Shown here piece after piece: positions 1 through 64,000 of a stretch of DNA of 64,000 bases; the first letter of the stretch is position 1, and each line of letters starts with the position of its first letter. The stretch is from the NCBI GenBank assembly GCA_050951325.1, contig JBMNIW010000007.1:32001-96000 (forward strand), in the 5' to 3' direction. Source of the DNA: Clostridia bacterium (GTDB lineage Bacteria; Bacillota; Clostridia; UBA1212; DUPL01). Under the pieces are notes generated by a model. It searched no databases. It had not been told where the DNA came from and worked only from the letters and a program-made list of their open reading frames with translations. Position numbers and translations under genes: made by a program.

Positions 1-662
1 GAAGAAGGCGTCAGAAGCGCATATATCTTTGCATTTGGAAGTTCATCTGCAACTCTTTTTAATACGTTGAAATAGCTTTCGGCCCTTTGTTTTGAATACC
101 AGTAAACTTCAAGAATCCTGTCTCCTATCCTAAGAAACTTCTGGTTGTACTCATAACTGATATCCGTTGTAGGAGCTGGAGTTGGAACTGGAGTTTTTGT
201 TGGTGCTGGTGTAGTTGTTGGTGTTTGCTCGCCGGGCGTAGCCTGAGGACTGCCAGGTGTCATTGTTGGCTCCACAGTTGGTTCCGGACTAGGGGTGGGC
301 TCAATTGGTTCAAACCCGCTGGGAGGATTAAAAATATTTGTGTTTTCATCATAATCTGCCCCTTCCCCGCCTTCAACCAAGGACACGTCATCCTCGCCTT
401 TCCTGGCCATTAGAGTTGTGAATTTAAAGCTTGTGTCCATGAAGAAATCCCTAAAAGGAAACTGATCCTGAAAGTACTCCTCAAATTCCTTTGCAAAACT
501 TCCGTCCAGCAAAGACTTGACAGTCAGTTTTGGCCTTTGTGCAAGGGTCCTGTTTTCCTTGTATGATGCTTCTCTGTCACTGTCCGTCAAACTAACAATC
601 ATTAATGAAAAGATAAATACTTCAAACAATACAGTAATGGATAGTGCGTGTCTTCTTGTCAT
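1..662 (-). CDS. DHHW/AlgJ-like O-acetylation accessory protein, runs off the window edge (not in ORF track)
   Basis: AGGAGG then ATG at 662; manual translation MTRRHALSITVLFEVFIFSLMIVSLTDSDREASYKENRTLAQRP...DGSFAKEFEEYFQDQFPFRD has the ENR.LA..P...F.DQFPFRD pattern; Pro/Thr-rich segment at about 170-320; lies directly downstream of an MBOAT gene. Confidence 0.7.
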   Translation of the reverse strand, partial: MTRRHALSITVLFEVFIFSLMIVSLTDSDREASYKENRTLAQRPKLTVKSLLDGSFAKEFEEYFQDQFPFRDFFMDTSFKFTTLMARKGEDDVSLVEGGEGADYDENTNIFNPPSGFEPIEPTPSPEPTVEPTMTPGSPQATPGEQTPTTTPAPTKTPVPTPAPTTDISYEYNQKFLRIGDRILEVYWYSKQRAESYFNVLKRVADELPNAKIYALLTPS

Positions 663-672
663 GCAAGTCCTC

Positions 673-1583
673 CTAGAATCTGAAATACAGGAATGGATTG
701 TAGCTCTTTGCCACCAACATTGCGCTGCTTGTAAATAAAACAAGCAGAACAAAGATGCATGTGGCGATAAATGCAAATTCCATCTTCACCCTGCCACTGT
801 TGTACATGTTGTTAAGTCCCCTTTTGACAACTCTTGCTATAGGCATACAGCCAACGGAAGCAGCCATTAGCAAATAGAAGTATTCATTAATAGTCAGGTT
901 GATAAACAAGTCATTAACAGGTCTGTCTGAAAAACCAAACAAAACTTTAAACATGTAAGTCAGTGAAGCAGTATCAGTGTAGTAGAAGATGACCCAGCCC
1001 ATCAATACAACAAAGGATGTAAAAATCCATCCGATTATTTTCACTCTTTTCTGCGGTCAATCTGCTCTGCAACATGCGAATACGTTACAATAGGTCCTGC
1101 CACAAGCTGAGGGAACATGGAAATGTATAAAAGAAACTTTGAAAAAGACTTTTGCACCCGTACCTCATGTCTGTACACGTCAATTACATAGGTCAGTGCC
1201 TGGAATGTATAGAATGAGATTCCAAGCGGAAGTGCAATTTCCCAAAGTGGAAACTGGGTCTTCAGTACATAGTTTATGTTCCCTACGAGGAAGGCCCAAT
1301 ATTTGAAGAATGCAAGCATTCCAAGAACAACACTGGTAGATATTGTTAAGTATATCCTTCTCTTTCTTGTATTTTGGGTTGCATGCATAAAAAGACCTGC
1401 CAGATAGCATACAAAAGAGCAGATCAGAATAAGGATAAGCAGTTTTGGTTCTCCCCATGAGTAGAAAACAAGGGAGAAAAGGAGCAAAACCGCATTTCTC
1501 CACTTGATATTGCTTGATAAAAAGTATATAAGCAAAAACAAAGGAAGGTACAGATATACAAAATGTAGACTTGCAAATATCAA
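673..1583 (-). pseudogene. AlgI/DltB-type MBOAT O-acyltransferase with internal deletion and frameshift
   Basis: ORF 1041-1583 has LPLGISFYTFQ and FPQLVAGPI; ORF 673-1044 has GWVIF and the family C-terminus SYNPFLYFRF; the central FDFSGYSD, FWRRWH and GLWHG segment is absent. Confidence 0.85.
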
Positions 1584-1597
1584 AATTATACCCCGTT

Positions 1598-2599
1598 TCA
1601 GACAAATGTCATGTAGTCCTTATAGTTCTCCTTTAAAAGATTTGGCGTATCAAGTCCATATGGGCATCTTTCCTTGCAGCTGTTGCATTCGGTACAGTCT
1701 TCAATTGCCTTCATTTTGTCAATCCAGTCTTTTGACATATATACTGTAGTCGGTGCCCTTCTTATCATAAGCGACATTCGTGCACAGTTTGGAATATCAA
1801 TATTCGAAGGGCAAGGGAGGCAGTATCCGCAGCCTCTGCAGAAATTGCCTGTTAATATATCCCTGTCCTTCTCAATGATGTGCGTGTATTCCTCATACTT
1901 GGGAGGTTGGTCGATATATGAAACAAACTCTTCAAGTTCTTCAAGCTTTTGTATACCCCAGATGGGTAAAACATCATACTGCATCATGAAGGCAAAGGCC
2001 GCAGCACTGTTTTGTATAAGGCCTCCTGCAAGAGCTTTCATGGCAATAAATCCCATATTGTTGTCAATACATTCGTTAACCAGTTCCATCTCACTGTCAC
2101 TGGCAAGGTAGCTGAAAGGAAACTGCAATGTGTCATACAGGTTTGATTCAATCGCCTCTTTGGCAACCTTAATCCTGTGATTTGTAATACCTATATGCCT
2201 GATATACCCTTTTTCTTTTGCCTTCAGCATCTCCTCATACAAACCTGTTCCATCGTCAGGTTTTGGGCAAAAAGGAGGATTGTGAAACTGATACAAGTCA
2301 ACATAGTCTGTTTTGAGTTCCCTTAAGGTCGTCTCCAGGTCCTTTTGAAACTCCTCTTTTGTTTTGGCCATTGTTTTGGAAGCTATGGTAATATTATGCC
2401 TCACATTGCCAAGAGCAATACCTATCTTTTCTTCACTGTCTGTATAGAATCTTGCAGTATCATAAAATGTAATGCCGCTTTCATAAGCTCTAAGTAATAT
2501 CTTAGTAGATTCCTCTACACCAATTCTTTGTATGGGCAGAGCGCCAAATCCGTTTTTTATTGTTTCAATACCTGTTTTCCCTAAAATCATAACTACCAC
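1598..2599 (-). CDS. Aldo/keto reductase with C-terminal 4Fe-4S dicluster
   Basis: GFGALPIQR, YDTARFY, DYVDLYQFH; CRGCGYCLPC and CTECNSCKERCP. Confidence 0.9.
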   Translation of the reverse strand: MVVMILGKTGIETIKNGFGALPIQRIGVEESTKILLRAYESGITFYDTARFYTDSEEKIGIALGNVRHNITIASKTMAKTKEEFQKDLETTLRELKTDYVDLYQFHNPPFCPKPDDGTGLYEEMLKAKEKGYIRHIGITNHRIKVAKEAIESNLYDTLQFPFSYLASDSEMELVNECIDNNMGFIAMKALAGGLIQNSAAAFAFMMQYDVLPIWGIQKLEELEEFVSYIDQPPKYEEYTHIIEKDRDILTGNFCRGCGYCLPCPSNIDIPNCARMSLMIRRAPTTVYMSKDWIDKMKAIEDCTECNSCKERCPYGLDTPNLLKENYKDYMTFV

Positions 2600-2641
2600 C
2601 TTTACATATATTCGTATAAATTTTCAAAAATATTAGGATAC

Positions 2642-2683
2642 CTAAAACACCTCCGTATCATATAATATACGGAGGTGTTTTAG
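2642..2683. promoter_or_regulatory. 17-bp perfect inverted repeat covering the RBS of the small ORF at 2684; could also terminate transcription
   Basis: CTAAAACACCTCCGTAT-catataat-ATACGGAGGTGTTTTAG. Confidence 0.7.
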
Positions 2684-2845
2684 TTGAATAAAAATGATTT
2701 CCCGCTATTTATATCCGCTGTTATTACCAAGATAGCACATGATCTAACAGACGAGCAGATACTAATACTGTTATCCGCCCTGCATTATTCCATTGACACC
2801 CTCAAGACAATACTTGAAATGAGGAAGTTTGAAGAGCTGCTATAA
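2684..2845 (+). CDS. 53-aa small protein, DUF6774-like (below ORF-track cut-off)
   Basis: GGAGGTG then TTG at 2684; MNKNDFPLFISAVITKIAHDLTDEQILILLSALHYSIDTLKTILEMRKFEELL, stop TAA 2843-2845. Confidence 0.6.
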   Translation: MNKNDFPLFISAVITKIAHDLTDEQILILLSALHYSIDTLKTILEMRKFEELL

Positions 2846-4327
2846 TACTTCCACATCACACAGGTTGTAATAACCGTCATCCGTCATGCGTTCTTTACTC
2901 ATTCCAAAGAGTATGGGTCTGTCTTTCTCAAACAAACCTATCTGCAGCTTTGCTCTCTGTTTTGGCACATTTGCAAAGTCAAGTTTTATCTCCTCATAAA
3001 TGCAGTCTTCAAGGGAAGGAACATTAACAGGCTGCCATTTTGTTACGTCCACATCATCGCATGAAAACTCATAAGTGTTTCCATTCTCCATGTCAACAAG
3101 CCTAAACTTGAGCTCATACTTGTGATAACATCTGGAAAACCCTCTGTTTGATACGATTAGAGTAAATGTATTAACCTCACCTGCATTCAAATCAGGCAAT
3201 TTCAATCCTTCAATGAAGAACCAGTAGCCAAGCCTGTTGGCGCAATAATATGCCATGGATTTAAATGTATTTAAAAACTTCCTTGGATACCCGTGAAAAC
3301 CGGCATACGTTGCCCTTCCCCTCATCAAAGCAGCCAAAGCGGCATATCCGTCCCTGAAAAGTGGCGGATCAAACTCAGGAGACATGTAGTGGCTAAAATG
3401 GGCAAACTCAACATCTACGGGCCCAATTTTGCTGAAGGCGTCATACAGCGAAGGAGACCTTAAAGAGTCGTATCCATACCATTCACAGTATCCGTCCACA
3501 CAAATAGAGTCGTCCCTTAAACCCAAACCTTTGGAAAGGGCATAATCAATAATTGCCTGGTTCTCTCCTGGATTGGGTTCTTCCCTCTGGCAGACATAGT
3601 CATCGTTAAGAAGAATAAATTTATCGGGAAAATTATCTACATGAAGATCAATATGTTTTATCATGGTATCAAAAGAGAACACCTTTCCGCTTCCCTCGCA
3701 GGTGTGCCCCTCTCCCCAGGTTCCAAAGGTGCCTACGTCTACAAATTCAATCAAAGGATCGTTGTTGAACTTTCTTCCGCACTCCTGCATGAACCTGGAA
3801 AGATACTCAAGATAGATTTCATCGCCGTAATCCGGCTCAATCCTTCCATTAATATCCGTAAATTTTGCGCCTTTGTCAAAAACCCACTTGGGAGTTGCAT
3901 ACTTCAAAACACCTTCATGCGTACCTTCAAAAGTGCAGATTCTTAAAGAAAACATGTATCCTTTTTTGCCCCATACATCCATTATCTTGTCTATGTACGT
4001 CCAGTCATACACGCCTTCTTTCTTCTCAATATCTCCCCAGTCAAATCTTAAATACAGATGGTTGAGCAGAGGAAAGTCCTCAAGAAAATCGTTAATTACC
4101 AAATCGTAATCCCCATCTTCCTTGTATACAATTTTCTCATACCTGTCCCTGTATGCACCTCTTCCATAACCATTGTCTATGTAGTGCCAGTACCATCCCT
4201 TATGGGGATTCTTAAGAACCGTCTTGTCGTCCTGCCAGTCTCTCAGGTCAACAAATCTGCCCAATCCTTTTGGGTCTTCTTTGTAATAAAAGGGTCTGTT
4301 AAGTTTACTCATAAATATCACCTTCAA
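2840..4327 (-). CDS. DUF4832-domain putative glycoside hydrolase (clan GH-A-like)
   Basis: NPHKGW, YLRFDWGDIEKKEGVYDW, GTFGTWGEGH, RLGYWF; no signal peptide. Confidence 0.65.
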   Translation of the reverse strand: MKVIFMSKLNRPFYYKEDPKGLGRFVDLRDWQDDKTVLKNPHKGWYWHYIDNGYGRGAYRDRYEKIVYKEDGDYDLVINDFLEDFPLLNHLYLRFDWGDIEKKEGVYDWTYIDKIMDVWGKKGYMFSLRICTFEGTHEGVLKYATPKWVFDKGAKFTDINGRIEPDYGDEIYLEYLSRFMQECGRKFNNDPLIEFVDVGTFGTWGEGHTCEGSGKVFSFDTMIKHIDLHVDNFPDKFILLNDDYVCQREEPNPGENQAIIDYALSKGLGLRDDSICVDGYCEWYGYDSLRSPSLYDAFSKIGPVDVEFAHFSHYMSPEFDPPLFRDGYAALAALMRGRATYAGFHGYPRKFLNTFKSMAYYCANRLGYWFFIEGLKLPDLNAGEVNTFTLIVSNRGFSRCYHKYELKFRLVDMENGNTYEFSCDDVDVTKWQPVNVPSLEDCIYEEIKLDFANVPKQRAKLQIGLFEKDRPILFGMSKERMTDDGYYNLCDVEVL

Positions 4328-4330
4328 AAA

Positions 4331-4819
4331 TTAATATCCGAACACGCCCAGCAGGGACTCGTCGTTTTTAATCCATTCTGAAACCTCAATACATCTATAC
4401 TCGTCCTTTGTATCCCTTATGTACACTTTGTCAATGCCTGCATTAATAATCATTCTCTTGCACATTGAACAGCAGCAGGCATTCTGTACATACTCTCCAC
4501 TCTTAACCTCAATTCCGGTCAAATACATGGAACTGCCAATCATCTCATTCCTCGAGGCACTTATAATGGCATTGGCTTCTGCATGAACGCTTCTGCAGAG
4601 CTCATAACGCTCTCCCCTTGGCACATTCATTTCTTCCCTAATGCATCTGCCAATATCGCAGCAGTTTATCCGTCCTCTAGGGGCACCCACGTAACCTGTG
4701 GAAATGACCTCGTCATTCTTTACAATGACCGCACCATATTTTCTCCTTAAACATGTACTTCTGTTTGATACAACTTCAGCTAAATCCAAATAGTAGTTAA
4801 CTTTGTCTCTTCTTTTCAT
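4331..4819 (-). CDS. dCMP deaminase (ComEB family)
   Basis: STCLRRKYGAVIV, HAEANA, CxxC zinc motif. Confidence 0.9.
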   Translation of the reverse strand: MKRRDKVNYYLDLAEVVSNRSTCLRRKYGAVIVKNDEVISTGYVGAPRGRINCCDIGRCIREEMNVPRGERYELCRSVHAEANAIISASRNEMIGSSMYLTGIEVKSGEYVQNACCCSMCKRMIINAGIDKVYIRDTKDEYRCIEVSEWIKNDESLLGVFGY

Positions 4820-4912
4820 ATGATCACCTGGAGACAAGTATAACAGAAATATGTTTTATTGTCGATAATATGTGATATAATTGGAAGTGACTATTCTAAA
4901 GAGGTGAATACA

Positions 4913-7618
4913 ATGTCATCGAAAATCCTTATTGGGATTGTATCTATAATCATGCTTGTGTTACTTGCAGGATGCAATGGTGAAAACGTGGAGGATTACC
5001 GAATGATGGACGAAACAAAGTGGGATACATACAGCGATACCTGGGCATGCGTGGATGAGCTTGGCCGCACGGTACCAGGATACGAGGAAGTGGGGCCACG
5101 AAGAGAAGACAGGTATGTAGGCATATTCTACCATCTGTGGCACCACAACACCTTCTATTTAAATGGTGCAGGCGCCTGGGGCAAACAAACCTCCGATGTG
5201 ACAAGGATACTAAGAGAAGATCCTTCTGCCCTTGACAACTACAAATCGCCTTTATGGAGGTCGACAACCCCCTTCTATTGGGGCAAGCCCATATTCGGCT
5301 ACTACGACCTTCAATATGACGATTATGTGCTAAGAAAGCACGCTCAGATGCTTTCTGACATAGGTGTGGACGTCCTGGTTATTGACCTCACAAACTTCAC
5401 AGAAGAAACGCCTTTTTTCTATGATTATGAATCATTGATGCACCTTTGCAAGGTGTTTACGGATATAAGGGAGGATGGCGGCAAAACTCCTCAATTTACA
5501 TGGCTGCTTAGGTGGAACAACCTGGGCGGAGATTATGGCATACGACAGCTGTATAACGACATATACTCAAAGAACCTGTACTCTGATTTATGGTTCATGT
5601 GGGAAGGAAAACCCTTGCTCATAGGAGACAAGAGCTCCCTGGACCCTGTAAAAGACAAGGAAATCATCGACTTCTTCACATGGAGGTCCGCTCACCCTGA
5701 GTATACAGCACCTGACGAGGAAAACGACTGGGCTTGGAACAGTATTTATCCTCAATATCCAGCATACACAAGCACAAATGACAGGGAGGAAGTTGCGGTG
5801 GGCACCGCCCAAAACTGGACGCACGGACTTGCCTTCTTCTCCTCCAGAGATGAAGAGGGCAACTTCATTGCAAGAGGAAGAAGCTACCACAATGGAAAGC
5901 AACCTCTTTTCAAGGACCCAATAAGTAGTGAATACCCATCAAAATATGGGCACAACTTTCAGGAAGGCCTTGACAGAGCACTTGAGATTGATCCAAACTT
6001 CATATTCATAACCGCATGGAATGAGTGGATTGGAGGCAGGTTCAATCCAAACGAGGTTCCCTCCTGGGCAATACAACACAACCAGCCAGCAGGTGGTGCC
6101 TTTTGCGACGGCTACACACCCGAATTTTCAAGAGATATTGAGCCTACTCTGGATGGTGACCTGGGCGACAACTTCTACTACCAGCTGGCTATTGCAATAA
6201 GAAAGTATAAAGGGGTAAGAAGACCGGAAATAGGAAAACCAAAACCAATAATAATTGACGGTAATTTTGATGATTGGAAGGATGTAAGACCCGAATTCAG
6301 AGATGATATGAACGACAAGGCAATAAGAAATGCCAAGTCCCTTGAGAAGAATGTCACATATGTCAATGACACAGGAAGGAACGACTTCAAACTGATGAAG
6401 GTATCCACAGACAAGGACAATGTGTATTTTTATGTTGAAACTGTAGACCATATAACAAGTTACACCGACAAGAACTGGATGCTCTTGTTTATTAAAACTG
6501 ACGATGACAAACCAAACTGGCAGGGTTACAACTTTGTTGTAAACAGAGTAGATGTAAAAGAAAATACAACCACCTTGGAAAAATCATTAGGCAACTGGCA
6601 GTGGGAGACTGTTGCCAGCGACATTAGATATGTAGTTTCAGGCAACAAAATGGAGCTTGCCATACCAAGAAAACAGCTCGGTTTGAAATCAGGAAAAATA
6701 GATATACAGTTCAAATGGCATGACAACATGCAAAACGTAGGAGATGTATATGAATTCATGTTGAATGGAGATGCCGCTCCAAACAACAGATTCAACTACA
6801 GGTATATGGAAGAAGCGGAAAAGTCCTCCTTTACAAGAAACCTCTATACCATAGCAGGAGTAGAAGATTCAATCACATTAAAAAAAGGAGAAAAGATCGC
6901 AATAAGATTTGAAGCTGAATATGATATTGATGGCATGGAAATATTCCTGTCACCTCCAGGCTGGGAAAGTGTTGACAATTCAAGCAGTAAAATAAGATAT
7001 GAAGGGACCTGGGGACAAGCAGAAGAAGTACATTTTTCCAACATAGCAGGTTCTTCTGTTACCTTTGTCTTTACAGGCACGGGAGTAAGGTGGATTGGTG
7101 ACAAGGCTCCGGACAGGGGCATTGTGGAAGTTTACCTGGATGGAAAGCTTGTAGAGGAGGTTGATACGTACGGCACCCAGCTGCTTAAAAAGCAAGTCCT
7201 TTATGAAATCACAGGTCTTGAAAACAAGGAGCATGAACTCAGGATTGTAGTTACGGACAATATGGGAAAGGACTCTGTCGGCACTTACCAATCAGTAGAT
7301 TGTTTTGAATACCTGCCTTCTACCAAATCAGGCAAACAGGGTTTTGAATACCGCCTATACAAATGGAGAAACAGCTACAAAAGCAGCATATCAAAATGGG
7401 CGGTTAAGAAAGGTACCGTTAAAAATGCTGAATTAGGCAAATGGCTGAGCCTAGAAAAGGCAAAACTGGAAAAAGGCGAATATGTGCTTGTTATCGAGAC
7501 AAAGTCTGATCTTTCCATCAATGCCTATGGTTCCAACTACGACAATGTCACGCTTTTTGTTGGTGGAAAGGAGGAAAACGGATGCCTCAAGATACGCGCC
7601 AGATACAAGTCAGCTTGA
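4913..7618 (+). CDS. Lipoprotein: GH99/GH71-like domain, CBM9-like domain and C-terminal beta-sandwich modules (paralogue 1)
   Basis: GAGGTG RBS, lipobox LAGC; WGKPIFGYY, RKHAQML, WNEW, EFSRDIEP, FKWHDN...GDAAP. Confidence 0.7.
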   Translation: MSSKILIGIVSIIMLVLLAGCNGENVEDYRMMDETKWDTYSDTWACVDELGRTVPGYEEVGPRREDRYVGIFYHLWHHNTFYLNGAGAWGKQTSDVTRILREDPSALDNYKSPLWRSTTPFYWGKPIFGYYDLQYDDYVLRKHAQMLSDIGVDVLVIDLTNFTEETPFFYDYESLMHLCKVFTDIREDGGKTPQFTWLLRWNNLGGDYGIRQLYNDIYSKNLYSDLWFMWEGKPLLIGDKSSLDPVKDKEIIDFFTWRSAHPEYTAPDEENDWAWNSIYPQYPAYTSTNDREEVAVGTAQNWTHGLAFFSSRDEEGNFIARGRSYHNGKQPLFKDPISSEYPSKYGHNFQEGLDRALEIDPNFIFITAWNEWIGGRFNPNEVPSWAIQHNQPAGGAFCDGYTPEFSRDIEPTLDGDLGDNFYYQLAIAIRKYKGVRRPEIGKPKPIIIDGNFDDWKDVRPEFRDDMNDKAIRNAKSLEKNVTYVNDTGRNDFKLMKVSTDKDNVYFYVETVDHITSYTDKNWMLLFIKTDDDKPNWQGYNFVVNRVDVKENTTTLEKSLGNWQWETVASDIRYVVSGNKMELAIPRKQLGLKSGKIDIQFKWHDNMQNVGDVYEFMLNGDAAPNNRFNYRYMEEAEKSSFTRNLYTIAGVEDSITLKKGEKIAIRFEAEYDIDGMEIFLSPPGWESVDNSSSKIRYEGTWGQAEEVHFSNIAGSSVTFVFTGTGVRWIGDKAPDRGIVEVYLDGKLVEEVDTYGTQLLKKQVLYEITGLENKEHELRIVVTDNMGKDSVGTYQSVDCFEYLPSTKSGKQGFEYRLYKWRNSYKSSISKWAVKKGTVKNAELGKWLSLEKAKLEKGEYVLVIETKSDLSINAYGSNYDNVTLFVGGKEENGCLKIRARYKSA

Positions 7619-7682
7619 TAAAATCAACCATTTTGTGTATAGTTATATAATATAACAGAATGATTATGAAAGGGAAGATGAA

Positions 7683-8489
7683 ATGAACGTATTGGTTACC
7701 TTGAATGCCAACTATATCCATCCTCTTAAAGTGATGTTGACCTCCCTGTTTGTGAATAATCCTGATGAAACTTTTCAAATATATCTGATGCATTCAAGTC
7801 TTACAGAAGAAGAAATCAATGACATACGTACGAAAGTGGAGGAAAACGGAAGCAAGTTGCATAATATTACCGTAGGCGAAGACTGCTTCAGCAACGCACC
7901 CACACTAATGCACTATACAAAGGAAATGTACTATAGGCTTCTTGCCTTTAAGGTACTGCCGAAGGAAATTGACAGGATTTTGTATATCGATCCGGATATT
8001 CTGGTATTGAATCCTGTGCGAAAGCTTTATGAAACCGACTTGTCCGGATACTATTTTGCAGCTGCAAACCACAACATAATATCATACACCGAGATAAACA
8101 AGATTAGGCTTGGTGCATACGACATTGAAGCCTACTACAATTCCGGTGTGCTGCTGATGAATCTGGAAGAGCAGAGAAAACATATTGATGAGAATGAGAT
8201 TTACAATTTCCTGGTGAAAAACAAGACAAAACTAATACTGCCTGATCAGGATATTATGAATGCGCTGTTCAGCAAAAAAATAAAGAGTCTGGACGAAAAA
8301 CTATACAACTATGATGCCCGTAGATACCGTTATTACAAAATAGCTACAAATGGCGAGTGCGACATGCACTTTGTCATATACAACACTGTAATGCTGCATT
8401 TCTGCGGAAAGCGAAAACCGTGGAAGGATACATACAGCGGTAGATTCCATGCACTGTACAAACACTACGAAAAGCTGGCAATCAGCTGA
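7683..8489 (+). CDS. Glycosyltransferase family 8
   Basis: YYRLLA, ILYIDPD, YNSGVLLMNL, DQDIMN, HFCGKRKPW. Confidence 0.9.
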   Translation: MNVLVTLNANYIHPLKVMLTSLFVNNPDETFQIYLMHSSLTEEEINDIRTKVEENGSKLHNITVGEDCFSNAPTLMHYTKEMYYRLLAFKVLPKEIDRILYIDPDILVLNPVRKLYETDLSGYYFAAANHNIISYTEINKIRLGAYDIEAYYNSGVLLMNLEEQRKHIDENEIYNFLVKNKTKLILPDQDIMNALFSKKIKSLDEKLYNYDARRYRYYKIATNGECDMHFVIYNTVMLHFCGKRKPWKDTYSGRFHALYKHYEKLAIS

Positions 8490-8917
8490 TCCATAATACT
8501 TGCTGCGCTTTCAACAATATCCGCACAAGGTCTGGATTTGTAATATTCTTCAGTTCTTTTTTCCGGAACTGGACTATCAATGGTAATATTCAATCCCAAA
8601 AGCTCTCTACAAAGTAGAGAGCCATTTTCTTCTTTAAACCTTTTTGCCAGATCCTGAATAACCTCATAATGTTTGGCCTTGCCTATGTTATCTTTGGGAT
8701 TTGTGTATCCAAACAAAACTCCTGCAACCACGAACGTACCGGTCAAGGCACCGCATACTTCTCTTAATCTGCCCATTCCTCCTCCAAAAGAGGAGGAACT
8801 CTTTAAAGCCAAATCCTTGTCCACATTAGTTACATCACTAAAAGCCAGAACTACAGCCTGACAGCAATTGTACCCTTCTTTGAACAAAGCCTTTGCAATC
8901 TTTGAGTGTTCAGTCAT
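8465..8917 (-). CDS. C_GCAxxG_C_C family putative redox protein
   Basis: [14 protein letters not shown]...VCGALTG, CRELLG, C-terminal Cys; probable start MTEHSK. Confidence 0.85.
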
Positions 8918-9251
8918 GTCTTCTCCTTCTTCTACAGTGTTTTCCGCAAAAGTCGTTATCATCGCATAAAGTATAGACACCACCTTCAATAACCAGCGGC
9001 CAACCGTTTACAAGAGACTGGGCAAGTTTTCTTCTAGCTTCCACATATATGCTTTGAACTGTGGTGCGGGCAACATTCATCTGTTTGGCGCTCTCTTCCT
9101 GAGTCAACCCTTCCAAATCTATAAGCCGTATTGTCTCATACTCGTCTACGGTCATATTTATTGTTCTATCCTCGTCATACCCCTCCAATGGACCGAATCT
9201 GTTCCTTCTTGGAAGAGCGCAAACCCTGCGTCTTTTTCTTGGTCTAGGCAT
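8910..9251 (-). CDS. DUF134 HTH protein
   Basis: [39 protein letters not shown]. Confidence 0.9.
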
Positions 9252-9398
9252 TGATCCACCTCATCCAATATTTATTAACATATGCCATTTTCATTATATC
9301 ACTCCTTGCAAATATTTAAAAGAGTGACTTAATCACTGTTATTGAGATCAGAGAGTAGTAGAATATGCTGGAAAGACAAATTTTTGGAGGTTTTGAAT

Positions 9399-9611
9399 TT
9401 GAAGGCACAAGTGGACACAAATATCTGCGTTGCTTGCGGCTGTTGTACGAAGGTATGCAGAAGAAACGCAATACACATCTACAAGGGAGTCCATGCCTTT
9501 GTTGATGTGGAAAAATGCACAGGATGCGGTCTTTGTCAAAGAGAGTGTCCCGCATCAATTATTACTCTTGTGGAAGGGAGCGCATTATCTAATGAAAAAA
9601 AGGTGGTATGA
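9399..9611 (+). CDS. 2x[4Fe-4S] ferredoxin
   Basis: CVACGCCTKVC and CTGCGLCQRECP; GGAGG upstream of TTG. Confidence 0.85.
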   Translation: MKAQVDTNICVACGCCTKVCRRNAIHIYKGVHAFVDVEKCTGCGLCQRECPASIITLVEGSALSNEKKVV

Positions 9612-10176
9612 TTATCTATACATCTTTTCCGCCCTTTATTTATTCCTCGGGCTCTTTCACATACTGTTTGCATGGCTTGGACTCATCTGCTTTATAACTC
9701 CTCTTTTAATCTCCATATTCGGAGGAGGCAAAACGTATTGCAACAAGTATTGTGGAAGAGGACAGCTGTTTGAGTATTTAGGCAAGAAGAAGAAACTGTC
9801 CAGGAACAAACCCATGCCAAGATTCATGACAACAAAGTGGTTTCGATACGGTTTCCTCATTTTTTTCATGATAATGTTTCTAAACATGATATTTACCACA
9901 TACCTGGTATTCTCAGGAGCAAGCAGCCTTAAAGAAGGCATAAAGCTCTTGTGGACATTTAGAATCCCCATGAAAGTTCATTTTGCCAAAAACATGTTTC
10001 CTGCATGGGTTTACCAGTTTGCCTTTGGCTTTTACAGTGTCATGCTTACATCCACCATTCTGGGCATTGTAACCATGCTGCTGTATAAACCCAGGTCCTG
10101 GTGCGTATATTGTCCGATGGGTACCATGACCCATGGCATTTCAATTCTTAAAGAAAAAACACATAAAAAAGCATAA
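9592..10176 (+). CDS. Membrane 4Fe-4S binding protein (Fer4_5 type)
   Basis: Several hydrophobic helices; YCNKYCGRG and RSWCVYCPMG. Confidence 0.8.
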   Translation: MKKRWYDYLYIFSALYLFLGLFHILFAWLGLICFITPLLISIFGGGKTYCNKYCGRGQLFEYLGKKKKLSRNKPMPRFMTTKWFRYGFLIFFMIMFLNMIFTTYLVFSGASSLKEGIKLLWTFRIPMKVHFAKNMFPAWVYQFAFGFYSVMLTSTILGIVTMLLYKPRSWCVYCPMGTMTHGISILKEKTHKKA

Positions 10177-10220
10177 ACAGAAGATAATATGTGAAGCAGA
10201 AGATATCAGGAGAGACCTTT

Positions 10221-10805
10221 ATGAAAAAGTTGCTGCTTCACATATTTCTTTTAATATTTCTTGTAGGATGTGTAAAAATTGAAGACATAACAGTAGAACC
10301 AACACCCTCACCTACAGTGGTTGAAAATCAGAATGAAGAAAACAAGCAGGAGGAGGGCAAGGTAGTCATAACCATCCCGGGAGCTTTTCTTGCATATCAG
10401 GAGGTCATTGATTTTCTCGTAAGTGTAAATACAAAAGGATATATTGAAAGCATTGAAGAAAACTTGGATGGCTCCATAACCTACATCATTACCAAAGAAA
10501 ACTATATTTATATTCTAAGCTTTCTCAAAGTAAATATTATAAATCTATTTGAAGAACTCAAGACAAGCAGTCAGTATCCGTCCATAAAGGATGTGACATA
10601 CAATGAAGATTTTACGAATATAACTTTTTATGTGGCAAAAAAAGACTATGAAAACAGTAAGGATGAGGTAGCATCCTTTGTCATAGCAGCAAAGAGCATG
10701 GTTTACTCCTTTCTTTCAAACAACAACATTGAAATACCGCCTGTAATTGTCAAGATCAAGGACCATGAGACTAAAGAAATATTAAAATCCATCTCCTGGC
10801 CCTAA
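10221..10805 (+). CDS. Hypothetical lipoprotein
   Basis: AGGAG RBS, lipobox LVGC, EPTPSPT linker. Confidence 0.7.
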   Translation: MKKLLLHIFLLIFLVGCVKIEDITVEPTPSPTVVENQNEENKQEEGKVVITIPGAFLAYQEVIDFLVSVNTKGYIESIEENLDGSITYIITKENYIYILSFLKVNIINLFEELKTSSQYPSIKDVTYNEDFTNITFYVAKKDYENSKDEVASFVIAAKSMVYSFLSNNNIEIPPVIVKIKDHETKEILKSISWP

Positions 10806-13318
10806 TTAAAATATTCGTTTGCACTAACTGCGAAATCACCGTCTGTGAAAACGTCGTTAGTCTTAATCTGCATCTGGATGTACCAAAGATCCTTCATAAG
10901 GTGTTCCCTGTCCCTCTCATCTATGGCAAATTCAACACCGTATTCATACAGGTTCTTGTCATGTTCTTTCATCCAGACGGCGTACCCTCTGATATCCAAT
11001 ATTTTTCCTGCCAGGTAGGCAGAAAAATTCATAACCAAATCCCTGCTGACGGGCATTTTCAGATTTGTGACAAAACACAATCCTCCTGCACTGATATTCT
11101 TCACCAATACCTTCGTATTGCCCACATTCAGCTCCTTTCCCTTAAGCTCAAGAATTGTCATGTCTGCAATCAACAAGTTTTTAAACTCCACCCTGAAATA
11201 CTTTCTTTTGTTCTTGTCAGACACAATTGTTGGCTCTTTTGCTTCCGGCCTTACTACTCTCTTCTTCAATATCTTCCTGAACATGTCTTCAGGAAGAGGC
11301 TTGCTGTAGATGTAACCCTGGCCGGTTTTACACTTCAAGTCCTTGAGAAAAACAAGCTGGGGCATTGTTTCAATACCCTCCGCCACCACTTTCAGACTCA
11401 GTTCATGTGCCATGTTGATTATGTGGCGGGTTATAGTTGTGCTTGCATAGTCGGCGCTCAAGTTTTTAATAAAGGAGCTGTCCATTTTTAAAATATCTAT
11501 GTTAAAAGAACTCAAATACGCCAGCGACGAATATCCCGTACCGAAGTCGTCCAAGGCTATCTGAATGCCCGCTTCGCGCAATCTTTTCAAGTCATTAATG
11601 ACCTTCTCGGTATTAACAAGCAAAATGCTTTCAGTAATCTCTATAATTAAGAGATTAGGGTCGAGAGAATGGTCTTCTATTGTTTTAATAATATTTTCGA
11701 CAAAGCGGGATTCAAAGAACTGGACACTTGATATGTTTACACCAACCTTTACAGGTCTCAAGCCATACGAAATCCACTTCTTTATATCCTCGCATACCTT
11801 TTTAAACACCCATCTTCCAATATTCATGATATAACCGGTTTCTTCGGCAATGGGTATGAATTCCATCGGCGATACCATACCCCAGGTTGGATGATCCCAT
11901 CTGATAAGAGCCTCTGCGGCAATTACCCTGTTGGTCTTCAAATCCATTATGGGCTGGTAGTATACCCTGAACTGGTCATTGTCAATGGCTTTGAGCATGT
12001 CTGCGTGTAATTCAAACTGCTTGTATGTTTGCACGTCAATATCCGAGGAATAGAACTTGTATTTGTTCTTCCCCTCATTCTTTGCCCAAAACAGTGCAAT
12101 TTCAGCATGCTTGATTATACTCTCCGCATCGCTGTTATTCTCGTCAAAAAGGCAGATTCCCATGTTTATAGTAACTTCAATATCATATTTATCCACAGTA
12201 AACGAGTTGCTGAATACATTTATTGCCTTCCTAGCCATGGCCTCATAATCACTTATTGATTCCATGTCTGTGACAATGATGGCATATCTGTCTTCGGAAT
12301 AGCGGCAGATATAGTGGTGTTCTCCAAACACATACTTTAGTCTATGGGAAACCTCCACTAAAAGTTTGTCCCCCACATAATGACCTATCGCATCCAGCAT
12401 TCTGTTAAATCTGTCCACCCTGAGCATCATGGTGGCAAATTTATTATTTTCCTTTTTAGCTTCATTGCAAAGTTTGTTCAGGGTTTCCTTTAGGTGAATC
12501 CGGTTTGGAAGACCGGTAAGTTCGTCATGTGTGGATATGTGATGAACCATTTTCTCCATCTCCACCCTTTTGGTTATGTCTCTGAAAGACACAATAAGAC
12601 CGTTCCGGGACTTCTGGTTCACATTGCGTATGACAAGCTCCAGATATATGTTGTCCCCGTTTTTATTTGTATAAAAAAAGGTGCCTTCAGCCTTTTTCTC
12701 AGAACCTTCCGATACTTTTTCAATCATGTACTTTATTTCAATGGAATTTTCCGTGTTGAAAATATCGAATATGCTCTTTCCAAGCAACTCCGAACCATCA
12801 TAACCGATTACCTCTGACAATGATTCGCTTGCATATTTTATCTGACCTTTATCGTTAACCAGAGCAAACATGTCGCAGGATTCCCTTATCAAAAGCTCGT
12901 ATTTTCTTTTGAGCTTGTCCATACCAATGGAATCTTTGCTCTTTGAAGGAATCTGCTCTATTATACCTATTACCCTTACAGGCTTTTTGTATCTATCGAA
13001 TATGGTGAATGTTCTCTCATTGACGTATTTTAGATTACCCTTTGCCGTTACTATCCTGTACTCAATATTATAATCCTCACCGTTAACCGCACCCTGAAGA
13101 GCATTGTTCACACTATCCTTGTCCTCAGTATGTACAAAGGGCAGAAAGCAAAAAAGATCCTTTGAAACAATCTGGTTCGTTTCAAATATATCAAATATCT
13201 CATTGGACAGCTGGAACTCGCCTGTAACAAAATCCTGAGTCCAGCTGCCTGTTTTCATTAAACGGCGGCTGTTTGTGATCTTCATTCTTTTGTTCTGGCC
13301 TTTTTGCCATAAGAGCAT
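10802..13318 (-). CDS. PAS-PAS-GGDEF(degenerate)-EAL-PilZ c-di-GMP phosphodiesterase
   Basis: HDELTGLPNR, YSEDRY in place of GGDEF, EALIRW, DDFGTGYSS, RKYFR...NISAGG. Confidence 0.88.
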   Translation of the reverse strand: MLLWQKGQNKRMKITNSRRLMKTGSWTQDFVTGEFQLSNEIFDIFETNQIVSKDLFCFLPFVHTEDKDSVNNALQGAVNGEDYNIEYRIVTAKGNLKYVNERTFTIFDRYKKPVRVIGIIEQIPSKSKDSIGMDKLKRKYELLIRESCDMFALVNDKGQIKYASESLSEVIGYDGSELLGKSIFDIFNTENSIEIKYMIEKVSEGSEKKAEGTFFYTNKNGDNIYLELVIRNVNQKSRNGLIVSFRDITKRVEMEKMVHHISTHDELTGLPNRIHLKETLNKLCNEAKKENNKFATMMLRVDRFNRMLDAIGHYVGDKLLVEVSHRLKYVFGEHHYICRYSEDRYAIIVTDMESISDYEAMARKAINVFSNSFTVDKYDIEVTINMGICLFDENNSDAESIIKHAEIALFWAKNEGKNKYKFYSSDIDVQTYKQFELHADMLKAIDNDQFRVYYQPIMDLKTNRVIAAEALIRWDHPTWGMVSPMEFIPIAEETGYIMNIGRWVFKKVCEDIKKWISYGLRPVKVGVNISSVQFFESRFVENIIKTIEDHSLDPNLLIIEITESILLVNTEKVINDLKRLREAGIQIALDDFGTGYSSLAYLSSFNIDILKMDSSFIKNLSADYASTTITRHIINMAHELSLKVVAEGIETMPQLVFLKDLKCKTGQGYIYSKPLPEDMFRKILKKRVVRPEAKEPTIVSDKNKRKYFRVEFKNLLIADMTILELKGKELNVGNTKVLVKNISAGGLCFVTNLKMPVSRDLVMNFSAYLAGKILDIRGYAVWMKEHDKNLYEYGVEFAIDERDREHLMKDLWYIQMQIKTNDVFTDGDFAVSANEYFN

Positions 13319-13399
13319 ATGCTGCTATCTCCTAAACTACTAAATAATCTCATATGCTATATCGACAAACCCAGCCAATTCTTTAGTCTTTTTCAACAA

Positions 13400-14647
13400 T
13401 TAGTCGTGAAAAGAATAAAATCCTCTGACCGTATTGATTATATCCTTGAAATGATCCTCCGGACTCTTTGAATCCCATTCATCAAACCTGCTGAAGGTAT
13501 ATCCACTGGAATTAATGGTCGGAATTTCTTCTGCCTTGAACGGACCAGCAAGACCCGCCATCCAGCCTTTTTCCTTCCATCCTTCACTGTCGGATCTGAA
13601 TCTAAAAAGATAAAACTCATATTTCGAGTCTTCGAATATGTTCATAAGTTCAATCTCATCAGGTTCCCTGCCCAGCTCTGTAGGATAACAAAGCCAGTCC
13701 ACCATGTTCGACTCTGCAAACTTTTCCTGACTTACATACTCCTCAGGAAATAGTTCTAGTCTGTTCATATTGTCAAGGGCGTTGTAAAACCAGTTGCGCA
13801 TCTCGTTGCTCTTTGCAATATCCTCAAAGTGTTCTGCCTCCACTTCACAGTTGTGCTTTAACAAAGAAACAGTTGCAAACATCTTGAGCCTTATATCATT
13901 AATTGACAAAAGCTCATTCAAGCATTTTATAACCCTTATATCCTTAATATACCCTGCAAGATCAAAATGTACGCCTGCATAAGACCTTATTTCAAGATAC
14001 TCCTCATCATCCCACATGGAGCCAGGATAGCTGCCAAAATCATATTCCCTCACTTTATCCGCCATATAAAGAATATCCTTCACTATTTCATTCTTGTATT
14101 CACCCAGATAATCCTCATTGACAAGGCCTTCATTGAAATAGCAGAGCAGCACATGATAAATGTCTCTTGACAAGTACTTGTTGTCTATATACTTCAAAAC
14201 TGCAGGGAATATTAAATCTGCATGCCTTGGCCGCCTGATAAGGTTGCCTGCAGGCAGGCCTCTTAAATCCATATATATCTTCCCTAATAGCTTTACATAC
14301 GCTTCCATAGCCTCCCTGACTTCATATTCTGCAAGGAACAAAAGAATGGAAATCTTTGCAGGAAGACTGACAAAATCAAAGATGCCGACTACCTTGTCAA
14401 CATATTCCCTTTGAGGATACTTTGCAACAATATCTATAAGTCTTGATGAAATGTCAATCCATTCAAATTCAGAAGGCGGAAACTTTTGTTTTGACCAGTC
14501 AAGCAATTTAAGGCCTTCTTTGACCCCGATATCCATTTTCTCTATCTTCTTCAAGGCGTCCTCTCGCCTATCGTAATCTTCGTCGTGTAGTTTGGTTAAT
14601 AATTTGTCAAGTGGATCTTTTTCTTTAAACAAATTAATTATACTCAT
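13400..14647 (-). CDS. Hypothetical helical-repeat (HEAT-like) protein
   Basis: Long ORF with GAGGAGG RBS before MSIINLF; helical pattern; C-terminal WLCYPTELGREPDEIE segment. Confidence 0.6.
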   Translation of the reverse strand: MSIINLFKEKDPLDKLLTKLHDEDYDRREDALKKIEKMDIGVKEGLKLLDWSKQKFPPSEFEWIDISSRLIDIVAKYPQREYVDKVVGIFDFVSLPAKISILLFLAEYEVREAMEAYVKLLGKIYMDLRGLPAGNLIRRPRHADLIFPAVLKYIDNKYLSRDIYHVLLCYFNEGLVNEDYLGEYKNEIVKDILYMADKVREYDFGSYPGSMWDDEEYLEIRSYAGVHFDLAGYIKDIRVIKCLNELLSINDIRLKMFATVSLLKHNCEVEAEHFEDIAKSNEMRNWFYNALDNMNRLELFPEEYVSQEKFAESNMVDWLCYPTELGREPDEIELMNIFEDSKYEFYLFRFRSDSEGWKEKGWMAGLAGPFKAEEIPTINSSGYTFSRFDEWDSKSPEDHFKDIINTVRGFYSFHD

Positions 14648-14753
14648 TGAACCCTCCTCACTTTTGTATATACAATACACAAAAATGTTTGTATCTGCAA
14701 GTATTATTATATATAATCCAGGATGTCATGAAATAAAAAGGAAAGAATGAATA

Positions 14754-15671
14754 ATGGAGAACTTGAAAAAGAAAGCAAAAGAATTGCCTAGTGCACCAGG
14801 GATATATAAATTCCTTGATAAGGATAAGAACATAATATATATCGGTAAAAGCAAGAACCTTAAACAAAGGGTTTCCTCATATTTTCATAAGAAACACAAG
14901 TGGGAAAAGGTAAACAAGATGGTACACCTAATAAATAGTATTGAACACGAAGTGTGCGACACCCATCTTGAAGCAAGGCTGCTTGAATGTCAATTAATCA
15001 AATCCATCAAACCCTGGTTTAACAGCCAGTATAAAAACGACAGAGGATATGTGTATGTGAAAATCGGTGATAATTACAGATACAAACCCTTTTCCATCGT
15101 CTCATCAAGGGTAGATGACTCCTTTGGTCCTTTTAGACGCAGGTACTCCCTTAATGAAACCATGGAAAGAATGCGCCACATTTTCCCCATTTGTGACAAT
15201 TACCAATTCTCATACAACATACTGCCAATTGACATGGACAAGGATACCTTCGATAGAAACAGGCAAACCCTTTTAAAAATATTTGGCAGTGCAAAAGAAA
15301 TGGAAAAATTGATTCTTGCAATTACAAACAAGATGCAATTTTATTCAAATGATATGCAGTATGAAATAGCTGCAAACCTAAGAAATCTTAAAGATGGTTT
15401 AAGTATAATAAACAAGGTGCTTTACAGCCATGAGGATATATTGTCAAAAGATATAATTCTCAAAATTCCCATAAACAGTGGCTACAAACTTTTTTATGTA
15501 AAGTCCGGGTTAGTTGTAAACTGCGGTAATAACAAGGATTTAAATGATTTTTTAGCCGATTCAAAGGATAAAAAAACAGAGTTCTGCGATGAGAAGTCCC
15601 GTATGGATTTTAGGGACATACTCCTTTCAGAGCTTAACACGCTTTCTGAAGAATGCATAATTTACGTATAA
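14754..15671 (+). CDS. UvrC N-terminal/Cho-like GIY-YIG endonuclease
   Basis: PGIYKF, IYIGKSKNLKQRVSSYF, EARLLE, UVR-like YEIAANLRN; no UvrC C-terminal half. Confidence 0.8.
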   Translation: MENLKKKAKELPSAPGIYKFLDKDKNIIYIGKSKNLKQRVSSYFHKKHKWEKVNKMVHLINSIEHEVCDTHLEARLLECQLIKSIKPWFNSQYKNDRGYVYVKIGDNYRYKPFSIVSSRVDDSFGPFRRRYSLNETMERMRHIFPICDNYQFSYNILPIDMDKDTFDRNRQTLLKIFGSAKEMEKLILAITNKMQFYSNDMQYEIAANLRNLKDGLSIINKVLYSHEDILSKDIILKIPINSGYKLFYVKSGLVVNCGNNKDLNDFLADSKDKKTEFCDEKSRMDFRDILLSELNTLSEECIIYV

Positions 15672-15681
15672 AACAAGCTTT

Positions 15682-16758
15682 TTACCTGTTTTTAATCACA
15701 TCAAGACCTTCAAACAAGTACATCTTTTCCTTATGCATCCGGCGGTATTGATCAGGAGTTACCTCCATCTTCTTTTTGAATACCCTGCTAAGATAAACAG
15801 GAGATTTGTAGCCTATCATGTCTGCAATCTGTGCAATGGTATACTCCGTGGTTGCAAACAAATGACATGCTTCTTTAATCCTGACCTCTTGAAGAATGGT
15901 TTTAAAAGGTACTCCTATTGATTCCTTAATCAGCTTGGAAAGATGCGGTTCTGAGTAATTGAAATGTCTTGCTGCATCGGACAGGGATGTGGATTGGTAA
16001 TTCTCCTGTATGTACCTGAGTATCTTCTCTGAAAATTCGCAATTTTCCGCTTCATGAGTCTCATCTTCATTTTCTGCCAGATATTCCAGTATTACCGTAA
16101 GCAAGGAGGCCTTTGTATTTGGATTGTTCTGCCCGTTAAATGCTTCTGAAAAAAGAAGAGCCAATGCACTTCTCAGCATGTTGTTGTGCAGTGCATGGAA
16201 CATGAGGAAGCCTCTTTTATCCATGGAAGGCATATAATAATTCTGTTTTATAAATTTGACTATTCCTTTATCCTGCGACAGTCTCTTGAAAAAACTTTCA
16301 TCAAACAAGGATTTTTTAATAATCACATTAATTAATATACTGTCATCCACCACCTCCAGTTTGTGTTGAACGCCAGGAGCAATTATACATATGTCTGCTT
16401 CCGACATTTTATACAGCTGTCCGTTGATAATGTTGCCTGCTTTCCCTTTCAGAACATATACCATTTCAAAGAAATTATGGTCATGCAGAAGGCATTCCAT
16501 GAATCTGGGATGTTTCCACACAGTTATTTCATCCTGATAAAAGTCGTCAAACAAAGTCATGAAGTCTACTTCCTGCATCATGCCAACAAACGCCCTTTGC
16601 AGCGCAGTATTATTCGAACTTTTGACATAGTCAAAAAGCTTGTCAAGTTCCTCTTTGTTATCCTTGACTTCCCAATACTTCTTACCCAGTTGTTCCATGT
16701 CATCCAAAGGTTCCAAATATGAAAACGTATCAGGAGGTGGAGTATAGATCATGTTCAT
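15682..16758 (-). CDS. AraC-family regulator with cupin sensor domain
   Basis: HDHNFFEMVYV; C-terminal double HTH (IGYKSPVYLSRVFKK...TPDQYR). Confidence 0.9.
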   Translation of the reverse strand: MNMIYTPPPDTFSYLEPLDDMEQLGKKYWEVKDNKEELDKLFDYVKSSNNTALQRAFVGMMQEVDFMTLFDDFYQDEITVWKHPRFMECLLHDHNFFEMVYVLKGKAGNIINGQLYKMSEADICIIAPGVQHKLEVVDDSILINVIIKKSLFDESFFKRLSQDKGIVKFIKQNYYMPSMDKRGFLMFHALHNNMLRSALALLFSEAFNGQNNPNTKASLLTVILEYLAENEDETHEAENCEFSEKILRYIQENYQSTSLSDAARHFNYSEPHLSKLIKESIGVPFKTILQEVRIKEACHLFATTEYTIAQIADMIGYKSPVYLSRVFKKKMEVTPDQYRRMHKEKMYLFEGLDVIKNR

Positions 16759-16810
16759 TCCCCTTTTCTTTATATTTCAATTATAATTCACAATTGACAA
16801 TTTGACAACT

Positions 16811-16875
16811 TAATATCAAAAGTCACATTAACATTACCAAAAGTTTATTCACTTATTTATCCATAATGATATAAT
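16811..16875 (+). promoter_or_regulatory. Candidate AraC-activated promoter of the sugar-binding protein gene
   Basis: CAAAAGT at 16817 and 16838 (21-bp period) upstream of extended -10 TGATATAAT at 16867-16875. Confidence 0.45.
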
Positions 16876-17000
16876 TGCAGTAAGAACAATTGGGCAAATA
16901 AAAGTCCATATTATACATTTAGCAGCCAGCTAATTTTGAAATATAATATAATCAACGTAAAAGGTCAGTCGAGATACATACTTGGAAAGGAGTTTTAATT

Positions 17001-17898
17001 ATGAAAGCTTATAGTTACATAAAAACATTCACCTGTGTTTTCTGCATTCTCATGCTTGTCATACTAATGGGATGCAACAGAAACGATATTCATATAGGAG
17101 ATCTGCCTCCTGAATATCAGGCGAATGTGACGGGCAATATCACAGTATCATATCCCATGCATATATATATCCTGGGGACCCAACCTAATACCTTTCCTTG
17201 AAGGCTGGGGCGGAAAATGGTTTGACGATGTTAACAAGAAAGTCTTGTTTGTAAGTGATGAGAAAGTATTGAAAGGTTTTTCCGAGCTTGTTGGAGTTAT
17301 TGACGACGGTCTTGTACGTCCTGATGGAGTAAGTGGCAACTTCATGTCCAAATATGCAAAACTGAATGTAGAAGACACCGTATTCAGGGCAGGAGTTTTC
17401 CCTGGTCTTTATCAGGCAGGATTGGAATATCAGTCCAAGGGTGTAAACTGGAATATAGCAAACTGGCCACGATTCCCTGTTCATAGAGTAGGAACGGGAG
17501 CCACAGGTTTTGGAGTATACAACAGAACAAAAAGACCCGATACGGCCGCTGCTTTCTGTCTGTTTCTTTTTACAGACGAAGGACAAAGGGCATATCATGA
17601 ACAGGTAGGCGGTTCTGTTCCCCTTACTAAAAACTTGGCTATGGAAGATTTCTGGAGAATACCATGGCCAAAAGACAAAATTAACTACGACGCCTTCATC
17701 AGTTATCCAGAGGCTGATACAGTTGGTAAATTTCAATGCAGATTGCCAGACTCAGTCGCCAGCATAATTTTAAGCAGAATCAACAATGTATTCGAAGCCC
17801 ACCTTTCAGGAAGAACAGACTACAAAGACAGTTTGGGAGAGATTGAGAAACTAGCTACTGAAAAATGGGAGACCCTGTTTGAAGGTGAAAGAACATGA
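17001..17898 (+). pseudogene. ABC sugar-binding lipoprotein with internal deletion and frameshift
   Basis: Lipobox LMGC and NITVSYP in one frame; frame changes at the ATATATATAT tract near 17161 to YISWGPNLIPFLEGWGGKWFD and the SBP C-terminal half. Confidence 0.75.
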
Positions 17899-17925
17899 AT
17901 GAAGGAGCCTTACGGCTCCTTCATT
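17898..17925. terminator. Hairpin between convergent genes
   Basis: AATGAAGGAGCC-ttac-GGCTCCTTCATT. Confidence 0.75.
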
Positions 17926-20900
17926 ATCTTCTCTCTGCAAGTTTTATAGTAATACTTGACTGCCTCTCCAGTTGTTTCAGAGCATCCACAACAGCATCAC
18001 CAACACGGTCTTTAGTACCCTTGTTGTTAAGTCTTTCCAGGTCTCTAAAGAGTACTCTTGAAAACATGGCTCTTAGACGAATATTCTCTTCAAACAAATC
18101 TTTGGAGTCATGAAGAGCTTCAAAAAAGTCGTCTCTTCTGTCATGCTCTATTCCCATAAGAGCGTTTTCCGCATTTGCCTGAGAGGCAAATACTCCAACC
18201 TTCCAGAAATCTTCTTTCTGAGCATCCACATTGGAAGGAATACCGCCATAATATTTATTAAGTATCTTCTGCCCTTCCACAGACTGTGAAAACCCAATCA
18301 GTTTCGCAGCCAGATTCTTCTTTTTGCTTGAATCCACCATGGCAAAACCATGAATAAAGTCCGTATTGCTTGCTCCCACATCTCCTTCAGGGAATTTTGG
18401 CAACGGCAGAATCAATAGATTATTATCCTTTGCAAGTTCTTCAGCATAATTTGCAGGATTCCTCATTAGTTCCTCCTCTGAAAGGAAATACATCCCGTTT
18501 CTGTCAGGTTGACTTGCAAAGGCAAAGGACATTCCGCATTTTGCATTCAAACTGTTCTTGGCATCAAATCCGTTTGCCTGAGCGTATCCTCTATTCAAAA
18601 GCATGAACATACTAGATAAACCTTCAAAGCTTTTGCCCTGTGTAAGGACAAGATCCAAATTATCCTCATCAAACCACTCTCCGCCAAAGCCCCGTACAAA
18701 CTGCATCCATACAAAGGCCTGGTGATATGGCAGATATACTCCGGTGTAGGACTTTGAGTTCTTTTTCTGTGTAAGTGCTTCTACCGTTTCTACAAAATCC
18801 TCATAAGTCCAATTGCTGTCTGGTACCTTGACACCAAGTTCTTCGAAAACGTTCAAGTCACACAATACAACAGCTCTGTCGTAATTGAACGGAACCCACT
18901 GAAGAGAGGTGCCCACCTTTCCTAAAGACAGTGCGGATTCAACCATCTTTTCGCCTTTAATACCGTGTTTTTCAAGGTCTGCAAACTGAGGACCCTTTTC
19001 TTTGCCGTAATATTTTGGATCCCTCATATACTCAAGAGCACTGTCGGCAGGTATTAATACCACATCTCCAGAAAGCTTTGCTGGAAAATCTTTCACAAAC
19101 TCAACCCTTACACCAACACCCTTGTTCTCTTTCTTGAAGGCATCAATGAATTCAACAAGAGTCTCTTTGAGTTTATCCATGTCAGCATCAGGTGAAATAT
19201 CTTCCCTTACAACCAAAGTTATCGTCTTCCTTTTGGAAGCTTCCGTTTCCTCAATTACATTTTCTCCACCTTCTTCAGGTTCCCGTTTTCTTCCGAAAAA
19301 ATGCAGCGATGATGCAATTGCCGCAATAGCAACAAGCAATATGACAGCGGAAATAATAATTCCTTTTTGCTGCATTTTAAGCAATACAACAGCTATTGCA
19401 ACAAGGGCAACAACACCAATGCCTAATGCGCCTATAACTCCGTAATTGATTTTAGAAGCTCTTGTCTCTTCCTTTTCAACAATATTTCCATCTTTCTTTA
19501 CGTATCTGAAGTTGAATCTTGAGTCAGGAGCTGCATCACCCAAATCCATGAACTGCATAACATCGCCCTCAGTGGTGGAGTTATCCGCCCATTTGAAATC
19601 AAAGTTGTCTCTCTTTTCAAGACCAACCAGGTTGTTTGGCACACATATAACCATCCTGTTGCCTTCCACCTTGTACTCTGCCTTGCCAACTTCCTCAAAC
19701 TCCCAACCACCGCCTGCAAATCTCTCTATGGTTGCGTACTTGTCGTCTCTACTTCTGTTGATTATATAATCATAACCTTCCCAACCTGTTTCATGGTTCT
19801 GGTCCACGTCCAGGAAAAGGTTCATCCAGTTCTCTCCGTCATCAAAAACAATATCATTCACACAGGAAACAAAGAAGTATGTCTTGTCATCCAATTTCGA
19901 AACTTTGGCATACTCTATGTCATTTCTTCCTGTATCGTTGGTATAGTGATAAGTTCCTGTAACGGATCTGTGGTTCCTGTGGGTGATGTCGTGCGTTATG
20001 TCTCTAAACTCAGGTTGAACCTTGCCCCACTTGTCCAAATCAACAGAAAGTCCCATATCATGGCTGCCTTCACCCAAAGGCAGTTCATCCATGCCCTTGA
20101 AAAGCCTTATGTAGTGGCAGAGTTGGTAGTAGAAATTGTCTCCAAAGAAACCATCAATAGGCTCAATATCCCTTGAGAATTCCACACTGAAACAGTCCAC
20201 AAAAACTTTACCAAATTGAAGGTCACCTACTACTGTGCTGTAAGTGCCTGCCACAGGCCATGATGGTGTATTGGAAGTTACCTCTGACCCTCCGTTTGTA
20301 AACTCGTTCCACCCTGTAACCATTATGACTTTTGGATCAAGCTCAAGGGCTCTTTCCCACTGTTCCTTGAAAGCAAGACCGTATTTCGTCTCTTCAAGAG
20401 AATATCCAAAGTCCTTCTTTCCATTTGATATCTGCTCTCCCTGTACAAAGCTTCTCCCTCTTGATGTGGAAGCGTGAAAACCTGCGGATACTGCCACCTG
20501 CTCTATTTCCCCACTTTTATTCTTACCGGGAACCTGAGGCCATTCTGCAATCCAGGGCCACCTGTCAACACCACCGTCATCTTCCGTCCATGTGTTGAAA
20601 GCCCAGCTGCGCTTGATTGTAAAGAAATCCTTCTGCTCGCCGCTTATATTTTTCGGGTTTCCAAAGATTAATGGTTTTCCTTCCCACATAAACCATAAAT
20701 TCTTGTATTTTCCTGGAGCATATATCTCCGACCATAAAACACCCAAATGGCTTTGCATCCTTTCAGGAGCATCGCCACAGTGGAAAACTATCTGGGGAGT
20801 GACTCCACCCTCGTCCCTTATCCCCTGCCATACTCTGAACAAAGTCTTCCAGGCAGACTGATACATATTTGGATTGGTTATGTCAAGGAACACAAAATCA

Positions 20901-21304
20901 ACACCTGCCGCAACAAGCATTTGAGCATGCTTTCTATACACCCATTCATCCTGGTTTTCGTAATAGCCGAAATATGGTTTTGCCCAAATATCTATGCCGT
21001 CTCTTACAAGGGCTTCCCAAACGCCTTCCTTGCCACTTGACTGGTAGATAAAACTCTTGTCGTTTAACCGTCTTCCTGCATAAGACGTGTCCATGAAAAG
21101 AAAATAGAAGATGCCTACGTACTTTTCCTTTTTCTTTTTACCTGCTTCCTTTTGTGTTGCCACTTTTCGCCCAAGACCGTCTGTTGCTACCCATGTTTTA
21201 GTAACACCCGAAAGATCGGATTGTGTTTTCGCCTGTCCCGAAACACCAAATGCGGGTATGGAATATATGAGAATAAACATAAAAGCAAAAATTTTTCTTA
21301 ACAT
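17924..21304 (-). CDS. GH99/GH71-like and CBM9-like domains fused via two TM helices to an ABC solute-binding domain (paralogue 2)
   Basis: Signal peptide; WAKPYFGYY, WNEF, EFSRDIEP, FKWADN; two hydrophobic helices; then VPFNYD...FEELGVKVPDSNWTYEDF, a family-1 SBP pattern. Confidence 0.72.
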   Translation of the reverse strand: MLRKIFAFMFILIYSIPAFGVSGQAKTQSDLSGVTKTWVATDGLGRKVATQKEAGKKKKEKYVGIFYFLFMDTSYAGRRLNDKSFIYQSSGKEGVWEALVRDGIDIWAKPYFGYYENQDEWVYRKHAQMLVAAGVDFVFLDITNPNMYQSAWKTLFRVWQGIRDEGGVTPQIVFHCGDAPERMQSHLGVLWSEIYAPGKYKNLWFMWEGKPLIFGNPKNISGEQKDFFTIKRSWAFNTWTEDDGGVDRWPWIAEWPQVPGKNKSGEIEQVAVSAGFHASTSRGRSFVQGEQISNGKKDFGYSLEETKYGLAFKEQWERALELDPKVIMVTGWNEFTNGGSEVTSNTPSWPVAGTYSTVVGDLQFGKVFVDCFSVEFSRDIEPIDGFFGDNFYYQLCHYIRLFKGMDELPLGEGSHDMGLSVDLDKWGKVQPEFRDITHDITHRNHRSVTGTYHYTNDTGRNDIEYAKVSKLDDKTYFFVSCVNDIVFDDGENWMNLFLDVDQNHETGWEGYDYIINRSRDDKYATIERFAGGGWEFEEVGKAEYKVEGNRMVICVPNNLVGLEKRDNFDFKWADNSTTEGDVMQFMDLGDAAPDSRFNFRYVKKDGNIVEKEETRASKINYGVIGALGIGVVALVAIAVVLLKMQQKGIIISAVILLVAIAAIASSLHFFGRKREPEEGGENVIEETEASKRKTITLVVREDISPDADMDKLKETLVEFIDAFKKENKGVGVRVEFVKDFPAKLSGDVVLIPADSALEYMRDPKYYGKEKGPQFADLEKHGIKGEKMVESALSLGKVGTSLQWVPFNYDRAVVLCDLNVFEELGVKVPDSNWTYEDFVETVEALTQKKNSKSYTGVYLPYHQAFVWMQFVRGFGGEWFDEDNLDLVLTQGKSFEGLSSMFMLLNRGYAQANGFDAKNSLNAKCGMSFAFASQPDRNGMYFLSEEELMRNPANYAEELAKDNNLLILPLPKFPEGDVGASNTDFIHGFAMVDSSKKKNLAAKLIGFSQSVEGQKILNKYYGGIPSNVDAQKEDFWKVGVFASQANAENALMGIEHDRRDDFFEALHDSKDLFEENIRLRAMFSRVLFRDLERLNNKGTKDRVGDAVVDALKQLERQSSITIKLAERR

Positions 21305-21423
21305 GAGCTACTCCTTTCCTGTAATAAATGTTAATATAGTATATCATAAATATTAATTGCGCAGGCTAATGAATTAAATGATAAAATATAATATAATTGT
21401 TAAAAAGGCATATGGAGGTTAAA

Positions 21424-23409
21424 ATGAACGCAAGAAGAATACTGTGCTCCCTTGTGCTTGTGGCATTAAGCCTGGCCATTATGGGTGTTTCCGGCATGGA
21501 AGAGGATTACAATATTGAACTTGTAAAACCAGATACATGGGTGGCAACCGATGGCCTTGGCAGAACCTTGTCAGGCTACAAGCAGGTGGGCCCAGAGAGG
21601 AAAGACAGGTATGTAGGAATGTTCTACTGGACCTGGCACGCTTCCCACGCAGAAGACAACTTGCCAAGAAATGTACAGCAAATACTTGACTCACTGGATC
21701 CTGACGAAGCTCAAAAAGCCCAAAACGACTATCACCATCCAGTTTGGGCGGACTATACGGGCTACCATTTCTGGAACGAGCCCATTTTTGGTTACTACTC
21801 CACCACGGACAAGTACGTTCTAAGAAAACATGCCGAAATGCTGGCAGACGCAGGAGTGGATGTAATATTCTTTGACTGCACAAATGCCGCCCACCTGTGG
21901 AGAGAGTCATACATGGCTCTTCTTGAAACTTTCTCGGAAGCAAGGAAACAGGGAGTAAAAACACCTCAAATATCTTTTATGCTGAACTTCGGACCAATGC
22001 CCTCAACCACAATTATGCTGGAGAAATTGTACGAAGATTTATACAAGGACGGCAAATACAAGGACTTGTGGTTTTACTGGGATGGAAAACCTTTAATAAT
22101 GGCCCATCCAGACGGACTGCATCCATTTTCGGATAACCACAATGAAATATTGGAGTTCTTCACTTTCAGACGCAACGAAGCCTCGTATTTCACCAGGGCT
22201 TACGGCATGGGATACTGGGGCTGGCTCTCCATATATCCACAAGGCAAATTCGGCGTTGACAACGACGGCAATGTGGAGCAAATGACTGTTGGAGTTGCTC
22301 AGAATGCAACAGAGGAGTTCCTCACTGCCATGAATGGCAAAAACGTCCTTGGAAGAAGCTATACTTCTGGTGACTACTATTACACATATAAATACAAGAA
22401 TAAGAAAATAAAAGTTGACAAGAATATCGAAAACTCAAAACTCTACGGGCTTAATTTCCAACAACAGTGGGATTACGCCATCAAAAACGACCCTGAATTC
22501 ATATTCGTCACTGGCTGGAATGAATGGGTTGCTTTAAGATTTTCAGAGTGGCAGGGTGTTGAAAACGCATTCCCGGATCAGTTTAACGATGAGTATTCAA
22601 GAGATATAGAGCCATCAAAAGGAGACTTGAAAGACCACTACTATTATCAACTGGTGGAAAACATACGTAGATTCAAAGGTGTAAGCAAGCCTGAAAAGCT
22701 TAACGCAAAGAAAACGATAGACATATTCGGCTCTCTTGACCAGTGGGACGAAATAACTCCATTCTACCACTACACCCAAAACACATGGGACAGAGACCAC
22801 AATGGATATAAAGGCACACATTACACAAACAAAACGATGAGGAATGACATAAGGGTGGCAAAAGTAAGTTTTGATAGAAAGAACATATACTTTTACGTGG
22901 AAACCGTCGACAAACTTACTTCCCATAAGGACCGCGGCTGGATGAGGCTTTTTATCGACACCAGGAAGGCAACGAAAAACTCAAAAGACTGGGAAGAGAT
23001 TGAGTATGTGGTTAACAGAATCAACCCGACAGACCAAGTGGCGTATGTTGAAAAAAGCAAAGGCGGTTGGAATTGGGAGGTCGTTGCAGAAGTTAAATAC
23101 TCTGTAAAGGATAATGTACTGCAACTAGAGATACCTAGAAAAGTTCTTGGTCTTAATTCTTTAGGGGATCCTGTTTTTAACTTCAAGTGGGCGGATAACA
23201 ACTGTCTGAATGGGGACATCTTTACCTTTTACACAGACGGAGATGCCGCTCCCGGTGGAAGGTTCATGTTCCACTTCAATACAAACCAGGGATTAAGTAC
23301 AATTGCCACAGCAATAATTACCATATCAGTTCTTGCTGTTGCAATTGTTTCAACACTGCTCACAACTAGAAAAAAAAGAAAAGAAAGGAGTCATAAAAGT
23401 GAGTTTTAG
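21424..23409 (+). CDS. GH99/GH71-like and CBM9-like protein with C-terminal membrane anchor (paralogue 3)
   Basis: GGAGG RBS, signal peptide, WNEPIFGYY, WNEW, EYSRDIEP, C-terminal TM helix then RKKRK. Confidence 0.72.
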   Translation: MNARRILCSLVLVALSLAIMGVSGMEEDYNIELVKPDTWVATDGLGRTLSGYKQVGPERKDRYVGMFYWTWHASHAEDNLPRNVQQILDSLDPDEAQKAQNDYHHPVWADYTGYHFWNEPIFGYYSTTDKYVLRKHAEMLADAGVDVIFFDCTNAAHLWRESYMALLETFSEARKQGVKTPQISFMLNFGPMPSTTIMLEKLYEDLYKDGKYKDLWFYWDGKPLIMAHPDGLHPFSDNHNEILEFFTFRRNEASYFTRAYGMGYWGWLSIYPQGKFGVDNDGNVEQMTVGVAQNATEEFLTAMNGKNVLGRSYTSGDYYYTYKYKNKKIKVDKNIENSKLYGLNFQQQWDYAIKNDPEFIFVTGWNEWVALRFSEWQGVENAFPDQFNDEYSRDIEPSKGDLKDHYYYQLVENIRRFKGVSKPEKLNAKKTIDIFGSLDQWDEITPFYHYTQNTWDRDHNGYKGTHYTNKTMRNDIRVAKVSFDRKNIYFYVETVDKLTSHKDRGWMRLFIDTRKATKNSKDWEEIEYVVNRINPTDQVAYVEKSKGGWNWEVVAEVKYSVKDNVLQLEIPRKVLGLNSLGDPVFNFKWADNNCLNGDIFTFYTDGDAAPGGRFMFHFNTNQGLSTIATAIITISVLAVAIVSTLLTTRKKRKERSHKSEF

Positions 23410-25201
23410 GAAATTTACCACATTGTTATCATGCCTTTTACTCCCTTTAAGCATAACGGCAGGATGTACAAATGTATTGAAAAAAACCGTGGATGCCTAT
23501 AGTGTAAATGAAGGCAGAAACTTTAACTACTTATGCGGAGTAGACCAATTCGGGAGGATTTTTGAACCTGTTACAGGCATGAATGAAGAAAAACATGTAG
23601 GCATGTTCTATTTTTTATGGCATGGCGAATCAGGAGTCACAACGCATAATATTACTCAGCTTCTTAAAGAAGATCCGGATGCTTTGTTTGATGTAAAAGG
23701 CTCGAGCAAAAGCCCATTGAATGCTTTCCACTACTGGGACGAACCCATATTTGGCTATTACCGTTCGGATGACAAATGGGTAATTGCAAGACACTGCGAG
23801 CTTCTTTCACAAGCAGGTATTGATTTTCTTGTGTTCGACACCACCAACGCCTTTATTTACGAGAAATCCTACACTGCCCTTCTGGAAGTATTCTCAGAAT
23901 ACCAGGAAAGAGGCTGGAATGTACCCAAAATCGCATTTTACACCAATTCCATGTCCATTAGGACCATGAACCAATTGTACGAAAAACTCTACAGCAAAGG
24001 CCTTTACAAAGAACTTTGGTACTGTCCGGACGGTGAAAGACCCCTAATCATTGGCGCATTAAATGCAGAACATGACAAGAAGATATATAACAATCCAAGT
24101 TACAACCCACCAGAGCTGACAGAAGAGTTTTTAAACTTCTTTGATTTAAGAAGTACGCAGTGGCCCTTTGACCCATTCATACCTGACGGATTCCCCTGGA
24201 TGGAGTGGCTGTATCCACAACCAAATCACAACGGTATTATGAATGTTTCTCTTGCCCAGCATCCGCAACTCCCCTTCAGCAACTCCTACTTCAACAGAAA
24301 CCTTAACAAGGGAAGAGGATACGACTTTGATAAAAAGGAAAACATTGAATCCGAATATGCAAAAGGATTAAATGCCCAGTATCAGTGGAATACAGTGCAC
24401 AAGAACGCAAAAGACGTTCATACAGTATTTGTAACCGGGTGGAACGAATGGATTGCTCAAAAGCTTAATTTGAGCGGAGCTATTGGTTTTGTCGACTGCT
24501 TCAATGAAGAGTTTTCAAGAGATATAGAACCTTCAAAGAACGGAACGTATCAGGATGCATTTATCATCCAACTTATTCAGAACGTACGCAAGTTTAAAGG
24601 GTTGAATGAGAAATTCAAAGCTCCTGACAAGGCAACCATAGATATTAAAGGCGATGTATCCCAGTGGGATAAAATAAGGAATACGTATATTAATATTTCT
24701 GAGACAGAAACAGGAAGAGACAGTAATTCAGTTGACTTCAAGTACAAGTATGTACAGGAAAAACCAAGGAATATTATAAAAGAGGTGAAAATCACCCACG
24801 ACAAGAATAATGCATACATCATGATAAAATGCGTAGACGATATAATAAGTGATACGGACGAAAACTGGATGAATGTCTTTATTGGCACCAATGATGTGAA
24901 ACTGCAGGGTTGGGAATGCTACAACTATGTTATTGGAAGAAGTGTTGATGGAGACAAAATCGCCCTTAACACACTTGATGAAAACGGCAGCGCAACCAAG
25001 GTTGCTGATGCAAGGTTTTCAATAAAGGGCGATGTCATGCAGATTGAAGTAAAACTTAAGGATCTTGGTCTTAAGACAAAAGACAAAGGCTTTTACTTCA
25101 AGGTAGCAGATGGCGTTGAGAACTATGAAGACATTATGGACTACTATGTAACAGGCGAAAGCTTCCCAATGGGCCGTCTAAGCTATTACTACTACTTCTA
25201 A
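23399..25201 (+). CDS. GH99/GH71-like and CBM9-like lipoprotein (paralogue 4)
   Basis: AAAGGAG then GTG at 23399; lipobox TAGC; WDEPIFGYY, WNEW, EFSRDIEP. Confidence 0.72.
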   Translation: MSFRKFTTLLSCLLLPLSITAGCTNVLKKTVDAYSVNEGRNFNYLCGVDQFGRIFEPVTGMNEEKHVGMFYFLWHGESGVTTHNITQLLKEDPDALFDVKGSSKSPLNAFHYWDEPIFGYYRSDDKWVIARHCELLSQAGIDFLVFDTTNAFIYEKSYTALLEVFSEYQERGWNVPKIAFYTNSMSIRTMNQLYEKLYSKGLYKELWYCPDGERPLIIGALNAEHDKKIYNNPSYNPPELTEEFLNFFDLRSTQWPFDPFIPDGFPWMEWLYPQPNHNGIMNVSLAQHPQLPFSNSYFNRNLNKGRGYDFDKKENIESEYAKGLNAQYQWNTVHKNAKDVHTVFVTGWNEWIAQKLNLSGAIGFVDCFNEEFSRDIEPSKNGTYQDAFIIQLIQNVRKFKGLNEKFKAPDKATIDIKGDVSQWDKIRNTYINISETETGRDSNSVDFKYKYVQEKPRNIIKEVKITHDKNNAYIMIKCVDDIISDTDENWMNVFIGTNDVKLQGWECYNYVIGRSVDGDKIALNTLDENGSATKVADARFSIKGDVMQIEVKLKDLGLKTKDKGFYFKVADGVENYEDIMDYYVTGESFPMGRLSYYYYF

Positions 25202-25217
25202 TGATTATCATTGACAA

Positions 25218-25241
25218 ATTCCACACAGTAATGTGTGGAAT
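25218..25241. terminator. Hairpin between convergent genes at the left island edge
   Basis: ATTCCACAC-agtaat-GTGTGGAAT. Confidence 0.6.
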
Positions 25242-25257
25242 CTGTTGTTAAGAATAT

Positions 25258-26676
25258 TCAATAAGGTAATTCTACTCCATTTAATAATTGCCGGTAAGTG
25301 TATGTACATAAATAAGTTGATTCTCCACCTGAGTTATATATATCAATTCTATATACATCAATACCATTCTCATTTAATACAGCTCTTAGATCATGACTCC
25401 AACTAACAAAGTCCTGCCATTTATTATCTCTGAAGCTATAGATTTTAAACTTGCAGCATCTGTAACCCTGTCCGAATGATTCTCCTGCATATGCAAAATA
25501 TCTTTCACCCTCATACTCAAACTCTTTAAAATGACTTTCATCATTCTCTTCAAAATGATACTTTCCAACTAACTTATATTCATCATCAAAAGCAGCGAAG
25601 TACATACTTTCCTGACCCGTAGCATGAGGAGAAAATCTTTTCACAAGCATTATATTATTACCATATTTGTCTTTTCTGTAGTAATCTACTATAAATTCAG
25701 AATTCATATATGGGTTATAGTATACAATGTTTCCATAATAATCTTGCCATAATGTCATATATGGTTCAATATCTACTCCTCCTGTTTCATAACGGCTTGG
25801 ATTATCAGAATATTTTGTATTTAAAATGCTTTCAATCCCCCAATATTCTTCATCCCTTATTGGAAACCTAGATTCTAAGACTATCTCTTCATTATGATCT
25901 AAAAGATGCACATAACATATATCAATAGTGTTCTTTTTTTCAACTATAAACTTAAGGTTATAAACATTCTTTGTTAACCCAGTAAAAGTTAACGGCCACT
26001 TTTCCCACTTGCCCGTTTTGGTTAAATACCAGATGCTTATTGATTCCTGAGTGCCGGGTGGTACTGTTTTTAACATATCGTCATAGTTATCCGATGCACC
26101 TATTAATCCAATATAGTAAGTTCTACACCATTCTATTCCATCATATGTCTTTCTATCATAGTTACCCTTTGATATCCATAGCGTTAATTCTTCAGTACCT
26201 TCTACCGGATTATCGTTTTCATCATATAGTGTAAACCTAAGTTTAACTATAGGGGCATCCGTCAACTCAGCAATACAGACTAACGATGTAGCGCCATTTG
26301 AATATACGACGGTTTTCGCAGTGTCGTCTTTTACATCAGGAGTAGCTGTTGGAGTAGGAGTTGTAGTTGGAGTTGGTGTAGGTTTTATTTCTCCACTAAA
26401 GTATTTGATTATATCATCTTTATATATTCCAAAGGCTATAATTGCAGATATTATCATAACAGCAGCTATCACAGCTACATTTCTGTATATCGTTATATTA
26501 CTTCTTTTTATGATTGATACAGGTTCACTTTTCTCAACAGTTATAAAGTCGTCTTGATCGCTCTTATTTTTTATATATTCTTCTACAAGAGCATGAGTAT
26601 CATCTATAGTCTTTTGGCTTGGTACTAATTTTTCTAACGGTTTTAAATAATCACGTATTTCATTATCGGTTATCAT
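25258..26676 (-). CDS. Putative anti-sigma factor (one TM helix, PT linker, extracellular domain)
   Basis: Overlaps the ECF sigma stop codon; one TM helix; PTPTPTTTPTP linker. Confidence 0.65.
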   Translation of the reverse strand: MITDNEIRDYLKPLEKLVPSQKTIDDTHALVEEYIKNKSDQDDFITVEKSEPVSIIKRSNITIYRNVAVIAAVMIISAIIAFGIYKDDIIKYFSGEIKPTPTPTTTPTPTATPDVKDDTAKTVVYSNGATSLVCIAELTDAPIVKLRFTLYDENDNPVEGTEELTLWISKGNYDRKTYDGIEWCRTYYIGLIGASDNYDDMLKTVPPGTQESISIWYLTKTGKWEKWPLTFTGLTKNVYNLKFIVEKKNTIDICYVHLLDHNEEIVLESRFPIRDEEYWGIESILNTKYSDNPSRYETGGVDIEPYMTLWQDYYGNIVYYNPYMNSEFIVDYYRKDKYGNNIMLVKRFSPHATGQESMYFAAFDDEYKLVGKYHFEENDESHFKEFEYEGERYFAYAGESFGQGYRCCKFKIYSFRDNKWQDFVSWSHDLRAVLNENGIDVYRIDIYNSGGESTYLCTYTYRQLLNGVELPY

Positions 26677-27176
26677 TTACTATACCTCCCATCTTTAGTT
26701 AAAATCTCAGAAAGTTCGCTGCGAGCTCTTCTAAGCCATGTGTTTATTGTACTTTTTGTTTTGTTCATCATATTTGCTATCTCTTGTATTGTGTACTCTT
26801 CATAGTAGTAGAGATATAAAATTAAACTATAATTTTTACGTAAGCTATATAGGGCATTTAGCAAGTCAATGTATTCATCACTTATTCCATCTCCATTGTT
26901 AATTACCACTCCTTCTATAGGTACAATTTTATGTCTTATATTATTACGGTAATAATCTCTGCATAAGTTTATCGTTACAGTAATCAACCATGCTTTTATA
27001 TGTTCTTCATCATTAAAGGTTTTTTCTGTTTCAAGTAGTTTTATGAAAGCCTCTTGAACTATATCCTCTGCAGCTTCTTTGTTTTTTACATTTTGAAAAG
27101 ATATACGATATATCATTGAGATGTTGTTATCTATAATTTTATGTATCTGAGCTTTTAGTTCCTCTTTTGTATACAT
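26673..27176 (-). CDS. ECF sigma-70 factor
   Basis: AEDIVQEAFIKL, KAWLITVTIN, LYYYEEYTIQEIA, LRRAR. Confidence 0.92.
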   Translation of the reverse strand: MYTKEELKAQIHKIIDNNISMIYRISFQNVKNKEAAEDIVQEAFIKLLETEKTFNDEEHIKAWLITVTINLCRDYYRNNIRHKIVPIEGVVINNGDGISDEYIDLLNALYSLRKNYSLILYLYYYEEYTIQEIANMMNKTKSTINTWLRRARSELSEILTKDGRYSK

Positions 27177-27222
27177 TCCTTTCCTCCTACTGTATTACAT
27201 ATATAACACGCACAAACATAGT

Positions 27223-27261
27223 AAATGTACTCAAATATATCAAAAATATCTGAGTACATTT
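27223..27261 (-). terminator. Inverted repeat downstream of GH29
   Basis: AAATGTACTCA...TGAGTACATTT. Confidence 0.55.
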
Positions 27262-27292
27262 TAACAGGTATATGTAATTTAGGAAATAGCGA

Positions 27293-28516
27293 TTAATATA
27301 TTGAAAATGCTATATTAGGATTACCTTCTGCTTTTAATATTCTTAAGCGAATCCTTTTTATATACATAGGGGATATTCTATCTATCTTCTTATGGCCGAC
27401 TGCAGTTCCATGAGCTAATTCTACCCAAGAGCCATCGTCTTCTGACTCAACTATGTATTCTTTTACTAGCTCACCCTCCGATATATCTTCCATAAGCACT
27501 ATGTGGGATATTTCAGTAGATTCTTCTAGGTATATTTCAAGCTCTTCTCCTCTTCCTTGTGTTTCACCTAAAGTATTTGAAAAGGTTTTCTCAATCCATT
27601 CTCCGAACTCTTTTACCCTTAAGGTATCACATTCAGGAAGTAAGCCCCTGTTATCGGGTGCTACATTCAGTAGAAGATTTGCTCCGTGACCAACTGAGTG
27701 ATAATATATGTTTTTCAGTTCATCTAAAGATAGTAGGCTAGCTTCATCCTCAGGATGCCAGAACCAATGCAACTTTCTGATAGGTACGTCACATTCAGCA
27801 GGTACCCAGTCCCGAGTTTCAGGTAACCAGGTAAGCATATCATTTGTAACCATAGTTTTTTTAGCTTCTTTTACTGTATTCCAGCAGGGGTATGGCGCAG
27901 TTCCTTCTTCATTGCCTACCCATCTTATTGTTGGTATTCCCATATTGAATATCATTGCATCAGGCTGATATTTATTTACTATTCCAATAATTCTTCTCCA
28001 ATCATATTCACGTCCATTAGAGCCAGCCCCATCAAACCATAATTCAAATAACTCACCATATCCGGTGACCAATTCAGTTAATTGCTTTACATAAAACTCA
28101 TCATATGCCTCTTTATCTGAATAACAAGGTTCATGTCTATCCCATGGAGATAGGTATACGCCAAAATGCATTCCTAGCTCTCGACAGGCTTTTGCACATT
28201 CTGCTACAACATCACCCTTTCCTTCTTTCCAGGGACTTGATTTTACTGAGTAGGATGTAGTATCTGTTTGCCATAAACAAAAACCATCATGATGCTTTGC
28301 TGTCAGTATAAAATACTTAAATCCGGCCTCTTTTGCAGTTTTTATCCACTCATAGGCATTAAGTTGCTGCGGATTGAACAAGGTTGGTGAGTCTTCACCT
28401 TCTCCCCATTCTCGGTTACAAAATGTGTTAAGTCCGAAATGACAAAACATTCCCATTTCTAAGTCCTGCCATCTCTTTTGAGCTTCTGTTGGCTTTGCTA
28501 ATTCACTTTGCTTCAT
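27293..28516 (-). CDS. Alpha-L-fucosidase, GH29
   Basis: MFCHFG, LTAKHHDGFCLW, YLSPWD, WFDGA, RWVGNE. Confidence 0.92.
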   Translation of the reverse strand: MKQSELAKPTEAQKRWQDLEMGMFCHFGLNTFCNREWGEGEDSPTLFNPQQLNAYEWIKTAKEAGFKYFILTAKHHDGFCLWQTDTTSYSVKSSPWKEGKGDVVAECAKACRELGMHFGVYLSPWDRHEPCYSDKEAYDEFYVKQLTELVTGYGELFELWFDGAGSNGREYDWRRIIGIVNKYQPDAMIFNMGIPTIRWVGNEEGTAPYPCWNTVKEAKKTMVTNDMLTWLPETRDWVPAECDVPIRKLHWFWHPEDEASLLSLDELKNIYYHSVGHGANLLLNVAPDNRGLLPECDTLRVKEFGEWIEKTFSNTLGETQGRGEELEIYLEESTEISHIVLMEDISEGELVKEYIVESEDDGSWVELAHGTAVGHKKIDRISPMYIKRIRLRILKAEGNPNIAFSIY

Positions 28517-28527
28517 AGTACCTCCTC

Positions 28528-29478
28528 TTATCCTCTTCGCATACATGAGTTTAGTTCTTTTTCTAACTCCTCAAGCGTACATTTATTTTTTATGTAACAT
28601 TGATTTCCATCCATACAATATTCAAATGTGTTAGAACCATCTTCTTTTATAAACGCCTTACCATTGTTTGATATGCTATAGTATTCTCCTTCTCCTTCAA
28701 ACGCAAAATGTACTGCAGTTAAATCCCAACAATTATTTTCTCTTGGTTTTTCAGGCCATCTTCCGTTTATGTACAGGTTGTATGAATGATATACAGGGTT
28801 GCTCTGCCAGTTCCCTGGTATATAACCATTGAAACCTGTCTTAAATCGTTTACCGAACTCATGACCTGAGTAAAACACAGGTACAGGACAGTTATCAAAA
28901 ACACCCTTTGCTGCAGCTACAGCCATTTTCACATTCCAATCAAGTCCTTCAGGAAATTCACAGGCTACTGATACTATTGAATATACTTTCTTTTTAACAA
29001 GCTCTCGTCCTGTTAAATCTGAGTAGGAGTCCGCTTTACTTTCAAATAGATCATACAAAGTAGTAAGTGGTCCTATGGTGATAATTATAGTGCTGTTATC
29101 CTCTGCATTTGCGAGTATTTTTCTGTAGAGCTCAACTGCGCCATACACCTTGAGAGTTTTACTCATATATCTCTCAGAGAAATGTTCTGACAAAAATTTA
29201 TTATAAAAGATGCTTTCTGCTAAAAAGTCTTTCTTCTCATACTGTCCTACAGGTACATCTGGGTAACCGCAGAAACAGCTAAGTGCATCTATTGCGCCTG
29301 AACCATAATCATTTGATGTACAGTTTATAATACCAGCCACTGGTATATTATATCGCTCCGCAAGTGTGTACAGCGTTGCGATAGCACCTACGTCATCTAC
29401 ATCAGGTCCTATATCTGTATCTAATATTACACTCCTTCTATAATCTTTTAATGGTTGAAATTTAATATCATTTGTCAT
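28528..29478 (-). CDS. Nucleoside hydrolase (IU-NH) fold protein
   Basis: VILDTDIGPDVDDVGA, IGPLT, DWN. Confidence 0.8.
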   Translation of the reverse strand: MTNDIKFQPLKDYRRSVILDTDIGPDVDDVGAIATLYTLAERYNIPVAGIINCTSNDYGSGAIDALSCFCGYPDVPVGQYEKKDFLAESIFYNKFLSEHFSERYMSKTLKVYGAVELYRKILANAEDNSTIIITIGPLTTLYDLFESKADSYSDLTGRELVKKKVYSIVSVACEFPEGLDWNVKMAVAAAKGVFDNCPVPVFYSGHEFGKRFKTGFNGYIPGNWQSNPVYHSYNLYINGRWPEKPRENNCWDLTAVHFAFEGEGEYYSISNNGKAFIKEDGSNTFEYCMDGNQCYIKNKCTLEELEKELNSCMRRG

Positions 29479-29488
29479 AATGCACCTC

Positions 29489-36150
<6,662 letters not shown>

Positions 36151-36169
36151 TTTTATATTCCTTTGCTAT

Positions 36170-37603
36170 TTATTTTAAGCCAGGATCCGATAATGGACCT
36201 ACTGTATGCTCCGGTGTCATAGTACAATACAATCTTGCAAAAAAGTTATGTTCAAATACTTTTCCATTTACATAGGATCTTGCACTTCCTTTAAACTCAT
36301 TCGGGAAGAAACCTACAGTCATCAAATTAGTAGCATCTGTTATCACTATCATATATTCGCCATCTTCCCACAGAGTAGTTGAAAAGTCTCCGATTGTTAT
36401 CCATTCAACATTTTCTTCTGCAGCAATCTGTTTGTTATATATTGAATTACTCTTTAAAGTAGCATCATATGAGCCTGCCCATCTATAGAGCTTAATGGTC
36501 GCTTGTGCATCAGGCTTTGTCCAGCGAGGACTAAATATTCGTATTGCTTTAAAAGGCACTGTAGAGAAAAACTGTATAGCTACTATGTCATCTTCTTTGG
36601 GAATAAGCTGAATATCTTTAAAGTCGCTACCATCGCTTCCTTGAGTAGAGTATAAGTCTTCATCCCATGTAGCTGTAGTTATTATAGAGTCTTTTGTTTT
36701 ATCAACCTTGCCTGCATATTTAAGTGTTCCCGGTTGTACCGTTGTTAATGGTTTAGCAGTTGGAGCTTTTGTGGGAGTAGAAACTGCTTTAGTAGGCGAA
36801 GCAGTTGGCTTTGCAGTTGCAGTAGGTTCTACCGACTTAGTGTCATTTGGTGAAGGTTCCGGATCTGATAAAGGTCCTACAATGTGTTCTGGAGTCATTG
36901 TGCAATATAGCTTTGCAAAAAAGTTATATTCAAATATTTCACCATTTAAGTATGACCTTGCGCTACCATTGTACTCATTTGGAAAAAAACCTATTGGCAT
37001 TGGTGATACAGCATCTGATAATACAAGTAAGTATTCGCCATCTTCCCACAGAGTGTTTTCAAAATCACCAATCGTTATCCATTCAACATTCTCTTCTTGC
37101 AGTATCTCTTCTATATAGATAGGATCTCTCTCTAATGTAGCTGTATATGAACCTCCCCACCTATATAGCTTCATGGTTATTCCCCCGTTCTGATCTAACC
37201 ATCTTGGAGAAAATACACGTATTGCTCTAAAAGGAACTGTTGCAAAAAATTGTATAGCAATGACATCGTCTTCTTCAGGAAGTACTGTTATATCCTTGTA
37301 ATTGTTGCCACTTTCACCACCCTGTGATGAATATAGCTCATCATCCCATGTAGCTGTTGTTATTATAGTATCCTTCTCTTTATCAACCTCACCTGCATGT
37401 TTTAGTGTTCCGGGCTCTGTAGTTGGCAAAGTGTACGGTTTCTCTTCCGGGGGTGTTGTTGCAACCGGAGTAGGAGTAGCTGTAGCTTCAGCTGTTTTTT
37501 CCGGAGTCGGTGTATTTATGGGTACTGGATCCGGTTCTTTATCGCAAGAAACTACGAATAAAAGTAATAAAAACATTACGCAAATCAAAATGGTTTTTTT
37601 CAT
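36170..37603 (-). CDS. Lipoprotein with two tandem copies of an unnamed domain of about 190 aa and PT linkers
   Basis: Lipobox VVSC; PGTLK...ITTATWD...IAIQFF...LYRW.GSY...WEDGEY...LYCTMTPEH.VGPLSDP occurs twice. Confidence 0.8.
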   Translation of the reverse strand: MKKTILICVMFLLLLFVVSCDKEPDPVPINTPTPEKTAEATATPTPVATTPPEEKPYTLPTTEPGTLKHAGEVDKEKDTIITTATWDDELYSSQGGESGNNYKDITVLPEEDDVIAIQFFATVPFRAIRVFSPRWLDQNGGITMKLYRWGGSYTATLERDPIYIEEILQEENVEWITIGDFENTLWEDGEYLLVLSDAVSPMPIGFFPNEYNGSARSYLNGEIFEYNFFAKLYCTMTPEHIVGPLSDPEPSPNDTKSVEPTATAKPTASPTKAVSTPTKAPTAKPLTTVQPGTLKYAGKVDKTKDSIITTATWDEDLYSTQGSDGSDFKDIQLIPKEDDIVAIQFFSTVPFKAIRIFSPRWTKPDAQATIKLYRWAGSYDATLKSNSIYNKQIAAEENVEWITIGDFSTTLWEDGEYMIVITDATNLMTVGFFPNEFKGSARSYVNGKVFEHNFFARLYCTMTPEHTVGPLSDPGLK

Positions 37604-37647
37604 TGGTCTTTCCTCCTTATAATATATATTTCTAAAATATAATCAGT

Positions 37648-39450
37648 TTATTGAAAATGTTGTTCTATTCGACTACCTTCATTAAAAAGCACTAGGCCCA
37701 TATCAAGGCAATCCTGGAAAAATTCATTACACTTTTTTACGTACTCCTCATGACTTAAATCCGCAAACTCACCACGTCTCTTCTGCATGTTATAGCATCT
37801 TAGCTGAAGTCTTGACCTTTTAACTCTAAGAAGAGTATCTTTATCCTTTACTGCCTTTTCTGCATTATCCCATAGTTCATCAAATTTAACCCATTCTTCT
37901 TCAGGAATGTGCTTAAACATTGCTGTTATTTCGGGTTCTGTATGTGTTTTCTTTGTTATTGATTCATTTATTGAAGTGATATACTGTTTTATGTATTCAG
38001 CACCCTCCCCATAGTATGTCTCTAAGAAATCGTTCATATGATATTCTACATCAGTGTTTGGATCCCATAGTAATTTAGCAAGTAGATAAGTTCGTAATTC
38101 CGCAAATTCTCCACTTTCTCCTCTTTGGTATACACCTTGTTCAAAAACACCTTTCACATTGTTCTCAAGGAATAACTTCATGTTATCCTGCAAAACTCCT
38201 AAGTTAGGATATGTCCCTATATAATTTAGAAAATTAGTTGTGTAATCCCACACATAAATTCTGTCATGTATTTTTGCCCAATTTGCAAGTGCATTTCTAA
38301 AACTACTATTGTTAACACAAGTAGATAACGGATGGGAAAAGCAGCATCCAATAGAGCAGACTCTTATTATTACGTTTTCTCTCGGTTTGGTTATTGAGGG
38401 TGGTGTCAATGTATGATAATACGCAAGTGTATCTATAGCTACATCAGGATATTCTTCTTTAATCGCATCGGCAACAGCATTGACAAATCGTATTAACGTT
38501 CCGGAATGACTTCCTTCCTCTGTATCAATTCGTGTACATTCAGCGCATTTACAATATAGCGGATTGTCGTTTTGTGACACAGAGATGATTTGTGCATTAG
38601 GATTATTTTTCAAACTCTCTTTAACTTTTTCTATCATGATTGAAAGAACGTTAGCATTAGAAAGACAAAGCTGCGCAGGAGCTCCATCATAGTATATAGT
38701 CTTCCCTGATTCGTCATGTGAGTAATATTCAGGGTGTTCTGCTAGATAAGTAGCTGGAGGGACAAATAAATTAAATGTATGCACGAAGCCTTCATATGAG
38801 ATATTTCCTCCTAGAGATTTTTTGTACTCCCTGTCGACACCGCTGTTTATTTTTACTTTTGCACTCCAGTTTGAATCGAAACCAAGATACCAATAAGCAT
38901 CTCGATATTCAAACGCTGGTATCTGTAAAGTTTCCAGCTGTTCCGTTTCTAATACTATCGATTTATATGTAGGTACCTTCTCTATTCGAGGAGTAAAAAA
39001 CCTACAGCCAAGCTGCTCAAGAAAAGTATATACTCCGTATAAAGTCCCTCTTTTTTCACCACCTGCAATAATAATCTTATTATTAAATGTTAATATACGG
39101 AAGCCTTCATCTCCTAGTGCTTCTCTCTCTATTGTATATGTTTCACTATCTTCGCGATTTGTTTTTCCTATAATAATTTCATATTCACTTATTTTTGTTT
39201 TCGCATCTACTTTTATAGGTAATTTACATTTACTCATTTGTTTTATATATTTTTGTAGTTCTTTTGCTGCTGTCTTTTCCGATTCGGAAGCATTGCTGCC
39301 GATTATTATTTTATAGTTGCTTTTTCTATTCCATACTAGATTCAATTGACCTTGCTTTGATTCTGGTATATTTGCGCTACATCCATATAGAACTATTAAG
39401 CATATAGAAAGAAGTCCGACTTTTAGTATATTTTTGAGTATTTTTTTCAT
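37648..39450 (-). CDS. DUF4838-domain lipoprotein (putative glycoside hydrolase)
   Basis: Lipobox LYGC; RGTLYGVYTFLE, PAFEYR, HPEYY, QLCLSN, SVSQND, CxCxxC, LLWDP. Confidence 0.78.
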   Translation of the reverse strand: MKKILKNILKVGLLSICLIVLYGCSANIPESKQGQLNLVWNRKSNYKIIIGSNASESEKTAAKELQKYIKQMSKCKLPIKVDAKTKISEYEIIIGKTNREDSETYTIEREALGDEGFRILTFNNKIIIAGGEKRGTLYGVYTFLEQLGCRFFTPRIEKVPTYKSIVLETEQLETLQIPAFEYRDAYWYLGFDSNWSAKVKINSGVDREYKKSLGGNISYEGFVHTFNLFVPPATYLAEHPEYYSHDESGKTIYYDGAPAQLCLSNANVLSIMIEKVKESLKNNPNAQIISVSQNDNPLYCKCAECTRIDTEEGSHSGTLIRFVNAVADAIKEEYPDVAIDTLAYYHTLTPPSITKPRENVIIRVCSIGCCFSHPLSTCVNNSSFRNALANWAKIHDRIYVWDYTTNFLNYIGTYPNLGVLQDNMKLFLENNVKGVFEQGVYQRGESGEFAELRTYLLAKLLWDPNTDVEYHMNDFLETYYGEGAEYIKQYITSINESITKKTHTEPEITAMFKHIPEEEWVKFDELWDNAEKAVKDKDTLLRVKRSRLQLRCYNMQKRRGEFADLSHEEYVKKCNEFFQDCLDMGLVLFNEGSRIEQHFQ

Positions 39451-39485
39451 AACAACCTCCATTATCAAATGTAAAATACTGATAA

Positions 39486-39828
39486 TATTATACACTTATA
39501 TCGCACTAAATACTTGTATTAAATTCACATGCGATAGTACCTAATTCAGTTTCCTATATTCGATTGGAGTATAACCTAATTCCTTTTTAAATGTCTTTGA
39601 TAAATGTGCTGCATCTGAAAAGCCAGTCTTATATGCAATTTCGTGAATGGATAAGTCTGTCTTCAAAATTAAATCCTTTGCTTTTTCTAATCGTATAAGC
39701 TGTACGAACTTTATGGGTGTTATCTTATATTGTTTTTTAAAAAATGATACAAAATAGTTTGGATTAAAGTGCACGGTGTCAGCGAGCATCTGTAGGGTAA
39801 TATTTTCATTTATGTTTTGGTACACAAA
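39486..39828. repeat. 343-bp direct repeat, left copy (contains the 3' end of the AraC gene; ORF 39541-39852 is this fragment)
   Basis: Identical by eye to 41761-42103, constant offset 2275. Confidence 0.92.
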
Positions 39829-41760
39829 CCCTTGTTTCGTAGTTCGCACCATGAATAATTAGGACAAAAAAGATAATAATCATCAACAAACGCCCAAATA
39901 TAGGGCTTTTTTTATGCGTAAAAACTTGACACAAATATTTTTTTATGAGATAATAATGGTGCTACATGGTGCAAGTTTGGAGGGAATGTTGTGGCATATT
40001 TTTTGAAAAAGTCAAAGCAGAAAAATCGAACATACATTGCAATTTATGAAAGTTTTTACGATCCTGCAAAAAAGGGCACTGCTCATCGTTGTCATAAATC
40101 ATTAGGATCTATAGAAACACTTAAAGAAAAAGGCATAGAAGATCCTATTGCCCATTATCAAAAGGTAGTTGATGAATTAAATAAAAATAGAAAAGAAGAA
40201 AGCGTAAAAAAAATCTCAACTAAATCTCCACTTATTCACCTAGGTTATTTTCCTTTGAAAAGTATTATGGAGAAATTAAACATTAAGCACTTTATCGACT
40301 ATTTTAAGTTAATTACTAGGTTTGAATTCGATCTTTATGATTTACTATCATCTCTTATTTACGCAAGAAGCGTTAATCCCTGCAGTAAATATAGGACATT
40401 CCATGAAGTGCTACCTAATCTTTATCAAACCTATAATTTTTCATACGATCAGCTACTAGATGGCTTAGCTTTTCTAGGCAACAATTATGAAAAGATTGTT
40501 GAAATATTTACTACACAGGTTGATAAAATATATAAATTAGATACTACTAAAACCTATTTCGATTGTACAAATTTTTATTTTGAAATTGATAGAGAAGATG
40601 ATTTTAAAAAAAATGGTGTAAGTAAAGAAAATCAAAGGAAACCTCTAGTAGGCCTTGGTTTATTACTAGATCGCAATCAAATACCAGTAGGAATGAAGAT
40701 ATATCCTGGTAACGAATCTGAAAAACCTATAATAAGAGATGTAATAAGCAATCTTAAAAAGCAAAATAACATAACAGGAAGAACCATTCATGTAGCAGAT
40801 AAAGGACTTAACTGTGCCAACAACATAGCGTATGCAAAAAAGAATGGTGATGGTTACATATTTTCAAAAGCAGTAAAAAAGCTTCCGGATAAAGAGAAGA
40901 AATGGGTGCTTCTTGATAGAGATTTTAAAGATGTTAAAGATAAAAACGGCAATATTTTATTTCGTTATAAAACATGTATTGATAAGTTTCCGTATGATGT
41001 AACATATGAAGGAAAAGTCTATACTATAGAATTTACAGAAAAGAGACTCTTAACATACAATCCATCTTTAGCATATAAAAAAAGATGTGAAATAAACAAA
41101 ATGGTTGAAAAAGCAAAGTTTCTTACACATTCTCAAGCAAAGAAGGCAGAATACGGAGAGTCTGCTAAATATGTTAAGTTCGTAGATGAAAAAGGAAATA
41201 AAGCCGCGGCTGTAATAAACAATGATGCAATAAACGAAGATCTGGAACTTGCAGGATACAACCTTCTTGTTACATCTGAAATAAAGATGAATGATCTAGA
41301 TATCTACGAAACATATCATAACCTTTGGCGTATAGAAGAATCGTTCAAGATAATGAAGTCGGACCTAGATGCTAGGCCTGTTTTTCTTCAAAAAGTTGAT
41401 TCAATCAAAGGACACTTTCTTATTTGCTATTGCGCTGTTCTTTTAGAGCGATTGTTACAATTTAAGGTGTTGGAGAATAAATTTTCAACTTCTGAAATAT
41501 ATAAGTTTATAAAAAAATTTAATCTTACCGATGTGGATAATAGGTTTATCAACTTAACTACTTCATCAGAGTTAATAGATGAACTTACAATCAAATTCGA
41601 TCTCCCTCTCACGAACTACTTCTTATCGAAATCGCAAGTAAATTCAATTTTAAACTACAAATTATAGTTATTATACTCAAACAAAGGATGCTTTTTCTTG
41701 AGCATCCTTCTATTACCATTTAGTTTGCACCATTTTCCAATGCTTATTACCAAAGTCAGG
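39829..41760 (+). mobile_element. IS1634-family insertion sequence, about 1932 bp
   Basis: Bounded by the direct repeats; weak terminal inverted repeats CCCTTGTTTCGTAGT vs CCTGACTTTGGTAAT; own promoter TTGACA at 39926; hairpin 41684-41709. Confidence 0.85.
39991..41667 (+). CDS. IS1634-family DDE transposase
   Basis: YFDCTNFYFE, GVSKE, PGNESE, VADKGL, YHNLWRIEESFKIMKS, ARPVFL, GHFLIC. Confidence 0.9.
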   Translation: MAYFLKKSKQKNRTYIAIYESFYDPAKKGTAHRCHKSLGSIETLKEKGIEDPIAHYQKVVDELNKNRKEESVKKISTKSPLIHLGYFPLKSIMEKLNIKHFIDYFKLITRFEFDLYDLLSSLIYARSVNPCSKYRTFHEVLPNLYQTYNFSYDQLLDGLAFLGNNYEKIVEIFTTQVDKIYKLDTTKTYFDCTNFYFEIDREDDFKKNGVSKENQRKPLVGLGLLLDRNQIPVGMKIYPGNESEKPIIRDVISNLKKQNNITGRTIHVADKGLNCANNIAYAKKNGDGYIFSKAVKKLPDKEKKWVLLDRDFKDVKDKNGNILFRYKTCIDKFPYDVTYEGKVYTIEFTEKRLLTYNPSLAYKKRCEINKMVEKAKFLTHSQAKKAEYGESAKYVKFVDEKGNKAAAVINNDAINEDLELAGYNLLVTSEIKMNDLDIYETYHNLWRIEESFKIMKSDLDARPVFLQKVDSIKGHFLICYCAVLLERLLQFKVLENKFSTSEIYKFIKKFNLTDVDNRFINLTTSSELIDELTIKFDLPLTNYFLSKSQVNSILNYKL

Positions 41761-42103
41761 TATTATACACTTATATCGCACTAAATACTTGTATTAAATT
41801 CACATGCGATAGTACCTAATTCAGTTTCCTATATTCGATTGGAGTATAACCTAATTCCTTTTTAAATGTCTTTGATAAATGTGCTGCATCTGAAAAGCCA
41901 GTCTTATATGCAATTTCGTGAATGGATAAGTCTGTCTTCAAAATTAAATCCTTTGCTTTTTCTAATCGTATAAGCTGTACGAACTTTATGGGTGTTATCT
42001 TATATTGTTTTTTAAAAAATGATACAAAATAGTTTGGATTAAAGTGCACGGTGTCAGCGAGCATCTGTAGGGTAATATTTTCATTTATGTTTTGGTACAC
42101 AAA
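41761..42103. repeat. 343-bp direct repeat, right copy
   Basis: Identical by eye to 39486-39828. Confidence 0.92.
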
Positions 42104-42625
42104 CTCTTTTACAACCTGTATGCAGTCTAGAACAGCTTTCTGTTCATCAGAGTATTTAACTAATTCTTGTCCAGCTGTTTCAAAGTATGATAATAGAATT
42201 TGTGATAATGCGGTTTTCGCTTTTAGAATTGAGATAATATCTTCATTCTGATAGTTGGTTACTATCGTTTGAAAGAGATTATTTAATTGTGTCATATTTT
42301 CATAATGAGCTATGTACGGGATTTTTATTAGATTAAACAATGGAGTATTTACAGCCATTGCACTGAAATGGCACCAATACTTTACATATGTATCACCAGG
42401 TGTGGTGCGATATGATTGAACCCTATTTGCTGGTAGTAGCATCAAATCGCCTGCTTTCGGATAGAAGGATTCCCCATCTACACATATTTCTCCTTCTCCG
42501 GATTGTATAAAGTAGAGCTTGTTATATTCCGGCAAAATGTCCATTGCACTCCAAGTGTCCCATACTTTTGTATGTGCCGCGTGTAGTACCATTAGATTAC
42601 AGTCAAGAAAATAATTATTTGTCAT
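41816..42625 (-). CDS. AraC-family regulator (intact copy)
   Basis: KLYFIQSGEG, YWCHF, C-terminal HTH GFSDAAHLSKTFKK...TPIEYR. Confidence 0.9.
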   Translation of the reverse strand: MTNNYFLDCNLMVLHAAHTKVWDTWSAMDILPEYNKLYFIQSGEGEICVDGESFYPKAGDLMLLPANRVQSYRTTPGDTYVKYWCHFSAMAVNTPLFNLIKIPYIAHYENMTQLNNLFQTIVTNYQNEDIISILKAKTALSQILLSYFETAGQELVKYSDEQKAVLDCIQVVKEFVYQNINENITLQMLADTVHFNPNYFVSFFKKQYKITPIKFVQLIRLEKAKDLILKTDLSIHEIAYKTGFSDAAHLSKTFKKELGYTPIEYRKLN

Positions 42626-42751
42626 ATTTTTTACACTACCTTATCTTTATTGCATAGTCTGATTATATTTAAGTTTATTATAAAGTCAAGATTCCATAAA
42701 TAATTAAACATGATATAATGTGACAAATCAAATTAAAAAGGAGCAAAAATT

Positions 42752-43876
42752 ATGAAATTTGAAATCCACAAACAACACGAGGATGCATATTACTCTGTAG
42801 AAAACATGAAAGTTAAAACAGAAGATGACATTTTTATGTCACAAGCAACAATAAGCACATTGAAAAGTATGTATTGCGGAAATCTACTAAAAACCATGAT
42901 TATTGGAGGAGTAGAAACAGAGCCGGAGTATAGGAGGAATGGATGTGTTAGAGAAATTTTTAACAATATACTCCCACAGGCTCCTGAAAGAGGTTGGGTC
43001 GTAAGCTTTTTACATCCCTTTTCCTTCTCTTATTATAGGAAGTTTGGGTATGAGAAAGTTGCAGATCAATTAATTATTGAGTTTCCGATAAACAAGTTAA
43101 GTCACATACCAAGATGTAATGATTTTAAGCTGCTTAGAGGAGAGGATGGTCTTAGCGACGCAATTGAGGTTTATAATAAGTTTACTGAAAAAAGAAATAT
43201 TATGTTTTACAGATATAACGACAGACACTTTTTTACAAACCCAAGCAAAACCCAAGGTTCAACATATATTTGGTACGATGAAAAAGGAACTCCTTCATCT
43301 TACATATCACTTGCTGTTGAAAATTACTACAGCATAAACCGAATGGTCTCTGTTAATCTTAATGTATATGAAATGGCATTTACTACACCGGAATCTTTAA
43401 TTGCACTGTTTGGTTTTATTCGTTTGTATGAAGGGGAGAACGATACGGTTAAAATACACAACGCTGCTATGTCACCTGAAATAGATTTAATTCTACGAAA
43501 TTATACTCATACAACCTACAGGAAATATCCTGATTTAATGGCTCGTGTGTTAAATGTAAAGAAAATACTTGAAGCAAACAGCTACCCTAAGGAAAAAGGT
43601 CATTTCAGAGTAAAAGTTAATGATACACTTGATTTTACTCAGGGTGTGTGGGAAGTAGAATTTGAAAATGGTACTGCCGTCGCGAGTCGAATAAACGATA
43701 CTACTCAGTATGATTTATCAGCTGATATGCCTGCTTTTTCTCAGCTAGTTTATGGCTATGATGCATACACAATTGATACTGCAGCATACATGGAAGGTGT
43801 TAAAATACTTAACCCAAATACTGATTTCTTTAGGGCATTTAGCAAAAAGAATAATGGCCTTTTTGAGCATTTTTAA
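42752..43876 (+). CDS. Eis-like GNAT acetyltransferase with SCP2-like C-terminus
   Basis: IGGVETEPEYRRNG, LHPFSFSYYRKFGYE, MARVLNV, FSQLVYG. Confidence 0.85.
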   Translation: MKFEIHKQHEDAYYSVENMKVKTEDDIFMSQATISTLKSMYCGNLLKTMIIGGVETEPEYRRNGCVREIFNNILPQAPERGWVVSFLHPFSFSYYRKFGYEKVADQLIIEFPINKLSHIPRCNDFKLLRGEDGLSDAIEVYNKFTEKRNIMFYRYNDRHFFTNPSKTQGSTYIWYDEKGTPSSYISLAVENYYSINRMVSVNLNVYEMAFTTPESLIALFGFIRLYEGENDTVKIHNAAMSPEIDLILRNYTHTTYRKYPDLMARVLNVKKILEANSYPKEKGHFRVKVNDTLDFTQGVWEVEFENGTAVASRINDTTQYDLSADMPAFSQLVYGYDAYTIDTAAYMEGVKILNPNTDFFRAFSKKNNGLFEHF

Positions 43877-45090
43877 TAAAAACCCAAAGATAGAGGTGCA
43901 GACAGGCTTTTTAATACTTCATTGCTTATACTCTCCCTATATTCTATAGGCCACTTATTAATATCTCCCAATGCAGAACTTAGTCTCTTTGATATTGCTC
44001 TAATCTTTTTAGAGTCACCACCTATTGCTCTATTCATTTGAGATAGTCCCACTAGAGCTAATGCAATACTTTCTGCATCTCCCACAAAGGGGGAAAGATA
44101 TACTAGTAAGTTTATGATCATGAGATATCCCGAGGAAGTTATATCGCCTGCTGCATCAAACATATATTCAAAAAGCCAATAGCCTGTTGTTAGTAAAGTT
44201 GATAAAAGCACAAACACACCATATCCTACTCGGTCAGGTTGTCTGTCAATTCTTCGACTTAAATCACCAATGTACTTTTCTAGAGCACCTTGCTCTCCTC
44301 GAGTAACACTATCAACATTGTAAATAATGCTATCTAATTTATGTATTGTTATGAAGTTCTTGCCTTCTCTATTTGCTTTTATAAATGTAGTTATTCCTAC
44401 ATAAGTAAGCAACGAACCTATAAAGCTCCAGCCATAGTTATACATTTTGCTCTCCATGAGCTTTATTCCCATCTTGTGCTCAGGGACGTCTAGATACTCC
44501 TCGCTAAACCCAGGCCCGTCAAAGTTAACACTTTTTGTAATCATATCGCTAAGTCCATAAGTATGAGAAACTATAGTAAAGTGTTGTGCAAGATTTCCTC
44601 CTAACGAATGGCCAGCTACTCCCATTTCCCTATAACGATAGATATAGTCGGAATATGCTATGCGCTCTGCAAAGTATGCACATTCTCTCATTTGACTTGT
44701 TAATTCACTTGTTATAAGCATTAAATCCGCAAACACCCAATCAGCTACACGATGTTTAAATACGTTAGGAGATTCGCTTCCCCTCGATGCTACTATTACT
44801 CTCTCCTTATCAAGTTCTATTATACAGCCATAATAGCCACTGTCTGCAATACCATCATTGTCATCATGATAGTCAACTAGCTTCCACTCTCTAATTATCA
44901 TAAGTTCATTTTCATTAAGCTCTGTAAGAGATGTTGCATCATATATATCGTTGTACTGCAGTGCATCTAATATCATTCCTATAGGTATTGGAGGTTTGTA
45001 ACCGCTTGTATATAGCAAGTCAAATCCAATATGTAAATCCGAGTTCGCAACCCTACAGGCATACATTAACTCCTTATCAGTAAAAGACAT
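43873..45090 (-). CDS. Mbeg1/DUF2974-like alpha/beta hydrolase (lipase)
   Basis: VASRGSE, GHSLGGNLA, FDGPGF. Confidence 0.75.
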   Translation of the reverse strand: MSFTDKELMYACRVANSDLHIGFDLLYTSGYKPPIPIGMILDALQYNDIYDATSLTELNENELMIIREWKLVDYHDDNDGIADSGYYGCIIELDKERVIVASRGSESPNVFKHRVADWVFADLMLITSELTSQMRECAYFAERIAYSDYIYRYREMGVAGHSLGGNLAQHFTIVSHTYGLSDMITKSVNFDGPGFSEEYLDVPEHKMGIKLMESKMYNYGWSFIGSLLTYVGITTFIKANREGKNFITIHKLDSIIYNVDSVTRGEQGALEKYIGDLSRRIDRQPDRVGYGVFVLLSTLLTTGYWLFEYMFDAAGDITSSGYLMIINLLVYLSPFVGDAESIALALVGLSQMNRAIGGDSKKIRAISKRLSSALGDINKWPIEYRESISNEVLKSLSAPLSLGFY

Positions 45091-45785
45091 AATTATCCCT
45101 CCTGATTCTATTTTCATATATGTTGTTCAGTCTCTTAGTAAATGATCTATTCTCTTTTGTATCAAATGAAATTCTTAGCATACCGTTCTTCTCGTTTTAT
45201 CTCTTCTTATTTGTATCATTATATGTACATGCGTTAATCTTTTATAGATTTTTCTGACATGATATATTTATTCGCCATATGCTAATCTAATTCTTTATTT
45301 TTACTTAATGCTTAAAAAGTATAATGTCGATGCAAAATAAATTATTAATATGAGATAGTAATATGATGAAAAGCTTGCAAGTGTCTGTGGCTGGCCATAC
45401 TATTTAGCACCTGAGACTTCTTTTTAATGATAGTGTCTACCATAAAATCGTTTTAAGCGGAGAAGTAAAAGAAGAGTAAATTGAAATGTTAAAGCAGGTG
45501 CATAGAAATGAGAAAAATAGAATTACAGATATTGTGCAAAGCATCATGGTATTAAACTAAAGATTGCTATCATTTAACTGATCATTTGATAACAAAGCGC
45601 TTATGGCAAGCCTTGAAATCGAAGGGTGGAATTTGAACCTTAAAAAATAAAAAAGCAGATAAAAGGATGATTAAAAACGAGAAAAGGATTAAACTTTATT
45701 TAATAAAATTATAAATTTACCGTTTGTAACATATGGTTATTTAAGGTATAATGTTCTCAGGAATAACTTTTAAGGAGGGAATGTT

Positions 45786-46553
45786 ATGGATAATTTATGG
45801 CCAGATATGTTTCAGAATGTTGAAATAATCGTAGTACATAAGGGTAAGTACAAATACAGGTATGAAGAACTTAAAGGAGAACTGTGCTGTTGGGCAGTAT
45901 GCATTGTTCCTGCTGGCATTCGGTACAATTTTAATATCAGTGGTGAAGGTACCGTTACGTTTTTCTCTCTTGAACCTAATTATATAATGAGAAGCATTAA
46001 TAAAATCAAATGCGATGATATAGTAAGCTTATTTATCAACAAAATACCCTCAGCTTTTATTCTTTTTAATAACCCGTCAGTGCAAAATAAATTGCAAAAT
46101 CTCCTAGAAGGTTTTATTAATACAGTTCAAGATGAACAACCAGAACTTGTGATTAACAAATTTATAGAGTTTCTAAATATGACTTGTGGATACTATAAAG
46201 ATACCAATGAATATATGTTTATTTGTAATAACACAGCTCATTTGTTAAGTGGAGTGTATGAGATTGTTAACAGAGATGTAAATATTACATTAAATGAAGC
46301 TGCCGAAGAACTGAATTATAGCCGAGAGCATGTTTCAAGGACAATACATAAATATACTGGTAAAACGTTTACAGATATTCAAGTTGAAGTTAGGTTAAAA
46401 AAAGCTATGGAACTTCTCAAGTATACAGATAAGAGTATAGATGAAGTTGCATTATTATCTGGCTTCACTAGTAAGCAATACATAAATCGAATTTTTTCAA
46501 GATATACTGGTGTGACTCCTATTCAATATCGAAAGATAAAGAAACAGATTTAG
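45786..46553 (+). CDS. AraC-family regulator
   Basis: AGGAGG RBS; C-terminal HTH LNYSREHVSR...GFTSKQYINRIF...TPIQYR. Confidence 0.85.
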   Translation: MDNLWPDMFQNVEIIVVHKGKYKYRYEELKGELCCWAVCIVPAGIRYNFNISGEGTVTFFSLEPNYIMRSINKIKCDDIVSLFINKIPSAFILFNNPSVQNKLQNLLEGFINTVQDEQPELVINKFIEFLNMTCGYYKDTNEYMFICNNTAHLLSGVYEIVNRDVNITLNEAAEELNYSREHVSRTIHKYTGKTFTDIQVEVRLKKAMELLKYTDKSIDEVALLSGFTSKQYINRIFSRYTGVTPIQYRKIKKQI

Positions 46554-47913
46554 GAATTTCGCTTTATTGATTTATTAATATTCCGATTACTCTTACAAAT
46601 ACGCTTTACATAATCTCTCATTTAAAAAAAGTGTCTCCGACACATCAGCTCCCCTAGCCCCTCAATCTTGAGGGGAACTATGGTGTTTCTTTTTTTTACT
46701 GTTTGTCTTATAATAACAACATGAACATATTGCAAGAAATATTTAAAGATAACTTTGAGCAGATGTTATATTTATTGAAACCACGGAAAACAGTGGTTGA
46801 AAATGTAGAAAAGATGATACATTGCGGTGACCCATTGTATGGCGGTGCCATGTACGGTTGTTCAGATTGTGGCAGATTTAAGTTTGTTCCTTTCAGATGT
46901 CATAGCAGGTTCTGCCCCACCTGTGGAATCAAATATACAATGGACCGTACAACTGCAATGTCTTTTAAAATCGTTAATGCTCATCATCGACATGTCGTCT
47001 TTACAATTGCAGAGGAACTTCGAGATTATTTCCTTGAAGATCGCGACCTTCTCAATTGTCTTTTCTCCGCAGTCAATCAAGTAGTGCATAGATTATTTTA
47101 TAAAGATAATAAGTCTGAGTGCTTTACGCCCGGTTTTATTTGTGTTCTTCATACATTTGGTAGAGATCTGAAATGGAATCCTCATATACATTGCCTGGTA
47201 TCAGAAGGCGGTTTGGGTAATAGCGGTACCTGGAGGAAGAAAACTCATTTCAACTACAAGTTCTTACGCTTTGCTTTTCAAACCGTATTACTGGATGAGT
47301 TGCACAAGCGCATAGGAGACTCTTTCAAAAAAGTTAAAAGCTCCATATACAAAAATCAAGAGAATGGCTTTTATGTGTATGCTAAGCCTAACACATGCAC
47401 ACCAAAAACTGTTATACAGTATATAGGTCGTTATCTTGGAAGACCTGTAATTGCTACATCCCGTATTGATAATTATGACGGCGAAAAGGTTACTTTTCAT
47501 TACAATCGCCACGAAGATAACAAGCTGGTAACGGAAACAATTCCTGTCCTTGAATTCATAGCACGCCTTATTCAGCACATTCCTGAAAAACATTTTAAAA
47601 TGATTCGTTATTATGGCCTATATGCAAGACACCGCGAATCTGATAAAAAACTTATCCCAGCCATAAATCAAGAAAAACATAGATATTACCGTTCATTACT
47701 CAGATGGAGAACATGTATTTTAATCTCATTTGGGTATGATCCTCTCAAGTGCCCGGCCTGTTGTTTATTGCATAATATAATTCCCCGAAATTGCAAAGCA
47801 AAATTCCCCACTTTTGCAACGCAAAACTCCCCATAATTGCAAAAGGCCATTGCAGGCACCACACCAATAAATTATCCTTGTGTTTGTGGATAAATACAAG
47901 GAGGTAATGGAGG

Positions 47914-49422
47914 ATGCTAACAATGACCCAAGTAAAGAATATCAGAAAAATGTATTTTGAGGAAGGGAAAAATATTAGTCAAATTTCCAGTGAAACAGGA
48001 CATTGCCGGAAAACTGTAAGAGGATATCTAAGCAAAGAAGATTGGAATGAGGAAATACCAAAAGTAAAAAAGAAAAATAACTATCCAAAACTTGAGCAAT
48101 TCAAACCATTAATCGATACATGGCTTTATGAAGATAAGAAAGCCAAACGTAAACAAAGGCATACTGCCAAACACATATATAAACGTTTACAAGAAGAATG
48201 TAATGGTTTCAACTGCTCCTATAGAACTGTTGCAAGTTATGTTTCTCAAAAGAAAAAGGAGATTTTTAGTACAAAGAACGCATATCTACCTTTGGAGCAT
48301 ATTCCAGGAGAAGCACAAGTAGACTTTGGAAGTGCTGACTTTTATGAAAATGGGAAGCTATATAGCGGCAAGTACCTGAATCTGTCATTCCCGTATAGCA
48401 ATAAAGGATATCTCCAGTTATTCAAGGGAGAAAACCAGGAATGCCTGTTTGAGGGTTTGAAAACGATATTTGAGCATATAGGAGGTGTACCAACCAGGAT
48501 ATGGTTTGATAATACAAGCACTATTGTTACCAAGGTGATTAAGGGAGGAGCTCGGAATCTGACAGATGACTTTTTGCGTTTTAAAGAACATTACCGTTTT
48601 GAGGCAGCCTTTTGCAATGTTGAGGCTGGTCATGAAAAAGGGAATGTTGAAAACAAAGTAGGCTATCATAGACGCAACCTTCTTGTCCCTGTGCCGAAAT
48701 TCCAGAGTCTGATAGACTTCAATAAAGAACTTCTGCAGAAGTGCGAGAGTGATGCCAAAAGAGAACATTACCGAAAGGAAGGGACTATTGAAGAGCTGTA
48801 TAAAGCAGATTCTGAATCTCTTTTAGAACTACCGGCGACACCTTTTGATACAAGCAAATACATAACGTTGAAAACCAACGGATATGCCAAGTTTGTGCTT
48901 AACAATGGCATGCATGAATATTCTGTAGCACCCAAATATGCAAATGAGCATGTATTGGTAAGGTTGACAGCCTTTAATGTAATAGTTCTTGACGAATGCT
49001 ATCGTGAAATAGTGCGTCATGACAGACTTTATGGCGATAGCAAACAGCAAAGTATGCAGTGGGTGCCATATCTTGAACAGTTGTCAAGGCGACCAGGTGC
49101 ATTGAAGTATACAGGAGTATACCAAATGCTACCACAACCATTAAGTGAATATATGGAATGCTTAAACAAGAGGGATAGAGGGAATGTGCTAATGGTTATA
49201 GCAAGGCTGACACAAAAAGGTAGTTTTGAACAAGCTGTTGGTACTGTATGTGCAGCATTGCAGCATGGTGTTACTGATGTAGACAGCCTTTTAAGTTTGC
49301 ACCGACGACTTTATGAGAATATACCTCAGATTGAGCCTGTGCAACTTCCAGAGCATATTCCACAATTGAGAAGGTATGAACCTGATCTTACTGCTTATGA
49401 TAAAAACTTAGGAGGGAGGTGA
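47914..49422 (+). CDS. istA: IS21 transposase
   Basis: N-terminal HTH, PGEAQVDFG, FDN, EKGNVE. Confidence 0.95.
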   Translation: MLTMTQVKNIRKMYFEEGKNISQISSETGHCRKTVRGYLSKEDWNEEIPKVKKKNNYPKLEQFKPLIDTWLYEDKKAKRKQRHTAKHIYKRLQEECNGFNCSYRTVASYVSQKKKEIFSTKNAYLPLEHIPGEAQVDFGSADFYENGKLYSGKYLNLSFPYSNKGYLQLFKGENQECLFEGLKTIFEHIGGVPTRIWFDNTSTIVTKVIKGGARNLTDDFLRFKEHYRFEAAFCNVEAGHEKGNVENKVGYHRRNLLVPVPKFQSLIDFNKELLQKCESDAKREHYRKEGTIEELYKADSESLLELPATPFDTSKYITLKTNGYAKFVLNNGMHEYSVAPKYANEHVLVRLTAFNVIVLDECYREIVRHDRLYGDSKQQSMQWVPYLEQLSRRPGALKYTGVYQMLPQPLSEYMECLNKRDRGNVLMVIARLTQKGSFEQAVGTVCAALQHGVTDVDSLLSLHRRLYENIPQIEPVQLPEHIPQLRRYEPDLTAYDKNLGGR

Positions 49423-50153
49423 TAAATATGCTAACAGCTGATATTGCAGCATGTTGTAAGACTCTTCGTTTAAGTCGCAATATCGTGGATATGTCGGATA
49501 AGATTCAGGCGGACAGTCATCAGGAATATCTGCTTAAATTGCTTCAATCAGAAATCTCACATCGTGATATAGTGAGAAAAAATAAACGAATAAACAAAGC
49601 TGGATTTTATACTATTAAGACATTTGAAAGCTTTAGGTTTGACGAAGTGACACTTCCTAGTGGAATTACTCCTGAGTACCTAAGAGAGTGTGAGTTTATC
49701 AAAAACAAAACCAATATCGTCATGTATGGCAATGTTGGAACAGGCAAAACTCATCTTTCAATAGCATTGGGTGTTGAGGCCTGTAAAAGAGGATTTGAGG
49801 TAGCTTTTTTCAGGACTACTGCACTTGTTAACAAGCTGGCAGAGCACAAGAAAGCAGGGACCTTATCCACTTTCCTTAAAAAACTAAGCAAAGCAGACCT
49901 GCTGATCTGTGATGAGTGGGGATACGTCCCACTCGACCGGATCGGGGCGCAACTTCTCTTTGAGGTAATATCAGAGCGATACGAAAACAAGTCAGTAATT
50001 ATTAATACCAACATTGAGTTTTCAAGGTGGGTAAACATACTTTACGATGAGCAAATGACAGGTGCAATAATAGATCGAATTCTACATCATTGTCACTTGC
50101 TTTTATTCTCTGGTCAAAGCCACAGGATGCGTGAAGCAAGACTTGGCCATTGA
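49419..50153 (+). CDS. istB: IS21 helper ATPase
   Basis: GNVGTGKTHL, LLICDEWGY, IIDRILHH. Confidence 0.95.
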   Translation: MINMLTADIAACCKTLRLSRNIVDMSDKIQADSHQEYLLKLLQSEISHRDIVRKNKRINKAGFYTIKTFESFRFDEVTLPSGITPEYLRECEFIKNKTNIVMYGNVGTGKTHLSIALGVEACKRGFEVAFFRTTALVNKLAEHKKAGTLSTFLKKLSKADLLICDEWGYVPLDRIGAQLLFEVISERYENKSVIINTNIEFSRWVNILYDEQMTGAIIDRILHHCHLLLFSGQSHRMREARLGH

Positions 50154-50440
50154 AAACTTAGTAAAAAGGTTGCGGGGAAACCATAAAAATTCCCCACCCG
50201 GTGCCTGGGGAAAAATTTTTGCAAAACTGGGGAATTTACTATTGCAAAAAACACCTGTGGAAAAACAATGACACTTTTAAAGCTCTATTACAGGCTACAG
50301 CGTGTTCCTCTGGATGAAATGTATAGAAAGGTAATCGCAAAAGCCAAGCGTTGTCGTTCACCTGACAAATGATGTCAGTCCTTTTAAAACTCCTCCACAT
50401 ATGTTACTATACACAAAAACGGAGGTTCGGAGGTTCTATT

Positions 50441-50617
50441 ATGAACAATCATACAGAGGAACTCAGAAAAAAATATATTGAAAATCCACCTGAAGGCTTA
50501 ACTGCTGAAGACATTAAAAAAATGAGTGATGACGACCTTTTGGATATGGATTTCTTTCTACACGAAGATGATGGTCTGGAAGATGATATCGAGGATGACG
50601 GATTTTTTATCTTCTAG
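50441..50617 (+). CDS. 58-aa acidic protein, probable passenger of the IS91-type element
   Basis: GGAGG RBS; MNNHTEELRKKYIENPPEG...DDGFFIF; lies between the transposase end and the ori-like motif. Confidence 0.6.
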   Translation: MNNHTEELRKKYIENPPEGLTAEDIKKMSDDDLLDMDFFLHEDDGLEDDIEDDGFFIF

Positions 50618-50707
50618 TCAAAACTCACCCCTTAATGTATATATTTTACATTTTTTCTTCTTTCTTCCTTATGCCGATATAGAGCAATTTCCTATAACAA
50701 TAACAAA

Positions 50708-50744
50708 AAAACACCAAGGAGTTATTTCTGCTCCTTGGTGTTTT
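50708..50744 (-). terminator. Intrinsic terminator overlapping the P-II gene stop
   Basis: AAAACACCAAGGAG-ttatttctg-CTCCTTGGTGTTTT, with a T run following on the minus strand. Confidence 0.7.
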
Positions 50745-51420
50745 CTATTAAACCTATGGCTTCGCTAACCGGCAGCGAAAAACAAATCCCTCTGCCTTCC
50801 TTGTTAAGTCCAGCTTCCTTGGTTATGCTTTGCATGATTTCTGTCTTCTTGTCATTTGGCGCAATTATTAAGACAATGTCCTTTTCAGGTTGTATGGTAA
50901 TTCCTAAAAATTTCTCCGCTTCCTTGGAACCTAAACCTCGGGCGTGAACCAAAGTGCCTCCGGAAGCTCCCGCCTTCTTTGCAGATTCCATAACCATGTC
51001 AAAATGACCCGACTCTACAATTGTAATCAACAAACTATAATCTACACTTGCCTCCATTTCATCAGCCTCACTTTCCGATTCAATGTTCATATCACAGTTC
51101 TTGTACAAATTATGCATATGGGAACTTACACTATTCATACCAATGGTAAAAGCAATGCCTGTTCCTTTCTTGTCAAAATTAAGTTTTTTACCAAACTCAT
51201 TCAGCATCATTAATGATGCTTGGTCCTTTACAATACTGACAGCCACTATTTTCTTAGGACTTCCAAACCCCAATATGTCATAAATCTCACTCTTGGCAGA
51301 TCCGTAACCGTGACTAATAAAACTAATGGGTATGTTGAGCTTCTTAAGCAAATCACGGAATGTATTTGCATAGGAATAGTCAACTATAGTTACCAGGGCT
51401 TTTAGCCTATCCTCTCTCAT
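50722..51420 (-). CDS. Tandem P-II-like regulator
   Basis: Two GlnB-like halves; GTGIAFTI, AGASGGTLVHARG, GRGICFSLPV. Confidence 0.85.
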   Translation of the reverse strand: MREDRLKALVTIVDYSYANTFRDLLKKLNIPISFISHGYGSAKSEIYDILGFGSPKKIVAVSIVKDQASLMMLNEFGKKLNFDKKGTGIAFTIGMNSVSSHMHNLYKNCDMNIESESEADEMEASVDYSLLITIVESGHFDMVMESAKKAGASGGTLVHARGLGSKEAEKFLGITIQPEKDIVLIIAPNDKKTEIMQSITKEAGLNKEGRGICFSLPVSEAIGLIENTKEQK

Positions 51421-51452
51421 AACAAGACCTCCAATTCACACCTATTATACTA

Positions 51453-52970
51453 CTAATCTTCCTGCTCATCATCATAATCGATAATACTGTCGTCAACTTG
51501 TGCAATTGCACTCTTCTTCAAAGCAAATCTCATCTTTATTGCATAAATTATACCAAATATCTGCATAGTTACAACAGGCATAAGTGCAATAACCGCAACA
51601 ACGCCAAAAGCATCTGTAAAAATGTTGCCACCCAGTCCCTCGCACACACCTATTGCAAACGGAAGTATAAACGTTGCAGCAAGAGGTCCTGATGCGACAG
51701 CTCCCGAGTCAAAGCTGATTGCAGTAAAAAGAGGAGGCACAAAAAACGACATCACAAGAGCAAAAATATATCCTGGTATTACAATATATAGAATTGAGAA
51801 TCCTTTAATAATTCTTAAGACGGACAATCCAACACTCAAAGCAACACCAATTGAAAGCCCCATTCCAAGGGCTCTTCCCGATATTGCACCGTCAGTTACA
51901 TTTTCCACCTGCTCCTTTAGTACAAACACCGCAGGTTCCGCAGAAACCACAAAGAATCCCATTGCAAGCCCAATTATTACTATTGCAAGGAGCGACACAT
52001 TTTCCGTAAGACTAACACCAATTAAATAGCCTGTTGGCATAAAACCAATATTTGCAGATGCAAGAAACAAAACAAGACCAAGATAAGTATATATTGTTCC
52101 AACAGCTATTCTTAGAAGAGTCTTCTTGCTTAGCTTCAATCTAATAATCTGGAATATTACAAACAAAATCAATATGGGTGCAAGAGCTATTGCCACCTGT
52201 TTAAAATATTCAGGAAAGCCATTCAGATACAGATTGAAAATGTCTTTGCCGGACAACACATCAGGCACGCTCAAAACGCTTCCACCCTTGGGTTCAAACA
52301 TGAATCCCAGAATAAGCATTGTAAGGATGGGGCAAAGGAGGCACAGTGCGACAAGACCAAAGCTGTCGTCCTCAGTAGTTTTGTCTCCCCTTACAAAGGA
52401 AAGACCCAAACCAAGAGCCATTACAAAAGGCACCATTATGGGACCGGTGGTTACTCCCCCCGACTCAAAGGCAATGGAAACAATATTGGTGCTTGTAAAA
52501 GCGGAAAGAATAAAGGCAACAGCGTAAAACGCCATTAGAATATACGAAAGCTTTATCTGAAGCAGTATCCTCAGAAAAGCAATTACAACCGCAATCCCCA
52601 CACCAATGGAAACCGCCAAAATTATATACAAATCAGGTATTCCGCTTATCTGGGCAGCCAGAATGTGCAAATCAGGCTCTGCAACACAAATAAAAACACC
52701 AATAAGGAATGAGACAATAACAATCACAATAAGCCTTTTTGTTATAACCAGGGCAGAACCTACATTTTCACCAATCGGCATCAATGATATATCCACACCC
52801 AGATTAAACAGGGAGATACCTAAAATCATGAAGACAACACTTACGATAAATAGAATCATGTTGTATCTTGGCATCTCAATCATGGTTAGGTTTAACAAAA
52901 CCACCAGCGCAAATATTGTTACGACAGAAAGAAAAGACTCTTTCAACTTGGCAAACAAGAGTTTTCTCAA
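51453..52970 (-). CDS. DUF1538 membrane protein (two repeats)
   Basis: AEPD and AEPA, AFESGGVTTGP and FDSGAVASGP, many TM helices; adjacent to P-II gene. Confidence 0.88.
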   Translation of the reverse strand: MRKLLFAKLKESFLSVVTIFALVVLLNLTMIEMPRYNMILFIVSVVFMILGISLFNLGVDISLMPIGENVGSALVITKRLIVIVIVSFLIGVFICVAEPDLHILAAQISGIPDLYIILAVSIGVGIAVVIAFLRILLQIKLSYILMAFYAVAFILSAFTSTNIVSIAFESGGVTTGPIMVPFVMALGLGLSFVRGDKTTEDDSFGLVALCLLCPILTMLILGFMFEPKGGSVLSVPDVLSGKDIFNLYLNGFPEYFKQVAIALAPILILFVIFQIIRLKLSKKTLLRIAVGTIYTYLGLVLFLASANIGFMPTGYLIGVSLTENVSLLAIVIIGLAMGFFVVSAEPAVFVLKEQVENVTDGAISGRALGMGLSIGVALSVGLSVLRIIKGFSILYIVIPGYIFALVMSFFVPPLFTAISFDSGAVASGPLAATFILPFAIGVCEGLGGNIFTDAFGVVAVIALMPVVTMQIFGIIYAIKMRFALKKSAIAQVDDSIIDYDDEQED

Positions 52971-52997
52971 TCAAAAATCAACCTTTCCAAATATATT

Positions 52998-54056
52998 TTA
53001 GTATACCTTCTTTCTTCTGCTCCGAAGAGCCATTTTAATAATTTCATCGGCCTCATACTCTGAAGGCACCCACAACTCATACATAACACCTTCAGGCTCT
53101 AAATTCTCTAAAAGAACAGGCAGCTCCATTGGCGTCACTGCCACATGTATCATCTTCCTTGCATCTTGTATCTTTTTAAGAATATCAATCCAATAGGAAG
53201 CGCTTGGCTGCCCGGCTCCATAAACCCATTGAATTCCATTAAGCTCTTCTATCTCAAGCAAAGCATCCAGATGTTTTAGAGCTCCCGGACCATCCAAATG
53301 AAAAAGAGCAGCATCCAAAAACTTTATCTCTTCAACCAGTTCCGGCAACACAAACTCATCAAACATTTCCTGAGAAATCATGCAGCAGAAATCACAGGAA
53401 ACCGGATACCATAACCCCTCATGCCACACCCCCATCCAATTCGTACTGCCTGCTTGGTATTCTGTTATAAGTGTATGAAGCTCAGTCATTACTTTTTTGT
53501 ATCCTTCGAACATGTCAAAGGATGCCATCTTGACTTCATCCGGGTTGTCATACAATTCATAGCAAAGGTTTTCAGGACCTACCAGAGATACAATTCCGTC
53601 AAGACCCGAGTGTATGTCCGTTATACCTACCAAATAGTCACCTTTTGAATCCTCAAGCATCGATTTAGTCATTTCCAATATTTTTGCATAATATCCATGC
53701 TCTTCGAAAACAAGATTGGTTAAATCCACTTCCTTATGTACAGCCCAGCTGGTATCTGGAGAAAAATCAACATCCGCTCCATAAAAAGCACCAAATATGT
53801 CAGGACCCAAATTGGGCCATGCCATTGGAAAAGATTCTCCGCCAAAATACGTGTTTTCCATATGTGCTCTGGACGCTTTAATAACGTACTCAGTATCAAG
53901 CCATCTATTTTGAAGTTTTTCAGGAACTTTAGGAAAATTTACTTTTGCATTATCTTTTGGTGCCTTTACGCTAATCAAAGGCCTGTCGTGATTTTCCATT
54001 GCCCAGTACTCGGAAAATCTTCTTTTTGTGTCTTCGAAATTGACTTTGTTAATCAT
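52998..54056 (-). CDS. Uroporphyrinogen decarboxylase-fold protein (MtaA/CmuA-like superfamily)
   Basis: HDRP, PNLGPD, CDFCCMISQEMFDEFVLP, FHLDGPGA, IQWVYGAG; probable start MINKVNF. Confidence 0.7.
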   Translation of the reverse strand: MINKVNFEDTKRRFSEYWAMENHDRPLISVKAPKDNAKVNFPKVPEKLQNRWLDTEYVIKASRAHMENTYFGGESFPMAWPNLGPDIFGAFYGADVDFSPDTSWAVHKEVDLTNLVFEEHGYYAKILEMTKSMLEDSKGDYLVGITDIHSGLDGIVSLVGPENLCYELYDNPDEVKMASFDMFEGYKKVMTELHTLITEYQAGSTNWMGVWHEGLWYPVSCDFCCMISQEMFDEFVLPELVEEIKFLDAALFHLDGPGALKHLDALLEIEELNGIQWVYGAGQPSASYWIDILKKIQDARKMIHVAVTPMELPVLLENLEPEGVMYELWVPSEYEADEIIKMALRSRRKKVY

Positions 54057-54193
54057 ATTGATCACCCGGAATATGAGTAATAGGCACAAAGTATAGTATA
54101 GCATAATCGGGAGAATAAATAAAATCCCATTACCTTTACGCAACCCCCTTCGTTCTATATAATATACTAAACAAAGATGAAATGAGGTTCCAA

Positions 54194-55282
54194 ATGAAAG
54201 TTGTATATGTAGACTCAAAAAAAGATCAAAAAATATATTTTTCCCTGTTCAAGAAAATATATAAAAACAACAACTATGCTAGAAATGCCAACAATTATAT
54301 GCTAAAGCAAATTTTCAAAGGGAAGACAGCCTTTTGCAAGGACAAATACATAAGAGGTATATACATACTTGAAAACAAGGATATTGTCATGCAGTGTGTC
54401 TTCATACATTCTGACAAACTGGATGCCCTTCAAATCGCATACTTTGAGGCATTGCCAGAAAAACATGGAGACTTTGACATGCTTATGAAAGAAGCAATTA
54501 AAATATGCAATGAAAGAAAGATTGGGAAAATAGTGGCGGGAATGAACGGACATGTAAACTACGGCCTTGGTTTCTTAATAGACTCTTTTGACAAGGACCC
54601 GGTCTTTGGCACCCAGTACAACCCACCCTACTATAAATCATACTTTGAAAGATACAACATGAAGGAAATACGTCTATGCTCCTTTTACTGGGATATGAAT
54701 CTTGTAAAAATGCAGAAATACACAAGAATTTATGAAAAACTAAGAAGCAGATACATAATTAAAGAATTCAACCCTAATAATCTGGACGAGGAAGCAAGAC
54801 TGTACACATATTTGAACCATGTGTGCTTTAAAAACCACAGGTTTTACTACCCCAGCTCCTATGAAGAGGACAAGGTTCTAGTAAAAGAACTGCTTCTCCT
54901 ATCTCCAAAGAACTTCATCGTCTTTGCCTATGACGGAGCCAAACCGATAGGTTTTGTTCTTTGGTATCCTGATTTCAATCAGCTAATCAAGCCCGGGAGG
55001 AAAATAAATGTATTGACACTGATAAAGATTCAACTATTCAAAAGAAGAATAACAAAAGTAAAGGTAGGAGAAATAGGTGTTATTCCTGAATACCATAATA
55101 AAGGGATACCGCTTCTTTTGCTTAAATACATTGCCGACAAGGTTAAAGACAAATATACATGCGGAGAGTCCTCATGGATACTTGAGGAAAACAAGTCCTC
55201 AAGACTTATGACCAGCACCTTTGCGGATAAAGAGTATAAACATTATGCTGCATATGAAATGGATGTGAAGAATGAAGATTGA
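54194..55282 (+). CDS. YghO/bacterial ceramide synthase-like GNAT-fold acyltransferase
   Basis: GFLIDSFDKDPVFGTQYNPPYY, PDFNQ, GVIPEYHNKG, ESSWILEEN. Confidence 0.65.
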   Translation: MKVVYVDSKKDQKIYFSLFKKIYKNNNYARNANNYMLKQIFKGKTAFCKDKYIRGIYILENKDIVMQCVFIHSDKLDALQIAYFEALPEKHGDFDMLMKEAIKICNERKIGKIVAGMNGHVNYGLGFLIDSFDKDPVFGTQYNPPYYKSYFERYNMKEIRLCSFYWDMNLVKMQKYTRIYEKLRSRYIIKEFNPNNLDEEARLYTYLNHVCFKNHRFYYPSSYEEDKVLVKELLLLSPKNFIVFAYDGAKPIGFVLWYPDFNQLIKPGRKINVLTLIKIQLFKRRITKVKVGEIGVIPEYHNKGIPLLLLKYIADKVKDKYTCGESSWILEENKSSRLMTSTFADKEYKHYAAYEMDVKNED

Positions 55283-56234
55283 AACCTACAATACAATTTG
55301 TGATGTACCAGACATACCATATGTAAAAGAGTTCAAGGATTTATTCCATGATCTTGAAAAGACAAACCCCTGCAGACAGAAATATCATCTTCTTGTGGAA
55401 GTAGATGACTTTGCATTCTTTTGTGAATACAGACTTAATCTCAACATATTTACATACAACAAGCTAAAACTTAATTACCCGGTTAGGATAATTGGCATAC
55501 CCGCATCTGTTGGAACGCAAGGTTTTTATGCAACAAGCGCTCATCTTAAGAAAAGGATGTACGAATACATTTCCACATTTAAAGGAGCCTCGCTTGTATT
55601 AAACACTTTTGATAACGAAAGTATTGATGCTTTTGGTGCTGGACAGACGCTTCCTACCCATATTCTTTATGTTAAATGGAACACTCTCGATGAATACCTC
55701 TCCTCCATGAGAAGCAACTACAGATACAGACTTAAAAAGGCTTTGAGGAATAATATAAGTATAAGGAAAATTGACAACAAGGACTTTGATGACAAGTTAT
55801 ACTCACTATACCTTAATGTATACAAAAAGTCCTCATTCAAGCTGGAGAAACTGAGCAAAAGTTTTTTTCAGCAGTTTGGAGAAATAATTGTGCTTGAGGA
55901 CAAAACTGCAATTGCATTTATTCAGATTTACAAAAAGAACAGTACCATGTACTTTATGTTCTGCGGTATTGACTATGAATACAATAACGTACCGGATTTG
56001 TATTACATGATGCTGTTTGAGGTTATAAAACGAGGGATTAAGGAAAAAGTAGAAGTTATCGACCTTGGCCAAACCACATCGGATACCAAGACAAAACTGG
56101 GGGCTGTCATGGAAAAAAGATACATGCATGCAACCCACAGCAACAAACTTGTACGATCTCTTGTAATAAAACATATGGATAAACTATCATATAACGAAGA
56201 ACATAAAAACTACAATGTTATGAAATCGAGGTAG
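55272..56234 (+). CDS. FemAB-like/Acetyltransf_6 GNAT-fold protein
   Basis: WNTLDEYLSSMRSNYR, LYLNV, GIDY...LYY, DLGQT...K.KLGA. Confidence 0.7.
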   Translation: MKIETYNTICDVPDIPYVKEFKDLFHDLEKTNPCRQKYHLLVEVDDFAFFCEYRLNLNIFTYNKLKLNYPVRIIGIPASVGTQGFYATSAHLKKRMYEYISTFKGASLVLNTFDNESIDAFGAGQTLPTHILYVKWNTLDEYLSSMRSNYRYRLKKALRNNISIRKIDNKDFDDKLYSLYLNVYKKSSFKLEKLSKSFFQQFGEIIVLEDKTAIAFIQIYKKNSTMYFMFCGIDYEYNNVPDLYYMMLFEVIKRGIKEKVEVIDLGQTTSDTKTKLGAVMEKRYMHATHSNKLVRSLVIKHMDKLSYNEEHKNYNVMKSR

Positions 56235-56237
56235 ATT

Positions 56238-57566
56238 ATGCGTATATTATTAATCAGACCCAAGCCTCACAAGGAAACCATTGGTCTTCAAAACGTAATG
56301 ATATGCGAGCCGCTGGAGCTTGAATACGTAAGCGCATACCTGTCAAAACACGGGCATGATGTAACTATTGTGGATAAAATTCTAGAAAGAAAAAGTGTAG
56401 CTCACTTTGTGAAAAAATACAAGCCAGATATGGTAGGCCTTACAGGATACATATCCCATGTGAATGTAATAAAGAAGTATGCGGAAGAAATCAAGAAGGT
56501 AAACAAAGACATCATTGTCTGTGTAGGCGGTGTTCATGCGGAAGTTTGTCCTGAGGATTTTTCGCATGAATGTATTGACTACGTTCTCAAGGCAAACGCT
56601 TTGGACGCTTTCCTTGGAATTGCGGACAACAGAATTGATATGACAAACATATTGGAAAAAGAAAAATCACAAACCTTCTGCTACCCTTTTCCTGACCGGG
56701 AGAAAGTAAAAAAGTATAGAAAGAAGTACTACTACATGTTCCACAGAAACTGTACGCTGATTAAAACATCCTTTGGATGTCCCTACAACTGCAGCTTCTG
56801 TTTTTGCAGGGAAATCACTGACAACAAATACTTTGCAAGAAGTGTGGAAGATATAATTAATGAACTAAAAACAATAAAGGAAGAAGAAGTCTACATAGTG
56901 GACGACAACTTTCTTTTCAATGCAAATAGATTAAATCATTTCTGCGACATGTTGGAAAAAGAAAACATAAAGAAAAGATACCTGGTTTACGGAAGAGCGG
57001 ATTTCATTGCCGAAAACGAGGAAGTTGTTAAAAGGCTTAAGGACAACGGACTTCGGGCGGTAATTGTAGGTCTGGAATCCTGTGATGACAAAATGCTCGA
57101 AGGATACAACAAAAAATCAAACAGCAAGATTAATGAAAAGGCAGTGGCAATACTGAAAAAACATAACATTGAATGCTACGGCACTTTCATACTGGGGATT
57201 GACTGGGACAGGGAAGATTTTAAAAAGCTCAAGGAATGGATTAAAAAACTGGGAATTACCTTTGTAAATCTGCAGCCGTTTACGCCTCTGCCTGGTACTG
57301 ATATGTATGACTTGTACAAAGACAAACTTATTGTAAAAAGGGAGGAGTATGAAAAATGGGACATGGCACATCTTGTTGTAAGGCCAACAAAGATATCGGT
57401 AAGAAAGTACTATCTCTATACAATACTTCTTTACTATAGCACCATGGTCAATCCCAAAAAGAGCATTTATATGATAAAAAAGTACGGCCTTATGGATACA
57501 TTGAAACTAAGCATAGGTGCCTTCAAAGTGAATATGCAATACCTTAAAAAATTTTTAAAGGGATGA
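56238..57566 (+). CDS. Cobalamin-binding radical SAM protein 1
   Basis: EPLELEYV, GGVHA, GCPYNCSFC, VDDNF, VGLES, TPLPGT. Confidence 0.9.
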   Translation: MRILLIRPKPHKETIGLQNVMICEPLELEYVSAYLSKHGHDVTIVDKILERKSVAHFVKKYKPDMVGLTGYISHVNVIKKYAEEIKKVNKDIIVCVGGVHAEVCPEDFSHECIDYVLKANALDAFLGIADNRIDMTNILEKEKSQTFCYPFPDREKVKKYRKKYYYMFHRNCTLIKTSFGCPYNCSFCFCREITDNKYFARSVEDIINELKTIKEEEVYIVDDNFLFNANRLNHFCDMLEKENIKKRYLVYGRADFIAENEEVVKRLKDNGLRAVIVGLESCDDKMLEGYNKKSNSKINEKAVAILKKHNIECYGTFILGIDWDREDFKKLKEWIKKLGITFVNLQPFTPLPGTDMYDLYKDKLIVKREEYEKWDMAHLVVRPTKISVRKYYLYTILLYYSTMVNPKKSIYMIKKYGLMDTLKLSIGAFKVNMQYLKKFLKG

Positions 57567-58891
57567 AACACATGAAAAAGAAAATTTTACTCATACAATC
57601 AACACCATACGATTCACAGGGAAAACTGATAAAAAAATCAAGACTGTATTTTGTAGGTCTTGCCCTCCCTCTTCTTGCAGCCCTTACTCCTGATGACTGG
57701 CAAGTGGAAATCTGTCTTGAGACAATAGAGGATGTACCTTTTGACACTGATTGCGATGTTGTTGGAATCAGCAGCATGGGTCATGCAGTTATAAGGTCCA
57801 TTGATATTGCAAAAGAGTTTAAAAAAAGAGGGAAAATTGTACTAATGGGTGGCTATATGACAAGCCTTATGCCCAACGAGGCTAAAAAGTACTGTGATAG
57901 TGTAATAATTGGCGATGCGGAAGAAGTATGGGAAGATGTTTTAAGAGACATAGAGAATAACACATTGAAGGATTATTATGAAAAACCTCTTACAACCTTA
58001 AAATATCCAACTCCCAGGTTTGATTTGATAATGGATAAGAAAATCGGAAACTTTCTTCCTGTGCAGGCAGGAAGAGGCTGCCCGCATTCCTGCAGCTTTT
58101 GCTCTGTGGCATGCCTTTACAAAAACAAATACTACAGAAGGGAAATAAGTGAGGTTGTAAGAGACATCAAGCAAATAAAAGAGCTTGGTTTTAACAGATT
58201 TCTTCTCTTGGATGACAATATTGCATCGGACCCAGGTTATATGCTTGAACTTTGTCAGGAGATTAAGAAGCTTGACATGAAGTGGATGAGTCAGTGTTCA
58301 ATAAACATTGCGAGGAACGACAAACTTTTGAATGTCGTTGCAGAAAGTGGTTGCGATGTATTGAGTTTTGGTCTTGAAAGCATCTCAAAGGAAAGTCTTG
58401 ATGCAATGAACAAAAGATGGGCAAATCCGAAGGAGTATAATGTTTTGCTCAAGAAAATCAGGGATGCAGGTATTGATGTTTCTACTGAGATGGTGGTGGG
58501 AGCGGATGGTGATACTCTTGAGACAATAAAAGACACCGCCAAATTTATTGAAGTCAACAAGGTCGCAGTCCCCAGATTCTACATCCTGACCCCTATTCCA
58601 GGTACTGCTTTCTTTGAGGAAATGAAGAAGGAAAACAGGATTTACATAGAAGACATATACTCATACAATGGAAGCGAATGCGTGCACATCCCAAAAAACA
58701 TGTCACCGGAAGAGCTTACCAAAGCATATTGGGATTTGTATAATAATGTTTTCAAGATAAGAAGCATTCTAAAAAGAACTATATTCCAAAAAAGGTTCTT
58801 TAAAAAACCCCTCACCTATATCTTTTACTTCTATGTAAATCTGTACTACAGGTATCAGATAAAAAGAAAAATTACACCAAATATTATCTAG
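57563..58891 (+). CDS. Cobalamin-binding radical SAM protein 2
   Basis: LPLLAALTP, MGGY, RGCPHSCSFC, LDDNI, FGLES, TPIPGT. Confidence 0.9.
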   Translation: MKHMKKKILLIQSTPYDSQGKLIKKSRLYFVGLALPLLAALTPDDWQVEICLETIEDVPFDTDCDVVGISSMGHAVIRSIDIAKEFKKRGKIVLMGGYMTSLMPNEAKKYCDSVIIGDAEEVWEDVLRDIENNTLKDYYEKPLTTLKYPTPRFDLIMDKKIGNFLPVQAGRGCPHSCSFCSVACLYKNKYYRREISEVVRDIKQIKELGFNRFLLLDDNIASDPGYMLELCQEIKKLDMKWMSQCSINIARNDKLLNVVAESGCDVLSFGLESISKESLDAMNKRWANPKEYNVLLKKIRDAGIDVSTEMVVGADGDTLETIKDTAKFIEVNKVAVPRFYILTPIPGTAFFEEMKKENRIYIEDIYSYNGSECVHIPKNMSPEELTKAYWDLYNNVFKIRSILKRTIFQKRFFKKPLTYIFYFYVNLYYRYQIKRKITPNII

Positions 58892-58893
58892 AT

Positions 58894-58930
58894 AATAAAA
58901 GAATCGGGGCACGAGCCCCGATTCTTTATT
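58894..58930. terminator. Bidirectional intrinsic terminator
   Basis: AAAGAATCGGGGC-acga-GCCCCGATTCTTT. Confidence 0.85.
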
Positions 58931-58939
58931 GATCCACTA

Positions 58940-59626
58940 TTACCTTCTGTTGGGCGGAACATAGTTTTCCGCTTCCTCAAGTGTTGCAAAGAACCCAATA
59001 TAGTCTACGGTTATTGTGGAATCAAGTGGAGGACTGGCAAGAATGTCTGCACGTAAAGCAGTGATGGTTTCTGCTCCCTCTTTCAGCTCACTAAGGTTAA
59101 TGATAACCTCCTGCCATTCTTCCGATGGATCAGCTTGAAAATCATAATGCTGATCAGGACCGGATATTTTCTCTCCATCAAATGCTATGTAAAACTGTCC
59201 TCTTGTTACTCCTGTTGTATGCTTAAAGAACATCTTGAGATATGGATACTCCGAGAGTTCCAAAAAACCATCGGGGAATGGAATATAGAAATACGGATCG
59301 GGCTTGGTTATAACTGTTATCACCAGACCTTCTTCTGTAAATTCCAATTCTGCATTTGTAGGTCTTATAAATCCCTCAAACATAGTATCAACAATATCCT
59401 CCCCCTCGAATGCAAAGCGGTATAAAATTGCCTTTACCTCCGCATCAGGATCCGGTGTAGGTGAAGGTGTTGGTTCAGGTGTATCCGTAGGTTCAGGTGT
59501 ATCTGTTGGCTCGGGTGTTGCTGTTGGTTCCGGAGTATTCTCCTCCTCATCCTTTTGCTGGCACCCTGCAAAAGACACAACCATTAATACTGCCATAATG
59601 ACTGCTAACACTTTTATAATTTTCAT
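58940..59626 (-). CDS. Acidic lipoprotein, PT linker plus CBM-like jelly-roll domain (copy A)
   Basis: AGGAGG RBS, lipobox FAGC, EPT(D/A)TP repeats, DPYF...YPY...WQEVIINL...LRAD...VDYIGF. Confidence 0.72.
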   Translation of the reverse strand: MKIIKVLAVIMAVLMVVSFAGCQQKDEEENTPEPTATPEPTDTPEPTDTPEPTPSPTPDPDAEVKAILYRFAFEGEDIVDTMFEGFIRPTNAELEFTEEGLVITVITKPDPYFYIPFPDGFLELSEYPYLKMFFKHTTGVTRGQFYIAFDGEKISGPDQHYDFQADPSEEWQEVIINLSELKEGAETITALRADILASPPLDSTITVDYIGFFATLEEAENYVPPNRR

Positions 59627-59669
59627 GTACCCCCTCCTAGCAAATACTTTTATGCTTTTATCAATTGAT

Positions 59670-60368
59670 TTATTCACCTTGCTCAACCCTTCTGTTAGGC
59701 GGAACATATTCCTCAGCTGCCTCCAGAGTTGCAAAGAATCCAAAATAATCTATAGTTATTGTGGATTCAAGAGGAGGATTGCCTAACAGGTCTGCACGAA
59801 ATGCAGTAATCGTTTCTGCTCCTTCTTTCAGCTCACTAAGGTTGATAATTACCTCTTGCCAGTCATCTGTTTCTTCAGCATCAAAACGGTAATGCTGTTC
59901 GTCACTGGTAATTTGTTCCCCATCAAAACCAATATATAACTGTCCCGCAGTTATCTTTGATGAGTTCTTGAAGAGAAGTTTGAAATATGGATACTCTGAA
60001 AGATCCAAATAACCATCAGGGAATGGGACAAAGAAATATGGGTCGGTTTGCTTTTCAACCGTTATTAACAATCCCTCTTCCGTATATTCCATAATAGCAT
60101 TCATGGAATTTATAAACCCATTGAACATGGTATCTACAATATCCTCACCTTCAAATGCAAAGCGATACAAAATCGCATCTACCTCCGCATCTGGATCAGG
60201 CGTAGGTGAAGGCGTTGGTTCGGGTGTATCTGTTGGCTCGGGTGTATCTGTTGGAACTGGCGTGGCAGTAGGCTCCGGAGTTGGTTCCTCTCCACCATTT
60301 TTGCACCCTGCAAATGAGAAGATAATAATAACAGCCATAAGAATAAAAAACACTTTTATGTACTTCAT
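59670..60368 (-). CDS. Acidic lipoprotein, PT linker plus CBM-like jelly-roll domain (copy B)
   Basis: Colinear paralogue of copy A; GGAGG RBS, lipobox FAGC. Confidence 0.72.
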   Translation of the reverse strand: MKYIKVFFILMAVIIIFSFAGCKNGGEEPTPEPTATPVPTDTPEPTDTPEPTPSPTPDPDAEVDAILYRFAFEGEDIVDTMFNGFINSMNAIMEYTEEGLLITVEKQTDPYFFVPFPDGYLDLSEYPYFKLLFKNSSKITAGQLYIGFDGEQITSDEQHYRFDAEETDDWQEVIINLSELKEGAETITAFRADLLGNPPLESTITIDYFGFFATLEAAEEYVPPNRRVEQGE

Positions 60369-60526
60369 ACGGGTACCTCCATCCGATACTTAATTCTGTA
60401 TTTATAGTTTATATAAAATAAAATAAATTTCAAGATGTTTTTTTACAATTGTAACATTTTTTAGTTTAATTAAATAACATATAAATACTGATACCATTTA
60501 ACCAGCATTGTCTTGGAGGATAGAAT

Positions 60527-61987
60527 ATGTTATGCAAAAAGTGCCAGCGCCCTTTGGATAATGATACGTATTTGTGCAAGGAATGTACTGACAGATACCC
60601 CTTTCTTTATGTTAAGAAAGACTCTGATTTGTACTTGATGCAGAAAAAGGGTTACAAGATTGGTTCTTTTGGAATGGATCTCATTTTATCAAAAATATTG
60701 ATATCCGAAGATGGAAGAATAATATTTTTTACATTGTTTAGCAGCAAAGATAAAAGAACTCTAATGTACCATGACCTAAAATCCGATGACACTTCCTTGG
60801 GATTTATCGCTGACAATGTGATAGAGTTTCAAGTAAGCGAAAAGGGCGACATTGTCTACTTTATCGACATCTCCAACACGCTATATTATTTTGATTTCAA
60901 CAAGACGGAAAGAATATCCGACATTGCCTTTTCGTTGCAAATCAGCAAAGACGGCAACTACCTGGTATATGAAAATTCTGATTCATACTTTTTGTATAAT
61001 CATGAAAAAGAAAAGAGCGATTTTATTGACTGCAATATTGATTTTGTTGAGATGTCTCCTGATTTCAACACAATGCTATATATAAAAGACAACACATTAT
61101 ATAGATTTACAAAAGATTTGGAAAAAGAAAGTATCAAGGACGGTGTCAAAGAGGTAATATACATAAACGATAACGAATTCTATTACATAAACTTGGAGGA
61201 CGAATTATGCTTTCATGACAATAAAGGGTCCAGATCCGTATTAGATGCGAGCAAAATTTTGTTTATAAAGAAAATCTGCAAAGAGAAACCCGTTCTGGTG
61301 GTTACCGTAGGATTCAGTCTTAATTTGCTTGTGTTAAGGGATAAATTTCTAATACTTAATATGCACAGTCTTGTTAATGATTTTGTTTTCAATTCTTCGT
61401 TGACAAGATTTGCATTCGTTAGTACTAAAACGACTGAAGACGATCTGTTATACAACCTTTGCGTGTATGACTTGGATAAGTACGCTTTGCATGAAATTAC
61501 AGATAATGTTATTTTCCACAGTTATCTTCCCAATGACCAACTGATCTACGGAGTATGGAATGAAAGACTCGTTGAACTTTACATCGACGATAAGAAAATT
61601 GATACAGGAAGGTTTCATGAAGTATGTACCGATAATGAAGGCAACATTTATTACGTAAAAGCAAAGAGGATAAACGGGAGTGTCGAAAGAGACCTATACT
61701 TCTACGATATTAAACAGAATAAAACCACCCTTATAGCGAAAGACATTATTGACTTTTACCACATATGCAAGAATATGATTTACTATTACAAGGACAATTA
61801 CACCACCTTTGATGTTCAAAATTACAACCTGTACCTCTTTGACGGTGAAAAAAGTAAACTTCTTGATTTCGGGTTGAGAAAACACTTGTGGCTTGACAGG
61901 ATATCACATGGCAGAAGCGACAAATATCAGCCCGCCTATATCTGCGGTTACGATATCTACTGGTTATATTTGGGCAGCTTTTATTAA
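60527..61987 (+). CDS. Hypothetical protein: N-terminal zinc ribbon plus beta-propeller-like repeats
   Basis: CKKC...CKEC; repeated ISEDG, VSEKG, ISKDG, MSPDF blades; GGAGG RBS. Confidence 0.6.
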   Translation: MLCKKCQRPLDNDTYLCKECTDRYPFLYVKKDSDLYLMQKKGYKIGSFGMDLILSKILISEDGRIIFFTLFSSKDKRTLMYHDLKSDDTSLGFIADNVIEFQVSEKGDIVYFIDISNTLYYFDFNKTERISDIAFSLQISKDGNYLVYENSDSYFLYNHEKEKSDFIDCNIDFVEMSPDFNTMLYIKDNTLYRFTKDLEKESIKDGVKEVIYINDNEFYYINLEDELCFHDNKGSRSVLDASKILFIKKICKEKPVLVVTVGFSLNLLVLRDKFLILNMHSLVNDFVFNSSLTRFAFVSTKTTEDDLLYNLCVYDLDKYALHEITDNVIFHSYLPNDQLIYGVWNERLVELYIDDKKIDTGRFHEVCTDNEGNIYYVKAKRINGSVERDLYFYDIKQNKTTLIAKDIIDFYHICKNMIYYYKDNYTTFDVQNYNLYLFDGEKSKLLDFGLRKHLWLDRISHGRSDKYQPAYICGYDIYWLYLGSFY

Positions 61988-62550
61988 TATTTCACCGTAT
62001 CACCGTTCTTCCTGCCGCTTGCCAGAGCAAAGGATGCTTCTTTTACCGCCTGCTTTTTGTAGTCATTGTTCCACCGGTTGACACCTATGTAATCAAATAT
62101 GTATGCATTTGCATGCCTGCAAAAGCGTTCCATCTGCTCAAGACAGGTCAATATGCCATTGCCTGATCCCCCAGCCACTGCAATAAGAAGTACCTGCTTT
62201 CCTACAAGCACTTCCTTGTGGTGGTAGTCATATCTGCGTAGTCTATCAAGAAAGGACTTCAAGGCTTCGGATGTCTCTCCCCAGTACACCGGTGTTGCAA
62301 TAATGATTGCATCACTATCCTTTACCCTTTCCTTTATCTCATTAAATCCATCGTCTCCGTATTCACACTCGCCTGTCACACATGCACCCCAGCCATTTCC
62401 ACAAACCTTGCACCTTTCTATTTCAGTGTCGCACAGTCTTACCTCATCCACCTGCCCGCCTGCTTCAACAACCCCCTGTTTTGCCGCTTTAATAACCGAA
62501 TGACTAAGTCCTTTTGATTTTGGCGTGCCTGATAGTATGCATATCTTCAC
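61984..62550 (-). CDS. Iron-sulfur flavoprotein / NADPH-dependent FMN reductase family
   Basis: SGTPK, CKVC...C...C, ATPVYWG, LKSFLDR. Confidence 0.85.
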   Translation of the reverse strand: MKICILSGTPKSKGLSHSVIKAAKQGVVEAGGQVDEVRLCDTEIERCKVCGNGWGACVTGECEYGDDGFNEIKERVKDSDAIIIATPVYWGETSEALKSFLDRLRRYDYHHKEVLVGKQVLLIAVAGGSGNGILTCLEQMERFCRHANAYIFDYIGVNRWNNDYKKQAVKEASFALASGRKNGDTVKY

Positions 62551-62669
62551 TCCTATCATTCCTTTCATTGTTGATTTCCCTATCATCATATTACACAATC
62601 CTATTGAATATACTTGATTATACACTATATATCCTACTAATGAACTTGGAAATATGTTAATTTTACATA

Positions 62670-62698
62670 TTGACATTGTAAGGTATATTAAGTATCAT
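62670..62698 (+). promoter_or_regulatory. Sigma-A promoter of the ABC operon
   Basis: TTGACA-17 bp-TATCAT. Confidence 0.75.
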
Positions 62699-62709
62699 AG
62701 TAAAAAATT

Positions 62710-62796
62710 AAAAAGGCCTTGAAAAAAGCAGGGTACAAGAATTGGCATTATGGTAGGTACATCCCTGTATGGCTCAGGGGCTTTTTTATTTCATAA
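62710..62796 (+). promoter_or_regulatory. Structured 5' leader with terminator/antiterminator alternatives
   Basis: CCCTG at 62763 can pair with CAGGG at 62775 (followed by a T run) or with CAGGG at 62729. Confidence 0.5.
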
Positions 62797-62833
62797 TCAA
62801 ATCATATATTTTGTAGCATGGAGGTAAGGTAGA

Positions 62834-63811
62834 ATGAAAAGAAAATTATCAATCGTATTGATTATGTGTATCTTTGTATCTTTAATCGCTGGTTGTACAG
62901 GTGGAAATGACGGTAAAATCGTCATAGGCATCATCCAGTACATGGACCATATCGCATTGGATTCAGCCCGCGAGGGATTCATCGAGGCTCTCAAAGACAA
63001 CGGCTATATTGTAGGAGATAACCTTGTCATTGATTATCAGAACGCACAGGGCGATCAAAGTAATCTGGGTTCCATCAGTGATCAGTTTGTCAACAAAAAT
63101 GTAGACTTGGTACTGGCAATTGCAACGCCTGCTGCACAAACAATTGCTGGAAAAACAAAAGAAATCCCCATTCTTGCTACCGCTGTTACTGACTTTGAGT
63201 CTGCAAGGCTTGTAGAGTCAAATGAAAAACCCGGCGGTAATGTAACTGGAACCACTGACATGAACCCAATCAAGGAGCAGATGGACCTTTTGGTTAAACT
63301 GGTTCCAGACACAAAGACGGTGGGTGTTCTTTACACATCCAGCGAAGACAACTCAATTACCCAGGCAAAAATTGCAAAGGAAGTAATTGAAAATCTTGGT
63401 CTTACATATGTGGAGGTTACTGTTACAAACACCAACGATGTTCAGCAGGCAACTCAGCAAATAGTTGATATGTGCGATGCCATATACATCCCCACTGACA
63501 ACACCTTTGCTTCAGCCATGCCTGTTGTTTATGGTGTAACAAAGGAATCAAAAACCCCTGTCATTTGCGGTGAATCCGGCATGGTTAAGCAGGGCGGTCT
63601 TGCAACCCTTGGTATCAATTACAGGGATCTTGGTTATCAAACAGGCCTTATGGCTGTTAAAATCCTGAAAGGCGATGCAAAACCAAAAGATATGTCCGTT
63701 GAAGCTTCAACCAAGTTTGACTTCTATATAAACGGAGATGTGGCAGACGAAATTGGTTTGGAAATACCTGAAGACCTTAAACAATATGTAGTATATGGAG
63801 AGAACAAATAA
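62834..63811 (+). CDS. ABC substrate-binding lipoprotein (ABC_sub_bind, TrpX/aromatic amino acid-like)
   Basis: Lipobox IAGC; IGIIQYMDHIALD, NAQGDQ, IATPAAQ, GGNVTGTTD, IPTDN. Confidence 0.88.
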   Translation: MKRKLSIVLIMCIFVSLIAGCTGGNDGKIVIGIIQYMDHIALDSAREGFIEALKDNGYIVGDNLVIDYQNAQGDQSNLGSISDQFVNKNVDLVLAIATPAAQTIAGKTKEIPILATAVTDFESARLVESNEKPGGNVTGTTDMNPIKEQMDLLVKLVPDTKTVGVLYTSSEDNSITQAKIAKEVIENLGLTYVEVTVTNTNDVQQATQQIVDMCDAIYIPTDNTFASAMPVVYGVTKESKTPVICGESGMVKQGGLATLGINYRDLGYQTGLMAVKILKGDAKPKDMSVEASTKFDFYINGDVADEIGLEIPEDLKQYVVYGENK

Positions 63812-63843
63812 CAAGCATTGATGCTTTGAAAGAGTGAAAATAA

Positions 63844-64000
63844 ATGTTGAATATTATTCTAGGCGCTGTCTCCCTTGGACTCATTTGGGCGATAATGACC
63901 ATTGGTGTATACATAACATACAGAATACTGGGCATTGCAGATTTGACCGTGGAAGGAACCCTTGCCATGGGTGCTGCAATTGCTGCAAACAGCATAAGTA
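63844..64000 (+). CDS. ABC permease, 5' part only
   Basis: MLNIILGAVSLGLIWAIMTIGVYITYRILGIADLTVEG. Confidence 0.85.
   Translation, partial: MLNIILGAVSLGLIWAIMTIGVYITYRILGIADLTVEGTLAMGAAIAANSIS

Follow-up and report, generated by a model that had tools for sequence, protein, structure and literature searches.

Structure of the fused gene

The window, i.e. the whole stretch of 64,000 nt that was analyzed, belongs to a bacterium inhabiting an anaerobic digester. At positions 17924–21304 it carries a single unbroken open reading frame (ORF) of 1126 aa, where the plus strand is stop-rich; the ORF reported in the initial annotation was borne out, with the minus strand as its strand, and the observation of a fused ORF as such is confirmed. 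The product contains, in this order, a signal peptide, a barrel, a β-sandwich, a transmembrane helix (TM1), the loop KMQQKG, a second helix (TM2), a linker and a complete family-1 solute-binding protein (SBP) domain; no BPD_transp_1 domain was found in the 1126-aa ORF. The features are as follows:

17924..21304, minus strand: whole ORF, 1126 aa (stop included); identical protein cluster P0002, orthologues P0003, P0004 and P0005
21311..21319, minus strand: strong ribosome-binding site GGAAAGGAG with a 6-nt spacer to the ATG at 21304, read directly from the sequence
21233..21304, minus strand: N-terminal signal peptide, aa 1 to ~24, placed by a hydropathy peak, with a putative cleavage site
20090..21211, minus strand: (β/α)8 barrel related to GH99/GH71, aa ~32–405, with the invariant E334 in GWNEF (AF2 model, pLDDT 91; Foldseek, VIA and profile matches to GH99 chains)
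19490..20080, minus strand: β-sandwich, aa ~409–605, similar to DOMON and ethylbenzene dehydrogenase gamma (model residues 382–578 against 2ivf_C)
19379..19441, minus strand: TM1, aa 622–642, matching the membrane anchor found at the C-terminus of stand-alone relatives (hydropathy; in the alignment the stand-alone forms end just past the helix)
19361..19378, minus strand: predicted cytoplasmic loop KMQQKG, aa 643–648, with the in-frame M644 and no ribosome-binding site (hydropathy; sequence read)
19295..19360, minus strand: TM2, aa 649–670, where stand-alone SBP orthologues have their lipoprotein signal peptide, the lipobox Cys being lost (hydropathy; a lipobox-type Cys occurs in 11 of 11 such SBPs)
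19205..19294, minus strand: linker, aa 671–700, GRKR followed by an acidic stretch (sequence)
17927..19204, minus strand: family-1 (SBP_bac_1/SBP_bac_8) SBP of oligosaccharide type, aa ~701–1126 (Pfam; AF2; Foldseek)

The signal peptide called earlier agrees with the hydrophobic N-terminus of the window protein (KD peak 1.97).

Conservation of the fusion and integrity of the junction

The fused architecture is common to four protein clusters (100, 87, 61 and 45% identity), and the source genome has a second intact fused paralogue of 1100 aa on contig C2; full-length homologues, which the initial annotation proposed to look for, do exist. Paralogues at 45–47% identity keep both frame and architecture. 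Among longer proteins, a search for other or reverse-order fusions found only P0002–P0004; its sensitivity was limited, as it missed P0005. Of 80 loci retained from representative genomes, none had a match past residue 681.

The junction region (19200–19500) is crossed without a single indel by contigs from four runs of four studies, some of which may be the assembly's own source; contigs X1 and X11 each contain the entire ORF, and X2 and X8 reach across the TM region. Misassembly of the junction is excluded.

The enzyme-like module

In the AF2 model of the module (pLDDT 91), the barrel resembles human MANEA (6zdc_A) with a VIA Z of 18.8 (rmsd 3.6, 262 residues aligned), as compared with 15.4–15.7 for GH71 and at most 12.2 for generic TIM-barrel hydrolases; in Foldseek the probability was 1.0, with GH71 chains as the top matches. 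At the level of sequence the relationship becomes visible only with depth: PDB searches by single sequence and by a 9-sequence profile gave no GH match, whereas a 35-sequence family profile reached BtGH99 (E 1.7e-9) and MANEA (E 3.6e-7). The Pfam model Glyco_hydro_99 (PF16317) is matched by 11 of the 35 family members (best E 2.4e-6); for the module of the window protein itself, no Pfam GH model appears even at E ≤ 10. The profile searches gave no sequence-level match to GH71 chains, those labelled ‘family 71’ there being BxGH99 entries. Motifs shared by the module family and GH99 are P-x-x-G-x-Y-x-x-x-D...RKH and N-E-W at the first catalytic Glu. Judged by profiles and motifs, the module appears to be homologous to GH99, and the initial description ‘GH99-like’ holds by fold as well as by family profile.

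The catalytic dyad is E-x-x-E in GH99 (E333/E336 in BxGH99) and D-x-x-E in GH71, as given in PMC12394665. In the alignment N-E-W-H-E-G of GH99 lies over N-E-F-T-N-G of the module; the first dyad Glu is kept in all 35 family members, and no acidic residue stands at +3 in any of these 35 or in any of 46 genome copies. The GH71 pattern is absent likewise, the first position being Glu rather than Asp and the second never acidic. As only the first Glu of the GH99/GH71 dyad is kept, we characterize the module as a relative and not a member of these families. With the second catalytic acid absent family-wide, catalysis is something we infer, and the ‘glycoside hydrolase’ of the initial annotation should be read as putative.

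The β-sandwich was matched by ethylbenzene dehydrogenase gamma (2ivf_C; Z 10.4, 167 aligned), the lone sandwich-only match among the matches listed, which is linked to CBM9 through the DOMON superfamily. No CBM9 chain was present in the structure matches, and Pfam CBM9 was found neither for aa 419–620 nor for any of the 35 members. Of the earlier ‘CBM9-like’ label, the β-sandwich with a DOMON-type fold stands; the assignment to CBM9 is putative. The GH71 chain 9fnf_A matched over model range 29–591 (Z 15.7); the rmsd of the full-length Foldseek match was ~18, so neither placement nor homology of the sandwich is fixed by it.

The family to which the module belongs is large: 2623 homologues at E ≤ 1e-3, far beyond chance, and 41 full-length copies in the source genome (3.1 Mb) alone. 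A protein cluster atlas returned only ‘hypothetical protein’ clusters, and no description of the architecture or of the module family was found in the literature covered, which lies mostly outside subscription journals. In the alignment, stand-alone relatives end after one TM helix and a basic tail. In Bacteroidota, the module directly adjoins SusC/SusD pairs in two of the three loci inspected (Chitinophaga, Dyadobacter), which fits a glycan-processing role. Since the module is related to GH99/GH71 and differs in catalytic make-up, this large unannotated family is a candidate new CAZy family.

The SBP domain and its predicted complex with the module

The SBP domain reported initially is recognized at aa 712–1035 by two Pfam models, SBP_bac_8 (37.5 bits, cut-off 27) and SBP_bac_1 (34 bits, cut-off 26). 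Its AF2 model (pLDDT 88.6) is a complete two-lobe fold, nearest to oligosaccharide SBPs: Foldseek gave >500 SBP chains at E ≤ 1e-3, the best being CbpB (E 2e-15), with TM scores of 0.66–0.70; the nearest known SBPs by fold (CbpB, GacH, MalE3, Lmo0181, YesO) are 13–16% identical. The subfamily is confined to this order. It occurs in eight of 398 genomes of the class, namely the source genome and seven of the nine genomes of the sister family.

Immediately downstream of the fused gene we observed a broken SBP gene, from another SBP subfamily and 66% identical to an SBP on contig C6. As a relic of the fusion's origin this ORF was rejected; it is a broken copy from that other subfamily.

Modelled together, module and SBP are predicted to bind each other directly: ipSAE was 0.90 in three of three runs, as against 0.00 for the best of three controls, with 80–86 contacts and a partner pLDDT of 90–91. 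Among solved complexes 116 of 157 reach the ipSAE pass mark, among mismatched pairs 2 of 215; these counts are rough because our own alignments were used. On the SBP side the predicted interface is made of several segments and the long C-terminal helices. Module residues at the interface are less conserved than the rest (0.35 versus 0.53 identity in paired copies), and the same trend is seen in unpaired copies, so that interface conservation lends the complex weak support at most.

Gene pairs in the sister family and the origin of the fusion

Separate genes encode the two halves in the sister family: a lipoprotein SBP gene is directly followed by a module gene with one C-terminal TM anchor, at 11 of 11 loci and at one more (G026:C8). 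For the six extended loci the intergenic gaps measure -7 to +21 nt, and a module gene was adjacent at every locus of the SBP subfamily that was inspected. In the tree, modules associated with an SBP group together as a clade that excludes unpaired paralogues (support 94/97); both halves of the fusion group with the sister pairs in the trees. This is a Rosetta-stone pair, separate and adjacent in relatives and fused here.

In the gene pairs the SBP comes first, whereas in the fused chain it comes last; simple read-through therefore does not explain how the fusion arose. Stand-alone genes fall between the two fused lineages (support 84/81 in the module tree and 86–87 in the SBP tree), which are sisters in neither tree, and the fusion possibly arose twice independently; AU tests did not reject a single fused clade (p 0.111 and p 0.153).

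Several SBP–module loci are adjoined by AraC-type regulators with cupin domains. The AraC gene adjoining the fused gene is 35% identical to that of a sister locus and has closer paralogues elsewhere in the source genome. A DUF4838 protein whose N-terminus has no obvious signal peptide lies beside the pair at one locus. The anchored 366–414 aa neighbours of the sister loci were not found beside the fused gene.

Membrane hairpin and predicted topology

Both helices and the short loop described initially are present, with KD peaks of 2.95 (TM1) and 2.81 (TM2). Each of the four fused forms has a basic loop. M644 of the loop is kept in three of them (P0004 lacks it), and no Shine–Dalgarno sequence precedes M644 in either the window gene or its paralogue, in line with the claim that the junction has no in-frame ribosome-binding site plus start. 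The TM2 of P0005 is weaker and falls below the KD threshold of 1.6. The fused SBP part has no export signal of its own, neither signal peptide nor lipobox; the missing lipobox had been noted initially, and no Cys follows TM2.

In the window protein (P0001) TM2 is directly followed by GRKR, contrary to the positive-inside rule, and then by a stretch with 7 D/E in 15; the linker initially termed acidic is so in its second part and begins basic. An out-in-out hairpin is predicted as the most coherent reading of the topology. The SBP domain would be extracellular because its stand-alone orthologues are lipoproteins, so the earlier placement of both globular domains outside the cell agrees with our prediction.

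The initial annotation also considered that the homologues might always be two genes, that the junction might be misjoined or that one helix alone might be real. Outside this lineage the halves are indeed two genes, in reverse order; however, the junction holds up, and neither helix is missing.

Proposed function of the fused protein

We consider it probable that the gene encodes a membrane-anchored surface protein with two ectodomains, an enzyme-like module and an oligosaccharide SBP, joined by a two-helix hairpin that hard-wires an older partnership. Working at the cell surface, the module would cleave a polysaccharide; its tethered SBP would bind that glycan or an oligosaccharide released from it close to the enzyme, and an ABC permease encoded elsewhere may then take over the ligand. 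The hairpin would have been assembled from pre-existing parts: TM1 would be the module's own C-terminal anchor, reused, and TM2 would stand where the SBP once had its lipoprotein signal peptide, the Cys now gone. The partnership made permanent in this way would be older than the fusion.

The initial annotation saw in the protein a ‘cut-and-capture’ polypeptide, and taken as a whole its interpretation is partly supported. Extended to import, the same scheme adds a step in which the SBP takes the oligosaccharide from the enzyme and delivers it to a CUT1-type permease elsewhere in the genome; we regard this step as a tentative possibility. The complete SBP fold, nearest to bona fide ABC receptors, speaks for it, and sharing of SBPs is plausible given 13 permease matches in the genome, including a locus on contig C8 with three SBP genes beside permease pairs; CUT1 permease pairs lie on contigs C4, C8 (two) and C11. 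The AraC/cupin regulators and the DUF4838 neighbour with no obvious signal peptide hint at a cytoplasmic step, and in Bacteroidota the module adjoins genes of SusC/SusD import. CUT1 SBPs without a permease in cis are, however, unusual, and a permease in cis was found at 0 of 8 loci (two fused, six split): PF00528 was absent near the fused genes, the nearest being ~26 kb (C7) and ~13 kb (C2) away, and from the contigs of six sister loci in five genomes. ‘Capture for import’ is thus left without genetic backing, and the predicted interface would engage several SBP segments along with the long C-terminal helices. The same lack of permease linkage argues for a somewhat unlikely alternative, in which the SBP is a dedicated non-transport subunit of the enzyme, serving CBM-like targeting or binding or acting as a ligand-gated regulator. 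SBPs serve sensors in a similar manner (LuxP–LuxQ), and an SBP-like domain modulates MltF. Restriction of the subfamily to one order with a module gene always adjoining it where inspected, the high-confidence predicted complex and the 1:1 stoichiometry fixed by fusion, sensible for an obligate partner, are all consistent with such a subunit; yet the regulatory role would be a proposal by analogy, a cytoplasmic loop of six residues leaves no room for inward signalling, and the full two-lobe fold is equally compatible with transport.

Processing of the fused product appears improbable. TM2 might serve as a signal sequence and be cleaved, which would leave a TM-anchored enzyme and an SBP that is either free or still on the enzyme; alternatively, the SBP might be translated separately from M644. 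The stretch M644-QQKG, hydrophobic segment, AIASS has the layout of an n-region and an h-region, and the Met persists in most fused forms. Nevertheless, M644 has no Shine–Dalgarno sequence in both paralogues, no lipobox is present, P0004 has no Met, and an SBP released from a monoderm would, we reason, be lost unless bound to the enzyme. An artefact or gene decay (a misjoin, a frameshift-masked gene pair, or one real helix with a non-functional SBP in the cytoplasm) is very improbable indeed; the moderate hydrophobicity of TM2 in P0005 and the broken SBP gene immediately downstream could be cited for it, but contigs of four studies agree without indels, diverged paralogues keep the frame, both halves fold confidently and the downstream fragment is from a different SBP subfamily. 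One could speculate, as a rather unlikely variant, that a new dyad-less GH99/GH71-related family of surface enzymes permanently took over the SBP as a non-transport subunit, which would gate or feed the enzyme by its open or closed state, and that the partnership was selected strongly enough for fusion by a hairpin, possibly twice independently.

Returning to the anchored protein with two ectodomains, SBPs are usually seen as transporter parts; here, at the loci inspected, a subfamily was always found next to a surface enzyme-like module and never next to a permease. The fusion serves as a natural label: through it, a very large unannotated module family gains a partner and, probably, a role connected with glycans. 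Apparently, two exported proteins were fused with their topology kept, by a hairpin that combines the C-terminal anchor of one with what had been the lipoprotein signal peptide of the other.

Comparison with known systems

With the endo-α-1,2-mannosidases/mannanases of GH99 (BtGH99, BxGH99, human MANEA) the module shares the (β/α)8 barrel, a match by family profile and motifs; it differs in having no second dyad Glu family-wide, in the extra C-terminal β-sandwich and in that the window protein stays under every Pfam threshold. The barrel fold is also that of GH71 α-1,3-glucanases (AnGH71C, Agn1p), whose layout is described in PMC12394665 as a barrel with a packed β-sandwich. The module, too, is modelled as a barrel plus β-sandwich, any homology of the latter to the GH71 sandwich being putative; unlike GH71, it has no D-x-x-E dyad and no sequence-level match.

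The SBP domain resembles Cluster-D/CUT1 SBPs (CbpB, Lmo0181, YesO, MalE) in its SBP_bac_1/8 Pfam matches and two-lobe fold (TM 0.66–0.70). It is 13–16% identical to them, has no nearby permease and carries neither its own signal peptide nor a lipobox; it differs from them also in being tethered through a TM helix to an enzyme-like partner that it is predicted to bind.

Substrate-binding domains fused to ABC permeases are known from the GlnPQ/OpuA type. There as here the SBP is covalently tethered at the membrane surface, being neither free nor a lipoprotein, but the fusion partner in our case is an extracellular enzyme-like module and not a transporter. In MltF a family-3 SBP-like domain is joined directly to a lytic transglycosylase acting on peptidoglycan, with no membrane hairpin; both proteins combine an SBP fold and a domain of glycan-cleaving type in one polypeptide outside the cytoplasmic membrane, and they differ in the hairpin, the enzyme fold and the substrate class.

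In Sus-like systems of Bacteroidota a glycan cutter is likewise genetically coupled to a surface glycan binder, although the binder here is an SBP and not SusD, the envelope is of another kind and no fusion occurs in Bacteroidota. If the prediction of the complex holds, the fused protein would offer a testable case of Gram-positive glycan degraders coupling cutting to binding, as a counterpart of Sus.

Fused gene and its predicted membrane hairpin

The initial annotation had read an uninterrupted 1126-aa ORF here, and this was borne out: P0001, the fused protein, is encoded in a single open frame on the minus strand, while the plus strand of the interval is crowded with stops. Hydrophobic segments were located by Kyte-Doolittle scan, which also gave a hydrophobic signal at the N-terminus.

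Features of the fused gene
17924-21304, minus: fused ORF P0001, 1126 aa
21319-21311, minus: strong ribosome-binding site GGAAAGGAG, 6 nt upstream of the ATG
aa 622-642: TM1, strong (peak 2.95)
between TM1 and TM2: KMQQKG loop
aa 649-670: TM2, strong (peak 2.81)

TM2 is followed by GRKR and an acidic stretch; SBP_bac_8 and SBP_bac_1, both exceeding Pfam cut-offs, lie at aa 712-1035, in the solute-binding (SBP) half, and the first 620 residues had no Pfam match, even at E<=10. The absence of a ribosome-binding site with a start at the junction was upheld, as the in-frame Met of the loop (M644) has no Shine-Dalgarno-like sequence upstream, either in P0001 or in its paralogue on contig C2; likewise, there is no Cys after TM2, so the SBP part has no lipobox of its own. 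A topology with both globular halves outside the cell is predicted; it is the most coherent reading, given that each of the four fused forms has a basic inter-helix loop, that both halves are of exported descent, and that mutual binding is predicted for them.

Reality of the junction

A search for full-length homologues returned four clusters, all with the same SBP Pfam domains, and the architecture recurred beyond the window's own cluster.

Fused clusters
P0002: the window's own cluster, 28 member sequences
P0003: full-length fused cluster, 87%
P0004: full-length fused cluster, 61%
P0005: full-length fused cluster, 45%; corresponds to the fused gene on C2

This second fused gene of the window's own genome is intact (1100 aa). 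The junction sequence (18800-19900) was complete in 14 runs from seven studies, labelled as bioreactor, landfill, sludge and anaerobic-digester metagenomes; these labels point to an engineered anaerobic setting as the organism's habitat. Contigs of four runs (four studies), not all of them independent, as at least one may be the source of the assembly itself, were compared with 17800-21400.

Metagenome contigs across the fused gene
X1: single contig across the whole 17800-21400, 0 differences
X11: single contig across the whole 17800-21400, 1 substitution
X2: 17800-21246, 0 differences
X8: 18068-20662, 0 differences

No indels were present in these contigs across 17800-21400. Neither the stop nor the misassembly that the initial annotation had allowed for was found at the junction; the fusion is confirmed and is no artefact.

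N-terminal module

With 35 aligned sequences as input, AlphaFold modelled aa 28-620 confidently (pLDDT 91, pTM 0.93). The top Foldseek matches of this model were GH71 and GH99 chains (probability 1.0, 9-15% identity). With VIA-align, run against 48,161 representative chains, human MANEA (GH99) had Z 18.8, 5ngw, labelled 'glycoside hydrolase-like protein', 17.0, and GH71 chains 15.7 and 15.4; generic TIM-barrel hydrolases appeared only from Z 12.2 down. The 35-sequence profile matched the GH99 chains BtGH99 (E 1.7e-9), MANEA (3.6e-7) and BxGH99 (∼5e-6), and 11 of the 35 family members individually matched Pfam Glyco_hydro_99; 'GH99-like' is therefore correct as a statement of homology. GH99 membership did not hold, as the second dyad acid is missing.

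According to PMC12394665, the catalytic dyad D/E-x-x-E is common to GH99 and GH71. In the HMMER alignment N-E-W-H-E-G of GH99 lies over N-E-F-T-N-G of P0001. The first dyad Glu, E334, is kept in 35/35 family members and 46/46 genome copies; an acidic residue at the second position was seen in none of either set, the position being mostly Ala. Other acids are invariant in the module (D136, D141, D370, D379, E381 and D389) and might take over the role of the missing one.

Towards its C-terminus (aa ∼409-605) the module forms a beta-sandwich; the sole sandwich-only match among those listed was the ethylbenzene dehydrogenase gamma subunit (Z 10.4), whose fold is placed together with CBM9 in the DOMON superfamily. 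The sandwich region matched no CBM9 chain or CBM9 Pfam model, which leaves 'CBM9-like' a tentative label.

Searched exhaustively with phmmer, 1.84 billion representatives yielded 2623 family members at E<=1e-3, of which 889 also passed E<=1e-30; nearly all matched only within aa ∼35-603, in varied architectures, and the P0003 cluster alone matched along the full length. Atlas neighbours were only 'hypothetical protein' clusters, none with a Pfam family. Members come from Clostridia, Bacteroidota, Verrucomicrobiota, Planctomycetota, Armatimonadota and further groups, cultured Bacteroidota carriers including Dyadobacter, Chitinophaga, Pedobacter and Mucilaginibacter. In two of the three Bacteroidota loci examined the module gene immediately adjoins SusC/SusD pairs; in the third it adjoins a sulfatase and an FGE-type maturase. 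This context fits a glycan-processing role.

Bacteroidota loci with the module
L050:8962-19015; L058:2111-12795; L045:5906-10683
SusC/SusD neighbours: Chitinophaga silvatica (adjoining pair), Dyadobacter sp. CY343 (two tandem module copies)
Third locus: Mucilaginibacter

In the window's own genome (3.08 Mb) the module is massively expanded: its HMM matched 57 ORFs at E<=1e-10; 41 hold >80% of the module, roughly half terminate in one TM helix with basic tail, and just two carry an SBP. The window has four copies, the fused gene's two divergent neighbours among them.

Other module copies in the window
4859-7618, plus
21397-23409, plus
23333-25201, plus

SBP half and origin of the fusion

The model of aa 702-1124 was also confident (pLDDT 88.6). 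Its closest folds are oligosaccharide-binding ABC receptors (13-16% identity): CbpB with cello-oligosaccharides (E 2e-15, TM 0.66-0.70), then GacH, MalE3, Lmo0181, a sophoro-oligosaccharide binder and YesO; at the sequence level it is only distantly related to Lmo0181 and YesO (E ∼1e-3). Among 45 genomes of the same order it was found in 17, namely the window's own and 16 of 25 genomes of a sister family (f5); class-wide, in 8 of 398 scored genomes (the window's own and seven of nine f5 genomes sampled).

In f5 the SBP is always a separate ORF (∼464-540 aa), and in 11/11 loci its gene is directly followed on the same strand by the module gene; a twelfth pair is on contig C8 of genome G026 (G026:C8). 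The initial annotation had considered that homologues might always be two genes, which is so in f5 and not in P0002-P0005. Given this adjacency, and intergenic gaps of -7 to +21 nt (six extended loci), the SBP and module genes form a pair that is old and closely coupled. In all 11 f5 SBPs a hydrophobic stretch is followed by a lipobox-type Cys. TM2 occupies the position of the former SBP lipoprotein signal peptide; the two share a layout of basic residues, hydrophobic stretch and a mature domain starting from a conserved T-I-x-L-x-V motif. Separate module relatives end just past one TM helix and basic tail; fused forms run on into the second helix and then the SBP. As the SBP comes first in relatives, the reverse of the fusion, plain stop-codon loss is no explanation and a rearrangement or tandem duplication is needed; no traces of either were found.

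In the module tree SBP-associated modules form one clade, separate from unpaired paralogues (94/97). The two fused lineages are non-sister in either tree: the group of C7 (the window's contig) stands beside the separate-gene G026:C8 in the module tree (84/81), and C2 beside G026:C22 and G043 in the SBP tree (SH-aLRT 86). A single fused clade was nevertheless compatible with the AU tests (p 0.111 and 0.153), so that there may have been one fusion event or two.

An SBP-like ORF just downstream of the fused gene was rejected as a fusion relic, being a broken copy of another SBP subfamily; over its C-terminal part it shares 66% identity with the SBP at C6:36728-38092 of the same genome, its N-terminal piece is in a different frame, and aa ∼51-209 are absent.

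∼17016-17153 and 17167-17889, plus: broken CUT1-type SBP gene

The sister-family pair is flanked by 366-414 aa proteins with a signal peptide, a C-terminal TM anchor and no Pfam family; paralogues in the window's own genome are located elsewhere (C3, C6, C12, C1).

Flanking anchored proteins
L021:6627-7784, 11436-12554; L024:10292-11536; L026:11199-13461; L023:3651-4841

Other features of the window

10802-13318, minus: 838-aa protein, PAS-PAS-GGDEF-EAL-PilZ
14754-15671, plus: UvrC-like protein, 305 aa, GIY-YIG and UVR domains only
29489-33856, minus: 1455-aa GH2 beta-galactosidase-type protein, C-terminal GDSL esterase domain
39991-41667, plus: DDE transposase
46703-47836, plus: IS91-type Y2 transposase
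47914-50153, plus: IS21-type pair, Mu-like transposase and IstB ATPase

The 838-aa protein combines a c-di-GMP turnover enzyme and a PilZ receptor domain in one chain; the UvrC-like protein resembles the N-terminal half of UvrC, or Cho. The GH2-GDSL gene lies within a run of GH95, GH29 fucosidase and DUF4838 genes (27293-39495), a context that hints at degradation of fucosylated, acetylated glycans. The three mobile elements are close to one another.

Predicted complex and function

Module (aa 36-604) and SBP (aa 702-1124) were modelled as a complex, each as an alignment. ipSAE was 0.90 in three of three runs, the best of three controls reaching 0.00, with 80-86 contacts and partner pLDDT 90-91. 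Of 157 solved complexes 116 reach the pass mark, as do 2 of 215 mismatched pairs; these figures apply only approximately here, as custom alignments were supplied. We are aware of no comparable solved complex from which the prediction might simply have been copied. The prediction supports, and does not show, mutual binding.

Predicted contacts
Module: aa 77-102, 294-302, 362-363, 450-452
SBP: aa 1072-1091 and 1112-1115 (long helices at the C-terminus), with further segments in other parts of the domain

Judging by their position after beta-strands, aa 294-302 and 362-363 would be on the barrel's catalytic face. Interface positions of the module are no better conserved than its remaining positions, which tempers the result.

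The fused protein is probably an enzyme-SBP surface pair, hard-wired in one chain, whose SBP would bind the glycan, or product, that the module handles. In a narrower reading, the SBP may also deliver its ligand to an ABC permease encoded at a distance. Its fold is complete in the model, one locus of the window's own genome has several SBP genes per permease pair, several loci have AraC-type regulators beside the pair and one has a DUF4838 protein that looks cytoplasmic, and in Bacteroidota the module family goes with SusC/SusD. However, a PF00528 search of the window's own genome gave 13 permease matches, all of them well away from the two fused genes (∼26 kb at the closest on C7 and ∼13 kb on C2), and six pair-bearing contigs (9-84.5 kb) from five sister genomes had no permease match; import thus appears somewhat doubtful. 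It is rather unlikely that the SBP has an accessory or regulatory role outside transport. From the earlier 'cut-and-capture' idea, the single polypeptide was retained; permease linkage at the fused and six sister loci was not found.

With the hard-wired surface pair, an SBP subfamily would be devoted to an enzyme, not a transporter, and a very large family that lacks annotation would gain an assigned partner; the hairpin would be a neat construction. The barrel is related to those of GH99 and GH71, but their second dyad acid is absent from the module family. The components (Rosetta-stone fusion, membrane-tethered SBP, GH99/GH71 relative) are known; the combination is new, though the category is not.
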